UHGV virus genome: UHGV-0236108 | Direction: 5' to 3' (one strand) | DNA length: 31,992 nucleotides | DNA from: a virus | In this document: positions 1-31,992 of the stretch, one piece after another | Layout of the letters: every line of letters begins with the position of its first letter | How positions within the stretch are numbered: position 1 is the stretch's first letter | Made by a program: the position numbers and the translations under genes | The notes under the pieces: generated by a model | Seen by the model: the letters and a program-made list of their open reading frames with translations, nothing else | Databases searched by the model: none | Told to the model about the DNA's origin: nothing

Positions 1-84
1 CTGATGTCCGGCGGTGCTTTTGCCGTTACGCACCACCCCGTCAGTAGCTGAACAGGAGGGACAGCTGATAGAAACAGAAGCCAC
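1..84 (-). CDS. insA: IS1 InsA, N-terminal 28 codons (partial, runs off window)
   Basis: Minus-strand GTG at 84-82 followed by codons for [28 protein letters not shown], the known InsA N-terminus with its CxxC zinc-finger start. Confidence 0.8.
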
Positions 85-139
85 TGGAGCACCTCAAAAA
101 CACCATCATACACTAAATCAGTAAGTTGGCAGCATCACC
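1..139 (-). mobile_element. IS1 insertion sequence, terminal 139 bp (element continues left of window)
   Basis: Reverse complement of 1-139 reads GGTGATGCTGCCAACTTACTGATTTAGTGTATGATGG...GTGGCTTCTGTTTCTATCAGCTGTCCCTCC, which I recognise as the IS1 terminal inverted repeat plus insA start region; element terminus at 139. Confidence 0.85.
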
Positions 140-975
140 GCAAATGCCATTAATACTTCTAAAGTATATCTTCTATAAAATTTAACAAAACCAACATAGA
201 AAACATAGACGAAGAAAAAGCTAAGCATTATTGAAAGTAAACTATAAAGATAATCACTATGAGTACATAATCGATAAATAAAGGTTGGAACTGATACCCA
301 AAATGAAATTATAAAGATTAAACATATGTTTCTGCAAAAACCATATAATGCAACATAGTTTTGAATTTTTGTTTGATGTTGTTTTGAAAACTCATAAACA
401 TAATGATATGCCAATCTGAAGAGATCATCATCAAGTCCGTTTTTATCTTGTAATAATTGGCGATTTGTTATGAACTTTTTCTCATAACCTTCTTTGATCA
501 TTAACCATGTTGTATTAGCTAAATGAAATGGTAGAGATTGAGAATAACATAGTTTTTGTGTTATAAAATCCCATAGTATTATTGGACATAATACGCATTT
601 GATTATGCGATTCTTTATTTTTGTTTTTTTATCAGCGCTTCTCTCATCGCAGGATGGGCTACAAATGCTTTCTGAGGTATCTATCAATTTTTTAAATAGA
701 TATTTGGAAGGATATCCTAATTCTTTATTCATGTATTTTTCGATAAAAAATGCTGACGTGATAGAAATAAAATGTCCAGCTATATAAGATATAATAACTA
801 TTGAAGCGTAGTTCAAAATGCCAAAGATTTGACTTTGACCTCTGAGCAATTCACTTAAGTCAATAACAATATCTAGATCGAATGTCAAACCACAGAAATA
901 CATTAATAGGATAAAAAAACCACCTGGTATTAAATATCCAAGAAAGTCATAGAATGAGAATGGATTTTGATTCAT
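118..975 (-). CDS. AT-rich polytopic membrane protein, 3' end truncated by IS1 (last ~6 codons and stop supplied by the IS1 inverted repeat)
   Basis: ORF-track 118..999; ATG at 975 has a GGAG 7 nt upstream, the TTG at 999 does not. Hydrophobic segments at both ends (FFILLMYFCGL, IVIISYIAGHFISITSAFFI, CLIFIISFWVSV, LLSIMLSFFFVYVFYVGFV). Very low GC versus neighbours. Reading frame crosses the IS1 terminus at 139. Confidence 0.55.
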   Translation of the reverse strand: MNQNPFSFYDFLGYLIPGGFFILLMYFCGLTFDLDIVIDLSELLRGQSQIFGILNYASIVIISYIAGHFISITSAFFIEKYMNKELGYPSKYLFKKLIDTSESICSPSCDERSADKKTKIKNRIIKCVLCPIILWDFITQKLCYSQSLPFHLANTTWLMIKEGYEKKFITNRQLLQDKNGLDDDLFRLAYHYVYEFSKQHQTKIQNYVALYGFCRNICLIFIISFWVSVPTFIYRLCTHSDYLYSLLSIMLSFFFVYVFYVGFVKFYRRYTLEVLMAFAVMLPTY

Positions 976-1083
976 TGTTGCTCTCCAATAATTTTTCAAT
1001 TTGTAATATAACCTATATCTATATGTTAATAAATTACTTATATGTTCTTTTATGGCAGAGTTTGAATTCGTACGTGCTGATTT

Positions 1084-1608
1084 TTACGACTCAGTTAACT
1101 CTTTAAAGCGTTCCATAAACATCCCATAGGTATGGCCTGGCGACAGTGGAATAACTTTGAACATCTCTGTTGCCGGGATACCTTCCAGTACGGGCCAGAA
1201 AGAGCCATCATCAAGCCCGAGATCGCGGCGTTCGGTTGCCAGCATGATGAGATCGGCATATTTCACGGGCGTACTCATAACCGGGGGTAACCCGTATTTC
1301 TCACGGATTACGGCGTCTATTTTTTCTTCCATCCGTTTATAGTCAGGAAGAAGGCGTTTCAGTGGCGCCGGGATGTCCTGGCAATACGCTTCTGTTGCAT
1401 CATGCATTAACGCTTCAAAAGCAAATTCCTGCGGTACCAGTTGGCTGCAAAGCACCGCATGTTGGGCGACGCTGTAGAAATGTGAAAGATGTCCTGCAAA
1501 GCGACAGATATTTGAAAGAGAAACCGCGATATCGTTAATAACGATGTCGTCTTTATTTATCCTGTCATAATAAAAATGCTTCCCGGAAAAAGTTTTAATA
1601 AATGACAT
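1084..1608 (-). CDS. yfdR: HD-domain phosphohydrolase (YfbR-like 5'-nucleotidase fold), CPS-53 YfdR-like
   Basis: H...HD...D metal-binding pattern (GHLSHFYSVAQHAV ... ALMHDATEAY ... D); start placed at ATG 1608 with GTGGAG Shine-Dalgarno (ORF-track GTG at 1635 has none); symbol from remembered similarity and gene order, unverified. Confidence 0.65.
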   Translation of the reverse strand: MSFIKTFSGKHFYYDRINKDDIVINDIAVSLSNICRFAGHLSHFYSVAQHAVLCSQLVPQEFAFEALMHDATEAYCQDIPAPLKRLLPDYKRMEEKIDAVIREKYGLPPVMSTPVKYADLIMLATERRDLGLDDGSFWPVLEGIPATEMFKVIPLSPGHTYGMFMERFKELTES

Positions 1609-1735
1609 TTTGTTCTCCACGTATATGCGCTGCACCGCGCTGAATTCTGGTAAAAGAAAGCCCTCACCATCCGGCGATTATTGAGTCAATTACGTTTCCA
1701 TAAATGCCCCCGCAGGGGCATTTGCAGTAATGAAA

Positions 1736-2560
1736 TCAGGCGGTAAAAGTACCAATAAAGGTTTCTACTTTGCTGTCCTTGAATTTCTCAACAAGCAGAT
1801 CACGAAATTCGTTAGCCATTTCTTCCTGCACTGCTTCCAGCTGAATAATGCGCAGAACCAGTACAGGACGATCGCCAGTGATAATGCTGAGGCGTAATTT
1901 AAACGGACGTTCTTTCAGGCCTTCAAACGGAACGCATTTAAATTCAAATGCCACTGGCATAATATCTTTGGTCTTCGCTTCGACAGACTCCATCAGGGAG
2001 CGTTTGCCGCTGAAGTCATTGTCTTCAAAATCAGCGGTCTGGTTTGCTTCAATCGTGATTTTACGGACTGCCGCAGCCGCTTTTGTTGCCTGAATGGCAT
2101 CACCATTAGCATCAAAGCCCACAAGGTAGTCGGCCCAGTCTTCAATCCATTCTGCCAGTGACTTCTGGGAGTTACGCTCGCCGTTAACAGACAACAGAGC
2201 AGAGAACGGTGCTGTCTTTTTCAGTTTGAGAGTGGCGGTGTTATCTGCGTGACCAGGCTCATCAATAGTACCTAGGTTAAGCACACTGACGGCACGCATA
2301 TTATCGGCATCGATAAAGCAGCGGGTGCCTTCATCCGCAAGATCTTTAGAATAACGGGTAAAGTCATCGATGCTGGCAGTGGAAAGCGCACCACGGAAAC
2401 GGAAGCGATTTAAATTAAATTTTTCCAGATCATGAATGCGGAAATTTTCAGGTAATGCCACTGCGTCGGCACCAATCTTACTGATAATTTCATTAACACC
2501 CTGAGCAGAAATAAGGGCATGGATTTGATTAATTGCGGTTGCGTCTAAGTTCTGAGACAT
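1736..2560 (-). CDS. yfdQ: DUF2303-type prophage protein, CPS-53 YfdQ-like (274 aa)
   Basis: 274-aa ORF with GAGGA Shine-Dalgarno before ATG 2560; length and position between the yfdP-like and yfdR-like genes match the K-12 yfdP-Q-R order; function unknown. Confidence 0.65.
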
Positions 2561-2625
2561 AATAAGTCCTCACTATATAAAGATATTCAGTGATGAGATA
2601 AATAATCAGTTAATTAAGAACGATA

Positions 2626-2988
2626 TTAATGACCTGCTGCGCGGAGTTTTCCGTCAGGTTCACCGGCAAGAGTCAGTAATTGTCCCTGGTCTTCCTGCAG
2701 AATAGTCAGGCGACCACCGCGATTGACATACATCGGCGTTTCGGTGGTGTCTTCTTCGGAAATTTTCCCGCGGTTAGTCGGACGAACATATGAGAGTTTG
2801 TGTTTTATTTTCACACGGTTCTCATCAAACGGTTCGATTTCCAGGTTGAGCGAAACCTTACCTTTGGTTTTCGTGTTCATCACACCGGAAGCGACTTCAC
2901 TGAGAACTGCGCCGATTTTGGTTTCAAATACGCCGCCGTCCAGCTCCCCGATAAATTCCTGCACGTTGGTACTGCGTTCGCTAGCCAT
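2626..2988 (-). CDS. yfdP: small prophage protein, CPS-53 YfdP-like (120 aa)
   Basis: Internal ATG at 2988 preceded by GAGGAG; the longer ORF-track extension to 3306 is Arg/Cys-rich and runs into structured noncoding DNA, so judged not translated. Confidence 0.55.
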   Translation of the reverse strand: MASERSTNVQEFIGELDGGVFETKIGAVLSEVASGVMNTKTKGKVSLNLEIEPFDENRVKIKHKLSYVRPTNRGKISEEDTTETPMYVNRGGRLTILQEDQGQLLTLAGEPDGKLRAAGH

Positions 2989-3425
2989 TTTGCTGCTCCT
3001 CATCATATCGACCCTGCAAGGTCGGTTGGTTTCTCCACAAAACAGAGAAGAACACCTGCGGTGGCAGTCGCCCCGGTGGATTGGGTTATGAGCCCGTCGT
3101 CCGGTGATGCTCTTCTCTGTTTTGTAAAAAGAGCGGTACCAGCCGGAAGCAAGGGTACAAGCTGGTACCGCCAGGACTACACACAGCATAAAGTTGTGGT
3201 GCCGGGTGCCTCCCGGTGCCTGGCGAAGGTTGCACACCAGGCGGGTGGGTATCCACAGAAGGTCGACTGTCAGCCTCAACCTTAACCCGCGTGCGCTGAG
3301 CCGCATTCACCACAACGCTAAGGATTCTCTCAGGTTGAAAATACTTAGCTGTTATGTGCCTGTCTTTTCACCACTTCAGGCTCGGTGGTATCCTTTTAAG
3401 CCCGTATACATAAAAGGAAAATCAA

Positions 3426-3671
3426 ATGACTTTTGATGAAAAAGAACTTGATAATGCAATTAATAAAATCATCGTAACGTCGCTCTTTTCCTGTCTTAGT
3501 GACACTCAGCAAAAACAGTTCTACGAATCGGCTTTCAACATGATCGAGCGTTGTTGTTTCTGCGATGCCGACGAGTTACCTGAAAAAATCAGGAAACAGT
3601 TGGCTGATGCTCTTCGAGTGCGACTTTCTGACCAATTTTCTGAAATGTGCTCTCCGAATTTGGACAAATAG
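3426..3671 (+). CDS. hypothetical small protein (81 aa)
   Basis: AAAGGAAA Shine-Dalgarno 5 nt before ATG 3426; Cys-containing acidic protein; no family recognised. Confidence 0.45.
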   Translation: MTFDEKELDNAINKIIVTSLFSCLSDTQQKQFYESAFNMIERCCFCDADELPEKIRKQLADALRVRLSDQFSEMCSPNLDK

Positions 3672-3864
3672 AAAAAGGCCATTTCCATTCAGGGTCTGAT
3701 GGAAATACTTCAGCCTGTTCCAAAGCACGGCGTAAAGAGAACACAACTCCAGCCATAATCTGATGTTTCCCATTGGTCCAGCTATCGCCGCTCTGATCTA
3801 CAGGGGCGGCTATGTCGTATGACCAAACGACTTCACAGTTATTGTTTAAAATCTGGACTTTCAT
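3589..3864 (-). CDS. hypothetical protein, possible first gene of the leftward early operon (92 aa from second ATG)
   Basis: ORF-track 3589..3885; ATG 3864 has an AGGTG upstream. 3' end overlaps the convergent 3426..3671 ORF by 83 nt and contains a hairpin, so the true extent is uncertain. Confidence 0.3.
   Translation of the reverse strand: MKVQILNNNCEVVWSYDIAAPVDQSGDSWTNGKHQIMAGVVFSLRRALEQAEVFPSDPEWKWPFSICPNSESTFQKIGQKVALEEHQPTVS
3681..3706 (-). terminator. hairpin with downstream T-tract on the minus strand (possible tL-type terminator or attenuator)
   Basis: ATTTCCAT / ATGGAAAT 8-bp inverted repeat with 10-nt loop; on the minus strand followed by GGCCTTTTTCTATTT. Confidence 0.35.
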
Positions 3865-4071
3865 TTCATACACCTGCTTTAACATGAGTGCCTAGTGGCA
3901 CAACATGACTCAACGAATCATCCTGGACTTCATATGCCCCAGGCGGCTACTTCGTGGGCGTCCTGCCTGTTCGTTTTTGACATTTACTGACTGCTTACGA
4001 CACATGCACCGTGTTGCAACCAGATTTTGTTGTAATCCTGTAGTTGGTCTGGAACAAAAGATAAAATTAAA

Positions 4072-4108
4072 TTGCGAGATATGCAAGTAATATTTGCGAG
4101 ATATGCAA
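4072..4108. promoter_or_regulatory. OL-like operator pair: two identical 15-bp palindromes TTGCGAGATATGCAA (4072-4086, 4094-4108) overlapping a likely leftward early promoter
   Basis: Exact direct duplication of a dyad-symmetric 15-mer 7 bp apart, lying beyond the cI terminator as OL/PL does in lambda; same motif family as the site at 4876-4890. Confidence 0.55.
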
Positions 4109-4119
4109 ATTTATAGGTA

Positions 4120-4142
4120 ATAAAAAGCCACCTTTCGGTGGC
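4120..4142 (-). terminator. rho-independent terminator downstream of the repressor gene
   Basis: GCCACC-TTTC-GGTGGC stem-loop (4127-4142) followed on the minus strand by TTTTTA (4121-4126), 20 bp past the cI stop. Confidence 0.6.
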
Positions 4143-4162
4143 CGATGGATGGGATATTGAGG

Positions 4163-4855
4163 TTAATTATGTCTCTTAAGGGTTTGCGACTGACTGATTA
4201 AGACCTTTCCAAAGACCATGAATCGGTGTTCGTTTTCGCTAGTAATTCCCCATTCACGGTAAATCTGGTTATCAGAAATCACCAGCAGTTTGTCAGGAAT
4301 CATTTGAAGTCTTTTAACGTATATTTTGTCATCAAAACCAAAGACATATATACCATCACCATCAAACTGATTGATGCTGACATCAACGAAGATGAGATCT
4401 CCTGGCTCAATGGTTGGACACATACTGTCCCCACGAACGTTGATAACTTTGATGTGATTGGCTGGTCGTCCGCCGAACATTGATACAGCATTATCAGTTC
4501 TGTATTCGATGGCATGAATCACATCAATGACATCACCGCCCTGGATAAGGCCATTTCCCGCACTGGCACTGATATCCAGCATTTCAATACGGAACACATC
4601 CTTCACCTGCGCAACATCCTCATTATTACTGTTTTTATATACAGTATTACTTTTGTGGGCAGAGGTAAAGAGATCAGCAATATCAACACCTAAGCTCTTG
4701 GCAATATTACTCAGTGTTTGTTCGGTAAATTGTTTTTGCTTACCCGTTTCTAAGCGCGAGATGTTCGCCGCATCTACTCCTATCGCTTCAGCGAGATCGG
4801 CGATTTTCATGTTCTTCGCTTGGCGAAGTTGTCTGACTCGGTTTCCTATGTTCAT
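4163..4855 (-). CDS. CI-type prophage repressor: N-terminal XRE helix-turn-helix plus C-terminal S24 (LexA-like) autopeptidase domain
   Basis: HTH segment MKIADLAEAIGVDAANISRLETG; C-terminal half with the S24-family layout (VRGDSMCPTIEPGDLIFVD ... KIYVKRL); no Shine-Dalgarno before ATG 4855, consistent with a leaderless PRM-type transcript. Confidence 0.9.
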   Translation of the reverse strand: MNIGNRVRQLRQAKNMKIADLAEAIGVDAANISRLETGKQKQFTEQTLSNIAKSLGVDIADLFTSAHKSNTVYKNSNNEDVAQVKDVFRIEMLDISASAGNGLIQGGDVIDVIHAIEYRTDNAVSMFGGRPANHIKVINVRGDSMCPTIEPGDLIFVDVSINQFDGDGIYVFGFDDKIYVKRLQMIPDKLLVISDNQIYREWGITSENEHRFMVFGKVLISQSQTLKRHN

Positions 4856-4875
4856 GCGTTTATTACATTTCTTTA

Positions 4876-4940
4876 TTGCGTGATAAGCAAATTAACTTGC
4901 GCAAAATAATTGCGTGAAATAACATGCATAACGCGCAATA
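4876..4940. promoter_or_regulatory. OR-like divergent operator/promoter region between repressor and cro
   Basis: TTGCGTGATAAGCAA (4876-4890) matches the OL palindrome family; further ATTGCG(T/C)G half-sites at 4896-4903, 4909-4916 and inverted at 4931-4940; candidate PR -35 TTGCGC (4897-4902) and -10 TAACAT (4920-4925) ahead of cro. Confidence 0.5.
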
Positions 4941-4952
4941 TTTGGAGGGTAT

Positions 4953-5213
4953 ATGCAATCACCATTACGAAATGTGCGTAAGGCGCATGGTTTCACTTTG
5001 CAGCATGTTGCTGCGGGTGTTCAAGTCAATCCAGCGACGTTGAGTCGTATTGAGAGGCTGGAGCAGATTCCATCTATCGAGCTTGCAGAACGTTTAGCCA
5101 ATTTTTTTAAGGGTGAAGTCAGCGAAATGCAGATTCTTTATCCGGCACGTTTTCAATCTAGCCAAAACCAGAATGGGTTTAAACCACAGGAACAGGAGGT
5201 GAACCGTGGGTAA
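4953..5213 (+). CDS. Cro-like XRE-family HTH regulator (86 aa)
   Basis: GGAGGG Shine-Dalgarno, ATG 4953; HTH signature FTLQHVAAGVQVNPATLSRIE; divergent from the repressor gene. Confidence 0.8.
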   Translation: MQSPLRNVRKAHGFTLQHVAAGVQVNPATLSRIERLEQIPSIELAERLANFFKGEVSEMQILYPARFQSSQNQNGFKPQEQEVNRG

Positions 5214-5243
5214 GCATCACTGGAAAGTAGAAAAACAGCCTGA

Positions 5244-5756
5244 GTGGTACGTGAAAGCTGTCAGAAAAACTATCGCAGCGTTGCCGGGGGGTACGCTGAA
5301 GCTGCTGACTGGCTGGATGTAACAGAGAACGCATTATTTAACCGCCTTCGTGCCGATGGCGATCAGATTTTCCCGCTGGGATGGGCAATGATTTTGCAAC
5401 GTGCTGGTGGAACTCACTTCATTGCTGACGCTGTGGCGCAGTCTGCAAATGGCGTCTTTGTGTCTCTTCCTGATGTCGAGGATGTGGACAACGCCGATAT
5501 CAACCAACGCCTGCTGGAGGTCATTGAACAGATCGGCAGTTATTCAAAACAGATTCGTTCAGCAATTGAAGACGGTGTAGTGGAACCGCATGAGAAGACA
5601 GCAATTAACGACGAGCTGTACCTCTCAATTTCGAAGCTGCAGGAGCATGCAGCACTGGTCTACAAAATTTTTTGCATTTCAGAAAGTAATGACGCCCGCG
5701 AGTGTGCAGCTCCGGGCGCCGTGGCGTGTCGTGACTGTGGAGAAACTAACGCATGA
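5244..5756 (+). CDS. CII-like regulatory protein (phage 186 CII / CP76-type), ~170 aa
   Basis: Position immediately after cro; segment [35 protein letters not shown] resembles the remembered 186 CII segment NKLNPEQPHQFTPPELWLLTDLTEDSTLVDGFLAQ; GTG start, similar length to 186 CII (169 aa). Confidence 0.5.
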
Positions 5757-6091
5757 ACAGTTTAACAACACACTACCGTCGCTCGCAACTGATTGCGCTT
5801 CCTGTACCGGGTGGAAAAGCGAAGGTGGAGTATTGCTATGCAGTAAATGTACCAGGTGGCAGGGTAATTGTAACCCACAGCTTTGCAGAGTGGGCTGTGG
5901 GTGATTTTAACCGGCAAAAGGAGACAGTCCTTTGCGACAAGTTAACCGCTGGTTCAAAGATCACTACGGAGTGCCCGTCAGAGTCATTCGTTGGGAGCCG
6001 GAAACACAACGGGTTATCTACCTCCGTGAAGGCTATGAGCATGAGTGCTTCAGCCCGCTCGAACAGTTTCGTCGTAAATTCAGGGAAATAG
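5753..6091 (+). CDS. hypothetical protein (112 aa); gene model uncertain, see findings
   Basis: ATG overlaps the upstream stop (ATGA) with a GGAGAAA upstream; N-terminal half protein-like, C-terminal half Ser-rich and overlapped by an alternative-frame ORF with a stronger ribosome-binding site. Confidence 0.35.
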
Positions 6092-6100
6092 AGGTCGGTC

Positions 6101-7042
6101 ATGAGCACTAAATTAACCGGCTATGTATGGGATGGTTGCGCAGCGTCAGGCATGAAATTATCCAGCGTGGCAATTATGGCCCGCCTGGCTGATTTCAGTA
6201 ATGACGAAGGTGTGTGCTGGCCATCAATTGAAACCATTGCCCGTCAGATTGGCGCGGGGATGAGTACCGTCAGGACGGCTATCGCACGGCTGGAAGCAGA
6301 AGGCTGGTTAACGCGTAAGGCGCGTCGCCAGGGTAACCGCAATGCGTCGAATGTTTATCAGCTTAACGTTGCGAAGCTTCAGGCAGCGGCATTTTCTCAA
6401 CTGTCAGATTCTGACCCGTCAAAATCTGACGCATCAAAATCTGACCCGTCAAAATTTGATGCGTCGAAATCTGGCAAAAAAGCGGGTTTTCACCCGTCAG
6501 AATCTGGCGGGGATCCGTCAGTAAAATCAAAACATGATCCGTCATATAAAAAACCTTCTCGTCCGGACGCTTCGCAACCGGACACGCAGACGGATGAACA
6601 GGATTTTTTAACTCGCCATCCTGATGCGGTTGTATTCAGCCCTAAAAAGCGCCAGTGGGGAACGCAGGATGATTTGACCTGCGCACAGTGGCTCTGGAAA
6701 AAAATCATCGCCCTGTACGAGCAGGCCGCCGAATGTGACGGCGAGGTGGTTCGTCCCAAAGAACCGAACTGGACAGCCTGGGCAAACGAAATTCGCCTGA
6801 TGTGTGTGCAGGATGGTCGTACTCACAAACAAATCTGCGAGATGTACAGCCGCGTCAGCCGCGATCCGTTCTGGTGCCGTAACGTGCTCAGCCCGTCGAA
6901 GCTGCGGGAAAAATGGGATGAGCTTTCCCTGCGCTTATCGCCGTCCGTCAGCACGTACACAGAAAAACGCGAAGACCCGTACTTCAAAGCCAGTTACGAC
7001 AATGTGGACTACAGCCAGATCCCGGCAGGATTCAGGGGGTGA
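6101..7042 (+). CDS. replication initiation protein, lambda O-like (N-terminal winged-helix DNA-binding domain, iterons inside the gene)
   Basis: N-terminus with HTH-like segment (ETIARQIGAGMSTVRTAIARLEAEGWL); codons 100-150 are the in-frame read-out of the iteron array (SDSDPSKSDASKSDPSKFDASKSG). Confidence 0.75.
   Translation: MSTKLTGYVWDGCAASGMKLSSVAIMARLADFSNDEGVCWPSIETIARQIGAGMSTVRTAIARLEAEGWLTRKARRQGNRNASNVYQLNVAKLQAAAFSQLSDSDPSKSDASKSDPSKFDASKSGKKAGFHPSESGGDPSVKSKHDPSYKKPSRPDASQPDTQTDEQDFLTRHPDAVVFSPKKRQWGTQDDLTCAQWLWKKIIALYEQAAECDGEVVRPKEPNWTAWANEIRLMCVQDGRTHKQICEMYSRVSRDPFWCRNVLSPSKLREKWDELSLRLSPSVSTYTEKREDPYFKASYDNVDYSQIPAGFRG
6403..6555. repeat. origin-of-replication-like element: five tandem 15-bp iterons (6403-6477), degenerate copies, then an AT-rich stretch
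   Basis: GTCAGATTCTGACCC / GTCAAAATCTGACGC / ATCAAAATCTGACCC / GTCAAAATTTGATGC / GTCGAAATCTGGCAA head to tail, then CCGTCAGAATCTGGCGG and an A/T-rich tract (aaaatcaaaacatgatccgtcatataaaaaacc). Confidence 0.65.
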
Positions 7043-7044
7043 GC

Positions 7045-7536
7045 ATGAGTCTTTTGAATGACGTTCAGAAATTCATTGAAGCCCATCCGGGCTGTACTTC
7101 CGGAGACATTGCGGATGCTTTTGCAGGTTACTCACGGCAGCGCGTTCTGCAGTCAGCAAGCAAGTTACGTCAGAGTGGGCGTGTGGCTCACCGTTGTGAA
7201 GGAGATACACGCAGACATTTCTCGCGCCTGACTGAGAGAGCGCAGGAGCCGGAACCACAACCAGTTCGTGAAACCAGACCTGTGCGCAAGTTCTATGTCG
7301 GCACTAACGACCCCCGGGTGATTTTGTGCCTGACCCGCCAGGCTGAAGAACTGGAGTCGAGGGGCTTATACCGTCGTGCTGCAACGGTGTGGATGGCGGC
7401 ATTCCGTGAAAGCCACTCCCAGCCAGAACGAAACAATTTTCTGGCGCGTCGTGAGCGGTGCTTACGGAAAAGCAGCAAGCGGGCTGCATCAGGTGAAGAG
7501 TGGTATCTGTCAGGGAATTACGTGGGGGCTGAATGA
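7045..7536 (+). CDS. PerC-like regulatory protein (CPS-53 YfdN-like)
   Basis: C-terminal LESRGLYRRAATVWMAAF...RRERCL resembles the PerC-family signature; GGGGG Shine-Dalgarno before ATG 7045 (ORF-track GTG 7039). Confidence 0.5.
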   Translation: MSLLNDVQKFIEAHPGCTSGDIADAFAGYSRQRVLQSASKLRQSGRVAHRCEGDTRRHFSRLTERAQEPEPQPVRETRPVRKFYVGTNDPRVILCLTRQAEELESRGLYRRAATVWMAAFRESHSQPERNNFLARRERCLRKSSKRAASGEEWYLSGNYVGAE

Positions 7537-8186
7537 GTAATAAATATTGCCAGGCGCTGGTGGAACTGCGGAACAAACCAGCCCATGAACTGAAGGAAGT
7601 GGGCGATCAGTGGCGCACGCCGGACAACATTTTCTGGGGAATTAACACCCTGTTTGGTCCGTTTGTTCTGGATCTGTTCACTGACGGTGATAACGCCAAA
7701 TGTGCCGCGTATTACACGGCGGAAGACAACGCGCTGGCGCATGACTGGTCAGAACGCCTTGCGGAGCTTAAAGGTGCTGCCTTTGGTAATCCCCCATACA
7801 GCCGCGCCAGTCAGCATGAGGGGCAATACATCACCGGCATGCGTTACATCATGAAACATGCCAGTGCCATGCGTGATAAGGGCTGGCGCTATGTTTTCCT
7901 GATCAAAGCTGCCACCAGCGAAGTGTGGTGGCCGGAAGATGCGGACCATATTGCTTTTATTCGCGGGCGTATTGGTTTTGAACTGCCTGCCTGGTTTATC
8001 CCGAAGGACGAGAAGCAGGTGCCGACAGGAGCGTTCTTCGCTGGTGCTATTGCTGTTTTCGATAAGACCTGGAAGGGATCGGCAATCAGCTACATCGGGC
8101 GCGATGAACTTGAGGCATGTGGTGAGGCCTTTCTGGCGCAGGTTCGCCAGCAGGCAGAAAAACTGGTCAGGGAGATGGCGGCATGA
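7533..8186 (+). CDS. phage orphan DNA N6-adenine methyltransferase (Dam-type)
   Basis: Catalytic motif IV NPPY (FGNPPYS); ATGA start/stop overlap with upstream gene; no adjacent restriction endonuclease gene. Confidence 0.75.
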   Translation: MSNKYCQALVELRNKPAHELKEVGDQWRTPDNIFWGINTLFGPFVLDLFTDGDNAKCAAYYTAEDNALAHDWSERLAELKGAAFGNPPYSRASQHEGQYITGMRYIMKHASAMRDKGWRYVFLIKAATSEVWWPEDADHIAFIRGRIGFELPAWFIPKDEKQVPTGAFFAGAIAVFDKTWKGSAISYIGRDELEACGEAFLAQVRQQAEKLVREMAA

Positions 8187-8509
8187 CGACGTTAACTCAA
8201 TGCCAGCAGCAGGTGCTGGATATGCTGATTTCTTATCACAAAGAACGAGGCTTTCCGCCAACCAATCAGGAGGTGGCAACCATGCTGGGATACCGTTCAG
8301 TGAATGCAGCGGTGGAGCATCTTCGCGCACTGGAGAAAAAAGGCGTCATCACGATAAAGCGTGGCGTGGCCCGGGGCATCACGCTTCATACCGCGGTGAA
8401 GGACGACGACAGCGAGGCGGTCGGGATTATCCGCTCACTGCTTGCCGGTGAGGAAAACGCAAGGCTGCGTGCAACCCACTGGTTACATGAGAGGGGCCTG
8501 AAAGTATGA
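8183..8509 (+). CDS. LexA N-terminal DNA-binding-domain-only protein (no S24 peptidase domain)
   Basis: LTQCQQQVLDMLISYHKERGFPPTNQEVATMLGYRSVNAAVEHLRALEKKGVI parallels the remembered LexA N-terminus ([53 protein letters not shown]); protein ends after ~108 aa. Confidence 0.7.
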   Translation: MTTLTQCQQQVLDMLISYHKERGFPPTNQEVATMLGYRSVNAAVEHLRALEKKGVITIKRGVARGITLHTAVKDDDSEAVGIIRSLLAGEENARLRATHWLHERGLKV

Positions 8510-8895
8510 AGCTGATCCTGCCTTTCCCGCCCAGCGTGAACACGTACTGGCGACACCCCAACAAAGGGGCGTTTGCTGGTAAGAGCCTGATAAGCGCGGC
8601 GGGGCGAAAATTCCAGAGCGCGGCGTGCGCAGCAATAGTTGAGCAGTTACGTCGTCTGCCAAAACCAACGTCGGCACCTGCTTCAGTGGAGATCGTGTTG
8701 TTTCCTCCGGATAACCGGATCCGCGATCTGGACAACTATAACAAGGCGCTGTTTGACGCCCTGACCCACGCGGGTGTGTGGGAAGACGACAGTCAGGTGA
8801 AAAGAATGCTGGTGGAGTGGGGACCGGTTATCCCGGAAGGGAAGGTCGAGATCACTATCAGTAAGTACGAGAAACCGGCGGGTGCAGCCGCCTGA
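8506..8895 (+). CDS. rusA: Holliday-junction resolvase RusA
   Basis: LPFPPSVNTYWRH and DLDNYNKALFDALTHAGVWEDDSQV match the RusA signature (LPWPPSNNRYYRH ... [25 protein letters not shown]). Confidence 0.9.
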   Translation: MKLILPFPPSVNTYWRHPNKGAFAGKSLISAAGRKFQSAACAAIVEQLRRLPKPTSAPASVEIVLFPPDNRIRDLDNYNKALFDALTHAGVWEDDSQVKRMLVEWGPVIPEGKVEITISKYEKPAGAAA

Positions 8896-8914
8896 TTAAG
8901 AGGAGAAACGAAGT

Positions 8915-9712
8915 ATGAATAATCTGATGGTCATTGATGGTATTGAAGTTCGTCGTGATGCTTATGGGCGTTACAGCCTGAACGATCTGCACAGGGCTGC
9001 CGGTTCTCTGGATAAGCATAAGCCTGCATTCTGGCTCCGCAATGAGCAAACTGAACGTTTAATAAGCGAGTTGCAGATTTGCAACTCGGTCAATATAGAG
9101 CCAGTTAACGTTATTCGTGGTGGAAATAACCAGGGGACGTATGTCTGCAAAGAACTGGTGTATGCCTATGCAATGTGGATCAGCCCGTCATTCCATCTGA
9201 AGGTGATCCGTACTTTCGACATGGTAACCAGCGCACCTGAAAAATTATCCGGACAGGCTGCTGACAAGATGCAGGCTGGCGTGATTCTGCTGGACTTTAT
9301 GCGCCGGGAGTTAAATCTGTCTAACTCTTCAGTGCTTGGAGCCTGTCAGAAACTTCAGGAGGCTGTTGGCTTACCGAATCTGGCACCGCGCTATGCCATT
9401 GATGCTCCTGCTGATGCACAAGATGGCTCAAGTCGCCCTACGCTGTCACTGAGTGCACTGCTGAAACAGTATGGTATCCGCCTGACGGCTAATCAGGCAT
9501 ATCACCAGATGGTGAAGCTGGGGATCGTCGAGCAGCGCGAACGATACAGCCGTACCGCGATTAACAACATCAAAAAATTCTGGTCGCTGACAGCGAAAGG
9601 CTGCATGTTCGGCAAGAACATCACCAGTCCCGCAAATCCGCGCGAGACGCAGCCGCATTTCTTCGAGTCCCGATTCCCTGAGCTATTAAAGCTGCTCGCT
9701 ACCGTTCATTGA
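8915..9712 (+). CDS. KilA-N domain protein
   Basis: N-terminal region typical of the KilA-N fold (MVIDGIEVRRDAYGRYSLNDLHRAAG ... KPAFWLRNEQT ... AYAMWISPSFHLKV); C-terminal half unassigned. Confidence 0.7.
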   Translation: MNNLMVIDGIEVRRDAYGRYSLNDLHRAAGSLDKHKPAFWLRNEQTERLISELQICNSVNIEPVNVIRGGNNQGTYVCKELVYAYAMWISPSFHLKVIRTFDMVTSAPEKLSGQAADKMQAGVILLDFMRRELNLSNSSVLGACQKLQEAVGLPNLAPRYAIDAPADAQDGSSRPTLSLSALLKQYGIRLTANQAYHQMVKLGIVEQRERYSRTAINNIKKFWSLTAKGCMFGKNITSPANPRETQPHFFESRFPELLKLLATVH

Positions 9713-9713
9713 G

Positions 9714-10709
9714 GTGACCGTGAGAGCACTACTGACCCCTGAAATTGCCCCGCGTATGGGGATCGTATTGTTCAGACCAGGTTCAGAGCTGATGCCCTTG
9801 TTTATGCAGGGGCGTGTCCTGCTGGAGCCTGAGCCGGAACGTTATTCATCTTTCGCCAGTGGTGCCGTTCCGGCAGCATCACAACCGCTGGCGGATGATC
9901 CTGCCGTTCGGGCCGTGTTCCGCAATGAGGCAGTGATCCGTCGTGCTGGTGGAGTGGAATGTCTTGAAAGCTGGTTACTTCGTGAAAAAGGCTGCCAGTG
10001 GCCTCATTCCGACTGGCACAGCGAGAACATGACCACAATGCGACACGCGCCGGGCGCAATCCGTCTGTGCTGGCACTGCGATAACCAGCTGCGCGATCAG
10101 TTCACGGAACGGCTGGAATCAATGGCAACGGATAACTGTGCCCGCTGGATGTTGTCTGTTGTGCGTCGGGATCTCGGTTTTGATGATAGTCACGTTGTGA
10201 CAATGCCGGAACTATGCTGGTGGCTGGTTCGTAATGACCTGGCGGATGCCTTACCGGAAAGTGCAGCCCGTAAGGCACTGAGATTACCGAAGCCTGTTGT
10301 GCCGTCTGCCACCCGGGAAAGTGACCTTGTTCCTTCGGTTCCTGCCACCAGCATCATCCAGGATAAAGCGAAAAAGGTGCTGGCGCTGAAAGTGGATCCG
10401 GAGTCGCCGGAGTCTTTTATGTTACGCCCCAAACGTCGCCGCTGGGTTAACGAAAAGTACACGCGCTGGGTTAAGACGCAGCCGTGCGCATGTTGTGGAA
10501 AGTCTGCTGATGATCCTCACCACCTGATAGGTCACGGTCAGGGAGGAATGGGGACAAAAACGCATGACCTCTTTGTGTTGCCTTTGTGCAGAAAGCATCA
10601 CGACGAGCTGCATGCAGATACCGTGGCATTTGAAGAGAAGTATGGCTCCCAACTGGAGCTGATATTTCGTTTTATCGATCGTGCGCTGGCAACTGGCGTG
10701 CTGGCCTGA
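9714..10709 (+). CDS. DUF968-type prophage protein with C-terminal Cys/His (HNH-like) motif
   Basis: C-terminal PCACCGKSADDPHHLIGHGQGG...LPLCRKHHDELH; precise start uncertain (GTG 9714 or 9720). Confidence 0.65.
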   Translation: MTVRALLTPEIAPRMGIVLFRPGSELMPLFMQGRVLLEPEPERYSSFASGAVPAASQPLADDPAVRAVFRNEAVIRRAGGVECLESWLLREKGCQWPHSDWHSENMTTMRHAPGAIRLCWHCDNQLRDQFTERLESMATDNCARWMLSVVRRDLGFDDSHVVTMPELCWWLVRNDLADALPESAARKALRLPKPVVPSATRESDLVPSVPATSIIQDKAKKVLALKVDPESPESFMLRPKRRRWVNEKYTRWVKTQPCACCGKSADDPHHLIGHGQGGMGTKTHDLFVLPLCRKHHDELHADTVAFEEKYGSQLELIFRFIDRALATGVLA

Positions 10710-10726
10710 TTTTGTGGAGAAAGTTG

Positions 10727-11089
10727 ATGCGTGATATTCAGATGGTTCTGGATCGTTGGGGAGCATGGGCGGCGAGTGATAGTTCTGGAGTAGACTATTC
10801 TCCTATAGCTGCTGGGTTTAAAGGGCTTCTTCCCTATACAAGCAAAACACGTCAGGCTTGTTCAGATAGTGATGCATTAATTATTGAAGGTTGTCTTGCT
10901 CTTCTTAAGAAGAGAAAACCGTATGAGCACTCTCTGATTGTGGCTCATTACCTGTATGGCATCTCGAAAAGGAAGATAGCAAAAGCATACAAAAAAGATG
11001 AGAAATTGATACGTATAGAGATACAGTTGGCTGAAGGGTTTATAGATGGTTGTCTCTCGATGCTGGATATTCGTTTAGAAATGGAGTAA
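10727..11089 (+). CDS. late-gene antiterminator Q (QuuD-like)
   Basis: MRDIQMVLDRWGAWAA... matches the remembered QuuD N-terminus; GGAG 8 nt before ATG 10727 (ORF-track TTG 10712 probably not the start). Confidence 0.8.
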   Translation: MRDIQMVLDRWGAWAASDSSGVDYSPIAAGFKGLLPYTSKTRQACSDSDALIIEGCLALLKKRKPYEHSLIVAHYLYGISKRKIAKAYKKDEKLIRIEIQLAEGFIDGCLSMLDIRLEME

Positions 11090-11100
11090 TAAAATTAAGG

Positions 11101-11131
11101 CAGCAACATAGAGTTTAACTTTGTTGCTGCG
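11101..11131 (-). terminator. hairpin terminator for the reverse-strand HNH-motif gene
   Basis: GCAGCAACA...TGTTGCTGC 9-bp stem; on the minus strand followed by an A/T-rich run (CCTTAATTTTATTA). Confidence 0.4.
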
Positions 11132-11139
11132 TAACAGAT

Positions 11140-11886
11140 TTAATCTGGCATTATGGTAGATAATTGTGGGCTAGGTTTAACCCCGTAGGTTTCTGATATT
11201 CTTTTAACGTTGATACCTACGATTTTTCTGACAGCTCCCAACGAAAATTCTAACTCTTTAATCCCTGCGTCTTTAGAAGTGTTGTTCATATAATAACGGC
11301 ATGCTTCTCGAATTGACTTGCAAACGATAAATAGAGGTGATTCATCTGGGATTTGAGAAAGCAAAGAGGTCAAACATGTTCTTAACTCTTTGAGTGATTC
11401 GGCAACAAAACAGGGGTTTTCAAGATGATATTCTACGAACAAAGCCCCTTTATCATCCAATTCATTTATAATCTTTTTTGCCAGATTTCTTTCATCATGC
11501 TGTTGAATATATTTCAAAGCATCGAAGGTAATATTAATCGAACCTTCAAGACAGGAGCTTATAAGGCTTTCATGATCTTTTTTCCATTTTCTTAATACAG
11601 GTGCCGGATAGTCTAGCCCCTGATTCTTATCTATTAATACAGAACAAGTAGCACACAGCCATATGCCATTGTTAATTGACTTCCTTTCTGTTTCTGATTG
11701 TGACATGTCATAGCGTGGGCCATCAGGAGATGCTGCACATATGTGAGCAGCAACTCCTGTCTTGATTGATTTATTGCCATCAATTGATGGGCCAATGGTC
11801 AATCTAGGGCATGAAGGGTTTGAACAAATGAATGCTGCCCGCTCTGCTAATTTTTTTATAGTGTCTTTAGAAAAATTATGTCGCAT
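11140..11886 (-). CDS. AT-rich accessory protein with N-terminal HNH-type nuclease motif and an uncharacterised ~150-aa C-terminal domain
   Basis: C-x4-C ... H ... N ... C-x2-C spacing (FICSNPSCP ... VAAHICAASPDGPRY ... NNGIWLCATCS) typical of HNH beta-beta-alpha-metal folds; opposite strand to the flanking Q and lysis genes; low GC; own terminator. Confidence 0.6.
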   Translation of the reverse strand: MRHNFSKDTIKKLAERAAFICSNPSCPRLTIGPSIDGNKSIKTGVAAHICAASPDGPRYDMSQSETERKSINNGIWLCATCSVLIDKNQGLDYPAPVLRKWKKDHESLISSCLEGSINITFDALKYIQQHDERNLAKKIINELDDKGALFVEYHLENPCFVAESLKELRTCLTSLLSQIPDESPLFIVCKSIREACRYYMNNTSKDAGIKELEFSLGAVRKIVGINVKRISETYGVKPSPQLSTIMPD

Positions 11887-11979
11887 GTAGTGAACCCAAT
11901 ATATGAGAAAAATATTACTAACGCGGTCCGCATTTTATCATGTAATGTGTTAAGAGTGGTTACTTCGCCACACAGCTTA

Positions 11980-12009
11980 AACCCGCCGTCGAGCGGGTTT
12001 TGTCGTTTC
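11980..12009 (+). terminator. tR'-like rho-independent terminator downstream of the presumed Q-dependent late promoter
   Basis: AACCCGC-CGTCGA-GCGGGTT stem-loop followed by TTTGTCGTTT; located between the Q gene and the holin as in lambdoid late operons. Confidence 0.55.
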
Positions 12010-12152
12010 TGGGGCTGGGGATTCGTTGGTCCTTGCCTATTCCGCAGTTATCCATTGGTTCGGCTTCTTTGACGTTTCCGCTTCTGATTTGCGGTACATG
12101 ATGTTTCCTCAATTTGCACCTGCTGTATCAGCGAGGTGAGAGATAACTACAA

Positions 12153-12479
12153 ATGCCTCATAACCCAAATACATGGCTGGAGTTGGTCCAGAGCTGGTGG
12201 CGTGGAGACACACCGCTGGGTGCAGTGATTATGTCGATCGTTATGGCTGGTTTGCGCATCGCCTATTTTGGCGGTGGTGGTGGCTGGAAGCGAAAAACGC
12301 TCGAGATTTTGCTATGTGGCGCTCTGACGCTGACCTTTGCATCCGCTCTTGAGTATGTCGGATGGCCTAAATCGCTTTCTGTTGCCATTGGTGGTGGCGT
12401 GGGGCTGATCGGTGTCGATGCTATTCGTGGGGCTGCAATGCGAGTAATCGGTAACAAATTTGGTAGCTCGAAGGAGTAA
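12153..12479 (+). CDS. holin (lambda S-like class I, three predicted transmembrane helices)
   Basis: First gene after the late terminator, directly upstream of the endolysin; hydrophobic segments AVIMSIVMAGLRIAYF, LEILLCGALTLTFASAL, LSVAIGGGVGLIGV; charged C-terminus. Confidence 0.8.
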   Translation: MPHNPNTWLELVQSWWRGDTPLGAVIMSIVMAGLRIAYFGGGGGWKRKTLEILLCGALTLTFASALEYVGWPKSLSVAIGGGVGLIGVDAIRGAAMRVIGNKFGSSKE

Positions 12480-12482
12480 TTT

Positions 12483-12959
12483 ATGCAGGCACTAAATTCC
12501 CAGCGTAAAGCTTTCCTGGATATGGTGGCATGGTCAGAAGGAACGGATAACGGGCGACAACCGACACGTAACCACGGTTATGATGTTATTGTTGGTGGCG
12601 AACTGTTCACTGATTACTCCGATCACCCTCGCAAACTTGTCACGCTAAACCCCAAACTCAAATCAACAGCCGCCGGACGTTACCAGCTTCTTTCACGCTG
12701 GTGGGATGCTTACCGTAAACAGCTTGGCCTGAAAGATTTTTCTCCGAAAAGCCAAGACGCTGTGGCATTGCAGCAGATTAAAGAGCGTGGCGCTTTACCG
12801 ATGATTGATCGCGGTGATATCCGTCAGGCTATCGATCGTTGCAGCAATATCTGGGCGTCGTTACCTGGTGCAGGTTATGGTCAGTATGAACATAAAATCA
12901 GTGACCTGATTTCCCGGTTTAAAGAGGCTGGTGGGGTGGTAAATGAAGTTGAGCTATAA
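12483..12959 (+). CDS. R: endolysin, lambda R-type lytic transglycosylase
   Basis: Near-identity over the whole length to the remembered lambda R sequence (NQRKAFLDMxAWSEGTDNGRQ.TRNHGYDVIVGGELFTDYSDHPRKLVTLNPKLKST.AGRYQLLSRWWDAYRKQLGL...). Confidence 0.9.
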   Translation: MQALNSQRKAFLDMVAWSEGTDNGRQPTRNHGYDVIVGGELFTDYSDHPRKLVTLNPKLKSTAAGRYQLLSRWWDAYRKQLGLKDFSPKSQDAVALQQIKERGALPMIDRGDIRQAIDRCSNIWASLPGAGYGQYEHKISDLISRFKEAGGVVNEVEL

Positions 12960-13335
12960 GCTGGTTATCGCTGCATTCTTCTTTACTGTCATCGGTTCTT
13001 TCATCTGGTCTGCCAACCACTACTACAGCAAATATCAGCACGAAAAGAAACGTGCTGATGAGGCTGTACAAAATGCCAAATCGGCAACTGTCATTACCAA
13101 TAACGTCCTGCAATCACTGCAAATCGTCAATACAGTTCTGGAGGCTAACCAGTATGCAAAACAGCAGATCACACTGGAGTCACAGAGAACCCAGGAAGAT
13201 ATCAAAGTGGCTGTTGCGGATGATGATTGTGCTTCACGTCCTGTGCCTGCTGCCGCTGCTGACCGGTTGCGGAAGTACGCGAACAGTTTACGTGCCTATT
13301 CCGGCGGTACCGTTGCCAGCAAGCCTGACTACTGA
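12943..13335 (+). CDS. i-spanin (Rz-like)
   Basis: Overlaps endolysin stop; N-terminal transmembrane anchor LVIAAFFFTVIGSFIW then charged, Gln/Ala-rich periplasmic region. Confidence 0.65.
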   Translation: MKLSYKLVIAAFFFTVIGSFIWSANHYYSKYQHEKKRADEAVQNAKSATVITNNVLQSLQIVNTVLEANQYAKQQITLESQRTQEDIKVAVADDDCASRPVPAAAADRLRKYANSLRAYSGGTVASKPDY

Positions 13336-13492
13336 AACTCCCCAGCCAGTTATTCCCGATCCTCTGACCTATGGGGCCAGCCTGGATCTGAATGTGAGCC
13401 TGCTTTCGGCGTTGGGACAATGCAATATTGACAAAGCGGGGATTAGAAGTATCGAGATGCGCCGTAACGTTTTGCTGGCAGCAGGCAAATAG
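13220..13492 (+). CDS. o-spanin (Rz1-like lipoprotein), +1 frame, overlapping and extending past Rz
   Basis: Signal peptide MMIVLHVLCLLPLLTGC with lipobox LTGC, Pro-rich mature region (VYVPIPAVPLPASLTTETPQPVIPDP). Confidence 0.55.
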   Translation: MMIVLHVLCLLPLLTGCGSTRTVYVPIPAVPLPASLTTETPQPVIPDPLTYGASLDLNVSLLSALGQCNIDKAGIRSIEMRRNVLLAAGK

Positions 13493-13518
13493 TCTGGACA
13501 AAGAACAGGAATATATTT

Positions 13519-13869
13519 ATGCCTCCTCGAACCCCAAAAGCCTGCCGCGTTCGCGGCTGCCCCCATACCACCACTGACCCGTCAGGCTATTGCGAAAGGC
13601 ACAAAAGCGAAGGCTGGAAGCAATACAAGCCAGGCCAGTCCCGTCATCAGCGCGGTTATGGTTCGAAGTGGGACAGTATCCGCGCGCGCGTCCTGAAGCG
13701 TGACAAAGGTTTATGTCAGTTATGTCTGCGTGCCGGTGTGGTGCGTGAAGCTAAAACCGTTGACCACATCATCCCTAAAGCGCATGGCGGCACTGATGCC
13801 GACTGTAATCTGCAGAGTCTGTGCTGGCCGTGTCATAAGGCGAAGACGGCCCGTGAACGACTTAAGTGA
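13519..13869 (+). CDS. HNH endonuclease associated with the packaging module
   Basis: CxxC ... DHIIPKAHGGTDADCNLQSLCWPCH ... canonical HNH motif; sits immediately upstream of terminase small subunit. Confidence 0.85.
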   Translation: MPPRTPKACRVRGCPHTTTDPSGYCERHKSEGWKQYKPGQSRHQRGYGSKWDSIRARVLKRDKGLCQLCLRAGVVREAKTVDHIIPKAHGGTDADCNLQSLCWPCHKAKTARERLK

Positions 13870-13879
13870 TAATAATTCT

Positions 13880-13950
13880 CAACTGTCTGAGGGGAGGGGC
13901 GAGTCAAATCTCTGTGACCTGACGTCTTCCGGACTGCCCGCCCCATCGTT
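13880..13950. other. candidate cos / packaging-recognition region
   Basis: G-rich imperfect dyad (GGGGCGAGTC ... GACTGCCCGCCCC) between the HNH and terminase genes, the usual cos position in HNH-plus-terminase phages; unverified. Confidence 0.25.
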
Positions 13951-13994
13951 TTTTTATACCCGCGAAAAATGAAATTTAACCAGGAGTGCCGCAT

Positions 13995-14489
13995 ATGGCT
14001 GGAACGGCGGGGCGTTCCGGGCGTCGCCCCAAGCCAACGGCGCGCAAGGCGCTGGCCGGAAACCCCGGCAAGCGAGCCCTGAATAAAGATGAACCTGTTT
14101 TTACGCCCATCAAAGGTGTTGAGCCACCGGAGTGGTTCGCTGAAGAAGATCTCCCTCTCGCTACGATCATGTGGCAACTGACAACTAAAGAACTCTGCGG
14201 TCAGGGCCTGCTGTGCGTGACTGACCTCGCGGTGCTTGAGCGGTGGTGCGTGGCCTACGAGTTCTGGCGACGTGCCGTGAAAAATATTGCCAGACAGGGC
14301 AACACCATCACCGGTGCAATGGGCGGTATGGTCAAAAATCCGGAGCTGACCGCCAAAAAAGAACAGGAGTCCGAGATGAGCAGTACGGGGGCAATGCTCG
14401 GACTCGACCCCAGCAGCCGCCAACGTCTGATTGGCCTGGCGGGGAAGAAGAAAGCCACTAACCCGTTTCTGAAAATCATCGAATCATGA
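13995..14489 (+). CDS. terminase small subunit (P27-family type)
   Basis: [28 protein letters not shown]-terminus typical of P27-family small terminases; CAGGAG before ATG 13995 (ORF-track GTG 13986). Confidence 0.85.
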
Positions 14490-16219
14490 GCCGGAAATCT
14501 TACCCCAACGTAAATGCTGCCAATCAGTATGCCCGGGATGTCGTTCGCGGAAAGATTGTGGCCTGCCAGTTTGTGATTCAGGCCTGCCAGCGCCATCTTG
14601 ATGACCTGATGGCGGAAAAAAGTAAGTCGTTTCGTTACCGCTTCGACAAGGACCTGGCTGAACGGGCCGCCAAATTTATTCAGCTGTTGCCGCACACCAA
14701 GGGTGAGTGGGCATTCAAGAGGATGCCCATCACGCTAGAGCCGTGGCAGCTCTTTGTGATCTGCTGCGCGTTTGGCTGGGTCAATAAAGGCTCCCGGCTG
14801 CGCCGCTTCCGTGAGGTGTATACCGAAATCCCCCGTAAGAACGGCAAATCGGCAATCTCTGCCGGTGTTGCCCTGTATTGTTTTGCCTGTGATAACGAGT
14901 TTGGTGCGGAAGTGTATTCCGGTGCCACGACGGAGAAACAGGCATGGGAAGTCTTTCGTCCGGCAAGACTGATGTGTAAACGCACACCCATGCTGACGGA
15001 AGCGTTCGGGATTGAGGTTAACGCCTCAAACATGAACCGTCCGGAGGATGGTGCGCGTTTTGAACCGCTGATCGGTAACCCCGGTGATGGTTCATCACCC
15101 CACTGTGCGGTGGTGGATGAATATCACGAGCACGCCACAGATGCGCTTTACACCACGATGCTTACCGGGATGGGGGCGCGACGTCAGCCACTGATGTGGG
15201 CTATCACTACCGCCGGGTACAACATTGAGGGGCCGTGCTACGACAAACGGCGGGAAGTCATCGAGATGCTCAACGGCTCGGTGCCTAACGATGAACTGTT
15301 CGGGATCATCTATACCGTTGATGAAGGTGACGACTGGACCGACCCGCAGGTGCTGGAAAAAGCCAATCCAAATATTGGCGTGTCGGTTTATCGCGAATTT
15401 TTGTTAAGTCAGCAGCAGCGTGCGAAAAATAACGCCCGTCTGGCAAACGTCTTTAAAACAAAACACCTCAATATCTGGGTGTCGGCGCGTTCGGCGTATT
15501 TCAACCTGGTGAGCTGGCAGAGCTGCGAGGATAAATCACTGACCCTTGAGCAGTTCGAGGGCCAGCCGTGCATTCTGGCCTTTGACCTGGCGCGTAAGCT
15601 GGATATGAACAGCATGGCGCGACTTTATACCCGCGAGATTGACGGTAAAACGCATTACTACAGTGTGGCCCCGCGTTTCTGGGTACCGTATGACACGGTG
15701 TACAGCGTCGAGAAAAATGAAGATCGACGGACAGCCGAACGCTTTCAGAAATGGGTGGGAATGGGCGTTCTGACCGTTACCAATGGTGCGGAGGTGGATT
15801 ATCGCTACATCCTCGAGGAGGCCAAAGCGGCGAACAAAATCAGCCCGGTCAGTGAGTCACCCATCGACCCCTTCGGGGCGACCGGGTTGTCACATGACCT
15901 TGCTGATGAAGACCTGAACCCCATCACTATCATTCAGAACTACACCAACATGTCCGACCCGATGAAAGAGCTGGAAGCGGCAATTGAATCGGGGCGCTTT
16001 CATCATGATGGCAATCCCATCATGACCTGGTGTATCGGCAACGTGGTCGGCAAAACCATTCCGGGTAACGATGATGTGGTGAAGCCCGTCAAAGAGCAGG
16101 CGGAAAACAAAATCGATGGTGCAGTTGCGCTGATTATGGCGGTTGGCAGAGCCATGCTGTACGAGAAAGAAGACACGTTGTCTGACCACATTGAGTCCTA
16201 TGGGATCCGCTCGCTTTAA
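14486..16219 (+). CDS. terminase large subunit
   Basis: 577 aa, ATGA overlap with small subunit; Walker-A-like region ([16 protein letters not shown]) and C-terminal nuclease-like region with conserved acidic residues. Confidence 0.9.
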
Positions 16220-16230
16220 CTGAGGTAATT

Positions 16231-16413
16231 ATGATCATGCTGATTCTCGCGCCTCTGGTGGGCGTGCTGGGGGCGCTTTTGCTGGCGTATGGTGCCTGGC
16301 TGATTTATCCCCCGGCGGGGTTTGTTGTTGCCGGGGCGTTGTGCCTGTTCTGGTCGTGGCTGGTGGCGCGATATCTTGACCGTACACAGTCGTCTGTCGG
16401 CGGAGGTAAATAG
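16231..16413 (+). CDS. small two-helix membrane protein between terminase and portal (60 aa)
   Basis: GAGGT Shine-Dalgarno; two hydrophobic helices ([38 protein letters not shown]); stop overlaps portal start. Confidence 0.5.
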
Positions 16414-17654
16414 TGTTCTTTTCGGGATTATTTCAACGAAAAAGTGACGCACCGATGACCACGCCAGCAGAGCTGGCGGAGGCTATCGGGTTGTCCTACG
16501 ACACCTATACCGGAAAGCAGATCAGCAGCCAGCGGGCCATGCGACTGACGGCGGTTTTTTCCTGCGTCAGGGTGCTGGCAGAGTCGGTCGGGATGTTGCC
16601 CTGCAATCTGTATCACCTGAACGGCAACCTGAAACAGAGAGCCACCGGCGAACGTCTGCATAAGCTGATCTCCACGCATCCCAATGGCTATATGACGCCG
16701 CAGGAGTTCTGGGAGCTGGTGGTCACCTGTCTGTGCCTGCGGGGCAACTTTTACGCCTACAAAGTGAAAGCATTTGGCGAAGTGGCTGAACTGCTGCCCG
16801 TCGATCCCGGTTGTGTGGTACCGAAGCTTAACAGTAGCTGGGAGCCGGTCTATCAGGTCACATTCCCGGACGGCTCCACGGATGTACTGAGCCAGGAAGA
16901 TATCTGGCATGTGCGCACGCTGACGCTGGACGGTCTGGTGGGACTGAATCCCATCGCCTATGCCCGCGAGGCAATATCGCTGGCAGCTGCGACCGAAGAG
17001 CACGGGGCCAGACTGTTCAGCAATGGTGCGGTGACGTCCGGTGTGTTGCGTACAGAGCAGACGCTGTCGGATCAGGCTTATGAGCGCCTGAAGAAAGATT
17101 TTGAGGAGCGTCACACCGGGCTTGGCAATGCTCACCGCCCGATGATCCTTGAGATGGGGCTGGACTGGAAGTCGATGGCGCTGAACGCCGAGGACAGCCA
17201 GTTCCTGGAAACCCGCAAGTTTCAGCTTGAAGAAATCTGTCGTCTGTTCCGGGTGCCATTGCACATGGTGCAGAACACCGATCGCGCCACCTTCAACAAT
17301 ATCGAAGAGCTGGGGCTGGGATTTATCAACTATTCACTGGTGCCGTATCTGACCCGCATTGAGCAGCGGATCAACACCGGACTGGTACGAAAAAGTAAGC
17401 AGGGCGTTTATTACGCCAAATTTAACGCCGGGGCGTTACTGCGCGGGGATATGAAGTCCCGTTTTGAAGCCTACGCCACCGGGATCAACTGGGGAATTTA
17501 CTCTCCTAATGACTGCCGCGACCTGGAAGATATGAATCCGCGTCCCGGTGGTGATGTCTATCTCACCCCGATGAACATGACCACGAAACCCTCCGATGGC
17601 AGTAAAGCCGGTAAGCAGAAGGATAACGCCAATGCAGACGAAACAACGTCTTGA
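16413..17654 (+). CDS. portal protein (HK97-family type)
   Basis: 413 aa, position after large terminase; GGAGGT Shine-Dalgarno before GTG 16413. Confidence 0.85.
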   Translation: MFFSGLFQRKSDAPMTTPAELAEAIGLSYDTYTGKQISSQRAMRLTAVFSCVRVLAESVGMLPCNLYHLNGNLKQRATGERLHKLISTHPNGYMTPQEFWELVVTCLCLRGNFYAYKVKAFGEVAELLPVDPGCVVPKLNSSWEPVYQVTFPDGSTDVLSQEDIWHVRTLTLDGLVGLNPIAYAREAISLAAATEEHGARLFSNGAVTSGVLRTEQTLSDQAYERLKKDFEERHTGLGNAHRPMILEMGLDWKSMALNAEDSQFLETRKFQLEEICRLFRVPLHMVQNTDRATFNNIEELGLGFINYSLVPYLTRIEQRINTGLVRKSKQGVYYAKFNAGALLRGDMKSRFEAYATGINWGIYSPNDCRDLEDMNPRPGGDVYLTPMNMTTKPSDGSKAGKQKDNANADETTS

Positions 17655-18282
17655 TGTACCGCTGAGTCTGAAATCTGTCAGTGACTCCGGTGAGTTTGAA
17701 GGGTATGGCTCCGTCTTTGGTGTAAAGGACAGCCACGATGATGTGGTGATGTCCGGGGCATTTGCTGCTTCCCTGCGGGCGTGGAGTGACAGAAAAGCGT
17801 TACCTGCGCTGCTCTGGCAGCACCGCATGGATGAGCCCATCGGTGTTTACACCGAAATGAAGGAAGACGATGTCGGGCTTTACGTCAGGGGTCGGTTGCT
17901 TATTGATGATGATCCCCTGGCAAAACGCGCACATGCACATATGAAGGCCGGTTCGTTAACCGGCCTTTCTATTGGGTACGTCCTGAAAGACTGGGAATAC
18001 GACCGGAGCAAAGAAGCCTTTCTGCTGAAAGAAATCGACCTCTGGGAAGTCAGTCTGGTGACGTTTCCGTCTAACGACGAGGCGCGGATCAGCGACGTCA
18101 AGAACGCGCTGGCCCGCGGGGAAATCCCCGAACAGAAAAAAATCGAAAGAGTCCTGCGTGATGTCGGACTCTCCCGTACCCAGGCCAAAGCATTCATGGC
18201 CGGGGGCTATGGCGCACTGTCCCTGCGCGACGCTGAGGATGTGGGCTCTGCACTGAATGCACTGAAAAATCTGAACTTCTAA
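17632..18282 (+). CDS. prohead maturation protease (HK97-family type)
   Basis: GEFEGYGSVFGVKDSHDDVV N-terminal catalytic region typical of HK97-type prohead proteases; start taken at ATG 17632 (MQTKQRL...). Confidence 0.8.
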   Translation: MQTKQRLDVPLSLKSVSDSGEFEGYGSVFGVKDSHDDVVMSGAFAASLRAWSDRKALPALLWQHRMDEPIGVYTEMKEDDVGLYVRGRLLIDDDPLAKRAHAHMKAGSLTGLSIGYVLKDWEYDRSKEAFLLKEIDLWEVSLVTFPSNDEARISDVKNALARGEIPEQKKIERVLRDVGLSRTQAKAFMAGGYGALSLRDAEDVGSALNALKNLNF

Positions 18283-18296
18283 TCAGGAGAAATACG

Positions 18297-19502
18297 ATGG
18301 CGGTTGATATTAAAGATGTCGAACAGGTCGCGCAGGAGCTGCAGCAGAAGTTTGACGACTTCAAAGCAAAGAACGACAAGCGCGTGGATGCGATTGAGCA
18401 GGAAAAAGGCAAGCTTGCCGGGCAGGTGGAAACCCTGAACGGAAAACTCAGCGAGCTGGAAAACCTCAAAAGCGATCTTGAAAAAGAGCTGCTTGAGCTG
18501 AAACGTCCGGCAGGTGGTGCGCAAAATAAACTGACCACCGAGCATAAAGAAGCGTTTGTGGGCTTCCTGCGTAAAGGCCGTGAAGATGGTCTGCGCGATC
18601 TGGAGCGTAAGGCATTGCAGGTGGGCACCGATGAAGACGGCGGCTATGCCGTGCCGGAAGCACTGGATCGCAACATTCTCACCCTGCTGAAAGATGAAGT
18701 GGTGATGCGCCAGGAAGCCACGGTGATCACCGTTGGTGGTTCCGACTACAAAAAACTGGTGAATCTGGGCGGCACGGCTTCCGGATGGGTTGGCGAGACT
18801 GACGCGCGCTCCCAGACTGCCACCTCAAAACTGGGCCTGATTGAACCTTTCATGGGGGAAATCTACGGCAACCCGCAGGCTACCCAGAAAATGCTGGATG
18901 ATGCCTTTTTCAACGTGGAAGCATGGATCAACAGCGAGCTGGCAACCGAATTTGCCGAACAGGAAGAAATTGCCTTTACCACCGGCGATGGCACCAAGAA
19001 GCCGAAAGGGTTCCTGGCGTATGAATCCACTGATGAAACCGACAAGGTCCGGGCGTTCGGCAAACTTCAGCATATTGTATCCGGCGAAGCGACCGCGGTG
19101 ACCGCAGACGCCATTATCAAACTGATTTACACGCTGCGAAAGGCACACCGCACCGGCGCGAAGTTCATGATGAACAACAACAGCCTGTTTGCCATCCGTT
19201 TGCTGAAAGACACCGAGGGTAACTATCTGTGGCGTCCGGGGCTGGAACTGGGGCAGCCGTCCTCTCTGGCGGGTTACGGTATCGCTGAAAACGAACAGAT
19301 GCCGGATATCGCCGCTGATGCGAAAGCCATTGCATTTGGTAACTTCAAACGGGGTTACACCATCGTTGACCGTATCGGCACCCGCATTCTGCGCGACCCG
19401 TACACCAATAAACCGTTTGTCGGTTTTTATACCACCAAGCGCACCGGCGGGATGCTGGTCGATTCGCAGGCCATCAAACTGCTGAAGATTGCAGCGGCGT
19501 AA
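18297..19502 (+). CDS. major capsid protein (HK97 fold, with N-terminal coiled-coil delta domain)
   Basis: 401 aa; N-terminal ~100 residues coiled-coil-like (scaffolding delta domain); position after protease. Confidence 0.9.
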   Translation: MAVDIKDVEQVAQELQQKFDDFKAKNDKRVDAIEQEKGKLAGQVETLNGKLSELENLKSDLEKELLELKRPAGGAQNKLTTEHKEAFVGFLRKGREDGLRDLERKALQVGTDEDGGYAVPEALDRNILTLLKDEVVMRQEATVITVGGSDYKKLVNLGGTASGWVGETDARSQTATSKLGLIEPFMGEIYGNPQATQKMLDDAFFNVEAWINSELATEFAEQEEIAFTTGDGTKKPKGFLAYESTDETDKVRAFGKLQHIVSGEATAVTADAIIKLIYTLRKAHRTGAKFMMNNNSLFAIRLLKDTEGNYLWRPGLELGQPSSLAGYGIAENEQMPDIAADAKAIAFGNFKRGYTIVDRIGTRILRDPYTNKPFVGFYTTKRTGGMLVDSQAIKLLKIAAA

Positions 19503-19507
19503 TCACT

Positions 19508-19535
19508 CAGGGGCGCTGAACCGCGCCCCTGTTCT
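19508..19535 (+). terminator. hairpin after the capsid gene (partial terminator/attenuator)
   Basis: CAGGGGCGC-TGAACC-GCGCCCCTG GC-rich stem-loop, weak T-tract. Confidence 0.35.
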
Positions 19536-19550
19536 GAAGGGTGAAGAATC

Positions 19551-19751
19551 ATGATCCTGAAACAAGATCTGAAATGGTCACCGGACGGTATGCGTGTTGA
19601 GGTCATTCGGGCCGGTGAGTATGACGACGGGGCGCTTCCTGCCCGGGTGCAGGAGATTGCACTTCAGGCCGGGTTAGCAGAGCGCGGAACCAGTGCAAAA
19701 AGCAGTAAAGCGACAAAAGAGAAAAAAGCCACGACCAGTAAAGAGGGCTGA
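19551..19751 (+). CDS. small Lys-rich head-associated protein (66 aa)
   Basis: RBS-preceded ATG 19551; basic C-terminus SAKSSKATKEKKATTSKEG. Confidence 0.45.
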   Translation: MILKQDLKWSPDGMRVEVIRAGEYDDGALPARVQEIALQAGLAERGTSAKSSKATKEKKATTSKEG

Positions 19752-19753
19752 GT

Positions 19754-20077
19754 ATGCTTCTGACAATGGAAGAGATTAAAGCCCAACTCCGGCTGGATGA
19801 GGATTTCGATGCTGATGACCGCCATCTGCAACTGCTGGCCTGTGCGGCGCAAAAGCGGACGGAAACGTATCTGAACCGGAAGCTCTATGCACCGGATGAA
19901 ACCATTCCGGACAGCGATCCGGACGGACTACACCTGCCGGATGATATTCGTCTGGGGATGCTGATGCTTATCAGCCATTTTTACGAAAACCGCTCGTCGG
20001 TTACGGAAGTGGAGAAACTCGACATGCCGCAGAGTTTTGGCTGGCTTGTCAGCCCGTACAGGTACTTTCCGCAATGA
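19754..20077 (+). CDS. head-tail connector protein (gp6-like)
   Basis: Size (107 aa), position after capsid; acidic protein of the expected size class. Confidence 0.6.
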   Translation: MLLTMEEIKAQLRLDEDFDADDRHLQLLACAAQKRTETYLNRKLYAPDETIPDSDPDGLHLPDDIRLGMLMLISHFYENRSSVTEVEKLDMPQSFGWLVSPYRYFPQ

Positions 20078-20484
20078 AAATTCGTCAGGCGCAGACCAGC
20101 GCAACCTACATCCTGCCGGACCCCGGCGAACTGAATAAACGCGTCCTGATCCGCCAGCGGGTGGATATGCCCGCGGATAACTTTGGCGTGGAGCCTCAAT
20201 ACCCGGTTACGTTCCGGACATGGGCGAAGGTTATCCAGACCAGTGCCACCACCTGGCAGGAAACCGCGCAGACCGGGGACGCCATCACCCATTACATCAC
20301 CATTCGTTACCGCCGGGGGATCACCGCTGATTATGAGGTGTTCTGCGGTGACAGTGTGTACCGGGTGAAACGTCAGCGCGATCTGAACGGGGTGCGGCGC
20401 TTTCTGCTGCTGGAGTGTACGGAGCTGGGCGAATGTAGGCAGAGTCACGGAGGCAACAATGACGACTTCCTTTTTGCACGTTGA
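20074..20484 (+). CDS. head closure / head-tail adaptor protein
   Basis: ATGA-coupled to upstream gene; size and position typical. Confidence 0.6.
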   Translation: MKIRQAQTSATYILPDPGELNKRVLIRQRVDMPADNFGVEPQYPVTFRTWAKVIQTSATTWQETAQTGDAITHYITIRYRRGITADYEVFCGDSVYRVKRQRDLNGVRRFLLLECTELGECRQSHGGNNDDFLFAR

Positions 20485-20965
20485 TGTTCAGCAGCCCGCG
20501 GAGATGCGCTTTAACCGCGCCCGTGTCAGGCGGGCGTTTGTCACGATTGGTCAGCGTCATATGCGTGATGCCCGTCGGCTGGTGATGCGCCGTGCACGGT
20601 CGGCACCGGGTGAAAACCCCGGTTATCAGACCGGACGCCTGGCTCGTTCGATTGGTTACATGGTACCCAGAGCCAGTAAACATCGCCCTGGTTTTATGGC
20701 ACGTATAGCCCCTAACCAGCGTAATGGAGAGGGAAACCGCCGTATCACCGGTGATTTTTATCCGGCTTTTTTGTTCTATGGCGTGAGGCGAGGGGCAAAG
20801 CGTCGTCGCAGCCATCATCGTGGTGCATCCGGTGGCAGCGGCTGGCGACTGGCTCCACGTAATAACTTTATGGTGGAAACGCTTGAAAAGAACCGCAGCT
20901 GGACACGCTATTTTCTGGCGCGGGAATTGCGTAAATCACTGAAGCCGGAGCGACGACACAGATGA
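20459..20965 (+). CDS. HK97 gp10-like tail-component protein
   Basis: GGAGG Shine-Dalgarno before ATG 20459; basic protein in the expected position. Confidence 0.6.
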   Translation: MTTSFLHVDVQQPAEMRFNRARVRRAFVTIGQRHMRDARRLVMRRARSAPGENPGYQTGRLARSIGYMVPRASKHRPGFMARIAPNQRNGEGNRRITGDFYPAFLFYGVRRGAKRRRSHHRGASGGSGWRLAPRNNFMVETLEKNRSWTRYFLARELRKSLKPERRHR

Positions 20966-21522
20966 AACTGACGCCTGTTATTGCTGCGCTGCGTGCCCGC
21001 TGCCCGTATTTTGAAAACCGGGTGGCAGGCGCGGCACAGTTCAAAAATCTGCCGGAGGTCGGAAAGCTGAGACTCCCGGCGGCGTATGTGGTACCGGGTG
21101 ATGACTCTCCGGGAGAAAACAAAAGCCAGACCGACTACTGGCAGGAGCTGAAAGAGGGCTTCTCCGTGGTTGTCATACTGAGTAACGGGCGTGATGAGCG
21201 CGGTCAGTTTGCCTCGTATGATGTGGTGGACGATGTCCGGCAGATGCTCTTTAAGGCTCTGCTGGGCTGGAACCCGGAAGCGTGCGGTAACCCGATTACC
21301 TATGACGGCGGCACGCTGCTGGATCTGAATCGTCATGAGCTGATTTATCAGTTCGATTTTTCGGTCATCAGCGAGCTGACTGAAGACGATACCCGCCAGC
21401 AGGATGATCTGAACAGTCTGGATGAACTGCAAACGCTGGCGATTGATGTTGATTATCTCGAGCCCGGTAACGGGCCTGACGGCGATATCGAACATCACAC
21501 CGAAATAACCCTTCCTTCCTGA
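20962..21522 (+). CDS. tail completion/terminator protein
   Basis: ATGA-coupled; precedes tail sheath gene. Confidence 0.55.
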   Translation: MKLTPVIAALRARCPYFENRVAGAAQFKNLPEVGKLRLPAAYVVPGDDSPGENKSQTDYWQELKEGFSVVVILSNGRDERGQFASYDVVDDVRQMLFKALLGWNPEACGNPITYDGGTLLDLNRHELIYQFDFSVISELTEDDTRQQDDLNSLDELQTLAIDVDYLEPGNGPDGDIEHHTEITLPS

Positions 21523-21530
21523 GGATCCTC

Positions 21531-21701
21531 ATGTTTGTCAAACCTGTTAAAGGGCGGTCAGTTCCTGATCCTGCCCGCGGCGACCTTTTGCCCGCCGAAG
21601 GGCGAAATGTTGACGAGAACAACTACTGGCTGCGCCGTGAAGCAGCGGGTGATATCCGGCGCGTGAATAAAAAGGTGAATACCGATGACGATAAGCTTTA
21701 A
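21531..21701 (+). CDS. small protein upstream of sheath (56 aa, not in ORF track)
   Basis: GAGGA 6 nt before ATG 21531; MFVKPVKGRSVPDPARGDLLPAEGRNVDENNYWLRREAAGDIRRVNKKVNTDDDKL; overlaps sheath start. Confidence 0.4.
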   Translation: MFVKPVKGRSVPDPARGDLLPAEGRNVDENNYWLRREAAGDIRRVNKKVNTDDDKL

Positions 21702-23181
21702 CACCATTCCGTCGAATACGCTGGTTCCGTTGTTTTATGCGGAAATGGATAACCAGGCGGCGAATACTGCACAGGACAGCGGAGCATCGCTGCTGATTGG
21801 TCATGCCAATAACGGTGCAGAGATTGTTGCCAACAGTCTGGTACTGATGCCGTCGGCAGACTATGCACGCCAGATTTGTGGTGCGGGAAGTCAGCTGGCG
21901 CGTATGGTTGAGGCTTATCGCCAGACCGACCCGTTTGGTGAGCTGTATGTGATTGCCGTTCCTGAATCCACGGGCGCGGCGGCAACGGTTACGCTGACGG
22001 TGACCGGGGCGGCAACCGAAACCGGCACGGTGAATGTGTATGTGGGACGTACCCGCGTGCAGGCACCGGTGAATAACGGCGATAACGTCACGATGATTGC
22101 CAGCAGTATCCAGGATGCCATCAATGCCGTTCCGGCCCTGCCGTTTACGGCTTCATCTTCGGCAGGCGTGGTCACACTGACCGCGCGTCATAAGGGGCTT
22201 TGCGGGAATGAAATTCCTGTCAGCCTCAATTACTACGGCTTTGGTGGGGGCGAAGTGCTGCCAGCGGGCGTACAGATTGCCGTGGCGACGGGGACCGCCG
22301 GAACGGGTGCTCCGGTTCTCACCGGCGCGGTGGCTGCAATGGCGGATGAGCCGTTTGATTATATCGGCCTGCCGTTCAACGACACGGCCTCCGTTAACAC
22401 GTTGGTGACCGAGATGAACGATACCAGCGGTCGCTGGAGCTATGCGCGTCAGCTGTATGGTCATGTGTATACGGCAAAGATCGGCACTCTGTCAGAACTG
22501 GTGACCGCAGGTGACCAGTTTAACCAGCAGCACATTACCCTGGCGGGGTACGAAAAAGAGACCCAGACGCCTGCCGACGAACTGGCGGCAAGCCGTACCG
22601 CCCGCGCAGCGGTGTTTATTCGCAACGATCCGGCACGTCCCACGCAGACCGGTGAGCTGGTGGGTATGCTGCCTGCGCCGAAGGGGAAACGGTTCACGAT
22701 GACCGAACAACAGACCCTGCTGTCTCATGGCGTGGCAACGGCGTATGTCGAAAGCGGGGTGCTGCGCATTCAGCGTGATGTCACCACGTACAGGAAAAAC
22801 GCTTACGGGGTTGCGGATAACAGCTACCTCGACAGCGAGACGCTGCATACCAGTGCGTATGTACTGCGCAAACTGAAATCCGTCATTACCAGTAAGTACG
22901 GGCGTCACAAGCTTGCCAGCGACGGTACCCGCTTTGGTCCCGGTCAGGCGATTGTCACCCCGGCGGTGATCAAAGGGGAACTGCTGGCAACCTACCGTCA
23001 GCTTGAGCGTGCGGGGATCGTGGAAAACTACGAACTGTTTAAGCAGTACCTGGTTGTGGAGCGTGATGCCAGCGATCCGAACCGCCTGAACACGCTGTTC
23101 CCGCCTGACTATGTTAACCAGTTGCGTGTCTTTGCCGTGGTTAACCAGTTCCGTCTTCAGTATTCAGAGGAGTCTGCATAA
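21685..23181 (+). CDS. contractile tail sheath protein (Mu L / SfV-type)
   Basis: 498 aa, followed directly by tube, chaperone pair and tape measure: the standard myovirus order. Confidence 0.85.
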   Translation: MTISFNTIPSNTLVPLFYAEMDNQAANTAQDSGASLLIGHANNGAEIVANSLVLMPSADYARQICGAGSQLARMVEAYRQTDPFGELYVIAVPESTGAAATVTLTVTGAATETGTVNVYVGRTRVQAPVNNGDNVTMIASSIQDAINAVPALPFTASSSAGVVTLTARHKGLCGNEIPVSLNYYGFGGGEVLPAGVQIAVATGTAGTGAPVLTGAVAAMADEPFDYIGLPFNDTASVNTLVTEMNDTSGRWSYARQLYGHVYTAKIGTLSELVTAGDQFNQQHITLAGYEKETQTPADELAASRTARAAVFIRNDPARPTQTGELVGMLPAPKGKRFTMTEQQTLLSHGVATAYVESGVLRIQRDVTTYRKNAYGVADNSYLDSETLHTSAYVLRKLKSVITSKYGRHKLASDGTRFGPGQAIVTPAVIKGELLATYRQLERAGIVENYELFKQYLVVERDASDPNRLNTLFPPDYVNQLRVFAVVNQFRLQYSEESA

Positions 23182-23537
23182 TGGCCCGTATCGGGGGAAC
23201 CTGTTATTTCAAAATTGACGGTCAGCAGCTATCGCTGACCGGCGGCATTGAGGTGCCCATGAACAGGACGGTCAATGATGACATCATCGGCCTGGACGGT
23301 TCAGTGGACCGCAAGGAAACTCACCGTGCGCCTTATGTTAAAGGGACCTTCAAGGTGCCGAAGAATTTTCCGGTGAGTAAAATCACCTCGTCTGATGAGA
23401 TGACCATCACTGCCGAGCTGGCGAACGGTCAGGTCTATGTATTGTCGTCCGCCTGGCTGCACGGAGAAGCGAACCATAATGCCGAAGAAGGCACGGTTGA
23501 TCTTGAGTTCCACGGTGAAGAAGGGGATTACCAGTAA
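23181..23537 (+). CDS. tail tube protein
   Basis: 118 aa immediately after sheath. Confidence 0.8.
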   Translation: MARIGGTCYFKIDGQQLSLTGGIEVPMNRTVNDDIIGLDGSVDRKETHRAPYVKGTFKVPKNFPVSKITSSDEMTITAELANGQVYVLSSAWLHGEANHNAEEGTVDLEFHGEEGDYQ

Positions 23538-23806
23538 TGAAAGAGCTTGAGTTAAAGAAACCGATTATCGCTCATGGTGAGACACTCTCCGTACTGGAGT
23601 TTGATGAGCCCACCGGGAAGGATGTCCGCGAGCTGGGGTATCCCTACCAGATGAATCAGGATGAGTCCGTCAGACTTCTGGCGCATGTGGTGTCGAAATA
23701 CATTGTGCGGCTGGCGAAAGTGCCGCAAAGCTCTGTCGACCAGATGTCTCCGGCAGACCTGAATGCAGCGGCGTGGCTTGTGGCTGGTTTTTTCCTCCAG
23801 GCCTGA
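23537..23806 (+). CDS. tail assembly chaperone (G-like)
   Basis: 89 aa, upstream of tape measure, with a slippery heptamer near its 3' end. Confidence 0.7.
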   Translation: MKELELKKPIIAHGETLSVLEFDEPTGKDVRELGYPYQMNQDESVRLLAHVVSKYIVRLAKVPQSSVDQMSPADLNAAAWLVAGFFLQA

Positions 23807-23955
23807 CGGCTGAATACCTCACTGATCGCTTCTTTGACTGCGCCAGCTACTGGCGCATTAATCCCTTCGAATTGCTGAATATGCCGATCAGTGAAATTCC
23901 CTTGCTGGTCAGTCAGGCAAACAGGATAGAGCAGGAGAAACGCACACATGGCTGA
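23773..23955 (+). CDS. tail assembly chaperone -1 frameshift extension (GT-like fusion product with 23537..23806)
   Basis: ORF in -1 frame overlapping the chaperone 3' end; slippery T TTT TTC at 23788-23794 in the zero frame. Confidence 0.55.
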   Translation: MACGWFFPPGLTAEYLTDRFFDCASYWRINPFELLNMPISEIPLLVSQANRIEQEKRTHG

Positions 23956-25789
23956 ATTTGAGCTTAAGGCGTTGATCACCGGTGTCGACAGGCTTTCTCC
24001 CGCGCTGTCGAAAATGCAAAAGAAAATCCGGGGATTTAAACGCCAGGCGGAAGAAGCGTCACAGGGTGGGCTGGCGCTTGGTGGCGGACTGGCTGCGGGT
24101 CTGACGCTTTCCCTGAAATCTTATGCCGATCAGGAAAACGCCGCCACCGGGCTGAAAGTTGCCATGATGGATGCGAACGGTGAGGTCGGAAAGAGCTTTC
24201 AGGACATCAATAAACTGGCTATTGGTCTGGGTAACCAGCTACCCGGTACAACGGCTGATTTCCAGAACATGATGCAGATGCTGGTGCGTCAGGGGATCCC
24301 GGCAGAAAACATTCTTGGCGGTGTGGGTAAAGCGACCGCTTATCTTGCGGTACAACTGAAAAAAACACCGGAAGCGGCTGCTGAGTTTGCTGCAAAGATG
24401 CAGGATGCTACCGGAACGGCGTCAGAAGACATGATGGGGCTGTTCGACACTATCCAGAAGGCGTTTTATCTGGGCGTTGACGATACCAACATGTTGTCCT
24501 TCTTCACTAAAACCAGTTCTGTTCTGAAGATGGTGAACAAGGACGGTCTTCAGGCTGCACAGAGCCTTGCCCCCATCAGCGTCATGATGGATCAGATGGG
24601 GATGAACGGAGAGTCGGCAGGTAATGCCCTGCGAAAAGTTATCCAGTCCGGATTAAGCGTTAAGAAAATCAGGGACGTCAATAAAGTCATGGCCCGCCAG
24701 AAACTCGGGGTACAGCTCGATTTTACTGACGGCAAAGGAAGTTTTGGCGGTCTTGATAACATGTTCAGGCAACTGGCAAAGCTGCGAAAACTGACCGACG
24801 TTAAACGAACTGGTGTACTTAAGGCAATATTTGGTGATGATGCCGAAACCCTTCAGGTGGTCAATGCACTAATCGATAAAGGAAAGGATGGCTACGATCA
24901 GATCCAGCAGAAGATGAATAAACAGGCCAGCCTGAATAAACGTGTTCAGGCACAGCTTGGTACGCTGTCCAACCTGTGGGAGGCAATGACAGGGACCGCA
25001 ACTAACGGCCTTGCGGCTATTGGCGGTACATTTTCTGGTGACGCCAAAAATATCACGCAATGGCTGGGGGAGTTGGGGGAGAAATTCACGAAGTTTGCGG
25101 ATGAAAATCCCCGGGTTATTCGCGGCGTCGTCGGGCTTGCTGCCGGTCTTGCGATTCTGAAACTGGGATTGATGGGCGTTGGCGGTGCCATCAGTATTGT
25201 CAGCAGGATCATGTCGATGACGCCGATTGGCATGATTACGACGGCGATAGCCATGGCTGCGGGATTAATTATCACTAACTGGGATGTTGTCGGACCTTAT
25301 TTTAAGAAACTCTGGGAAACCATTGGTCCTTATTTTGAGGCTGGCTGGGAACTTCTGAAGAAAGTTTTTGCCTGGTCGCCGCTGGGGATGGTCATCAATA
25401 ACTGGGGACCGGTTGTTAAGTGGTTTCAGGATATGTGGGACAAGCTGAAGCCAATTATTGAGTGGTTTACCGACAGTTCCGGTGACACGGTCGATGCCAT
25501 TAACTCGGCGCAGTGGGGCGCGGGTGCTTATGATGCTTATGGGACGGGAATACCGGCGCGGGGATACACACCTTATCCGGCGGTGGATCCGGCTCAGTCA
25601 AACAACGCCTCTAATGCCACAGGCCCGAATCCCTTCATGATTAACAAAGCTTCTGCGGCAAAAGTTGATGGTGAGATCAAGGTATCTTTTGTGAATTCGC
25701 CTCCGGGTATGCGGGTTATGGAAACGCGATCCAGCGGTATCGACGTGAATCACGACGTTGGCTACACCCGATTTGGTATGGGGGGCTGA
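23948..25789 (+). CDS. tail tape measure protein
   Basis: 613 aa; Gly/Ala-rich hydrophobic stretches and coiled-coil regions; position after the chaperone pair. Confidence 0.85.
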   Translation: MAEFELKALITGVDRLSPALSKMQKKIRGFKRQAEEASQGGLALGGGLAAGLTLSLKSYADQENAATGLKVAMMDANGEVGKSFQDINKLAIGLGNQLPGTTADFQNMMQMLVRQGIPAENILGGVGKATAYLAVQLKKTPEAAAEFAAKMQDATGTASEDMMGLFDTIQKAFYLGVDDTNMLSFFTKTSSVLKMVNKDGLQAAQSLAPISVMMDQMGMNGESAGNALRKVIQSGLSVKKIRDVNKVMARQKLGVQLDFTDGKGSFGGLDNMFRQLAKLRKLTDVKRTGVLKAIFGDDAETLQVVNALIDKGKDGYDQIQQKMNKQASLNKRVQAQLGTLSNLWEAMTGTATNGLAAIGGTFSGDAKNITQWLGELGEKFTKFADENPRVIRGVVGLAAGLAILKLGLMGVGGAISIVSRIMSMTPIGMITTAIAMAAGLIITNWDVVGPYFKKLWETIGPYFEAGWELLKKVFAWSPLGMVINNWGPVVKWFQDMWDKLKPIIEWFTDSSGDTVDAINSAQWGAGAYDAYGTGIPARGYTPYPAVDPAQSNNASNATGPNPFMINKASAAKVDGEIKVSFVNSPPGMRVMETRSSGIDVNHDVGYTRFGMGG

Positions 25790-25791
25790 TA

Positions 25792-25820
25792 CCCCGCTTA
25801 AACACGGGTTTTGTTGTTTA
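25792..25820 (+). terminator. weak hairpin plus T-tract after tape measure gene
   Basis: CCCCG...CGGG short stem followed by TTTTGTTGTTT. Confidence 0.35.
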
Positions 25821-25870
25821 GCAGGTTCTTGGTAGGATTAGTCCGATACTTTAATGATGGGAATAGGGAT

Positions 25871-26548
25871 ATGAAAGTCTTAACAATTTATTCAGTTGTC
25901 GGCATGGCTCTTTTACTCGGGGGATGTACCTCTCCGAAGTACAATTATTTACCAAAAACAGAAAATTATAGTGAACCTCCTGTAGGAAGCATTAATACAG
26001 CTTATGTCGGTGATTCAATGATTAAGCAGGGGGTGTCACAGAGGTTTGAAGGTCTGAAGGTTAATGCTCCTGCGAGAATTTCCTGGGCGTATACGATCAC
26101 TCCGGGGATGCTGAAAAAGGTTGGTGAGGATAACAAGGCTGATTATTACTTTCTCACAAACGGTGCTGATTCAGCCAATGTGGAAAAGGCAGCCCTTGCC
26201 GATATGTGGCAGGGTATCATGGTAGAAAAGAAAAAGAATGCCTTATGTGTAATAACAGTTTTCGGTGTTACCAACTGTGAAACTAACATGCCTATCGAAA
26301 AGGTTACTCTGAATATCAGTGGTGATTCATCTTTCCAGCAAGCTCTGCTTTACAACGGAAGGGTCGGAAACAAAATCAACATTGGATATCGTGAATTTTC
26401 ATCGAATACAGCACGCCCGGCCTTCAACAACGATGTTGAGTATGATCTCGCGGAGTCTAAAACAATTGGCTATAAAGGGGCTAAATTCGAAGTACTTGAT
26501 GCGAGTAACCAAAGCATAAGGTATCGGGTAATAAGTAACTTTAGATAA
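25871..26548 (+). CDS. AT-rich lipoprotein inserted in the tail module (225 aa)
   Basis: Signal peptide MKVLTIYSVVGMALLLGGC with lipobox LLGGC; noticeably lower GC than flanking tail genes; bracketed by hairpins at 25792-25820 and 26563-26588. Confidence 0.65.
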   Translation: MKVLTIYSVVGMALLLGGCTSPKYNYLPKTENYSEPPVGSINTAYVGDSMIKQGVSQRFEGLKVNAPARISWAYTITPGMLKKVGEDNKADYYFLTNGADSANVEKAALADMWQGIMVEKKKNALCVITVFGVTNCETNMPIEKVTLNISGDSSFQQALLYNGRVGNKINIGYREFSSNTARPAFNNDVEYDLAESKTIGYKGAKFEVLDASNQSIRYRVISNFR

Positions 26549-26562
26549 GCGATAATTTAATG

Positions 26563-26588
26563 AAACCCGCTTCGGCGGGTTTTTTTAT
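26563..26588 (+). terminator. rho-independent terminator after the lipoprotein gene
   Basis: AAACCCGC-TTCG-GCGGGTTT stem-loop followed by TTTTTAT. Confidence 0.7.
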
Positions 26589-26601
26589 ATCCGGAGTTTA
26601 T

Positions 26602-27930
26602 ATGACGTGGAAAGACAGACTTCAGGACGCGTCATTTCGCGGCGTGCCGTTTAAGGTTGAAGAAGAAAGTGCGGGAACCGGTCGCCGTGTGGAAACACAC
26701 GAATACCCGAACCGCGACAAGCCCTATACCGAAGATCTGGGAAAAGTCACTTTCCGCCCGTCCATCACAGCTTATGTGGTGGGAGATGACTGCTTTGACC
26801 AGCGCGATCGCCTGATTGAAGCGCTGAATAAACCAGGTCCCGGCACGCTTGTCCACCCGACTTACGGTGAGCTGAAAGTCTGTGTTGACGGGGAAGTTAG
26901 GGTCAGCACATCGAAAAGTGAAGGGCGTATTGTCCGCTTTGACCTGAAGTTTATCGAAGCAGGAAAACTCTCTTACCCCACATCAGGTGCAGCGACGGCG
27001 CAGACGCTGATGTCATCCTGTTCTGCACTGGATGACTGCATCAGTGACAGCTTCAGCGGTTTCAGTATCGATGGTGTGGCGGATTTCGTGCAGAACGACG
27101 TTATCGGTAATGCCAGCATAATGCTGGGGTATGTTTCTGATGCGATGAAAGTGGTGGATTCTGCCGTATCGGATGCCGCCAGGCTGTTGCAGGGGGATAT
27201 CTCGGTACTTCTGCCGCCGCCATCGTCAGGCAAAAATTTCGTTGAGCAGGTGCAGAAAATGTGGCGTACCGGCAAACGCCTTTATGGTAACGCCAGCGAC
27301 CTGGTCACCATGATCAAAACGCTTTCCGGTGTCAGCCTCGGCAGCGATTTGCAACCGCGCGGCGTCTGGAAAACGGACAGTAAAACCACCGCCACGGCGA
27401 CGCAGCAGCGTAACGTGGTTGCCAGCACCCTTCGTACGACCGCAATCAGCGAAGCGGCGTATGCCGTCACCCGATTGCCTGCGCCAACAACTTCCGCGGT
27501 GATGCAGAATTCCGCAGTGGGGCAGGCAACAACACCCGCGCAGAGCACCGGCTGGCCTTCCGTCACGCATCCGGCACTGAACAATGCACCGGCGGTGAAA
27601 AACACGGTTGACCTGCCGACGTGGGAAGAACTGACTGACATTCGCGACATACTGAATACGGCAATTGATAAGGAGTTGTCCCGTACAACCAGTGATGCGC
27701 TGTTTCTGGCGCTGCGCCGGGTGAAAGCAGATCTGAATGCGGATATCAACACGCGCCTTGAACAGTCTGCACGGATCATTCAGCGCACACCGGATGAGGT
27801 TTTACCCGCGCTGGTGCTGGCGGCGACCTGGTTTGATAACGCGGCGCGTGACGCGGACATTATCCGGCGTAATGCCATTACGCATCCCGGCTTTGTGCCG
27901 GTGATCCCTCTGAAGGTGCCAGTGCAATGA
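26602..27930 (+). CDS. DNA circulation protein (Mu N-like)
   Basis: GGAG 6 nt before ATG 26602 (ORF-track start 26560 lies inside the terminator); first gene after tape measure and lipoprotein insert. Confidence 0.75.
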   Translation: MTWKDRLQDASFRGVPFKVEEESAGTGRRVETHEYPNRDKPYTEDLGKVTFRPSITAYVVGDDCFDQRDRLIEALNKPGPGTLVHPTYGELKVCVDGEVRVSTSKSEGRIVRFDLKFIEAGKLSYPTSGAATAQTLMSSCSALDDCISDSFSGFSIDGVADFVQNDVIGNASIMLGYVSDAMKVVDSAVSDAARLLQGDISVLLPPPSSGKNFVEQVQKMWRTGKRLYGNASDLVTMIKTLSGVSLGSDLQPRGVWKTDSKTTATATQQRNVVASTLRTTAISEAAYAVTRLPAPTTSAVMQNSAVGQATTPAQSTGWPSVTHPALNNAPAVKNTVDLPTWEELTDIRDILNTAIDKELSRTTSDALFLALRRVKADLNADINTRLEQSARIIQRTPDEVLPALVLAATWFDNAARDADIIRRNAITHPGFVPVIPLKVPVQ

Positions 27931-29006
27931 ACGACAATGTCACGCTACGGGTAAATGGCCGGGAGTGGAATGGCTGGACATCGGTGCGCATCGGTGCCGG
28001 TATTGAACGGCTGGCGCGGGATTTCAGTGTGGAGATCACCCGCCAGTGGCCGGGAGATGAGGGTATTACCACGCTTCAGCCGCGCATTAAAAACGGTTCA
28101 AAAGTGGAAGTGCTGATTGGTGATGAGCGGGTGATCACCGGCTGGGTGGAGGCGACGCCCGTTCGTTACGATGCCCGTTCGGTCAGCACCGGTATTGCCG
28201 GACGCAGTCTGACCGCTGACCTGATTGACTGTGCAGCCGAACCGATACAGTTTAACGGACGATCGCTGGTACAGATTGCGCAGGCGCTTGCTGCGCCTTT
28301 CGGCATTGAGGTGGTGAACAGCGGTGCGCCGTCGGGTGTTATTCCTGATGTCCAGCCTGATCACGGTGAAACGGTGATTGAGGTAATCAACAAAATACTC
28401 GGTCAGCAGCAGGCACTGGCTTACGACGACCCGCACGGAAGGCTGGTGATTGGCGGTATTGGCTCAACGCGGGCACATACCGCGCTGGTACTCGGGGAAA
28501 ACATCCTTTCCTGCGATACGGAGAAGAGTATCCGGGAGCGGTTTTCTGTTTACCAGGTGGCGGGGCAGCGTGCCGGAAACGACGATGATTTCGGTGAGGC
28601 CACCACCACCGCGCTGCGGGCCCGCACAGAGGACGCATTTATTGCCCGTTACCGTCCGATGTATATCAGGCAGACAGGGCAGGCTACGGGGGCAGGCTGT
28701 ATTGCGCGTGCTGACTTTGAAGCCCGGCAACGGGCGGCGCGTACGGATGAAACCACCTATGTGGTGCAGGGCTGGCGACAGGGTAACGGTACGCTGTGGC
28801 AGCCCAACCAGCGGGTGATTGTCTTTGATCCGGTCTGTGGTTTCGACAATACCGAACTGCTTGTTTCGGAAGTCACGTTTACTCAGGACCAGAACGGCAC
28901 CCTGACGGAAATCCGTGTCGGCCCGCCTGATGCTTATCTGCCTGAACCCGAAGATCCCGGCGCGCGGAAAAAGAAAAAAGCCAGAGTACAGGAGGACCCG
29001 TTCTGA
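27927..29006 (+). CDS. baseplate hub protein (Mu P / P2 gpD late-control-D-like)
   Basis: 359 aa, ATGA-coupled, conserved position in Mu-type baseplate operon. Confidence 0.75.
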   Translation: MNDNVTLRVNGREWNGWTSVRIGAGIERLARDFSVEITRQWPGDEGITTLQPRIKNGSKVEVLIGDERVITGWVEATPVRYDARSVSTGIAGRSLTADLIDCAAEPIQFNGRSLVQIAQALAAPFGIEVVNSGAPSGVIPDVQPDHGETVIEVINKILGQQQALAYDDPHGRLVIGGIGSTRAHTALVLGENILSCDTEKSIRERFSVYQVAGQRAGNDDDFGEATTTALRARTEDAFIARYRPMYIRQTGQATGAGCIARADFEARQRAARTDETTYVVQGWRQGNGTLWQPNQRVIVFDPVCGFDNTELLVSEVTFTQDQNGTLTEIRVGPPDAYLPEPEDPGARKKKKARVQEDPF

Positions 29007-29554
29007 TGAGGACGATTGAAGCCATGCAGCGACAACTTCTCGGCCTGATTGGGCGGGCAGTGGTGAAAAGCATCAGTGCCGCCACGAAATGTCAGACCGT
29101 GGATGTGTCCCTGATTGCCGGTGAACCCAAAGCCGGGATTGAACATCTTGAACCCTACGGTTTTACCGCAAGGGCAAACAGCGGTGCGGAAGCGGTGGTG
29201 TTGTTTCCGGATGGCGACCGTTCTCATGCGGTGGTTGTTACGGTGTCGGACCGGCGCTACCGCCTGAAAGGGCTGCAGACGGGTGAGGTGGCTGTCTATG
29301 ACGATCAGGGGCAGTCTGTGACGCTGACCCGGGAGGGGATCGTGGTGGACGGTGCAGGTAAAACGATCACGTTTCGCAATGCGCCCAGAGCACGTTTTGA
29401 AATGGACCTGGAAGTGACCGGACAGGTGAAAGACCTGTGCGACTCCGGCGGTACCACCATGTCAGCGATGCGGCTTGCCTATAACGGGCATCGTCACAGA
29501 GAGAACGGTCAGGGCAGTAACACCGACAAACCGGATAAAGCGATGGAGGCATGA
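29006..29554 (+). CDS. baseplate assembly protein V-like (spike)
   Basis: 182 aa after hub gene; AGGAGG Shine-Dalgarno. Confidence 0.7.
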   Translation: MRTIEAMQRQLLGLIGRAVVKSISAATKCQTVDVSLIAGEPKAGIEHLEPYGFTARANSGAEAVVLFPDGDRSHAVVVTVSDRRYRLKGLQTGEVAVYDDQGQSVTLTREGIVVDGAGKTITFRNAPRARFEMDLEVTGQVKDLCDSGGTTMSAMRLAYNGHRHRENGQGSNTDKPDKAMEA

Positions 29555-29976
29555 TGGAACTGTGGCTGACGGTGAACGGTAAACGCACCTGCGCCAGCGC
29601 ACCGCTGGATCCGCTGACCCGCGCCGTGGTGATTTCCCTGTTTACCTGGCGGCGGGCGGAGCCTGATGACAATGCCGACGTCCCGATGGGATGGTGGGGG
29701 GATACCTGGCCTGCGGTACAGAATGACCGTTACGGCTCCCGACTGTGGCTGCTTCAGCGCAGCAAACTGACCAATCAGCTGGTGCAGACGGTAAGGGGGT
29801 ATATCCGCGAATGCCTGCAATGGATGATTGATGACGGCGTGGTGTCCCGTATTGATCTGGATATCCGCCGCACCGGGATTAATGAACTGGGTAACAGTAT
29901 CACCCTATGGCGTCGTGACGGACCGGTAATGATTTCTTTTGATGATCTGTGGAGTGCGATAACGCATGGCGGATAG
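29551..29976 (+). CDS. baseplate protein (Mu gp46-like)
   Basis: 141 aa, ATGA-coupled, conserved order. Confidence 0.7.
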   Translation: MMELWLTVNGKRTCASAPLDPLTRAVVISLFTWRRAEPDDNADVPMGWWGDTWPAVQNDRYGSRLWLLQRSKLTNQLVQTVRGYIRECLQWMIDDGVVSRIDLDIRRTGINELGNSITLWRRDGPVMISFDDLWSAITHGG

Positions 29977-31024
29977 TGAATTTCAGCGCCCGACGCTGGC
30001 AGAAAATATCAGTATGCTCCGTAACGATTTATTCGCCAGGCTGGACGTCAGCGACACGCTCCGGCGCATGGATGAAGACGTGCGGGCAAAGGTGTATGCG
30101 GCGGCGCTGCATACGGTTTACGGGTACATCGATTATCTGGCAATGAACATGCTGCCTGACCTGTGCGATGAGTCCTGGCTGGCGCGACATGCTGCGATGA
30201 AACGGTGTCCGCGCAAGGGGGCCACGGCTGCCAGCGGGTATATGCGCTGGGAAGGTGTCAGCGATGGCCTGAAGGTGACTGCCGGGAGTGTTATTCAGCG
30301 CGATGACCTGGTTCAGTACACGGCAACTGCCGATGCAACCAGCTCCGGTGGTGTCCTGCGCGTGCCGATCGCCTGCTCAAGTGCAGGCGCGGTCGGTAAC
30401 GCTGACGACGGTACGGCATTAATCCTGGTCACGCCGGTGAATGGTCTGCCGTCTTCCGGTGTGGCTGACACCCTGACAGGCGGATTTGATACTGAAGAGC
30501 TGGAAACGTGGCGCGCCCGCGTCATTGAGCGGTATTACTGGACGCCGCAGGGCGGGGCTGACGGGGACTATGTCGTCTGGGCTAAAGAAGTGCCTGGCAT
30601 TACCCGCGCATGGACATACCGACACTGGATGGGAACGGGGACTGTCGGTGTGATGATTGCCAGCAGTGACCTGATTAATCCCATTCCGGAAGAATCAACG
30701 GAAACGGCGGCAAGACAACATATCGGGCCACTGGCCCCGGTGGCAGGCTCTGATTTGTATGTGTTCAGGCCGGTGGCACATACGGTGGATTTTCATATCC
30801 GTGTGACGCCGGACACACCGGAAATACGGGCTGCCATCACCGCGGAGTTGCGTTCGTTCCTGCTGCGTGATGGTTATCCGCAGGGAGAACTGAAGGTATC
30901 GCGTATCAGTGAGGCGATTTCCGGTGCGAACGGGGAATACAGCCATCAGTTGCTTGCACCGGCAGACAATATCTCCATTGCAAAAAATGAACTGGCGGTA
31001 CTGGGGACGATTTCATGGACGTGA
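29966..31024 (+). CDS. baseplate J-like protein (Mu gp47-like)
   Basis: 352 aa in the expected position. Confidence 0.8.
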
Positions 31025-31599
31025 CAAACGATGATTACATCCGTCTGTTGTCGGCACTGTTGCCCCCCGGTCCGGCGTGGTCAGCCAGCGATCCGGCGAT
31101 TGCCGGTGCGGCACCGTCATTAACCCGCGTTCATCAGCGTGCGGATGCCCTGATGCGGGAGCTGGATCCGCGCACCACCACCGAACTGATAAACCGCTGG
31201 GAGCGTCTGTGCGGCCTGCCGGATGAATGTATTCCGGCAGGGACGCAGACCCTTCGCCAGCGTCAGCAACGGTTGGATGCGAAGGTTAACCTGGCGGGCG
31301 GCATCAATGAGGATTTTTACCTTGCGCAGCTTGCTGCCCTGGGCAGACCAGATGCCACCATCACGCGATACGACAAAAGCACGTTCACCTGCTCATCGGC
31401 CTGTACTGACGCGGTGAATGCGCCGGAATGGCGGTATTACTGGCAGGTCAATATGCCAGCTGCCACCAACACCACCTGGATGACATGTGGCGATCCCTGC
31501 GATTCCGCACTGCGTATCTGGGGGGACACCGTTATCGAGTGCGTGCTTAACAAACTCTGCCCGTCGCATACCTACGTAATTTTTAAATATCCGGAGTAA
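31015..31599 (+). CDS. tail protein (Mu gp48-like, DUF2313-type)
   Basis: 194 aa, overlaps J-like stop; Cys-rich C-terminus. Confidence 0.7.
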
Positions 31600-31602
31600 T
31601 CC

Positions 31603-31992
31603 ATGCATCGTATAGACACGAAAACCGCGCAGAAGGATAAGTTCGGCGCGGGTAAGAACGGTTTTACCCGTGGTAACCCCCAGACCGGCACGCCTGCCAC
31701 CGATCTGGATGATGACTACTTTGACATGTTGCAGGAGGAGCTCTGCAGCGTGGTGGAGGCATCCGGTGCCAGCCTGGAGAAGGGGCGGCATGACCAGCTG
31801 CTTACCGCGCTTCGTGCGCTGCTGTTAAGTCGCAAAAATCCGTTTGGCGATATCAAATCGGACGGCACGGTGAAAACGGCTCTTCAAAACCTTGGTTTGG
31901 GAGATACAAGCGGATACGTGGGACGCCGGCTGAGTACCCGGGCTTTCGCGTCATCAGGTACGTATACCCCATCACCAGAAACAAAACGGATC
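31603..31992 (+). CDS. tail fibre protein, N-terminal part (open to window end)
   Basis: GGAG before ATG 31603; frame stays open to position 31992 ([42 protein letters not shown]...); position after baseplate genes. Confidence 0.6.

Follow-up and report, generated by a model that had tools for sequence, protein, structure and literature searches.

An IS1 end replaces the unconserved tail of an AT-rich prophage cargo gene whose product is a putative distant relative of Csx27

The insertion sequence IS1 favours AT-rich targets, and AT-rich prophage cargo often contains IS1 junctions. A complete element measures 768 bp, has an inverted repeat at each end and, upon simple insertion, is accompanied by a target duplication of 8-9 bp. 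The second described system that bears on the present locus is Csx27, an accessory membrane protein of type VI-B1 CRISPR-Cas13b (Smargon et al., bioRxiv 10.1101/092577). Passages of PMC7642515 and PMC11662929 cite Makarova et al. 2019 for a Csx27 superfamily of four-helix membrane proteins, and report competence, ubiquitin-like and WYL genes together with other branches of the Csx27 family. The stretch of DNA analysed here, the 31,992-nt virus genome UHGV-0236108 (hereafter the window), starts within an IS1 and leads from there directly into an AT-rich gene for a membrane protein with a putative distant relationship to Csx27 (Table 1). The IS1 event as such is ordinary, already-known biology, and the residual interest of the locus lies in the unnamed Csx27-like family to which the clipped gene belongs.

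Table 1 Features at the start of the window.
Feature	Position	Strand	Remarks
IS1 left end	1..139	-	Cut by window start; terminal IS1 base is 139
23-bp IS1 left terminal inverted repeat, GGTGATGCTGCCAACTTACTGAT	139->117 (117..139)	-	Exact, read from sequence
IS1 insA, first 28 codons	1..84	-	GTG start at 84, reads towards position 1; same strand as prophage gene
Chimeric ORF, 285 codons + stop	118..975	-	Native residues 1-279, V280 re-encoded by IS1, then MLPTY and stop from IS1
Native part of 288-aa cargo gene (WP_001075212.1; PHROG 12528)	140..975	-	100% identical to GCUET01
AT-rich spacer (26% GC) upstream of gene	976..1083	-	Carries GGAG Shine-Dalgarno
yfdR (5'-deoxynucleotidase), upstream neighbour fixing the slot	1084..1608	-	RefSeq annotation of identical DNA; Pfam YfbR-like, E 2.7e-5

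The first 139 bp of the window are, on the minus strand, the left end of an IS1 of the IS1A/IS1R type. They agree at 139 of 139 positions with reference copies, which include IS1 in more than 5,000 plasmid records, R100 among them (E 2e-66), and the IS1 of E. coli GCUET01 (locus L004, 6666-6804). While the window covers only these 139 bp of the element, they hold an identical left end with its 23-bp inverted repeat and the start of insA, the frame of which opens about 55 nt inside the IS1 left end; the 28 codons present match the InsA N-terminus, and an IS1A family transposase is annotated at the IS1 in relatives. An earlier note, made from the letters of the sequence, had read positions 1-139 as an IS1 end with inverted repeat and insA start and had called for an alignment to IS1, and the identity over all 139 bp bears this reading out. 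The terminal repeat doubles as codons 280-285 and the TGA stop (118-120) of a chimeric ORF, which reads GCA TTT GC/G GTG ATG CTG CCA ACT TAC TGA across the junction (slash). IS1 contributes the final base of codon 279, the codons for the six residues VMLPTY and the stop, and the proposal that the last ~6 codons of this frame are IS1 sequence is thereby exact. The ATG at 975 is the likely start of the ORF, since the GGAG precedes it at a spacing of 5 nt. A consensus scan of the 108-bp upstream spacer found no consensus promoter, sites being fewer than in shuffled sequence.

Intact relatives show what the gene has lost. A megablast search with window 1-1100 found the gene intact in 205 of 5,426 complete E. 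coli genomes, including UTI89, NU14, S88, APEC O1 and the type strain ATCC 11775; the matches all start at window 137-140, and none of the 205 has IS1 at the junction site. In ATCC 11775 (locus L001) and others the intact gene comprises 867 nt and encodes 288 aa (WP_001075212.1), ending ...LMAFAVLQSNDTIR. The window allele is identical to the intact allele through V280 and ends ...LMAFAVMLPTY. Native DNA resumes at window 140 (L001 6004), and beyond this point the DNA of the intact allele runs into the native tail (...TGTACTTCAAAG...). In all, 31 nt of native sequence are missing, namely the last base of codon 279, the nine codons after it and the stop codon. IS1 sequence encodes A279 and V280 anew, and the nine native residues VLQSNDTIR give way to VMLPTY. 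The earlier note had supposed the removal of an unknown length of the 3' end and had suggested a search for IS1-free relatives, which recovers the intact 288-aa allele and shows the loss to be both measurable and trivial. Over positions 140-975, the window is 100% identical to GCUET01 and at least 99.8% identical to 30 complete genomes among the matches listed.

GCUET01 (NZ_CM183448.1) is the only genome that is near-identical to the window, the next-best genomes being 97-99.6% identical. Across window 140-31992 (31.85 kb), the two differ by a single substitution, by one indel in a G-run at window ~5291 and by an IS421 insertion located past the tape-measure gene. Its copy of the cargo gene is intact (L004 10003-10869); next come a xis-like gene of 68 aa, a tyrosine integrase (WP_033560358.1) that has an arm-binding domain, and a trio of genes for a HATPase, a STAS protein and a 199-aa product. 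A complete 768-bp IS1 lies at L004 6037-6804, in the same orientation as the window IS1 and with its IRL facing the prophage. This copy, one of about eight in the 4.9-Mb genome, is flanked by cgaatagtg and gattctagg, i.e. without a target duplication, and genes are truncated on both sides, the left one being an autotransporter fragment (...GGTACGAATAGTG joined to GGTAATGAC). The missing duplication indicates an earlier rearrangement that involved this IS1. As a lineage marker, the 282-aa neighbour protein that IS1 clips in GCUET01 was considered and rejected: it occurs on 674 contigs, evidently also where the intact gene has been called from another start, and is uninformative.

The presence, in a near-identical genome, of both an intact gene and a same-orientation IS1 3.2 kb to its left favours an IS1-mediated adjacent deletion as the origin of the window junction, and we assign this reading a probability of roughly 0.6. 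In such an event, a resident IS1 located as in GCUET01, 3,229 bp to the left, would have used its IRL end for an intramolecular transposition into the AT-rich gene, and the adjacent deletion would have removed L004 6805-10033 (3,229 bp), comprising three cargo genes, int, xis and the tail of the gene. The product would have the same junction, the same IS1 end identity and the same orientation as are found in the window, and the geometry relative to the GCUET01 IS1 (same orientation, IRL joined to new DNA) is that which such deletions produce. The earlier note had stated that IS1 inserted into this gene. An IS1 terminus does lie inside the gene, but an insertion is not established by it, given that the same junction could come from adjacent deletion by a GCUET01-type IS1.

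A simple IS1 transposition 31 nt before the end of the gene, after which xis, int and the cargo genes would persist beyond the 768-bp element, is a serious minority reading. The gene has the low GC content (28%) that IS1 prefers in its targets, and the junction sits at the exact IS1 terminus. Simple insertion predicts a target duplication of 8-9 bp, here a left junction of ...GAAGTACAGCAAATGCC joined to GGTAATGACTCC with a 9-bp duplication of GCAAATGCC, and xis/int beyond; no assembly shows this other junction, and neither the genome scans nor look-ups of the 285-aa and 293-aa products found a second IS1 junction. The IS1 of GCUET01 may post-date the split between the two strains, which also differ by the IS421 insertion, and GCUET01 is alone among complete genomes in having IS1 at that site. 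Simple insertion would, however, turn the occurrence of an IS1 in one near-identical genome, 3.2 kb off, on the right side and in the right orientation, into a coincidence, the chance of which is well below 1%.

The position of the gene within the prophage has a counterpart in K-12 CPS-53, where the syntenic early-left operon (yfdP-yfdQ-yfdR, slot, excisionase) carries yfdS-yfdT-ypdJ in the same slot before torI. The place is the same, whereas the content is unrelated, being here one 288-aa membrane-protein gene. In all 205 of the 205 complete genomes that carry the gene it is intact and followed by the xis-integrase module, with the xis-like gene and integrase of intact relatives starting 41 nt downstream. 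The assignment of the gene to the yfdS/yfdT slot after yfdR, made from the window itself, is confirmed by its location between yfdR and xis in these relatives, and the gene is as strongly AT-rich as had been claimed (28.3% GC for 140-975 vs. 51.8% for the whole window). The e14-like prophage of EC96 has an empty slot, in which yfdR is directly followed by xisE-intE. With a GC content of 28% and a yfdR-xis slot that is filled differently in K-12 and empty in EC96, the gene is an optional, horizontally acquired prophage cargo gene or 'moron', and shows both the deviant GC content and the presence or absence at a fixed slot (205 of 5,426 genomes carry it) of such genes. The prophage itself is of the myovirus type and otherwise complete, with genes for terminase, portal, capsid, sheath, tube, tape measure and baseplate. 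The IS1 would either part xis and the integrase from the early-left transcript or have removed them, and the prophage is probably locked in place. This effect on the excision module is likely the main biological consequence of the event, larger than any effect on the protein: a complete prophage would be grounded by loss of the module, and by adjacent deletion the case would illustrate how a resident IS1 prunes a prophage end.

The product of the gene is a membrane protein with four predicted helices. Hydropathy analysis gives four hydrophobic segments, centred at about residues 19-31, 66-69, 216-228 and 250-258, and the AF2 model (pLDDT 89, pTM 0.88) has long helices at residues 8-27, 45-86, 198-237 and 243-281. 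The earlier note had proposed 4 or more TM helices around a ~150-aa soluble region; the membrane protein and the four helices stand, whereas there are no further helices and TM2 and TM3 are separated by a shorter soluble region of ~110-125 aa. By the positive-inside rule, residues 80-205 (21 K/R) and the C-terminus are predicted to be cytoplasmic. PHROG 12528, a family of unknown function, matches the protein from end to end (E 8e-174). No Pfam family was found for the window protein or for any of 73 family members, no fold relatives were found in the PDB or BFVD, and a profile search of solved structures was likewise empty.

The family is nevertheless large. A HMMER search of 1.84 billion cluster representatives (50% identity) gave at least 942 relatives, 210 of them at E<=1e-30 and nearly all with a length of 260-320 aa, from Proteobacteria, Bacteroidota, Firmicutes, Chloroflexi, Acidobacteria and other phyla. 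Across the 73 sequences, which are 28-51% identical to the window protein, 11 positions are invariant and 24 nearly so. The invariant or near-invariant polar residues are D10, H68, S74, E79, H191, E195, H200, K203, N206, R215, K265 and E273; they fall at the predicted cytoplasmic helix ends, which suggests a specific ligand or catalytic site. A CPBP/Abi-type intramembrane protease was considered as an explanation for the conserved His and Glu residues and rejected, since Pfam gives no match and the motifs are spaced differently. Homologues also occur in phage cargo positions elsewhere: Klebsiella phage P7641 has one just upstream of an xis-like gene and integrase, and a P2-like phage has one between gpA and gpQ, the slot where P2 carries old and tin. 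Clustering of the neighbours from 78 family loci gave no conserved partner gene. The neighbours include integrases, glycosyltransferases, WecG-type transferases and sugar epimerases, as well as assorted defence genes (type I restriction-modification, a CBASS cyclase, Old, AriA and a Mokosh-like helicase).

The PADLOC model of Csx27 matches the window protein with an E-value of 1.2e-5, aligning residues 6-268 with model positions 4-188 of 206. The same model matches 54 of the 73 diverse family members, with a best E of 2.2e-10, and the phage homologues match too. The VI-B accessory model 'tm_4' matches 17 of the 73 and the NCBIfam Csx27 model, which is independent, matches 11 (best E 2e-6); besides Csx27 and tm_4, no family recurs among the members' matches. 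Because the PADLOC Csx27, tm_4 and NCBIfam models all match the family and no other family recurs, it is credible, on profile similarity, that the gene product is a distant, solitary relative of Csx27. The likeness consists of four predicted TM helices and of a similarity that covers nearly the whole Csx27 model and is common to most of the family. The differences are substantial: the window protein has a cytoplasmic helical domain of ~110 aa between TM2 and TM3, and its family is solitary, often prophage-borne and without competence, ubiquitin-like or WYL companions. Competence, ubiquitin-like and WYL-HTH partners are all absent from the 25 most frequent Pfam families of 130 immediate neighbours. 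A scan for cas13b covered nine of the 13 neighbours of at least 800 aa from the 78 family loci and gave no Cas13b model match, and at the window locus the neighbours are yfdR and IS1 or xis-int. The window protein is thus not Csx27 proper, since its 14.9 bits lie below the curated cutoff of 65 of the NCBIfam equivalog (NF040557), it is ~85 aa longer, neither cas13b nor a CRISPR array was found nearby, at this locus or at the 78 others, and the reported partners are lacking. The literature yielded no mention of Csx27-like prophage genes or of WP_001075212.1.

What the protein does for the lysogen may be guessed from gene location and distant homology only, and our best guess, a tentative one, is a role in the exclusion or abortion of phages. 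An inner-membrane protein expressed from the lysogen would exclude or abort a superinfecting phage via the conserved polar site at the cytoplasmic membrane face. Lambda RexB, P22 SieA, T4 Imm and HK97 gp15 are likewise small inner-membrane proteins and AT-rich temperate-phage cargo, in a variable slot near the integration module; they have no detectable sequence or fold similarity to the window protein, and the likeness is an analogy only. Among the defence models of PADLOC-DB 2.0, the window protein has no match beyond Csx27 and the tm_4 accessory models; the lack of a conserved partner gene, of a fold relative in the PDB or BFVD and of a significant promoter prediction likewise counts against the guess. 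A more specific and rather speculative version is that the 288-aa protein represents a large, unannotated and solitary branch of the Csx27 superfamily, carried as cargo by temperate phages beside xis-int and at the gpA-gpQ hotspot of P2, and that this single gene provides a membrane barrier to superinfecting phage or to incoming nucleic acid. Were this so, it would hint at what Csx27 contributes to Cas13b systems. The unnamed Csx27-like family, widespread and recurrent in the cargo slots of temperate phages, would be a cheap candidate for a phage-defence screen.

The main alternative, though an unlikely one, is that the gene encodes a membrane enzyme of lysogenic conversion that modifies the envelope and has a lipid-linked or cell-surface substrate. 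In temperate enterobacterial phages, genes for O-antigen modification usually lie beside xis/int, which this gene adjoins (compare yfdGHI beside intS in CPS-53), and a dozen invariant or near-invariant polar residues would fit a catalytic or ligand site better than a passive pore; these residues are, however, predicted to be cytoplasmic, and neither Pfam nor NCBIfam shows similarity to known transferase or acyltransferase families. The glycosyltransferases, WecG-type transferases and sugar epimerases that are sometimes found beside family members in other phyla could be taken as a further hint, but glycosyltransferases are a small minority of the 130 neighbours and no partner is conserved.

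Whatever its role, the protein has probably come through the event unharmed. The last strongly conserved columns in the 73 sequences are M276/A277, and the tails past the V280 column vary from 0 to 45 aa, with a median of 8.5. In 17 aligned enterobacterial homologues the conserved block ends ...LEVLMAF(A/S)V and is followed by tails of 2-9 residues. Tblastn matches in 80 genomes of many phyla usually end at query residue 276-284, mostly 280-281, and matches to the 50%-identity cluster representatives end at profile positions ~277-285. Because conservation in the family stops at ~277 and natural tails have 0-45 aa, the entire conserved core is kept in the fusion; the swapped tail lies beyond the last conserved family position, which argues that the four-helix protein would most likely still be made and functional. 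Truncation by IS1, as claimed by the earlier note, therefore applies at the DNA level and probably not functionally, given that the lost tail is unconserved and the conserved core is kept. That note had also reasoned that its claim would fail if intact homologues ended at the same residue, and they come close to doing so, with 21 of the 72 homologues having no more than 5 aa after the V280 column. More generally, a reading frame that continues into an IS need not be inactivated, and comparison with the intact allele shows here that an unconserved tail of nine residues has been swapped.

An inactivating fusion, in which the protein is made unstable by the new tail, or the mRNA by read-through into IS1, leaving a pseudogene in the source strain, is improbable. 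A polar native tail (LQSNDTIR) has been exchanged for a hydrophobic/aromatic one (MLPTY), and these five new residues could affect the C-terminal amphipathic helix, but the AF2 model retains its last helix to residue 281 with high confidence. The tail is fairly similar among the closest enterobacterial homologues (LQ[SR]KD.I.), whereas across the family no position of it is conserved and Enterobacter-type homologues stop 2-4 residues past the junction column.

The junction is also on record outside the window. A Logan assembly contig (run ERR7339076, L003) that is present in two samples matches window 112-1222 exactly, junction included, and the junction is therefore no quirk of a single assembly. 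It is absent from the 5,426 complete E. coli genomes and the exact junction was not found in a scan of one genome per species. These absences, and a window that starts within IS1 as draft contigs often do, could be explained by an assembly artefact, with a repeat misjoined at a contig end and a gene that is intact in the organism, but this is highly improbable, as the break coincides with the very last base of the IS1 inverted repeat instead of falling at an arbitrary point, the Logan contig shares the junction, and a 50-kb NCBI contig is on record as a source of the exact 285-aa product. An exact 293-aa product is on record in NCBI/Logan as well; this 293-codon version with a TTG start is a mere alternative start of the gene caller, and its look-up leads to one 1.1-kb Logan contig that ends inside IS1.

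When the prophage in the window is compared with its near-identical counterpart in the E. coli genome GCUET01 (NZ_CM183448.1), the most conspicuous differences involve IS elements. In GCUET01, an IS421 copy lies past the tape-measure gene, with a 12-bp target sequence duplicated on either side of it; the window has this sequence without the element. The two prophages thus differ mainly by IS events. The resident IS1 of GCUET01 lacks a target-site duplication and cuts short two genes, one for an autotransporter and, on its other flank, one for a 303-aa protein; a deletion or recombination event mediated by this copy has therefore already occurred in the GCUET01 lineage. A smaller difference concerns the 5' region of ymfL, where a G-run comprises 6 G in the window vs. 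7 G in GCUET01; the one-base-shorter run shifts the frame, so that the window ORF starts at 5244 and not at about 5206. Either the frameshift is genuine, or the homopolymer was misread in the window or in the GCUET01 assembly.

Features discussed in this part, with coordinates in the window or in the locus sequences L004 (GCUET01) and L001 (ATCC 11775)
Feature	Position	Strand	Remarks
Gene upstream of yfdP	window 2626-3306		frameshifted in all relatives examined, according to RefSeq
G-run in ymfL	window about 5285-5291
DUF6650 gene, 248 aa	window 11140-11886	minus	low GC (about 36%); between Q antiterminator and holin
IS421 target sequence	window 25783-25794		IS421 in GCUET01, absent from window
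Resident IS1	GCUET01 6037-6804
Three-gene set past integrase	GCUET01 6823-8630; ATCC 11775 2730-4600		in relatives; absent from window

Several genes of these prophages may represent cargo. The set past the integrase in relatives encodes the 303-aa protein, which weakly matches a histidine-kinase-like ATPase, together with a 108-aa STAS-like DUF4325 protein and a 199-aa protein of unknown function. None of the three has a match among the PADLOC defence-system models, and the trio could constitute an uncharacterised cargo system. If the IS1 junction in the window arose by an adjacent deletion, its prophage would have lost all three genes. Within the window, the gene labelled 'DUF6650' in relatives is likely a second defence cargo gene. 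Its product has a match in PADLOC to PDC-M68A, a family of candidate defence proteins (E 7.5e-27), and resembles, at its N-terminus, models of CBASS/SAVED-HNH effector endonucleases. In sister prophages H38-H45 (e.g. NZ_CP051219.1; 97% identity), the part of the early region where the window differs encodes, at some point, a protein with a KwaB-like (Kiwa) domain, which again marks the early region as a cargo exchange zone.

The 288-aa membrane protein, whose gene is clipped by IS1 in the window, has many 'partial' database entries from draft E. coli and Salmonella assemblies, including forms of 193 aa and 252 aa, in clusters of 112 and 58 sequences respectively, and others of 218, 222, 232 and 125 aa. 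These entries suggest that contig breaks are frequent inside this AT-rich gene, possibly caused by further IS insertions; the gene is intact in all 205 complete genomes that carry it. Finally, the gene upstream of yfdP overlaps long ORFs on both strands, and local GC reaches about 58%.

Follow-up and report, generated by a model that had tools for sequence, protein, structure and literature searches.

A remote Csx27 relative carried as AT-rich cargo of a lambdoid prophage, a candidate membrane effector in phage exclusion or defence

The gene at positions 140–975 of the window (the whole analysed stretch, 31,992 nucleotides of the virus genome UHGV-0236108) is genuine and looks functional; it is an accessory ("moron") gene carried by a lambdoid prophage and was horizontally acquired as a single-gene AT-rich cassette. 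Its product belongs to a very large, uncharacterised and horizontally mobile family, PHROG 12528, which is a remote sequence relative of the CRISPR-associated protein Csx27. The protein most likely works alone at the membrane, as an effector in the exclusion of phages or the defence against them, through superinfection exclusion or abortive infection, an assignment that we make tentatively.

Reading frame and IS1 junction

The open reading frame lies on the minus strand and, as read from the window sequence, runs from an ATG at 975..973 to a stop codon at 120..118 inside IS1. The gene as present (118–975) has 285 codons, and its native portion (140–975, minus strand) holds codons 1–278 plus two nucleotides. 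A comparison with intact alleles, proposed in the original prediction, showed 99.9–100% identity of 140–975 with those of E. coli UTI89 and 13C1079T (WP_001075212.1), with the homology breakpoint against the UTI89 allele at 139/140. Window positions 1–139 (minus strand) are 100% identical to the end of IS1 (IS1B) and comprise its inverted repeat and the first part of insA, which reads in the same direction as the Csx27-like gene. This segment replaces the last eight codons and whatever lay beyond them, which in intact prophages is xis and int. The intact protein has 288 aa and loses only its last eight native residues to IS1; the fusion consists of native residues 1–280 followed by MLPTY.

The ATG at 975 is regarded as the true start because all homologues begin at MNQNPF, and an upstream TTG at 999 was rejected on the same grounds. 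As originally predicted, the gene has its own Shine-Dalgarno sequence, GGAGAG at 986..981 (minus strand), read from the sequence five nucleotides before the ATG. Between the yfdR stop codon and the gene lies an AT-rich spacer of 108 bp (976–1083, minus strand), in which a simple scan picked out nothing stronger than a weak match to a promoter, TTTATT-17-TATATT (1033..1005, 8/12 matches); the simple promoter and terminator scan at the gene found no convincing promoter or terminator of its own. The reading frame is considered real rather than a chance one because it matches PHROG 12528 end to end, has 593 database homologues (every one named "hypothetical"), and shows a dN/dS of 0.23 against a 78%-identical orthologue, which indicates purifying selection.

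It is possible, but doubtful, that the IS1 insertion, with the presumed loss of xis and int, inactivated the window copy and left a dead remnant. The 3' end has been replaced and the stop codon comes from IS1, and the 285-aa fusion product was found on one public contig, compared with at least 1000 contigs for the intact 288-aa allele; the junction is absent from the 5426 complete E. coli genomes of the collection. However, only the last eight residues are lost, and these are the least conserved of the family (identity ≤19%, occupancy down to 60%). The conserved positions are all intact through M276, the last family-conserved residue, which the IS1-clipped copy retains. The frame carries no other lesion, and the sequence ahead of it, ribosome-binding site included, does not differ from that of the intact alleles.

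Sequence relatives of the protein

The original prediction recognised no family, a statement now superseded by a full-length match to PHROG 12528 (E = 2.2e-170, residues 1–281 against 1–281 of 288) and by a remote similarity to Csx27. The family comprises at least 945 clusters (50% identity, E ≤ 1e-3) across many phyla, nearly all of 260–320 aa with end-to-end matches, and also occurs widely on chromosomes, away from recognisable phages. Long members carry no domain fusions, only loop or transmembrane (TM) insertions and low-complexity tails. Four distant representatives all lie on 3-kb metagenomic contigs, where the context is uninformative. A Pfam scan of the protein gave no family at E ≤ 1, and searching the PDB sequences with the family profile (hmmsearch) returned only a chance match to ITPR2 (E = 0.12). 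No homology to a transporter or housekeeping membrane protein, the counter-case named in the original prediction, was detected in Pfam, NCBIfam, PDB sequences or PDB folds. A literature search on family members, DUF4760, the protein accessions and "Csx27-like" found no experiment on any member.

In the PADLOC comparison, the window protein matched Csx27 with E values from 1.2e-5 to 6.9e-7 (residues 6–268 against 4–188 of 206). Among 136 family members, 97 are matched by the PADLOC Csx27 model (best E = 2.2e-10), 31 by the VI-B-associated tm_4 model and 26 by NCBIfam CAS_Csx27 (NF040557; best E = 2e-6). None of ten shuffled controls matched anything at E ≤ 10, indicating that the similarity is not compositional. 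The PADLOC scan of the window protein at E ≤ 10 gave nothing besides Csx27 and tm_4, and Pfam gave no match, so the SieB- or RexB-type relationship suggested earlier was not recovered. Identity with Csx27 proper was rejected. Against NF040557 the window protein scored 16.2 bits (E = 0.008) over N-terminal residues 5–43 only, below the equivalog cut-off of 65 bits; the window contains no CRISPR-like repeat array, and cas13b is absent among the recurrent neighbours of 80 family loci.

Predicted topology and fold

Hydropathy and the positive-inside rule predict four TM helices with the N- and C-termini inside, in agreement with the polytopic inner-membrane topology originally predicted. A deep-alignment AlphaFold2 model (pLDDT 90.7, pTM 0.89) is all-helical, its long helices coincide with the hydropathy peaks, and it places 2+2 TM helices on either side of a cytoplasmic helical core of ~140 residues. 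All the features below lie on the minus strand. A near-invariant cytoplasmic N-terminal motif, NPFSxYDFLGYxIPG, precedes TM1 (~residues 10–31; 883–948), which is supported, like TM2 (~residues 52–76; 748–822), by hydropathy, model and conservation. At the inner leaflet, TM2 carries the invariant Y64 and G67 and the near-invariant H68 and S74. The cytoplasmic core (residues 77–215; 331–747), delimited by model and conservation, contains the conserved E79, YPS88–90, P131, DLFRLAYHYxYE (184–195) and HQxKIQNYVALYGFCRN (200–216). Hydropathy and the model place TM3 at ~residues 216–237 (265–330), continuous with the preceding cytoplasmic helix, and TM4 at ~residues 243–266 (178–249). The conserved cytoplasmic C-terminal helix, FxKFYRRYTLExLMA (140–177), is intact despite IS1.

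In the model, the conserved residues all fall on the cytoplasmic face or inner leaflet and form one patch, and the periplasmic loops vary freely. The original prediction had proposed a cytoplasmic Cys-containing domain. The model supports the cytoplasmic core, but the cysteines are not a meaningful feature: the patch CSPSCDE (residues 103–109) lies in a disordered low-confidence loop (pLDDT <50), is missing from the 277-aa orthologues and shows no conservation in the family. The idea of a conserved Cys domain was rejected.

Foldseek searches against PDB and BFVD, with both a first model (pLDDT 69) and the model of pLDDT 90.7, returned nothing below E = 0.3. A MotA/PomA/ExbB-type stator (ZorA-like) was considered and rejected (Foldseek E ≥ 0.9, probability ≤ 0.16, TM ≤ 0.23); the recurrent MotA/PomA theme in the searches was dismissed because the TM-scores were ~0.2. 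No MotB/ZorB-like partner was found at the locus or as a recurrent neighbour across 80 loci. Since the AlphaFold model is confident and has no match in PDB or BFVD, an experimental structure is likely to reveal a new membrane fold.

Base composition and genomic context

The GC content is 28.3% over 140–975 and 52.5% elsewhere in the window. Relative to the flanks, the AT-rich trough is restricted to this single gene, both in the window and in 75 of 77 other-species loci; the GC3 of family genes is also nine points below that of the flanks (77 loci), and heterogeneous AT-rich co-cargo occurs at a few loci. Together with a swappable slot between yfdR and xis, this composition bears out the original view of a horizontally acquired, low-GC accessory gene.

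Directly upstream, where the original prediction had placed it, and in the same orientation, lies a yfdR-like gene for an HD-domain 5'-deoxynucleotidase (1084–1608, minus strand; weak YfbR-like/HD Pfam matches). Beyond it lies yfdQ (DUF2303), and the early-left operon reads yfdP-yfdQ-yfdR. In UTI89 and 13C1079T the order is yfdR-[gene]-xis-int, with the gene last before xis and int. The same slot holds the gene in Enterobacter prophages, whose integrase and att site differ, and in the Klebsiella phage P7641. Among prophages the yfdR-to-xis slot is variable and contains yfdS/yfdT, methyltransferase/exonuclease remnants or the Csx27-like gene. The gene was found downstream of yfdR in 205 genomes, compared with 2971 genomes carrying yfdR. 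Contig ends lie within 2.5 kb of the gene on its downstream side at 32 of 72 IMG/VR loci, versus 5 of 72 on its upstream side.

In addition, a full-length homologue with 42% identity (WP_000193205.1) is located in P2-like phages and prophages between gpQ and gpA, at the tin/old hotspot, and has a DUF4760 gene as neighbour. This P2-type homologue is present in 289 of 5426 E. coli genomes, and with the lambdoid type (205) it brings the total to ~9% of the complete genomes. The P2-type homologue appears at least 161 times in the hotspot table of Rousset et al. (PMC9122126). Experiments have validated the gpA-gpQ (tin/old) interval of P2 as a site of defence genes (Rousset et al., 2022; PMC9122126). 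The homologue occupies exactly this hotspot, whereas the window copy resides in a lambdoid prophage rather than in P2, and the P2 arrangement with the homologue is catalogued but lies outside the set tested by those authors (PMC9122126).

All-versus-all clustering of 957 ORFs revealed no neighbour cluster in more than 4 of 80 loci. Mass Pfam/PADLOC scans assigned the 148 immediate neighbours to 145 Pfam families and revealed no recurrent partner; integrases, restriction-modification subunits and AbiEii-like ATPases are among them. Neighbours of the methyltransferase, type I specificity and mad3/mad5 kinds occur at two loci each. The upstream neighbour is co-directional at ~92% of loci. The Csx27-like gene is cargo of a variable phage accessory slot with no obligatory partner. 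Many members from other phyla adjoin ordinary metabolic or polysaccharide genes, an observation that counts against a defence role.

Possible functions

The candidate effector is predicted to lie in the inner membrane with its N- and C-termini on the cytoplasmic side and the hairpins TM1–2 and TM3–4 flanking the helical core. Control or action from the cytoplasmic side is suggested because the invariant residues form one cytoplasmic/inner-leaflet patch and the periplasmic loops vary. The patch could bind a phage or host protein, a nucleic acid or a small ligand, and the protein might then block the passage of nucleic acids across the inner membrane or disturb membrane integrity. The cassette lands in cargo slots of temperate phages, ahead of xis and int in lambdoid prophages and in the gpA-gpQ tin/old hotspot of P2-like phages. 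The location of the 42%-identical homologue, inside the validated P2 hotspot, lends circumstantial support to the idea of exclusion or abortive infection. A surface receptor mask is unlikely. As the gene is near to and co-directional with the early-left operon and xis and has no convincing promoter, it may be expressed mainly upon induction rather than in the lysogen, which weighs against the preferred role.

Expression of this kind would also fit an immune-dampening protein, which would down-regulate a nuclease or Abi effector of the host or of a co-resident element at the membrane and thereby spare the phage or the lysogen during induction. The position in the early-left operon, in the same direction and with no clear promoter of its own, is consistent with lytic expression, and other proteins could bind to the conserved patch on the cytoplasmic side. 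The sole experimental datum of the superfamily points the same way: Csx27 was reported to repress, not enhance, Cas13b immunity, including across loci (bioRxiv 10.1101/092577). This behaviour of the tested relative counts against a defence role. Counter-defence is nevertheless improbable. E. coli has no Cas13b, no conserved partner gene lies beside the family, and the family is widespread on chromosomes, away from any recognisable phage. Rousset et al. present the P2 gpA-gpQ interval as a hotspot of defence, not of anti-defence (PMC9122126).

A function in the phage life cycle is slightly less probable still. Under this explanation the gene would play no part in conflicts between phages and would encode an early membrane protein that serves the development of its own phage and, for example, anchors replication or recombination complexes or modulates host physiology on induction, consistent with its place as the last gene of the early-left operon beside yfdP/Q/R in several prophage lineages and with the prevalent co-directionality of the upstream neighbour. 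However, the gene is rare compared with yfdR and sister prophages have unrelated cargo in the slot, and the gene is therefore dispensable. Copies are also found in the unrelated P2 hotspot and at many non-phage chromosomal loci, and the base composition of the gene is foreign to the phage backbone.

The least probable of these explanations is an envelope-modifying enzyme of lysogenic conversion, with an inner-leaflet Asp/His/Glu/Lys/Arg active site that would modify a lipid or a lipid-linked glycan and so change the cell surface or membrane properties. The conserved His/Glu/Asp/Lys/Arg patch could equally point to an enzyme, with an invariant polar cluster at the membrane–cytoplasm interface (D10, H68, E79, H191, H200, K203, N206, R215, K265 and E273). 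A few members adjoin glycosyltransferases, epimerases or WecG-type genes, and integrase-adjacent slots of enterobacterial phages hold O-antigen modification genes (gtrABC, oac), which favours such an enzyme. Against it, the Pfam, NCBIfam, PDB and BFVD searches revealed no likeness to any known enzyme family or fold, glycosyltransferases make up ~3 of the 148 neighbours, and the nearest profile relatives are CRISPR-associated membrane proteins.

If the preferred reading, a defence or exclusion effector, is right, the gene represents a single-gene membrane module common in prophages of E. coli, Salmonella, Klebsiella and Enterobacter, and it would offer a tractable E. coli model for Csx27, the least understood accessory protein of type VI CRISPR systems. 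A more speculative extension, which we consider rather unlikely as a whole, is that the solo phage-borne branch of ~280 residues works autonomously as a one-gene module of immunity or exclusion, that the protein, with a new membrane fold, is gated from the invariant cytoplasmic patch and targets either incoming nucleic acid or the integrity of the membrane from its place in the inner membrane, and that Csx27 is a pared-down derivative recruited by Cas13b. The family may be a candidate entry for defence-annotation tools, where PADLOC now assigns a stray "Csx27" label and Pfam offers no coverage.

Comparison with known systems

RexB of lambda, SieB of P22 and Imm of T4 are likewise small polytopic inner-membrane proteins encoded by dispensable accessory genes of phages or prophages, and RexB is also a four-TM protein. 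They share no sequence similarity with the window protein detectable by Pfam or PADLOC and occupy different positions in the phage genome. RexB requires RexA, whereas the present gene has no conserved partner.

An extended "Csx27 family" of four-TM proteins with a broad phyletic spread outside CRISPR loci was reportedly described by Makarova, Gao, Zhang and Koonin in 2019, and its members are said to form operons with natural-transformation (DprA/ComF-type), ubiquitin-system multidomain, WYL-HTH or DNA-modification genes. The family studied here shares with it the four predicted TM helices, the relation to the Csx27 profile and the spread outside CRISPR loci. In contrast, the ~280-aa subfamily is solo and phage-borne, and DprA/ComF-type, ubiquitin-system, WYL-HTH and DNA-modification domains are not recurrent among the 148 immediate neighbours.

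Csx27 itself (type VI-B1; PADLOC PDLC01605, NCBIfam NF040557) is likewise a predicted four-helix membrane protein. The likeness spans both TM hairpins and is strongest in the N-terminal motif and TM1, and both are AT-rich accessory genes tied to mobile-element conflicts. The present protein is ~80 residues longer owing to its larger cytoplasmic core, and its gene stands alone on temperate phages of Enterobacteria, whereas Csx27 belongs to CRISPR loci of Bacteroidota. The one known activity of Csx27, repression of Cas13b, has no obvious target in E. coli, and RFP fusions of Csx27 showed no membrane localisation in that host (bioRxiv 10.1101/092577).

Csx28, a membrane accessory of the same CRISPR subtype (type VI-B2), forms an octameric membrane pore that depolarises the membrane after Cas13b activation. 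It is unrelated in sequence, with no PADLOC Csx28 match to the window protein, and contains a divergent HEPN motif that is missing here, but it sets a precedent, in terms of mechanism, for cytoplasmic gating of membrane effectors.

The gene and its surroundings

The gene runs on the minus strand from an ATG at 975..973 to a stop codon at 120..118 inside IS1, with a Shine-Dalgarno sequence, GGAGAG (981..986, minus strand), 5 nt before the ATG. An AT-rich spacer of 108 bp separates it from the stop codon of a yfdR-like gene with an HD domain (1084..1608), itself preceded by yfdQ (DUF2303), and the GC content is 28.3% at 140..975 vs 52.5% in the remainder of the window. The reading frame, Shine-Dalgarno sequence, spacer and GC contrast therefore establish the presence, at 140..975, of the AT-rich gene that the original prediction had located next to yfdR. 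No CRISPR array, cas13b, tRNA or Rfam element was found in the window.

Elsewhere in the window, the 15-bp unit TCTGACCCGTCAAAA occurs in 4.3 copies at 6410-6473, within an ORF (6101-7042) whose equivalent in the E. coli genome UTI89 is a helix-turn-helix replication-type gene; these repeats resemble iterons at the origin of the prophage replication module. A 226-aa ORF (2626-3306, minus strand) fuses yfdP, which makes up its C-terminal 120 aa, to a GC-rich upstream stretch (53-58% GC); this stretch is annotated as a separate frameshifted hypothetical gene in the E. coli genomes UTI89 and 13C1079T. The N-terminal part of this ORF, where GC peaks locally, looks non-coding.

Intact allele and IS1 insertion

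Bases 1..139 are an IS1 end (100% identity), the window beginning within IS1, and in the alignment homology to the UTI89 prophage starts exactly at base 140. In UTI89 and 13C1079T, the intact gene is a 288-aa CDS (WP_001075212.1, "hypothetical protein") flanked by yfdR on one side and, on the other, by a xis-like gene of 68 aa and then the integrase; the corresponding downstream region lies beyond the window edge. The gene is carried by 205 of 5,426 complete E. coli genomes, in 176 of them at ≥99% identity, and a single synonymous change distinguishes the window from the UTI89 allele. A 99.3%-identical copy lies on a 44.6-kb E. coli record of a non-mobilizable "plasmid" (NZ_CP148393.1, 13509-14372), which may represent a phage-plasmid, an excised prophage or a mis-binned one.

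IS1, whose insA is co-directional with the gene, has replaced the last 8 native residues; the frame extends 22 nt into IS1 and adds MLPTY to native residues 1-280 before the stop at 118-120. This fusion is found on one public contig vs at least 1,000 for the intact allele, and none of the 5,426 complete E. coli genomes shares the junction. In an alignment of 136 family sequences, M276 is the last conserved position and residues past 280 are the least conserved (≤19% identity, with dropping occupancy), so the clipped copy retains every conserved residue. The copy in this window may be inactive, but with all conserved residues left in place this appears rather unlikely.

Family membership and spread

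The original prediction recognised no family, which proved incorrect: PHROG 12528 (unknown function) matches the gene product end to end (E=2e-170), and a Csx27-like similarity is detectable. Pfam gave no match, and the PADLOC matches were only Csx27 (E=1.2e-5, residues 6-268 against profile positions 4-188 of 206) and tm_4, which are both membrane proteins that accompany type VI-B CRISPR-Cas. Among 136 diverse family members, PADLOC detected Csx27 in 97 (best 2.2e-10) and tm_4 in 31, while CAS_Csx27 was the sole recurrent match among 18,950 NCBIfam models (26/136 members, best 2e-6). None of ten shuffled versions of the gene product (four global and six within topological segments, the latter preserving the hydropathy profile) had a PADLOC match at E≤10, and the similarity is therefore sequence-specific. 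Weak matches (E about 1e-3) to the PADLOC phage-defence-candidate models PDC-M48A in 5-6 of the 136 members suggest that a further branch of the superfamily is already on record as a candidate associated with defence islands.

A database search returned 593 homologues, every one named "hypothetical", and an exhaustive profile search yielded 945 clusters (50% identity) at E≤1e-3 and 208 at ≤1e-30; nearly all of the 945 measure 260-320 aa and align over their full length. Long members contain loop or TM insertions and no domain fusions. Species-representative carriers belong to Gammaproteobacteria, Bacteroidota, Chloroflexota, Acidobacteriota, Gemmatimonadota, Firmicutes, Spirochaetota, Verrucomicrobiota and Acholeplasmataceae. 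For the UTI89 allele compared with an E. coli orthologue at 78% identity, dN/dS is 0.23 at dS 0.60.

Topology and conserved residues

Hydropathy indicates four TM segments at about 10-31, 52-76, 216-237 and 243-266. The loops 31-51 and 238-242 are acidic or neutral whereas 77-215 and the C-terminal KFYRRY are rich in Lys/Arg, indicating that both termini are cytoplasmic. AlphaFold gave a mediocre model from a shallow alignment (pLDDT 69) and an all-helical one from the 136-sequence alignment (pLDDT 90.7, pTM 0.89), in which a cytoplasmic helix (198-215) runs straight into TM3. Foldseek found no match in PDB (best E=0.78, TM≤0.27) or BFVD (best E=0.89), nor did a profile search of PDB sequences.

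Positions conserved at ≥80% comprise N4-G18 (NPFSxYDFLGYxIPG), Y64/G67/H68/S74/E79, Y88-P89-S90, P131, D184-E195, H200-R215 (HQxKIQNYVALYGFxR) and F263-M276 (FxKFYRRxxLExxM). All of them map to the cytoplasmic face or the inner leaflet, and the two periplasmic loops are the least conserved regions (mean identity 15% and 11%). The cysteines stressed in the original prediction do not merit that emphasis, as the patch CSPSCDE (103-109) is not conserved, has pLDDT <50 and is missing from 277-aa orthologues.

Carriage by temperate phages and genomic neighbours

Three enterobacterial lineages of prophages carry the gene: the UTI89-type, the 78% variant near zur/dinF, and those of Enterobacter adjoining pgsA/uvrC. 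They differ in integrase, attachment site and upstream genes; in all of them the gene invariably comes last before xis/int and is co-directional with the early-left operon, as it also does in Klebsiella phage P7641. yfdR is found in 2,971 genomes, and the content of the yfdR-to-xis slot is variable: K-12 and VE-T10 have yfdS/yfdT there, F3398 has methyltransferase and exonuclease remnants, and CB6837 has the gene. Relatives are encoded on 77 IMG/VR viral contigs, where a contig end lies within 2.5 kb downstream of the gene in 32/72 loci vs 5/72 upstream. In E. coli the 78% variant sits in an integrase-less prophage remnant near zur/dinF/lexA (8450-9438 in loci L089-L092). It adjoins a SocA_Panacea-domain gene (antitoxin domain of toxin-antitoxin type) and a small hypothetical gene, and these may constitute a further defence-like module within that remnant.

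P2-like phages carry a 280-aa homologue with 42% identity (WP_000193205) between gpQ (portal) and gpA (replication); it is present in 289/5,426 E. coli genomes. This interval, which houses old and tin in P2, has been shown to be a hotspot for anti-phage systems (Rousset et al., PMC9122126), and the arrangement with WP_000193205 is not among the tested systems tabulated there. In two such prophages (3464-4843 in L087 and L088), a DUF4760 gene (165 aa, N-terminal TM helix) precedes the homologue in the same orientation, at a distance of 40 bp; the two-gene unit is a common one, being present in 289 genomes, and phage vB_EcoM-705R2 carries the homologue intact with the DUF4760 gene unannotated.

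In 75 of 77 loci of other species, the gene is AT-richer than its flanks (Wilcoxon p=4e-14), with a median deficit of 9.1 points in both GC and GC3, reaching 28 points in Pseudomonas. The trough is limited to the gene itself, the ±1 genes deviating by only 2-3 points. When all ORFs within 6 kb on either side were clustered, no family of neighbours recurred in more than 4 of the 80 loci. The 148 immediate neighbours represent 145 different Pfam families, phage integrase being the most frequent (4); there are 2-3 instances each of restriction-modification subunits, ResIII, AbiEii-type ATPases, mad3/mad5 and glycosyltransferases. In ~92% of loci, the upstream neighbour has the same orientation as the gene.

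In a Pseudomonas MAG (L050, 8343-8810), the gene directly downstream of the family member is equally AT-rich (-18 points) and so was probably co-acquired; with its sub-threshold match to Pfam 8xMP, "octameric membrane protein family" (27.3 bits vs a cut-off of 30), the pair could be a two-membrane-protein cassette. Three loci in Deltaproteobacteria/Smithellaceae MAGs (L035, L042, L063) are the only ones whose closely spaced, co-directional neighbours are the same, with a gene of 226 aa upstream and one of 290 aa downstream. PADLOC matches to mad3/mad5 (methylation-associated defence) occur in two loci of the neighbour set, a possible counterpart of the reported "DNA modification" branch of the Csx27 family.

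Possible role

Purifying selection acts on the gene, which is dispensable and moves horizontally as a single-gene cassette; its product is a membrane protein with the conserved surface on the cytoplasmic side. Two unrelated types of temperate phage carry the gene in their cargo slots, one slot being an experimentally validated defence hotspot, and the only relatives detected for it are CRISPR-associated membrane proteins. The best-supported reading, proposed tentatively since we infer its functional part, is that the product would act as a stand-alone membrane effector of inter-element conflict, in superinfection exclusion or abortive infection, and would be controlled from the cytoplasmic side. 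The original prediction, mistaken on the family and the cysteines, concerned a real feature and offered a reasonable general idea.

Csx27 represses Cas13b, and its membrane localisation was not confirmed (Smargon et al., bioRxiv 10.1101/092577). By analogy, the product might serve counter-defence or damping, which we consider improbable. A function in the phage's own early development is slightly less probable still. An envelope-modifying enzyme is the least probable of these alternatives. The gene is worth including in a defence screen as a good and inexpensive candidate, but is not in itself surprising.

Comparison with Csx27

Makarova et al. (2019) later reportedly assigned Csx27 to an expansive four-TM family, said to be linked with DprA/ComF-type, ubiquitin-system, WYL and DNA-modification genes. 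Csx27-like proteins on prophages are not discussed in the open-access literature, and Csx27 was not found outside VI-B loci (Smargon et al., bioRxiv 10.1101/092577). The relationship of the gene product to Csx27 is remote: it scores 16 bits against an NCBIfam equivalog cut-off of 65 bits, is ~80 residues longer, and, unlike Csx27 in its VI-B setting, is encoded in a window without a CRISPR array or cas13b. The best description of the gene is that of a solo variant, borne by prophages, within the Csx27-like four-TM superfamily, its predicted fold being unmatched in PDB and BFVD.

Follow-up and report, generated by a model that had tools for sequence, protein, structure and literature searches.

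The 437-bp gap at positions 2989-3425 of viral genome UHGV-0236108 is a real, structured, non-coding locus in which a known small-RNA family is joined to DicF-like and processing-type modules. All positions refer to the window, which is the whole 31,992-nt stretch of DNA that we analyzed, and the RNA is on its minus strand. The structured core (3188-3319) is placed in the STnc100 family by an Rfam match just under the cut-off, by our own covariance model (R1) and by covariation, and it belongs to a distinct subclass of that family that we call "G-type". A preliminary description made from the letters alone had proposed a small RNA or riboregulator here, and we uphold that proposal: the gap holds a member-like STnc100/PasD copy with strong covariation, and its ORFs are not conserved as reading frames. 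The features noticed at that stage are reassigned on the minus strand, where the large inverted repeat is an intrinsic terminator and a CCGGG hairpin is the near-invariant helix P5 of the STnc100 family.

The stretch tested for identity, 3100-3425, matches E. coli strain 13C1079T (chromosome) at 100%, and the whole gap is 97% identical to Shigella phage SfV. The gene order around it is lambdoid, with a cI-type S24 repressor gene (4163-4855, minus strand), a cro-like gene (4953-5213, plus strand), an orf33/ymfJ-like gene (3589-3885, minus strand) and yfdP (2626-2988, minus strand, RefSeq coordinates, start codon at 2986-2988). Two perfect copies of an operator, TTGCGAGATATGCAA, are found left of cI at 4072-4086 and 4094-4108, and related operators lie between cI and cro at 4876-4890 and 4924-4938. 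From this arrangement we infer an early-left promoter, PL, on the minus strand (TTGCAT-17-TATCTT, within 4057-4108 and near 4057-4085), which would read leftward through orf33, the RNA region, yfdP, yfdQ and yfdR. On balance, we regard the gap as the RNA-rich leader of a repressor-controlled early-left operon, on the minus strand and co-directional with yfdP and PL. SfV is annotated with a putative rho-independent terminator downstream of orf33; this feature (SfV 25034-25066) maps to 3406-3438 of the window, where there is an AT-rich hairpin and U-run on the minus strand. The product of orf33 has no protein family match, and no N-like protein is recognizable in the phage.

The gap had been described as GC-rich and as lying between divergent genes. 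The first is at best marginally so, at 53.5% GC compared to 51.8% for the window, and the core itself (56.5%) ranks 347th among 1271 windows. The second is probably wrong, given that the rightward 81-aa ORF at 3426 is confined to four near-identical phage records. The identical RefSeq genome does not annotate it, it shows no relation to K-12 YmfI and it has no divergent homologues, and the flanking genes that are supported, yfdP and the orf33/ymfJ-like gene, both read leftward. The hairpins exceed chance: perfect inverted repeats in the gap are up to 15 bp long, while in 300 dinucleotide shuffles a repeat of 11 bp appeared once and a longer one never did. That 15-bp repeat (3037-3051 with 3111-3125, extendable to 25 bp) had been overlooked, as had the closing helix P1 of the core, a 9-bp repeat whose two arms (3193-3201 and 3308-3316) are separated by 106 nt. 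In folding, the small-RNA part has modest z-scores (minus strand -2.46, plus strand -1.77), and the yfdP-proximal segment at 2985-3130 has a strong one (-5.17).

At curated cut-offs, Rfam reports no match anywhere in the window. In a relaxed search of the whole window, STnc100 (RF02076) is the only RNA family with a hit, which runs from 3346 to 3124 on the minus strand and spans the model end to end (positions 1-206) at 45.1 bits (E 2.1e-8), 1.9 bits short of the gathering score of 47. Lower Rfam scores are obtained for the copies in SfV (39.5 bits), ST64B (35.1), phage P1 (33.4) and the Qin prophage of K-12 (34.4). Our covariance model R1 was built from 37 diverse sequences of both subclasses, with relatives gathered from IMG/VR through an exact 19-mer in P5. 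Trained partly on the window copy, R1 gives one strong hit in the window, from 3319 to 3188 on the minus strand, at 86.3 bits, and the plus strand reaches 4.7; it gives 75.9 bits on phage P1, which is outside the training set, and 69.3 bits on the copy in the K-12 prophage e14. The canonical copy of phage HK639 scores 91.9 bits with R1 and, at 52.6 bits, is above the Rfam cut-off too, which links R1 to STnc100. Upstream of the core, but still within the Rfam model, is a 5' flank (3320-3349) with a 13-nt imperfect helix (3317-3329 with 3337-3349). ARAGORN finds no tRNA or tmRNA gene in the window.

The core is closed by P1 (3308-3316 with 3193-3201) and contains P2 (3300-3304 with 3289-3294, with a bulged A), P2a (3285-3288 with 3243-3246), P4 (3235-3242 with 3218-3225) and P5 (3212-3216 with 3202-3206); an alternative local hairpin, P3, can form from 3276-3283 and 3259-3266. 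All five core helices (P1, P2, P2a, P4 and P5) and the conserved junction and loop motifs are present in the window copy. The CCGGG-TGCCT-CCCGG hairpin of the preliminary description is indeed there, but one base away from where it had been placed, at 3202-3216, and GGTGCC is present three times, at 3198, 3205 and 3215. Covariation was computed from two alignments, A2 and A4, both of which were fitted to the model. Among 99 distinct sequences, 95.2% of the cells pair and 16 of the 26 pairs change on both sides (446 cells), a level reached by none of 500 shuffles, and slid controls pair at 37-48% (31-48% when both alignments are considered). A second alignment, centered on the subclass of the window copy and including copies picked by their P2 motif instead of P5, gives the same figures and shows double changes in P5 from G-C to U-A in eight sequences. 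All five helices covary among relatives, while the junction and loop nucleotides are near-invariant.

The core also has a pseudoknot. The segment directly 3' of P2a pairs with the P4 loop in 94% of the sequences (best duplex score of at least 5), with a mean best duplex of 6.46; exchanging the loops among sequences gives 4.42 ± 0.12. Helix length ranges over 5-11 bp, and sequence is hypervariable across copies; in the window, the minus-strand partners are AAGGUUG (3277-3283) and, within the P4 loop, CAACCUU (3226-3232). The structure line that accompanied the Rfam STnc100 match does not include this pairing. In the window copy the 5' pseudoknot strand can alternatively pair locally, AAGGUUGA with UCGACCUU. 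We considered a conserved switch between the P3 hairpin and the pseudoknot, which is seen in several G-type copies but not in all of them. Since the local pairing is missing in some G-type copies, we do not claim a conserved switch.

Downstream of the core is a linker followed by an intrinsic terminator, T1 (3124-3192, minus strand). This is the inverted repeat that had been described as a perfect 10-bp repeat with a 16-nt loop. The repeat is real, but the arms are 11 bp (GCGGTACCAGC at 3133-3143 and GCTGGTACCGC at 3161-3171) and the loop is 17 nt. On the minus strand the stem is 11-13 bp (3161-3171 with 3133-3143) and runs into the tail UCUUUUUAC (3132-3124), with its UCUUUUU. T1 begins 20 nt after P1, which is the STnc100-type layout of a terminator tens of nucleotides after the core. 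In ST64B, the T1 stem has a wholly different sequence (GUCGGCGUC...GACGCCGAC) at the same place with the same CUUUUUAC end, so what is conserved in T1 is the structure and not the sequence. The linker and T1 also resemble DicF, with 44 identities in 63 columns, exceeded in none of 1000 shuffles. The Rfam DicF model (RF00039) aligns to 3131-3185 of the minus strand at 15.9 bits (E 1.3), which is under its cut-off of 48, while K-12 dicF scores 76.7.

Between T1 and yfdP there is a long helix, M3 (3037-3125, minus strand), with 15 perfect base pairs, 25 bp with its extensions, and a branched interior. Its apical stem-loop, CGGGCUCAUAACCC (3083-3096, minus strand), is identical to 14 nt of the anticodon arm of initiator tRNA (tRNA-fMet). 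The motif is conserved in SfV-like, mEp460-like and L025 loci, and in ST64B, which is about 77% identical, M3 has a compensatory change from G-C to A-U. We consider M3 to be a candidate RNase III processing site. It is followed by a small hairpin, M4 (3007-3026), and by GAGGAG (2996-3001), the Shine-Dalgarno sequence of yfdP, both on the minus strand. ST64B has a hairpin of other sequence in the M4 position.

G-type copies differ from canonical ones in sequence, in signals and in setting. Their P2 is GCGGC/GC(A)CGC, compared to CCCCC/GG(N)GGG in canonical copies. A sigma-70 match of at least 9/12 adjoining P1 is found in none of 21 distinct G-type copies but in 24 of 95 canonical ones, counting for the latter the sites that end at most 16 nt from P1. 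For the window core we found no convincing promoter of its own: a scan of the minus strand across 2500-5300 came up empty, and the best candidate, near the upstream edge of the 5' flank (AAGACA-17-TATTTT), is weak at 8/12. Canonical copies form self-contained units that have a consensus promoter and a terminator of their own; some are arranged in tandem, and for 78 of 94 we found a terminator-like site at a distance of up to 200 nt. Most G-type lineages other than that of the window have no terminator after the core, which is located 22-60 nt upstream of a start codon.

In the window, ST64B, mEp460 and the loci L011 and L099, a cI-like S24 repressor gene precedes the core on the same strand; the mEp460 variant at this place is more divergent. 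Synteny by way of YfdP, YfdQ, YfdR and cI is limited to SfV-, ST64B- and mEp460-type phages, and other G-type copies have different neighbors. The copy in phage P1 is in the C1-repressed ban operon, 27 nt before tciA, and the most common G-type position is between dicF and dicB in Qin-type prophages. Sequences matching the RNA region of the window are found in 2782 of 5426 complete E. coli genomes, and sequences matching the dicF-dicB region in 4651 of the 5426. In a species-wide scan, the G-type was found only in Enterobacterales, apart from two MAG contigs labeled Veillonella and Collinsella that are probably contamination. Of the 48 loci in the motif scan, 27 had no R1 hit and are mostly GC-rich and non-enterobacterial, so we treated them as chance matches.

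Several relatives of the core have been studied as small RNAs. STnc100, PasD1/PasD2 of EPEC and EcOnc27/sRNA103 of EHEC have the same five-helix core as the window copy, share with it the near-invariant motifs GGUGAAU, UNNGC in the P2 loop and CACCGGGAGGCACCCGGCACC, and are like it in length, in having a 3' linker and intrinsic terminator, and in being located in prophages. The window copy differs in its rewritten P2, in lacking its own promoter and in having a 5' pseudoknot strand that also pairs locally. It is also in an early-left operon, whereas these relatives are found between the Q and lysis genes or downstream of stx2. PasD is Hfq-dependent by Northern blot and has RIL-seq targets (PMC8550237). 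Hfq binds EcOnc27 (PMC12711010), an RNA that overlaps STnc100 beside stx2. In EDL933, 11 copies are annotated, RNA-seq reads are listed for all of them, and STnc100_4 was confirmed by Northern blot (PMC5331693). A common ancestor of PasD and STnc100 was recently proposed (bioRxiv 10.64898/2026.05.13.724894).

The copy in the Qin prophage of MG1655 (1,649,451-1,649,586) is unannotated and is located 22 nt before dicB. This independent copy scores 75.7 bits with R1, and RNAfold alone recovers P2, the central domain, P4 and P5 of this spacer inside a P1 extended to 21 bp (z = -3.76). The Qin dicBF region is comparable to the window in other ways as well. DicF and the window RNA both finish at a rho-independent terminator, both belong to repressor-controlled prophage operons, and behind each come a helix longer than 20 bp and the ribosome binding site of the next gene. 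The order of the modules is permuted: in Qin it is DicF with its terminator, a long helix enclosing the core, and dicB, while in the window it is the core, the DicF-like T1, the long helix M3, and yfdP. The 5' part of DicF, which pairs with the xylR mRNA, has a counterpart in the window that is not conserved. [quoted passage not shown] By our arithmetic, the 3' end of the 72-nt form, 19 nt beyond that of the 53-nt form, falls in the 5' strand of the extended P1. Transcripts that reach dicB are undetected during normal growth (bioRxiv 10.1101/2023.04.14.536235).

The elements are ordered PL, orf33, the core of about 130 nt, a 20-nt linker, T1, M3, and the hairpin with the yfdP ribosome binding site. 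The reading that we favor, and think somewhat more probable than its competitors taken together, is an early-left leader that yields a terminated Hfq-type small RNA, with T1 acting as an attenuator and M3 being processed. Upon induction or infection, leftward transcripts would mostly stop at T1, giving a structured RNA of about 200-330 nt. This RNA would bind Hfq through its terminator tail and base-pair in trans, like the relatives that have been studied. T1 would at the same time limit expression of yfdPQR and the genes beyond, and RNA that reads through T1 would be cut in M3, much as RNase III cuts the helix beside DicF, creating the mature 5' end of the yfdP mRNA. Should the terminator predicted in SfV after orf33 and ahead of the RNA be efficient, a separate promoter for the RNA would be required, for which the single candidate is the weak 8/12 site. 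We found no complementary target sites within the operon. Structured RNAs that are processed from longer transcripts of repressor-controlled operons are known from other phages, such as C4 of P1 and P7, CI of P4, and IsrK. Their Rfam families are different ones; C4 and isrK are present elsewhere in SfV and absent from the window.

Two observations fit uneasily with a small RNA. The invariance of the junctions and loops, together with the pseudoknot, exceeds what a base-pairing small RNA needs, and the 5'-UTR positions of most other G-type lineages would better suit a cis-acting element. The main alternative, which we rate as possible but distinctly less probable, is that the core is a cis-acting leader domain, either a sensor of a factor or ligand or an element for processing or stability, and that the terminated RNA is a by-product that binds Hfq. 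This alternative gains weight because in most G-type lineages the core is in a 5' UTR without a terminator, at 22 nt from dicB, 27 nt from tciA and 30-60 nt from other small genes. It would also agree with the lack of a promoter of its own in the G-type, with the terminators that stand immediately ahead of the core in Qin-type copies and in that of L025 near 10172, and with near-invariant junction and loop nucleotides amid covarying helices. In the window, a terminator within 20 nt after the core has the layout of a transcriptional attenuator, and local pairing of the 5' pseudoknot strand, seen in several G-type copies, could act as a switch. On the other hand, canonical copies stand alone with a promoter and terminator, some of them in tandem, and the linkers that separate P1 from the terminator, at 25-45 nt, would be long in a riboswitch. 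The pseudoknot sequences are hypervariable, the local alternative is not present in all G-type copies, and the heterogeneous downstream genes point to no ligand or factor.

A bolder version of the cis-acting idea is that the G-type core, beyond being a base-pairing small RNA, represents a new class of phage leader, a compact pseudoknotted domain of five helices that binds a conserved host factor or small molecule, or processes itself, and thereby gates host-killing or early genes situated directly behind terminators (dicB, tciA and, in the window, yfdPQR), with M3 serving as a decoy or binding site that mimics the anticodon arm of initiator tRNA. We put this forward as speculation and think it rather unlikely.

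Because of its position, we also considered whether the RNA that we interpret as a terminated small RNA could instead be a put-type antiterminator, which would modify RNA polymerase in cis to pass T1 and later terminators in a phage without N. The put RNAs of HK022 and HK639 are likewise structured RNAs of about 70-130 nt in an early-left leader, without a recognizable N gene. The core of the window is upstream of a terminator in just such a leader, no N-like protein is recognizable in this phage, and in SfV-like phages, ST64B, L011 and L099 the core is between the repressor gene and the first early-left genes. However, the put RNAs have no sequence or structure match to the window RNA, and they are found in both early operons, whereas the window has a single copy and no second core in the right operon. 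R1 has no hit with E below 1 on the HK022 early region, it misses the annotated putL-like RNA of HK639 (34187-34312), and the canonical STnc100 copy of HK639 sits elsewhere, between Q and the holin gene. In addition, the STnc100 relatives, unlike put RNAs, stop at their own terminators and accumulate as discrete terminated RNAs, which is the opposite of self-antitermination. After the tests on HK022 and HK639 we rejected this candidate, and we now consider it very unlikely.

The preliminary description had also raised the possibility of a recombination site. Homology to other phages does break in two places, near 3173, where T1 has its 5' edge, and near 3389, and a 35-bp block at 3355-3389, with a hairpin ACCAC-N10-GTGGT (3370-3389), marks a mosaic boundary and is shared at 94% identity with lambda, P22, HK620 and many other phages. 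Yet these breakpoints coincide with the edges of RNA modules, as is ordinary in the mosaicism of lambdoid phages. We found no recombinase-type repeats and nothing to indicate a site-specific site, and the conservation is explained by a covarying RNA, so recombination or mosaic joining as the chief role of this region appears highly improbable.

The region is annotated as protein-coding in some genomes. K-12 annotates the homologous e14 sequence as ymfH, and PGAP places a "hypothetical protein" under nearly every match with at least 68% query cover, among the 30 listed rows, which were drawn from across the ranking of 2,792 matching records. In the genome identical to the window, PGAP calls a frameshifted pseudogene over the RNA region. 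Compared to this intact copy, the e14 copy lacks 1 nt of the P5 loop, which is invariant elsewhere, and has G replaced by A in the stem of P5. The frameshift call can be understood because these changes in P5 of e14 alter the reading frame relative to the intact copy, and ST64B has further frame-breaking indels. The reading frame across the RNA region is not conserved among homologues. The expectation from the preliminary description that the ORFs are non-coding agrees with searches of Pfam and NCBIfam, which gave no match for any ORF across 2989-3425; six ORFs of the window and K-12 YmfH were searched with the same outcome. In the literature, ymfH is part of the e14 induction regulon (PMC12132413), and overexpression of a ymfH clone triggers a retron toxin (bioRxiv 10.1101/2020.06.22.160242). 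A protein encoded on the minus strand as a YmfH-like product, or by an Arg/Cys-rich ORF, would agree with the K-12 annotation, the PGAP calls and the clone phenotype, but that phenotype could equally come from the RNA, the frame is broken in the identical genome and by indels in ST64B and exists in K-12 by virtue of the 1-nt deletion in the P5 loop, and the conservation follows RNA helices with compensatory changes, leaving this explanation with almost no probability. In e14, ymfH has the appearance of an RNA gene that has decayed, not of a gene for a protein.

Our results have consequences for K-12 and for the STnc100 family. In K-12, the 175 nt that separate dicF from dicB contain a structured RNA that is intact but absent from the annotation, and by our reading the closing helix of this K-12 core contains the published RNase III site. 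Given that the G-type copies that we scored are below the Rfam cut-off, annotation pipelines that rely on that cut-off would miss them. Our analysis adds a pseudoknot and a second, operon-embedded deployment to the model of a family that has been tied to Shiga-toxin phages and to EPEC virulence, and it bears on how toxic prophage genes that lie behind terminators, such as dicB, are silenced and switched on.

The dicF-dicB spacer of E. coli K-12 MG1655, which is unannotated, contains an intact STnc100-like core of the G-type, the operon-embedded subclass of this structured RNA domain (L178 2452-2587, corresponding to NC_000913.3 1,649,451-1,649,586, plus strand), and the closing helix of this core is extended to 21 bp. 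The 3' end of the 72-nt DicF RNA is made by RNase III (PMC5069750), and by our arithmetic this end falls inside the 21-bp closing helix.

Phage mEp460 carries a core variant that is more divergent (L002 2692-2834, minus strand, 22 bits); this variant sits 5' of the same T1, the DicF-like terminator, and has P2 as GCGCA/UGCGC and P5 as CCGG-AGAUCAGCA-CCGG. Two annotated mEp460 ORFs, gp36 and gp37, overlie this variant on the opposite strand and may be spurious. Within the window, R1, our own covariance model of the core, gave a weak second match at 27691-27794 on the plus strand (18.3 bits, E of about 0.001), which is without P5 and is probably due to chance.

In some phage contigs from IMG/VR, we observed that the canonical STnc100-type copies, those that stand alone, are found in tandem arrays of three to five with a spacing of about 250 nt: L027 (copies at 369, 630, and 881), L036 (1722, 1983, 2234, and 3210), L074 (4376, 4637, 4889, 5350, and 8376), and L017 (four copies). 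The pseudoknot sequence differs from copy to copy within these arrays. A conserved sequence, CCTGGTAAATCGGTAGCTCGGACTATTAGG, recurs about 100 nt 3' of one group of canonical copies (IMG/VR loci L013, L028, L030, L080, L083, and others).

The long helix M3, which precedes yfdP, includes the motif CGGGCUCAUAACCC (window 3083-3096, minus strand), identical over 14 nt to the anticodon arm of the E. coli initiator tRNA-fMet, with the identity covering the CUCAUAA loop and three G-C pairs. Phages of the SfV, mEp460, and Stx2c types and the locus L025 retain the motif, and ST64B (CUCAUUA) and e14 carry altered forms of it. The motif may serve as a decoy or a binding site, or the identity may be coincidental.

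At window 3355-3389, the hairpin ACCAC...GTGGT is part of a 35-bp block that has 94% identity to a block found in lambda, P22, HK620, HK629, and many other lambdoid phages, and that marks a mosaic boundary; the HK629 counterpart is located about 190 nt 5' of the cIII thermometer. In the right operon of phage SfV (L001 6487-6675), matches to the isrK and C4 antisense RNAs exceed the Rfam cut-offs, while Rfam gave neither match in the window, although it is otherwise similar to SfV. A putative 81-aa rightward ORF (window 3426-3671, plus strand), which overlaps the 3' end of the orf33/ymfJ-like gene (window 3589-3885, minus strand) by 83 bp, is limited to four near-identical phage records and so may not be real.

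Overexpression of a clone of ymfH, as annotated in K-12 e14 (L006 2901-3212), is reported to trigger RcaT, the toxin of retron-Sen2 (preprint, bioRxiv 10.1101/2020.06.22.160242). Given that this clone covers the decayed RNA, the RNA could be the cause of the triggering.

Follow-up and report, generated by a model that had tools for sequence, protein, structure and literature searches.

The gene for the cI-type repressor of an SfII-like lambdoid phage carries, within its coding sequence, a 20-bp site that, read on the cI sense strand, is identical over its whole length to the umuDC operator of E. coli K-12 (100% identity). DNA-level selection acts on this site, and it co-occurs in orthologues with a conserved ribosome-binding site and an in-frame start codon. 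A LexA operator would be expected at a promoter rather than deep within the coding sequence of a phage repressor. The site is best explained, on the sequence evidence set out below, as a working operator of LexA, the host's SOS repressor, and together with the ribosome-binding site and start codon it implies a nested, LexA-controlled short isoform of the repressor, which we predict to be produced. We consider it probable that LexA represses an internal promoter from which an N-terminally truncated, UmuD-like repressor of ~144 aa would be made, most likely weakening full-length cI. The window, that is, the whole stretch of 31,992 nucleotides that was analysed, contains the following features in and around the gene.

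4163..4855, minus strand: full-length cI-type repressor, 230 aa, 100% identical to SfII cI; helix-turn-helix (HTH) at residues 3-64, linker at ~65-90
4627..4646, minus strand: putative LexA operator (SOS box), TACTGTATATAAAAACAGTA on the cI sense strand, in cI codons 70-76
4856..4952: OR region between cI and cro, with TTGCG-N5-GCAA-type operators (e.g. 4876-4890) and divergent PRM and PR
4126-4143: cI terminator
4070..4112: OL region, which contains TTGCGAGATATGCAA twice and lies downstream of the cI terminator

The protein was assigned from its sequence to the cI/LexA-type S24 repressors: Pfam matches to HTH_3 and HTH_26 cover residues 3-64, Peptidase_S24 covers residues 104-218, and an Ala-Gly site and a Ser/Lys dyad are present. 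Ala99-Gly100 (4556-4561), Ser144 (4424-4426) and Lys181 (4313-4315) are invariant. Since these residues are retained, cI looks self-cleavable, cleavage being predicted from sequence. The C-terminal domain aligns to UmuD, including the GDSM (Ser) and VKRL (Lys) motifs, although the match is weak (E ~2e-4). There is no umuC or other polymerase gene adjacent to cI, which is followed by the terminator and OL, and no Rfam family was matched in the window.

The first-pass annotation had drawn attention to the 20-mer TACTGTTTTTATATACAGTA at 4627-4646 on the plus strand as a near-consensus SOS box in the cI linker. Its position there was confirmed (codons N70-T-V-Y-K-N-S76), and a pattern search bore out the further claim that this is the sole CTGT-N8-ACAG in the window. 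An SOS box is defined here as the 16-bp palindrome CTGT-N8-ACAG within the 20-bp consensus TACTGTATATATATACAGTA of gammaproteobacterial LexA; TACTGTATATAAAAACAGTA fits this consensus and differs from the ideal at two spacer positions. The bare 16-mer is not significant as a pattern alone, 0.44 occurrences being expected per window and at least one being found in 36 of 100 shuffles. The whole window was then scanned, a check that the annotation had proposed, with a LexA weight matrix made from E. coli sites: the full site scored 27.3 bits and the runner-up in the 32-kb window 8.4 bits. No shuffle of 200 reached the full-site score (best, 19.4 bits), and the scan revealed no further LexA-like sites in the 32-kb window. 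With identical training sites removed, 26 sites were left (range 12.6-27.3 bits), and the box, at 26.4 bits, exceeded 24 of them. LexA is predicted to bind at 4627-4646.

Conservation of the site was assessed in orthologues. Of 48 clade representatives, drawn from a larger set of 229 unique genes, 45 had the arms CTGT and CAG in an unchanged codon register, down to ~46% amino acid identity. Among full-length genomic orthologues of 46% identity or more, which come from ~17 Enterobacterales genera, the box was likewise in register in 31 of 34, and its strength across orthologues ranged from 14 to 29 bits, being strong in nearly all. Each position of ACTGT and CAGT carried 2.0 bits of information, as compared with 0.1-0.5 bits in the flanking linker, while the box spacer and the protein sequence of the surrounding linker were both variable. 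The synonymous positions most conserved in the gene are those in the box: third-position information at codons 70-76 was 1.42, 2.0, 0.99, 1.85, 1.27, 2.0 and 2.0 bits, against a gene mean of 0.51 +/- 0.47, even though the majority amino acid accounted for only 49% of sequences at codon 73 and 40% at codon 75. Codon choice followed the same pattern. Thr71 was encoded by ACT in 31 of 31 genes (43% gene-wide), Ser76 by AGT in 31 of 31 (19% gene-wide) and Val72 by GTA in 21 of 29 (22% gene-wide). Synonymous changes that break the palindrome in related phages would have spoken against the annotation; the opposite was seen. Identity with the umuDC operator, a proven site of high affinity, and arms kept in register across ~50% protein divergence, strongly support its suggestion of a site for host LexA.

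Box-bearing genes have a start signal ~29-32 nt 3' of the box on the sense strand: a Shine-Dalgarno (SD)-like purine run and, after it, a GTG or ATG in frame at codon 87 or 84. The predicted signals in the present gene, from the candidate promoter to the nested open reading frame (ORF), are listed below.

4664..4669, minus strand: candidate -35 TTTACC, 17 nt upstream of the -10, in codons L62-F63-T64
4641..4646, minus strand: candidate -10 TACTGT, the left arm of the box
4633..4636, minus strand: predicted transcription start, ~7 nt past the -10 and inside the box spacer, placed by geometry only
4617-4621, minus strand: second SD-like sequence, GAGGA, 10 nt before the GTG of codon 84
4603..4608, minus strand: SD-like AGGTGA, 5 nt before the GTG of codon 87
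4595..4597, minus strand: in-frame GTG (Val87), at which the short isoform is proposed to start, with the GTG of Val84 at 4604-4606 as an alternative
4163..4597, minus strand: predicted nested ORF encoding the short repressor isoform, 144 aa (147 aa from Val84), no HTH

The short isoform is predicted to contain the cleavage-site region and the S24 domain. Codon 87, where it encodes Val, was GTG in 24 of 28 genes (22% gene-wide) and was replaced by ATG in 2 more; Arg residues in the eight codons before the start were encoded by AGA or AGG in 23 of 24 cases, as compared with 31% elsewhere in box-bearing genes. A start codon was present in 40 of 45 box-bearing representatives and in 2 of 16 box-less ones. 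An in-frame start with an SD of -5 kcal/mol or stronger was found in 43 of 45 and 1 of 16, respectively; these sequences are related, with one presumed origin and two or three co-losses, so that Fisher p-values overstate the independence of the association between box and start. Box-less members of the clade have GGT or GGA (Dryocola) or TCA (Yersinia) at the start codon position. In the mEp460-type allele, the most frequent one in E. coli, codon 87 is GTA, which leaves GTG84 as the start, at a longer SD spacing, and one subgroup lacks a start at both codon 84 and codon 87, its sole candidate being a GTG at codon 95. No other conserved ORF was found 3' of the box in any frame or on either strand. 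The out-of-frame ATG in GATGTG was rejected as the true start: it vanishes where the Asp codon differs, while the in-frame GTG persists.

Apparent stand-alone homologues of the C-terminal domain (L319-L326, matching residues 80-229) proved to be full-length repressors with unrelated N-terminal domains. These members of the same C-terminal-domain family have neither the box nor a start at the aligned position. Two further sequences were set aside, L063 as a decayed pseudogene and L069 as a scrambled assembly.

A weak-to-moderate sigma-70 promoter may lie within cI on its sense strand. TTTACC-N17-TACTGT scored 7.3 bits, as compared with 8.0, 7.8 and 6.3 bits for the putative PR, PL and PRM of the same phage, sites of at least 7.3 bits arising by chance at ~0.8 per kb per strand. 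The region upstream of umuDC shares not only the 20-bp operator but also this geometry, its best promoter being TTGATC-N17-TACTGT (8.9 bits), in which the TACTGT of the box again serves as the -10. When promoter geometries on both strands were compared across loci, the sense -35/N17/TACTGT layout had a mean of 5.0 bits, and any antisense layout 2.0 bits or less; in Pantoea-type alleles the sense geometry scored only ~4.9 bits. The -35 falls in conserved Leu-Phe-Thr/Ser codons, and its conservation is therefore uninformative. A stricter consensus promoter scan of 4000-5300 returned nothing, and missed even the OR and OL promoters, making it too strict to inform. A shared origin with plasmid umuD promoters was considered and rejected, as the 44-nt match (84% matches) amounts to the box and AT-rich flanks. 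In Salmonella D23580, STnc1310 of ST64B was examined as a possible internal cI transcript and is located downstream of cI. The isoforms are not separable in the TPM values for ST64B cI in that strain.

These elements suggest the following mechanism. In an undamaged lysogen, LexA on the box would hold the internal promoter off, and read-through transcription from PRM may add to this silencing. Depletion of LexA upon DNA damage would allow transcription to start within the box, giving a short mRNA in which a leader of ~35 nt and a Shine-Dalgarno sequence would precede an in-frame GTG (here codon 87 or, alternatively, codon 84). The product would be a repressor of ~144 aa that retains the Ala-Gly region and the S24 dimerisation/protease domain and lacks the DNA-binding domain. 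It would most likely pair with full-length cI via the C-terminal domain, and the mixed oligomers, with too few DNA-binding heads, would show weaker operator occupancy and cooperativity. LexA inactivation would in this way reinforce or gate prophage induction, beside RecA*-stimulated self-cleavage of cI. The short form thus probably antagonises full-length cI during SOS, although an equally possible role is protection of cI, for instance as a decoy for RecA*. Because cI appears self-cleavable, the need for a second induction route is less evident, which counts against the proposed mechanism. As a tentative generalisation, in which our confidence is limited, the module may be a widespread 'repressor-within-a-repressor', in which SOS is read twice, by cleavage of cI and by a LexA-derepressed isoform that poisons or reprograms the full-length protein.

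Other roles for the box were weighed against this one. LexA bound in the ORF, ~250 nt from PRM, might act as a roadblock that attenuates cI transcription from PRM and PRE, with no internal promoter at all; more cI would then be made once SOS removes LexA, which would help the lysogen to withstand transient damage. A roadblock needs an operator of the highest-affinity class, which this is, and one that is strong in nearly all orthologues, as the range of 14-29 bits indicates; moreover, the internal promoter is unconvincing from sequence alone. However, RNA polymerases trailing on translated genes usually dislodge repressor roadblocks, and we know of no established LexA roadblock. The truncated, non-stop cI transcripts would be wasteful, and the conserved SD and in-frame start, which are lost jointly with the box, would be left unexplained. 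We regard a roadblock as unlikely. The same start signals are left unexplained if LexA instead represses a plus-strand promoter whose transcript runs against cI and PRM into OR and cro, so that SOS would turn on cro and silence cI through antisense RNA or transcriptional interference. Such a circuit is compatible with induction, the palindromic, AT-rich box presents -10-like hexamers on both strands, and antisense candidates match the sense ones at some loci (e.g. 8.9 bits in L018 and 10.1 bits in L021). Yet no antisense geometry is consistent from locus to locus (the best averages 2.0 bits and the sense one 5.0), the would-be -35/-10 sequence outside the box is unconserved (0.1-0.5 bits) and a conserved antisense ORF is absent, making this arrangement quite unlikely.

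The remaining alternatives set host LexA aside. The box might have no regulatory role, being a chance palindrome, the reflection of a protein-level T-V-x-x-x-S motif, or a DNA 'linker' for exchange of N- and C-terminal modules. The expectation of 0.44 bare 16-mers per window, the AT-rich linker (39.5% GC) and the mosaic nature of the C-terminal-domain family, which is joined to several N-terminal domains, would all fit. Against this, the full-site score was reached by 0 of 200 shuffles, the third positions of the codons stay fixed even where the encoded residue changes, and mosaic relatives with other N-terminal domains lack the box; conserved arms around a variable spacer are the signature of a protein-binding palindrome, unlike recombinational homology. 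Chance in an AT-rich linker, which the first-pass annotation had entertained, is rejected because the box DNA is conserved in orthologues, and we give the absence of any role almost no credence. The box might also serve mainly as an operator for a phage-encoded LexA paralogue rather than for host LexA, for instance in control of cI during lytic growth.

8183..8509, plus strand: phage LexA DNA-binding-domain-only protein, 108 aa, outside the conserved module

This protein is ~50% identical to LexA residues 2-69 and keeps the recognition helix (RS-NAA-EHL), the window has no LexA-like site other than the box, and the E. coli and Shigella phages in the database that have a box-bearing cI all carry the paralogue. 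However, the protein lacks the LexA dimerisation domain, and its gene was found near only 4 of 31 box-bearing genomic loci, and is absent near those of Klebsiella, Pantoea, Erwinia, Proteus and Serratia, in which the box is retained. In phage genomes it belongs to a dam-lexN-rusA module found alongside several unrelated cI types, and it also accompanies the box-less cI types of SfV, SfIV, cdtI and Stx2c phages. The link between box and paralogue that the annotation had raised is therefore unsupported as a general feature, and a box meant chiefly for the paralogue is very improbable. The non-cleavable 8183..8509 product may also read the box and could re-close the same operator later in lytic growth.

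The proposed LexA-controlled isoform can be compared with several known systems. Like UmuD, the predicted short product would have a short cleavable N-terminal arm followed by the S24 fold, without a DNA-binding domain. The cI unit differs from umuDC in being nested in frame in a phage repressor gene, with no umuC partner, and its product presumably acts on the repressor of the phage itself rather than on a polymerase. Induction is coupled to DNA damage by self-cleavage of the repressor, as in lambda, or, in 186, N15 and Gifsy, by an antirepressor that has its own gene under LexA control; the Ant protein of SPC32H is another LexA-controlled antirepressor. A self-encoded antagonist nested in the repressor gene would, if the proposal is correct, be a third form of coupling. 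As with the LexA-controlled antirepressors Tum of 186, AntC of N15 and GfoA/GfhA of Gifsy (PMC3121763), a host LexA operator would gate a non-proteolytic inactivator of the repressor and couple induction to SOS, the inactivator being a candidate here. Those antirepressors are encoded by separate small genes unrelated to the repressor, whereas the present candidate is the in-frame C-terminal 144-147 aa of cI; moreover, their repressors are usually not self-cleaving, and this cI keeps the Ala-Gly, Ser and Lys residues.

Nested in-frame isoforms are known in other settings. An internal promoter and in-frame start in Tn5 give Inh, a truncated, non-DNA-binding protein that poisons the full-length transposase by oligomerisation, and the phiC31 repressor gene c encodes nested in-frame isoforms. 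The cI isoform would be a regulator of the same nested type, known here from a sequence signature that co-varies with the box. In Tn5 and phiC31, however, the short form is constitutive or otherwise controlled and damps activity, and neither is an SOS-gated cI/S24 switch. The Hex protein of phage 434 (PMC3564112) is also a second protein that overlaps a lambdoid repressor gene and modulates RecA-dependent induction; it differs in being made in the lysogen from a different, partially overlapping ORF on the PRM mRNA, is free of LexA control and, by preventing RecA-stimulated cleavage, stabilises lysogeny. Phage GIL01 (PMC4551915, PMC6182141) combines host LexA operators in the phage circuit with gp6, a protein consisting only of a LexA N-terminal domain. 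There, LexA with gp7 is the lysogeny repressor at lytic promoters and gp6 activates the late promoter, whereas here LexA would repress a gene nested inside a conventional cI. We also considered the e14 prophage of MG1655, which is covered by LexA ChIP data; its repressor YmfK is not an orthologue (39-aa BLASTP match only) and is without the box.

No published description of the box or of the short isoform was found in the literature on LexA/SOS sites and repressor isoforms. The box is a putative operator of umuDC strength that has been selectively maintained across Enterobacterales. If the mechanism holds, the threshold and timing of induction would be set by LexA-operator strength, beyond the cleavability of cI alone. 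The DNA also carries overlapping codes, in that a transcription-factor site fixes three invariant residues in an otherwise free protein linker. The box (Thr71, Ser76) and the internal start (Val84, Val87) are separately removable by protein-neutral changes. The mechanism could bear on antibiotic-triggered induction of Shiga-toxin phages: the cI family occurs in Stx2a- and Stx2k-converting phages, and also in SfII, a serotype-converting phage of Shigella, and in ST64B-like prophages of Salmonella. The cI family was present in 1040 of 5426 complete E. coli genomes (~19%).

The immunity region of the window, a lambdoid phage, is ~99% identical to that of Shigella phage SfII, and the cI proteins of the two phages are 100% identical. 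The region contained the following features.

Features of the immunity region
4072-4086 and 4094-4108, within 4070-4112: putative cI operators at OL, two copies of TTGCGAGATATGCAA
4163..4855 (-): cI-type repressor, 230 aa; HTH residues 3-64, Peptidase_S24 104-218
within 4874-4940: putative cI operators at OR, TTGCGTGATAAGCAA and related copies
4953..5213 (+): cro
after cro: cII, CP76/YmfL-type

A 20-mer, TACTGTTTTTATATACAGTA, was located at 4627-4646, under codons N70-T-V-Y-K-N-S76 of the inter-domain linker of cI, as the first-pass annotation had described. It is unrelated to the putative cI operators at OL and OR. Read on the cI sense strand (TACTGTATATAAAAACAGTA), it is base for base the Escherichia coli K-12 operator upstream of umuD. 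The pattern CTGT-N8-ACAG occurred once in the whole window, confirming an earlier manual scan; the bare 16-mer pattern is itself unremarkable (0.44 expected per window). A LexA weight matrix was built from E. coli sites, and the scan that had been proposed as a check gave the box 27.3 bits and the second-best site in the window 8.4 bits. The best score in 200 shuffles was 19.4 bits. When identical sites were taken out of the matrix, the box scored 26.4 bits, exceeding 24 of the 26 remaining sites. In sequence, the site has what is expected of a gammaproteobacterial SOS box. A search of the window (1..31992) against Rfam gave no family at gathering score.

The box arms were invariant in six phages that are ~91-99% identical (SfII, mEp460, Stx2a_1447, 1720a-02, phiSTEC1575-Stx2k and PhiR47_1), among which the bases directly beside the box vary. 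Phage-database cI orthologues carried the box in the identical codon position despite greater divergence, while HK022/P22-like cI homologues (~43% identity) were without it.

The box in cI orthologues (amino-acid identity)
Salmonella, 83%: TACTGTATGTAAACACAGTG
Klebsiella, 71%: TACTGTACATATAAACAGTG
Escherichia phage Eeyore, 67%: TACTGTATGTAAATCCAGTG
Cronobacter ENT47670, 50%: TACTGTAGATACATACAGTG

Scanning one genome per species yielded 34 full-length cI orthologues of at least 46% identity, 31 of which had the box in the same register (16.5-29 bits). These span ~17 genera (Shigella, Citrobacter, Kluyvera, Klebsiella, Trabulsiella, Pantoea, Buttiauxella, Rosenbergiella, Proteus, Serratia, Rouxiella, Enterobacter, Atlantibacter, Erwinia, Ewingella, Mixta and Pseudescherichia). 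Among IMG/VR near-relatives the box was intact in 80/80. Within the box-bearing clade, it has been lost in Dryocola (loci L026/L027) and Yersinia (L043/L327-L331); Dryocola L027 retains a degenerate GC-rich CGCTGTGCAAAAGCACAGCG. In IMG/VR contigs (L319-L326), the cI C-terminal-domain family (54-59% identity) is joined to unrelated N-terminal HTH domains, a case of domain-level mosaicism at the linker.

In the one-per-species set, information content was 2.0 bits per position at ACTGT and CAGT and 0.1-0.5 bits in the flanking linker. In the protein alignment of the phage-database cI orthologues, T71, V72 and S76 were the only invariant residues from 64 to 88. In 45 box-bearing representatives with <90% amino-acid identity to each other, third positions of codons 70-76 carried 1.42, 2.0, 0.99, 1.85, 1.27, 2.0 and 2.0 bits, against a gene mean of 0.51 ± 0.47 bits. 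At codons 73 and 75, the most frequent amino acid made up just 49% and 40%, respectively. Thr71 was encoded by ACT in every case (43% of Thr codons gene-wide) and Ser76 by AGT in every case (19% gene-wide). By these measures, conservation of the box is greater in DNA than in protein, and arms that stay constant around a drifting spacer are the mark of a palindrome bound by protein. Chance, a protein-level motif and a linker for recombination are ruled out as explanations. Chance in an AT-rich linker, which the first-pass annotation had entertained, is also contradicted by the full-site score and by the retention of the arms in distant orthologues; synonymous changes destroying the palindrome in relatives had been envisaged there too, and the opposite was found. 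The box is very likely a selected, functional LexA operator.

Beyond the box, neither the antisense strand nor the other frames showed any conserved feature. On the sense strand, box-bearing genes had a Shine-Dalgarno-like purine run and an in-frame start codon 29-32 nt past the box. The run consists mostly of AGA/AGG, which make up 23/24 of the Arg codons over the 8 triplets preceding position 87, compared with 31% elsewhere. At column 87, GTG accounted for 24/28 Val codons, compared with 22% gene-wide; two lineages have ATG there and the Salmonella allele TTG. The mEp460-type allele, common in E. coli, has GTA at codon 87 and keeps the GTG of codon 84, which is preceded by GAGGA. In one subgroup the sole GTG lies at column 95. 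When 229 unique genes were reduced to 61 representatives (45 box-bearing, 16 box-less), an in-frame start in codons 80-96 with a Shine-Dalgarno of -5 kcal/mol or stronger was present in 43/45 box-bearing genes and 1/16 box-less genes, and a start codon exactly at column 87 in 40/45 and 2/16, respectively (Fisher p ~1e-7 to 1e-11, with independence overstated owing to shared ancestry). The box-less lineages within the clade were also without the start, codon 87 being GGT/GGA (Gly) in Dryocola and TCA (Ser) in Yersinia, and L319-L326 had neither box nor start. Because box-less relatives tolerate various residues at column 87 (T, I, Y, S, G), the Val/Met/Leu of box-bearing genes is most readily accounted for by a start codon.

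A strict consensus promoter scan of 4000-5300 returned none, OR and OL included. With a simple two-hexamer weight matrix, the most consistent geometry over 31 loci was a sense promoter in which TACTGT, the box's left arm, serves as -10, with a -35 17 nt upstream (mean 5.0 bits); all antisense geometries scored 2.0 bits or less.

Candidate promoter in the window
4669..4664 TTTACC, N17, 4646..4641 TACTGT (-): 7.3 bits

By comparison, the phage's putative PR, PL and PRM scored 8.0, 7.8 and 6.3 bits, and the top match upstream of umuD has identical geometry (TTGATC-N17-TACTGT, 8.9 bits). Such scores arise by chance at ~0.8 per kb per strand and the candidate -35 sits within conserved Leu-Phe-Thr/Ser codons, so the internal sense promoter at the box is a plausible inference.

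With moderate confidence, we favour the view that the box controls a nested isoform consisting of the C-terminal part of cI. An internal sense promoter would be held shut by host LexA, and depletion of LexA during SOS would yield a short mRNA, with a predicted start near 4633-4636 and a leader of ~35 nt, translated from GTG at 4597..4595 or 4606..4604. The predicted product, the C-terminal 144-147 aa of cI, would comprise the Ala99-Gly100 region and the S24 domain (Ser144, Lys181) and lack the HTH. S24 repressors dimerise and cooperate via the C-terminal S24 domain, as established for lambda cI and LexA, so the short isoform would most likely enter mixed oligomers with full-length cI and reduce repression, in effect a self-encoded antirepressor. 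Because operators of such strength are derepressed late in SOS, this would be a commitment step under sustained DNA damage. An effect of opposite sign is possible, in which the short isoform protects cI as a RecA* decoy; phage 434 Hex stabilises lysogeny in this fashion (PMC3564112).

The first-pass annotation had named host LexA and the phage paralogue as possible readers of the box.

LexA paralogue
8183..8509 (+): LexA_DNA_bind-only protein, 108 aa; domain match E 2.7e-19

Over E. coli LexA residues 2-69 the paralogue shows ~50% identity, and it retains the recognition helix; lacking an S24 domain, it would be non-cleavable. The paralogue was near only 4/31 box-bearing genomic loci, and in phage genomes it lies in a dam-lexN-rusA module that accompanies both box-bearing and unrelated cI types (SfV, SfIV, cdtI and Stx2c phages). 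This argues that host LexA, and not the paralogue, is the conserved partner; identity with the umuDC operator and the conserved arms also favour host LexA. The paralogue may nevertheless act on the box in phages having both, since the box is the sole LexA-like site in the window.

As a self-encoded antirepressor, the candidate module would functionally resemble the LexA-gated antirepressors 186 Tum, N15 AntC and those of Gifsy (PMC3121763). Those are separate, unrelated genes, whereas the candidate lies within the repressor gene, and the repressor here looks self-cleavable, as theirs are usually not. The predicted short cI also resembles Tn5 Inh, a nested inhibitor isoform, and shares its architecture and operator with UmuD, though the umuC partner is absent here. 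For this cI family, the literature searched described neither a LexA operator within the gene nor a short isoform. In Erwinia persicina NZ_JACYMO010000007.1 (L046), a 41%-identical cI homologue at 6001-6690 is without the Ala-Gly motif, internal box and Shine-Dalgarno; a 20.9-bit LexA box at 4538, 1.46 kb upstream of cI, may indicate the classical layout of a LexA-controlled antirepressor. Immediately ahead of their Shine-Dalgarno and ATG, plasmid umuD genes have a near-identical box, TACTGTATATAAATACAGTA, as at 901-944 of Phytobacter plasmid pMRY16-398_1 (L092). A 60-nt query around the box gave short matches in ~1,350 plasmid records, mostly box plus AT-rich flanks.

The cI family was present in 1040/5426 complete E. 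coli genomes, and also in Stx2a/Stx2k-converting phages and ST64B-like Salmonella prophages. The ST64B prophage of Salmonella D23580 encodes an 83% cI orthologue with the box (STMMW_20241, 2098186..2098881). Published dRNA-seq exists for this strain (PMC7067206, PMC6333337). Its ST64B lytic genes and the PL-side STnc1310 and STMMW_20251/20261 are up in peroxide and NO shock.

Follow-up and report, generated by a model that had tools for sequence, protein, structure and literature searches.

In Escherichia coli K-12, the e14 prophage gene ymfM (b1148) is annotated as SfiC, a cell division inhibitor associated with the SOS response, and pBAD-ymfM, which carries the K-12 allele and also most of a DUF4222 ORF, causes filamentation (Ansari et al., preprint doi 10.1101/2020.11.19.390815). 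Inhibition of FtsZ-ring formation and filamentation upon expression are on record for the K-12 allele only. The DUF4222 family (PF13973) has no known function, and in the literature examined we found no report of a DUF4222 gene crossed by the frame of another gene. Reference annotations of the locus disagree: the K-12 record has ymfM alone, RefSeq PGAP has DUF4222 alone in those near-identical E. coli genomes that were examined, the conserved 5' half of ymfM being left unannotated, and phage records choose one ORF or the other.

We analysed a stretch of 31,992 nucleotides (the window), an E. coli lambdoid prophage of the e14/SfII type. Its ymfM locus is 99–100% identical to that of thousands of complete E. 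coli genomes and of phages SfII and SfIV, so an assembly oddity can be ruled out for the sequence. Compared with K-12 b1148 and its surroundings, the locus differs at 9 of 359 nucleotides and YmfM at 5 of 112 residues, and the alignment is colinear, with the same flanking genes. An earlier note on this DNA had listed three competing readings between 5590 and 6111, here called (a), (b) and (c), all of which were found in the ORF listing at the coordinates it had given (Table 1). We conclude that this region probably comprises the 3' end of ymfL and, after it, two real genes that overlap out of frame, ymfM and a DUF4222 gene, and that the ymfM frame is maintained across DUF4222.

Table 1. Features of the ymfL–ymfM–DUF4222–replication gene region (positions in the window)
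Feature	Coordinates	Strand	Description
ymfL, CII/CP76-like regulator	5206..5756	+	Pfam Phage_CP76, E=6e-12; PGAP calls 'protein YmfL' in genome H1, which is near-identical
Reading (c), not a gene	5590..5904	+	Overlies the 3' end of ymfL and the 5' half of ymfM in another frame
ymfM, reading (a)	5753..6091	+	112 codons; K-12 b1148 at the homologous position; full-length phrog_1170 match
YmfM N-terminal module (a-N), codons 1–58	5753..5926	+	Sole part of (a) with protein-level selection
Shine-Dalgarno AAGGAG of the DUF4222 gene	5918..5923	+	8 nt 5' of the TTG start; read from the sequence
YmfM C-terminal tail	5927..6088	+	+1-frame read-through of DUF4222; sequence drifts, stops absent
DUF4222 gene, reading (b)	5932..6111	+	59 codons, TTG start; PF13973, phrog_1343
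ymfM stop TAG	6089..6091	+	Formed by ATA, a rare Ile codon of DUF4222, and the G that begins the following codon
Replication initiator gene (O-like, HTH_36)	6101..7042	+	Pfam HTH_36, E=4e-11; O/primosomal protein annotation in SfII

The ymfL stop TGA (5754–5756) overlaps the ymfM ATG in the sequence ATGA (5753–5756), with GGAGAAA at 5739–5745, as the earlier note had described. In the window, the G-run at 5286–5291 has lost 1 bp (G6 here, G7 in H1 and SfII), so that ymfL itself is frameshifted. The replication gene, whose ATG sits within the last DUF4222 codons, shares its frame with (a) (6101-5753 = 348), and the TAG of ymfM is therefore the sole stop between the two. Readings (b) and (c) also share a frame and are separated by TGA (5902–5904) and TAA (5908–5910). 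Scanning 5100–6400 for promoters and terminators revealed no excess of sites over shuffled sequence, Rfam gave nothing relevant (a below-threshold mir-5880 match merely marks iterons), and NCBIfam gave zero matches for readings (a), (b) and (c). A minus-strand ORF at 5836..6108 (90 aa) has 1–4 stops in most other lineages and was set aside as a shadow that the coding frames cast on the opposite strand.

Reading (b) is a genuine DUF4222 gene under ordinary purifying selection. Its product matches Pfam PF13973 over profile positions 3–52 of 53 (67.3 bits, cutoff 27; E=8.6e-19), which makes it a full-domain member, as well as phrog_1343 (E=2e-34); PGAP places WP_001250269.1 here, and 139 homologues of 59–70 aa, named DUF4222 by NCBI, are spread across Enterobacteriaceae. 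The start codon (ATG, GTG or TTG) keeps its position in all lineages examined, 167–179 nt (179 nt in most) after the ymfM ATG, and in most of them it is preceded, at 8–9 nt, by GGAGG, GGAGA or a weaker purine-rich motif resembling a Shine-Dalgarno. The strong Shine-Dalgarno reported earlier for this ORF, AAAGGAGA at 5917–5924, is present and provides the AAGGAG of Table 1. Between the window, K-12 and SfII, 4/4 substitutions in the (b) region fall at third codon positions of (b). Polymorphisms were taken from a population sample of 50 haplotypes, in all of which (a) has 112 aa and (b) 59–60 aa; the IMG/VR viral contigs, near-identical copies only (97–100%), were used for polymorphisms and not for deep comparison. 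In this sample, 15 changes were synonymous in (b), against 4 that were nonsynonymous in (b) only. Between lineages, the four-fold sites of (b) are saturated while the DUF4222 protein is conserved. Its structure was predicted with confidence (pLDDT 82.7) as a small SH3/KOW/Tudor-like beta-barrel, for which a fold search returned only generic small beta-barrel matches (E above 0.03); as these matches are weak and generic, we assign no function to DUF4222.

In ymfM, which matches phrog_1170 over its full length with E=1.6e-68, protein-level conservation is confined to a-N. The 50 haplotypes hold 17 synonymous and 2 nonsynonymous polymorphisms in this module, and its conservation is detectable across genera, down to 43% identity. 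As a stand-alone gene of 53–65 aa, a-N occurs in Providencia, Hafnia, Citrobacter, Morganella and Yersinia phages or prophages, including phages without an adjacent DUF4222, and it is matched by a 63-aa profile of its own (phrog_20047). AlphaFold2 gave pLDDT values of 66–84 for residues 1–66; a fold search with the YmfM model found nothing (best E=1.9). In Atlantibacter and Entomohabitans prophages, most of DUF4222 has been lost and only a short a-N ORF of 75–78 aa is kept, so the long tail of ymfM is dispensable at least there. It is likely that a-N, a folded module of about 60 residues, is the functional core of the SfiC division inhibitor.

The remaining 52 residues of (a) are not conserved as protein and are predicted to be disordered (pLDDT <50 for residues 68–110). 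The second half of (a) had been described as Ser-rich and odd; this is correct, and the oddness is explained by its being the +1 reading of DUF4222. The outcome that the earlier note had named as speaking against its reading, a single frame conserved as protein, is found part by part, for (a) over 5753–~5926 and for (b) over 5932–6111. The 15 polymorphisms that are synonymous in (b) are nonsynonymous in the tail, and 4 others are the reverse. No amino-acid constraint on the tail frame was detected, the density of synonymous changes in (b) (15/53 codons) being about that in a-N (17/57 codons), and no reduction of the synonymous rate was seen in (b), whose four-fold divergence is equal to or above that of a-N.

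Unexpectedly, frame (a) is nevertheless free of stops across (b), despite (b) being the conserved protein there. In 14/14 lineages in which an upstream ORF reads in, the ymfM frame is open across DUF4222, although the chance of this, computed by exact dynamic programming for each (b) protein and the window codon usage, is only 0.04–0.18 per lineage. Six lineages were recovered with the full 112-aa query, which is biased toward long ORFs. A locus search was made with an a-N-only alignment; 7 of the 14 read-in lineages were found independently of the tail, and the product of their probabilities is ~7e-8, a value that overstates significance because lineages share ancestry. As controls, we used lineages in which the upstream gene ends on the (b) start codon; in 4/4 of these the frame carries stops (Morganella 3, Serratia BZS1 3, Yersinia YeP3 1 and Citrobacter phiNP 6). 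Four-fold degenerate sites of (b) differ between lineages at a proportion of 0.4–0.9, with many transversions, and at such saturation codon choices are close to independent. All 39 of the 39 risky (b) codons, i.e. those for Val, Leu or Ile before a codon starting with A, end in C or T, as compared to 16 purines and 35 pyrimidines at safe sites (Fisher p=4e-5). Other genes of the window show no such avoidance, their +1 frame containing 0.043 stops per codon. The older frame (b) is under purifying selection and the second frame is open beyond chance; synonymous codon choice in DUF4222 keeps stops out of the tail frame.

It could be argued that the locus holds two adjacent small genes only, a-N being the functional YmfM and DUF4222 a separate gene, and that the 52-codon extension is a neutral result of a lost stop whose openness stems from ancestry and sampling. 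This would account for a tail that lacks amino-acid constraint and is predicted to be disordered, and for the existence of a-N elsewhere as an independent ORF. Under a conservative null in which each gene's own codons are shuffled, the evidence per lineage is also weak (0.05–0.7), with a product of only 8e-5. Fisher's method over lineages gave p=0.0013 with the codon-usage null and 0.41 (not significant) with the own-codon shuffle; it is unsuitable for combining these lineages since the outcome is binary, open or closed. We regard a neutral extension as unlikely, however, in view of i) the division between read-in lineages, all open, and controls, all closed, ii) the saturation of synonymous sites and the uniformly safe choice at risky codons, and iii) the independent recombination of a-N and (b), every combination of which is open, as in lineages L098 and L094, whose identity is 98% over a-N but 38% over (b).

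Of the three explanations offered in the earlier note, an overlap of small genes is supported for (a) and (b), whereas neither a frameshift nor an error is supported for 5590–6111, which is colinear with K-12 e14, SfII and the 50 haplotypes. To judge from the sequence, ymfM and DUF4222 are an overlapping pair and neither a frameshift nor a sequencing error. That a single ancestral gene was split by frameshift or sequencing error, or that a programmed frameshift fuses a-N to DUF4222, is very improbable. Fusions of exactly this kind do occur as rare database proteins (P0060; P0063, with 14 members; P0032; P0052), and an A-rich CAAAAGG occurs at 5915–5921. The two-frame layout, however, is identical in the 50 haplotypes and in all diverged lineages, (b) has its own start codon throughout and a Shine-Dalgarno-like motif in most lineages, TGA 5902 and TAA 5908 precede (b) in its frame, frame (a) has no canonical X XXY YYZ slippery heptamer at the junction, and Morganella and Yersinia have a-N and DUF4222 as distinct genes with an ATGA junction.

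Still less probable is that the 112-codon ymfM alone is real and (b) is an ORF by chance. The K-12 reference and several phage records do annotate (a) alone, but a chance ORF would not be expected to give strong Pfam and PHROG matches and a confident fold, to keep its start, mostly with a Shine-Dalgarno-like motif, or to collect substitutions that leave the protein of (b) unchanged while altering that of (a); moreover, (b) is found without a-N in ~69 more phage records (111 vs 42). Reading (c), in which the earlier note had recognized a zinc-ribbon-like C-x2-C-x11-C-x2-C motif, does contain it (DCASC-x11-CSKC in an ORF of 104 aa beginning with ATG), but that it encodes a small zinc-ribbon protein over the ymfL–ymfM junction is hardly credible, as the motif is read in another frame of the DNA that encodes the conserved a-N, G5859A turns TGG into TGA (5857–5859) in K-12, SfII and 36/50 haplotypes, the ORF is broken in most diverged lineages examined, where stops occur and the first CxxC is missing, the four Cys are not conserved, and no Pfam, PHROG or NCBIfam family matches it.

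The position of the ymfM stop suggests what the open frame might serve. The TAG is placed 12 nt before the ATG of the replication gene, with which it is in frame, and adjoins the GAGG Shine-Dalgarno of that gene (6091–6094). In 9/15 lineages the stop of frame (a) begins at -12 from the replication-gene ATG, with -18, -6, +5 and +8 in the others; the stop of (b) ranges from +1 to +41. Stops of frame (a) that fall inside (b) are made from a rare codon of (b), namely ATA, TTA or GTA. Coupled genes are expected to have the upstream stop a few nt from the downstream start, and this arrangement was found both at the ymfL–ymfM junction (ATGA) and at the end of ymfM (-18 to +8 in the 15 lineages). Two points call for caution. 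The replication-gene Shine-Dalgarno lies right beside the stop at -12 and the rare ATA, which could both be conserved on that account, and coupling through ymfM is not obviously required, since the replication gene has both the GAGG and the overlapping DUF4222 stop.

In the mechanism that we prefer, translation of ymfM would start on the ymfL stop, produce the conserved module of about 60 residues and, rather than stopping after it, continue in the same frame for 52 codons through DUF4222, which would be initiated separately from its own Shine-Dalgarno and TTG start. As ribosomes starting at ymfM would translate across DUF4222, what is selected may be the passage, or the presence of a flexible tail whatever its sequence. 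By translational coupling, ribosomes would move along ymfL, ymfM and the replication gene, terminating on the ribosome-binding site of the last. In phages of the SfV-like and Stx-converting kinds, this frame runs through DUF4222 into Ash or Rha domains, where it acts as a linker. We propose only tentatively that the +1 frame is conserved solely as an open conduit to the replication gene (or, in SfV/Stx phages, to the Ash/Rha domains), with selection on passage and not on the peptide, and, as a corollary, that the SfiC phenotype may be wholly or partly due to DUF4222.

These data have consequences for the assignment of SfiC, a 35-year-old SOS-linked division inhibitor whose accepted identity, YmfM, is now confounded. 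The published filamentation constructs (library clone D1-8E, pBAD24-ymfM and the ymfM deletion) all carry or disrupt both ORFs, and none of those examined separates ymfM from DUF4222. Because DUF4222 is nested in the second half of ymfM, the experiments credited to ymfM cannot distinguish the two products, and either YmfM or the DUF4222 protein, which is unannotated in K-12, may be the one that blocks Z-ring assembly. More generally, the locus provides a clean comparative case of a frame conserved for its openness and stop position while the encoded sequence drifts freely, and it bears on the evolution of overprinted genes and of translational coupling in mosaic phage genomes.

The locus shares with e14 of K-12 the gene order repressor, cro-like gene, ymfL, ymfM and replication gene. 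In the literature, however, ymfM is a single gene of 112 aa, whereas here its second half reads, out of frame, across a conserved DUF4222 gene that the K-12 record omits. With respect to Pfam DUF4222 and phrog_1343, (b) is a full-length, high-scoring member, annotated by PGAP in other E. coli genomes. Early operons of lambdoid phages include translationally coupled gene chains with ATGA-type junctions. The ymfL–ymfM junction is of this type, and in Morganella, Yersinia, Providencia and Hafnia a-N ends on the next start codon; in contrast, the e14 type lacks the junction stop, and a ribosome would travel about 160 nt further, across a whole gene. In SfV orf37 and the 'Ant' ORFs of Stx phages, the +1 frame of (b) is similarly open through a DUF4222 homologue (P ~0.07 each), but there it continues into Phage_ASH (SfV, 278 aa) or into Phage_ASH and Phage_pRha (Stx1a, 340 aa). 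In overprinted phage genes, such as lambda Rz/Rz1 and those of phiX174, two frames of one DNA stretch are used, and the product of the younger one is disordered and biased in composition. The ymfM/DUF4222 pair would resemble them in both respects; it differs in that both products of those pairs have functions that depend on their sequence, whereas the ymfM tail is conserved only in its openness and in the position of its stop.

Three ORFs between the CII-like gene and the replication gene had been proposed in the earlier note, and all three are present, with their Shine-Dalgarno sequences and Cys motif as described. The region is the immunity and early-right part of an e14/SfII-like lambdoid prophage of E. 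coli. Since 5200-6200 is matched by 2,716 records at 95-99.9% identity (complete E. coli genomes and phages SfII and SfIV), the interval is not an assembly artefact. Readings (b) and (c) share one frame, with TGA 5902 and TAA 5908 between them; reading (a) shares its frame with the replication gene, the sole separator being TAG 6089-6091. We found that (b) is a real gene, independently initiated, and that the first ~58 codons of (a), termed a-N, are a real coding module.

Features of the interval and of two related phage ORFs (window coordinates except where a locus is named)
Feature	Position	Strand	Size	Remark
CI-like repressor	4163-4855	minus		
Cro-like gene	4953-5213			
ymfL	5206-5756			CII/CP76-like regulator
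Disputed interval				between ymfL and replication gene
Reading (a), ymfM	5753-6091		112 codons	
Reading (b), DUF4222 gene	5932-6111		59 codons	TTG start
Reading (c)	5590-5904			C-x2-C-x11-C-x2-C
O-like replication gene	6101-7042			
SfV orf37	L119 752-1588		278 aa	annotated 'transcriptional regulator'; frame runs on into Phage_ASH
Stx1a phage 'antirepressor Ant'	L123 884-1906		340 aa	frame runs on into Phage_ASH and Phage_pRha

Comparison with homologous loci, the check that had been proposed, showed frame (a) to be conserved over 5753-~5926 and frame (b) over 5932-6111. Among the window, K-12 and SfII, 4 of 6 differences within 5753-5931 lie at third positions of frame (a), and 4 of 4 within 5932-6111 at third positions of frame (b). 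A set of 50 close haplotypes, drawn from genomes and viral contigs, has 17 synonymous against 2 nonsynonymous changes in codons 1-58 of (a). Within the overlap, 15 changes are silent in (b) but alter the residue in (a), 4 do the opposite and about 3 affect both proteins. Synonymous density is alike in (b) (15 per 53 codons) and upstream (a) (17 per 57 codons), and the YmfM tail is therefore without detectable amino-acid constraint. Of the explanations offered earlier, overlapping genes holds for (a) and (b). Frameshift or error fails for 5590-6111, which is free of both, every haplotype keeping (a) at 112 aa and (b) at 59-60 aa. The zinc-ribbon-like reading (c) is no gene: its frame acquires a TGA through G5859A in K-12 and SfII, 36 of the 50 haplotypes carry this stop, and none of the family searches (Pfam, PHROGs and NCBIfam) gave a match.

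The earlier model of the CII-like gene (5244..5756) is affected by a frameshift in ymfL. The GTG-5206 frame ends at a stop at 5320-5322, with the remainder of the gene in another frame, because the G-run at 5286-5291 is one G shorter in the window (6 G) than in the best-matching E. coli genome and SfII (7 G). The best 10 of the 2,716 records (99.4-99.9% identical) all cover 5200-6200 with one additional base, which alignment confirms for SfII and H1, a near-identical E. coli genome annotated by PGAP. Either the homopolymer was missequenced or the gene is a fresh pseudogene.

Existing annotation is divided. In K-12 the equivalent of (a) is 'cell division inhibitor YmfM' (b1148, 112 aa) and nothing is annotated for (b); in the near-identical RefSeq genomes examined, the PGAP call, a 59-aa 'DUF4222 domain-containing protein', coincides exactly with (b), and nothing is annotated over 5757-5931, although this 5' half of ymfM is strongly conserved. 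Phage records annotate either (a) or (b). PHROGs holds full-length (a) (phrog_1170), its N-terminal 63 residues only (phrog_20047) and (b) (phrog_1343), and Pfam matches (b) alone (PF13973, 67.3 bits, full length).

Homologues of (a) have in common an N-terminal module of ~57 residues that is strongly conserved; their second half, rightly called Ser-rich and odd in the earlier note, is Ser/Thr-rich and poorly conserved, although most homologues are nonetheless 111-117 aa long. Diverged loci came from a genome scan in which the N-terminal module alone was the query, from a tblastn search of phage genomes with that module, and from contigs encoding diverged (a) proteins or diverse DUF4222 proteins. 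In E. coli, Klebsiella, Phytobacter, Pantoea, Enterobacter and Kosakonia-type elements, a-N is followed by DUF4222 and frame (a) spans the whole of b. In these elements DUF4222 starts (ATG, GTG or TTG) 167-179 nt, mostly 179 nt, past the ymfM ATG, usually preceded by GGAGG or GGAGA. In Providencia, Hafnia, Citrobacter phiNP, Morganella and Yersinia YeP3 elements a-N is autonomous (53-65 aa), its stop overlapping the DUF4222 ATG as ATGA in Morganella and Yersinia. Atlantibacter and Entomohabitans prophages keep a-N with most of DUF4222 deleted, and phage records with a homologue number 111 for DUF4222 versus 42 for a-N. Between loci L098 and L094, a-N is 98% and b only 38% identical; thus the two recombine independently and have different histories. 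Rare in-frame fusions of the YmfM module to DUF4222 (P0060, P0063 with 14 member sequences, P0032 and P0052; 102-119 aa) apparently arose from 1-nt indels at different points of the junction and overlap. Mosaic recombination boundaries lie at ~5766 and ~5926-5932, and many phages (SfV, cdtI, Stx2c phages) match the window only to ~13 nt beyond the ymfM ATG. A 90-aa minus-strand ORF opposite DUF4222 (5836-6108) was rejected; its frame has 1-4 stops in most other lineages, and it resembles the antisense shadow that a coding frame usually casts.

AlphaFold2 modelled YmfM residues 1-66 as three strands and two helices with moderate confidence (pLDDT 66-84) and the tail (68-110) with pLDDT <50; a fold search with this model found no structural neighbour. 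DUF4222 was modelled as a confident five-stranded small beta-barrel (pLDDT 82.7) with only generic KOW/Tudor/SH3-like resemblance (E >0.03). Neither model supports a function assignment.

Synonymous codon choice in (b) keeps frame (a) open. The chance of this b+1 frame being open as far as observed, computed exactly from the DUF4222 protein of the lineage in question and the codon usage of the window, is 0.04-0.18 per lineage; the window's other long ORFs have 0.043 stops per codon in the +1 frame, or ~0.10 for 53 codons. It is open in 14 of 14 lineages where the upstream ORF reads into b. The product is 1e-9 for nine mutually diverged lineages, ~7e-8 for the seven found without the tail (window, L007, L104, L110, L112, L113, L116) and 8e-5 under a conservative null shuffling each gene's own codons, figures to be read with the lineages' shared ancestry and partly biased ascertainment in mind. 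Four-fold sites of b differ at 0.4-0.9 between lineages, with many transversions, and codon choices are therefore close to independent. Before an A-starting codon, all 39 Val, Leu and Ile codons end in C (19) or T (20), versus 16 purine and 35 pyrimidine endings at safe sites (Fisher p=4e-5); GTG and GTA of b occur where the following codon begins with C. The window's other genes lack such avoidance (before A, 41% of Val and 76% of Leu codons are purine-ending). Natural controls, in which the upstream gene ends on the b start codon, behave as chance predicts, with 3 internal b+1 stops in Morganella, 1 in Yersinia YeP3, 3 in Serratia BZS1 (KilA-N gene upstream) and 6 in Citrobacter phiNP (rha upstream).

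The stop position is also conserved. The (a) stop begins exactly 12 nt before the replication-gene ATG in 9 of 15 lineages, whose replication genes are of different types. One caveat is that a stop at this position overlaps the Shine-Dalgarno of that gene; in the window, TAG 6089-6091 adjoins its GAGG (6091-6094). The remaining stops lie at -18, -6, +5 and +8, and the b stop at +1 to +41. Being in frame with the replication gene, the -12 stop prevents a YmfM-O fusion. Stops inside b come from a rare codon of the form NTA in that gene, which is ATA in eight loci and TTA or GTA in others, despite b synonymous sites being otherwise saturated. In SfV and one Stx1a-converting phage the same frame is open through the DUF4222 homologue without a stop (P ~0.07 each); either orf37 and Ant are genuine fusions whose linker is overprinted, or their annotated starts lie too far upstream.

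These patterns suggest that ribosomes from the ymfM start translate through DUF4222, and that selection acts on passage across b or on the presence of a flexible tail or linker of some kind. The mechanism we tentatively prefer, at somewhat less than even chances, would be translational coupling along ymfL, ymfM and the replication gene. The ancestral arrangement may have had ATGA junctions, as in Providencia, Hafnia, Morganella and Yersinia.

The overlap bears on SfiC, the SOS-linked division inhibitor equated with YmfM, as both ORFs are carried or lost together in every clone or mutant behind that equation. Library clone D1-8E spans ymfL 142-185, ymfM and ymfN 1-92 (PMC3614548); the pBAD24-ymfM insert is described as "the open reading frame", in a preprint that does not mention codons, frames or truncations (doi 10.1101/2020.11.19.390815), and if it ends at the ymfM stop it carries the b Shine-Dalgarno, TTG and 53 of 59 codons; the ymfM deletion is the third such construct. 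They therefore cannot tell which product inhibits Z-ring formation, a directly testable question. No paper connecting ymfM with DUF4222 was found in the literature searched.

Among cis-antisense small-RNA candidates in K-12, the most abundant, ECS003 (116 nt, plus a ~70-nt band), is reported to lie antisense to the junction of ymfL and ymfM and to cover the ymfM ribosome-binding site (PMC3175480). The equivalent position in the window is ~5690-5800 on the minus strand, where a simple promoter and terminator scan found nothing. Within the O-like gene, 5-6 tandem copies of a 15-nt unit, TCAAAATCTGACCCG-like, occupy 6404-6478 (also 6482-6511 and 6526-6544) and are probably origin iterons; an Rfam mir-5880 match there was spurious, below threshold. 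Both features recall lambda: its origin iterons likewise lie within the O gene, and its OOP RNA sits opposite the cII 3' end, which the placement of ECS003 resembles.

Follow-up and report, generated by a model that had tools for sequence, protein, structure and literature searches.

The DNA analyzed here (the window; 31,992 nt, UHGV virus genome UHGV-0236108) carries an SfV/SfII/SfI-like prophage that combines a lambdoid-style repressor region with a contractile tail module of the Mu type. Within the tail module, a lipoprotein gene lies between the genes for the tape measure and DNA-circularization proteins, a location already proposed in an earlier note on this DNA and confirmed by the Pfam matches of both neighbors. 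The features of the locus, in order of position, are as follows.

23948–25789, + strand: gene for the tail tape measure protein (613 aa), forming the left border of the slot; PF10145, E = 9.9e-27, and PHROG tape measure families
25790–26556, + strand: inserted cargo module, adding ~760 bp to the site that is empty in SfII, SfV, and SfI; from junction alignments (span of 1399 vs. 641 bp) and a dip in GC to 0.40–0.44
25792–25815, + strand: weak 4-bp hairpin after the tape measure gene, unsupported as a terminator (z = −0.26 vs. shuffles)
25811–25816, + strand: −35-like hexamer TTGTTG, 16 nt 5′ of the −10 element; read from the sequence
25830–25838, + strand: extended −10 element TGgTAGGAT of a candidate sigma-70 promoter, conserved across the backbones of relatives and occurring once in the window
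25859–25863, + strand: likely ribosome-binding site GGGAA, 7 nt 5′ of the ATG; read from the sequence
25871–26548, + strand: lipoprotein gene (225-aa precursor, ~207 aa mature); from the ORF, a PHROG 1353 match, and the lipobox
26562–26593, + strand: strong intrinsic terminator closing the slot (stem-loop at 26562–26583 plus T-run); from the terminator scan, z = −2.9
26602–27930, + strand: DNA-circularization/baseplate hub gene of the Mu gp43/N type (442 aa), forming the right border of the slot; PF07157 (DNA_circ_N), E = 5e-34, and phrog_184

The lipoprotein ORF opens with an ATG at 25871 and ends with a stop codon at 26546–26548. The start of the DNA-circularization gene at 26602 has GGAG in front of it and is kept in SfII and in phage SKA5; the longer ORF, with its start at 26560, would open inside the terminator.

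A cargo slot in the tail module

Both flanks of the lipoprotein gene matched those of SfII, SfI, SfV, and vB_EcoM-689R6 at 93–94% identity (~94% to SfII, SfI, and SfV for the last ~290 nt of the tape measure gene), and none of these phages carried the gene itself. Because the junction spans 641 bp in all four phages vs. 1399 bp in the window, the lipoprotein gene represents an insertion of ~760 bp. Homology with the empty sites ended at the tape measure stop codon and restarted at ~26557, just 5′ of the terminator. The base composition of the gene was deviant, as had been claimed earlier, with a GC content of 0.414 vs. 0.518 for the window and 0.51–0.60 for the flanking tail genes.

Among 5426 complete Escherichia coli genomes surveyed, 1094 matched at least part of the junction query, some of them only at its DNA-circularization end. 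The lipoprotein gene was present at this junction in 47 genomes and anywhere in 55 of the 5426, in the form of two alleles (≥99% and 90–95% identity). Slot content was read from 40 evenly ranked rows of the score-ordered junction matches: 17 were empty, two held the lipoprotein gene, nine a 170-aa signal-peptide protein (as in phage SKA5), two a bPH_1 protein, two an OB-fold protein, and one a 176-aa protein, with the remaining seven being partial matches. Besides the lipoprotein gene, the slot holds at least four other unrelated cargos, all with GC contents of 0.31–0.38, and three of these four carry an N-terminal signal peptide or transmembrane segment, as read from their sequences. The OB-fold cargo, a minus-strand, tRNA_anti-like gene, matched phrog_8545, annotated as “superinfection exclusion Sie-like” (E = 1.5e-49). 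The lipoprotein gene has the attributes of a moron, i.e., extra DNA of deviating base composition between otherwise adjacent genes and absent from close relatives. The earlier reading of the locus as an inserted accessory gene is strongly supported by its absence from SfII, SfI, and SfV and by the interchangeable cargos of the slot, and we conclude that the gene is very probably a moron, having arrived by horizontal transfer as a single-gene cassette in a slot whose cargo can be swapped.

The 5′ regions of several relatives (the two E. coli alleles, Pseudocitrobacter, Citrobacter pasteurii, Erwinia, and Klebsiella-type phages) were aligned, and all shared a common block that ended in the ribosome-binding site and ATG, with the ribosome-binding region GGGAATAGGGATATG kept in relatives. 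Of 43 distinct upstream sequences, 17 had TAGGAT at a near-fixed spacing of ~33–38 nt 5′ of the ATG, and these 17 all belonged to the Enterobacterales clade; 16 of them, across different phage backbones, also had TG two bases 5′ of TAGGAT. By eye, TTGnnn could be seen ~15–16 nt 5′ of the −10 element in several backbones, with divergent spacers. The candidate promoter fell under the threshold of a consensus scan, with matches at only 7 of the 12 hexamer positions; promoters of the extended −10 type can work with a weak −35 element. We describe it as a candidate promoter only, in the form of a conserved promoter-like element that appears to travel with the lipoprotein gene.

The hairpin that had been noted directly after the tape measure gene proved no better than chance: 71 of 200 shuffles folded as well as the sequence at 25792–25815, two of the four stem pairs were lost in the second E. 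coli allele, and the terminator scan called no terminator there. Given that there is no real terminator between the tape measure and lipoprotein genes, the late transcript should also include the latter. The strong terminator claimed before the next tail gene is real (9 stem pairs, −16.3 kcal/mol), but it is not specific to the insert. Because this hairpin is also found in SfII, whose site is empty, and lies equally far from the DNA-circularization start there, the terminator is a feature of the phage backbone; the SfII record annotates a terminator, and the two stems differ by compensatory changes (CCCAC/GTGGG in the window against CCCGC/GCGGG in SfII). With respect to the moron layout of own promoter plus terminator, the conserved TGnTAGGAT is present, and a strong terminator is present but backbone-derived. 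Together, the candidate promoter and the backbone terminator would give a classical moron layout.

The lipoprotein and PHROG 1353

The N-terminus of the product reads MKVLTIYSVVGMALLLGG followed by C, in which residues 1–18 form a signal peptide made up of MK (one basic residue), a 14-residue hydrophobic core, and the lipobox LLGG in front of the cysteine. The 225-aa protein thus conforms at its N-terminus to the pattern [LVI][ASTVIG][GAS]C. The codon of Cys19 occupies 25925–25927, with Thr at +2 and Ser at +3. The lipobox pattern, with its cysteine, was found in 108 of 120 homologues, which bears out the earlier description of a 225-aa lipoprotein with a signal peptide and an LLGGC lipobox. 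The +2 residue was A or T in 102 of these 108 and Asp in none; several of the 12 homologues outside the pattern had a Cys after a hydrophobic stretch, and two looked N-terminally truncated. The lipobox and the +2 Thr, in place of Asp, point to lipid modification and sorting to the outer membrane.

The earlier note had been unable to place the protein in a family, but it matches PHROG 1353 over its full length (E = 1.5e-98, residues 1–225 of 225) and belongs to this family, which has no assigned function in PHROGs. Only four families were returned by the PHROG scan (E ≤ 1), all annotated as function unknown. No family was returned from Pfam-A (hmmscan, E ≤ 1) or PADLOC, and no match was found in NCBIfam or among PDB sequences. 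The AlphaFold2 model of the protein was all-beta with a pLDDT of 92.7, and Foldseek comparison of this model with the PDB and BFVD gave no match at E ≤ 1e-3. PHROG 1353 is thus a family that has already been catalogued, but without a characterized function, Pfam entry, solved structure, or recognizably similar structure.

A word-indexed search recovered 1067 relatives, and an exhaustive profile search recovered 3096 representatives of 50%-identity clusters at E ≤ 1e-3, which were mostly single-domain proteins of ~225 aa and uniformly stand-alone. The best 80 genome loci, with 40–50% identity to the query, all came from diderm phyla: alpha-, beta-, gamma-, and delta-proteobacteria, Nitrospirota, Planctomycetes, Gemmatimonadetes, Omnitrophica, and Verrucomicrobia. 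The family conserves the motif C-[AT]-[ST]-P-K-Y-N-Y from the lipobox Cys onward, the motifs GYREF and ARPAFNNDVEY in the C-terminal half, and many invariant polar residues (Y, R, E, N, Q, K, D); two further invariant cysteines probably form a disulfide. The mature part had dN/dS values of 0.02–0.10, indicating strong purifying selection. PHROG 1353 is a widespread bacterial lipoprotein family that has been repeatedly captured by mobile elements, phages especially.

Genomic contexts and possible roles

No conserved neighbor or operon was found across 79 genome loci. A verified tape measure gene lay within three genes of the relative in 59 of 159 genome and viral loci, and this adjacency was concentrated in 7 of 61 clades at 70% identity. 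The relative was located 5′ of the tape measure gene in siphoviruses of the Klebsiella, Citrobacter, Erwinia, Acinetobacter, and Psychrobacter types, and 3′ of it in SfV-like phages as well as in a prophage of Providencia whose tape measure protein is HK97-like. Tape measure flanks also carried Arc/Mnt repressors, antirepressors, HicAB-like (toxin-antitoxin) and DUF4258/HTH pairs, and an AriA/PtuA/GajA-like ATPase. Such mixed cargo marks these flanks as general moron hotspots, and the adjacency of PHROG 1353 members to tape measure genes may reflect merely a permissive hotspot of this kind.

Several further contexts were rich in defense genes; those read in detail are not a random choice of loci. 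P2-like phages (Fels-2, RE2010, and many Klebsiella phages) carried 27%-identical, lipobox-bearing members in the gpA-gpQ hotspot, which in P2 holds old and tin and is a documented defense hotspot (PMC9122126). The Fels-2 member, itself with a lipobox, neighbored AbiU (E = 2.7e-112), and that of Klebsiella phage 4LV2017 neighbored an annotated reverse transcriptase gene. In a Geobacter integrase island, the relative adjoined the integrase, and the island also encoded PRTase-CE and RVT_1 proteins. An ICE with TraC, TraU, and TraG carried the relative followed by Shedu SduA, and a Vibrio parahaemolyticus cassette array contained it as a single-gene cassette between two of 23 attC-like repeats. 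A P4-type integrase was found within 8 kb at eight genome loci. The remaining loci without a tape measure neighbor were mostly adjoined by housekeeping genes, representing lone chromosomal copies, many of them in environmental diderms. PADLOC models matched only a handful of 150 immediate neighbors, and guilt by association with defense outside phages is modest.

We propose that the cassette brings ~60 bp of its own 5′ region (TTGTTG, 16 nt, TGgTAGGAT, and the ribosome-binding site) and borrows the backbone terminator that already closes the slot, an arrangement in which the gene could be transcribed while the prophage is repressed, and the tail genes 3′ of it would be spared read-through. The lipoprotein would be expressed in the lysogen, and additionally with the late transcript. 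It would be exported, lipidated at Cys19, and, since the +2 residue is Thr and not Asp (the Lol sorting rule), delivered to the outer membrane on its periplasm-facing side; both expression in the lysogen and outer-membrane location are predictions from these sequence features. On arrival, the protein would form a compact all-beta domain with a probable disulfide. There it could protect the carrier cell at the envelope level against incoming phage. By analogy with HK97 gp15 and Ltp, the step disturbed would be a periplasmic one, namely penetration mediated by the tail tip or tape measure protein and the entry of DNA.

We put forward this exclusion or defense role tentatively, as the likeliest of the functions considered for the lipoprotein. 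It is made plausible by the slot that the gene shares with a “Sie-like” cargo, indirectly by the conservation of the promoter-like element, by the recurrence of relatives at tape measure genes and in defense hotspots, and by the gp15 and Ltp precedents. The main arguments against it are the very high conservation of the family across phyla and the many lone chromosomal copies without defense neighbors. This conservation is unlike that of typical exclusion proteins, which are fast-evolving and narrow, and would fit a conserved, housekeeping-like envelope target or ligand. A broader version, which we regard as rather unlikely, is that PHROG 1353 constitutes an unrecognized and very widespread single-gene envelope defense of diderms, in which a periplasmic protein of a new all-beta fold, anchored in the outer membrane, blocks periplasmic genome delivery (tail-tip/tape-measure channel formation or cell-wall crossing). 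The target would then be a conserved envelope feature and not a phage-specific sequence, and action on such a feature would explain both the cross-phylum conservation and the spread of the family through phage slots, the P2 hotspot, ICEs, and integron cassettes.

Strong purifying selection and polar invariant residues also suggest a conserved ligand or partner. The protein could instead be a host-fitness lipoprotein unrelated to phage, a general envelope factor that mobile elements carry because the carrier cell benefits. It might help the cell to tolerate stress or maintain its envelope, bind a ligand or polysaccharide, or confer resistance to external killing in the manner of Bor and TraT. 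The many lone chromosomal members amid housekeeping genes in environmental diderms, and the few defense-model matches among immediate neighbors, are consistent with such a role. However, a gene with a core envelope function would usually keep a conserved neighbor or operon, and none was seen in the 79 genome loci; the gene is also patchily distributed, being present in 55 of 5426 E. coli genomes. Family members recur in phage, ICE, and integron cargo slots beside defense genes, and serum resistance cannot explain the Planctomycetes, Nitrospirota, and marine members. We judge this explanation to be on the unlikely side.

Orphan immunity genes accumulate on mobile elements and in integron cassettes, where PHROG 1353 members also occur as single-gene cargo. 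The lipoprotein, predicted to face the periplasm and to contain a probable disulfide, could accordingly provide immunity against a toxin that acts in the periplasm, whether a type VI effector, a bacteriocin, or a contact-dependent toxin, and be carried without the toxin gene. We consider this quite improbable, as no toxin-like neighbor recurred in any of the 159 loci and the family members are uniformly stand-alone.

A similarly small probability attaches to a lytic-cycle helper made mainly with the late tail transcript, which would either mask receptors against the loss of progeny on debris (as T5 Llp does) or aid lysis. Late read-through is expected in the absence of a functional terminator after the tape measure gene, and the gene lies inside the tail modules of many phages. 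A purely late gene would nevertheless have no need of its own conserved candidate promoter, many copies lie outside phages, and the gene is not part of a lysis cassette; receptor masking of this kind would, moreover, overlap with superinfection exclusion and be compatible with it.

That the gene is a conserved structural or assembly component of the tail, the finding in homologous tail modules that the earlier note had named as contrary to its own reading, is effectively refuted despite the tape measure gene within three genes at 59 of 159 loci: the gene is not a conserved component because it is absent from the closest phages (SfII, SfI, and SfV) and most sampled E. coli junctions were empty of it, its position varies (on either side of the tape measure gene in some phages, in the P2 hotspot in others), non-phage copies exist, and a signal peptide and lipobox mark the product as an exported lipoprotein, directed out of the cytoplasm, where tails assemble.

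Prophages are known to protect or equip the host cell by way of morons that encode envelope proteins, so that neither the kind of gene nor its architecture, which is ordinary, is new. The present moron, however, comes from a large (~3,100 50%-identity clusters), strongly conserved, and mobile family with an unmatched fold, which makes it a worthwhile candidate. If the protein blocks phage entry, it would represent a broadly distributed single-gene defense at the envelope level, in a field dominated by cytoplasmic nucleic-acid-sensing systems, and would offer a handle on the poorly understood periplasmic stage of tape-measure genome delivery. Whatever the function of the lipoprotein, the tape measure/DNA-circularization junction of SfV-like prophages is a compact slot with at least five alternative cargos that could be mined for further exclusion genes.

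Comparison with known systems

HK97 gp15 is the product of a moron that adjoins the tape measure gene, and it stops genome entry in a manner that depends on the tail (Cumby et al., 2012; PMC3594210). Its gene, like the one described here, is a low-GC single-gene moron that immediately neighbors the tape measure gene within the tail operon, with an envelope-bound product and bacterial homologues outside prophages. By its published description, gp15 is set apart as a small inner-membrane protein of the YebO family (PMC3594210), as opposed to a 207-aa lipoprotein. Exclusion by gp15 has been demonstrated, whereas the exclusion role of the PHROG 1353 member is hypothetical.

Ltp, from Streptococcus thermophilus phage TP-J34, is likewise a prophage-encoded lipoprotein exposed outside the cytoplasmic membrane. 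Through its binding to the incoming tape measure protein, Ltp prevents the injection of DNA (PMC3952083; Bebeacua et al., 2013). Its description, with repeat domains that contain helices (PMC3952083), sets it apart from the all-beta model predicted here. The two also differ in that the host of TP-J34 is Gram-positive. The ltp gene belongs to the lysogeny module and is not known to adjoin the tape measure gene.

Lambda Bor/Iss and plasmid TraT are mobile-element outer-membrane lipoproteins with roles in serum resistance and surface exclusion that, as proposed here, are expressed from the resident element, and TraT is of similar size. The Pfam models for Bor and TraT gave no match to the lipoprotein (Pfam-A, E ≤ 1), and many PHROG 1353 members, in contrast to these proteins, occur in non-host-associated bacteria.

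Cor (phi80/N15/HK022) and Llp (T5) are outer-membrane lipoproteins that block the FhuA receptor and are encoded in or near tail or receptor-binding regions. As phage-encoded outer-membrane lipoproteins that exclude phages at the envelope, they resemble the PHROG 1353 member, for which exclusion is a hypothesis. They are much smaller and concern one enterobacterial receptor, whereas the PHROG 1353 family spans phyla without that receptor. No similarity to Cor/Llp or other named superinfection-exclusion families was found in the PHROG scan (E ≤ 1) or with PADLOC; Cor is mentioned in PMC3594210 as well. The likeness to Cor, Llp, and Bor that the earlier note had drawn is thus an analogy, as neither sequence nor fold comparison revealed a relation to these proteins. 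With PHROG 1353 itself no difference was apparent, and the likeness comprises a full-length match, a length of ~225 aa, shared motifs, and two conserved cysteines.

The cargo slot and its terminator

In SfV-like prophages the junction between the tape measure and DNA-circularisation genes is polymorphic for cargo, and the backbone terminator closes the slot. In other E. coli prophages, where the slot cargo lies at L002 3363-3875, L092 1837-2214, L093 1814-2260 (minus strand) and L094 1873-2403 (each in the record's own coordinates), the alternatives to the lipoprotein gene encode:

protein of 170 aa whose N-terminus resembles a signal peptide (phrog_8976)
bPH_1 protein
OB-fold protein whose N-terminal segment is hydrophobic, matching the "Sie-like" phrog_8545
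protein of 176 aa, likewise hydrophobic in its N-terminal segment (phrog_5485)

Read as its longest ORF, the version annotated in the SfII record, the DNA-circularisation gene would encode 456 aa and begin within the terminator hairpin; the extra 5' stretch is window 26560-26601 (3297-3335 in the compared record L001). The conserved start is the ATG at 26602, preceded by a GGAG ribosome-binding site and giving 442 aa, in agreement with the RefSeq and SKA5 annotations. With an intrinsic terminator of this strength partway through the tail operon, late transcripts would have to be made by termination-resistant transcription.

A near-perfect palindrome after the candidate -10 element

The block that follows the candidate -10 element of the lipoprotein gene (window 25833-25846, GGATTAGTCC) is conserved among relatives in alignment A6, which takes in their upstream regions; the C. 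pasteurii version reads GGATTAATCC. The block forms a near-perfect 10-bp palindrome and, judged from its sequence, could be a candidate operator for some regulator in addition to being promoter sequence.

Neighbourhoods of lipoprotein homologues

The Fels-2 homologue, STM2726, is adjoined in the gpA-gpQ hotspot by STM2723.1 (L003 5946-7643), a 565-aa "hypothetical protein" that is an AbiU homologue (PADLOC E = 2.7e-112). A Vibrio parahaemolyticus contig (L099 1-15880) is an array of cassettes separated by a repeat (~60-126 nt, attC-like in appearance) that occurs 23 times at a spacing of 476-1443 bp; the lipoprotein gene (7200-7880) forms a cassette by itself, flanked by repeats at 6984-7109 and 7884-7981, and another cassette carries a KAP NTPase gene. 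The Providencia sp. R33 prophage (L182 1386-11287) has accessory genes on both sides of an HK97-like tape measure gene, and the region is a dense moron cluster within the tail operon:

5' of the tape measure gene: AriA/PtuA/GajA-like ATPase and Dam methylase
3' of the tape measure gene: lipoprotein gene, HicAB-like pair, Arc/Mnt and ORF6N antirepressor

Other accessory genes in the window

Two further low-GC regions of the window were considered:

1-1635: low-GC stretch (GC 0.33) with ORFs at 121-999 and 1087-1635, both minus strand
11143-11886, minus strand: 248-aa ORF (GC ~0.38) within the low-GC island 10801-12000

The first, at the prophage edge, is probably another accessory region. One of its products, 293 aa long, belongs to phrog_12528 (unknown function) and has a weak Csx27-like match (E = 1.4e-5); the adjoining gene encodes a dNMP-phosphatase-like HD protein (phrog_318). 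From sequence similarity, the 248-aa ORF appears to be a second defence moron, of the nuclease type, in the prophage that carries the lipoprotein gene: it matched PDC-M68A, a candidate defence model in PADLOC (E = 7.5e-27), and over its N-terminal ~115 residues it is similar to CBASS/SAVED-HNH endonuclease effectors and to Shedu SduA.
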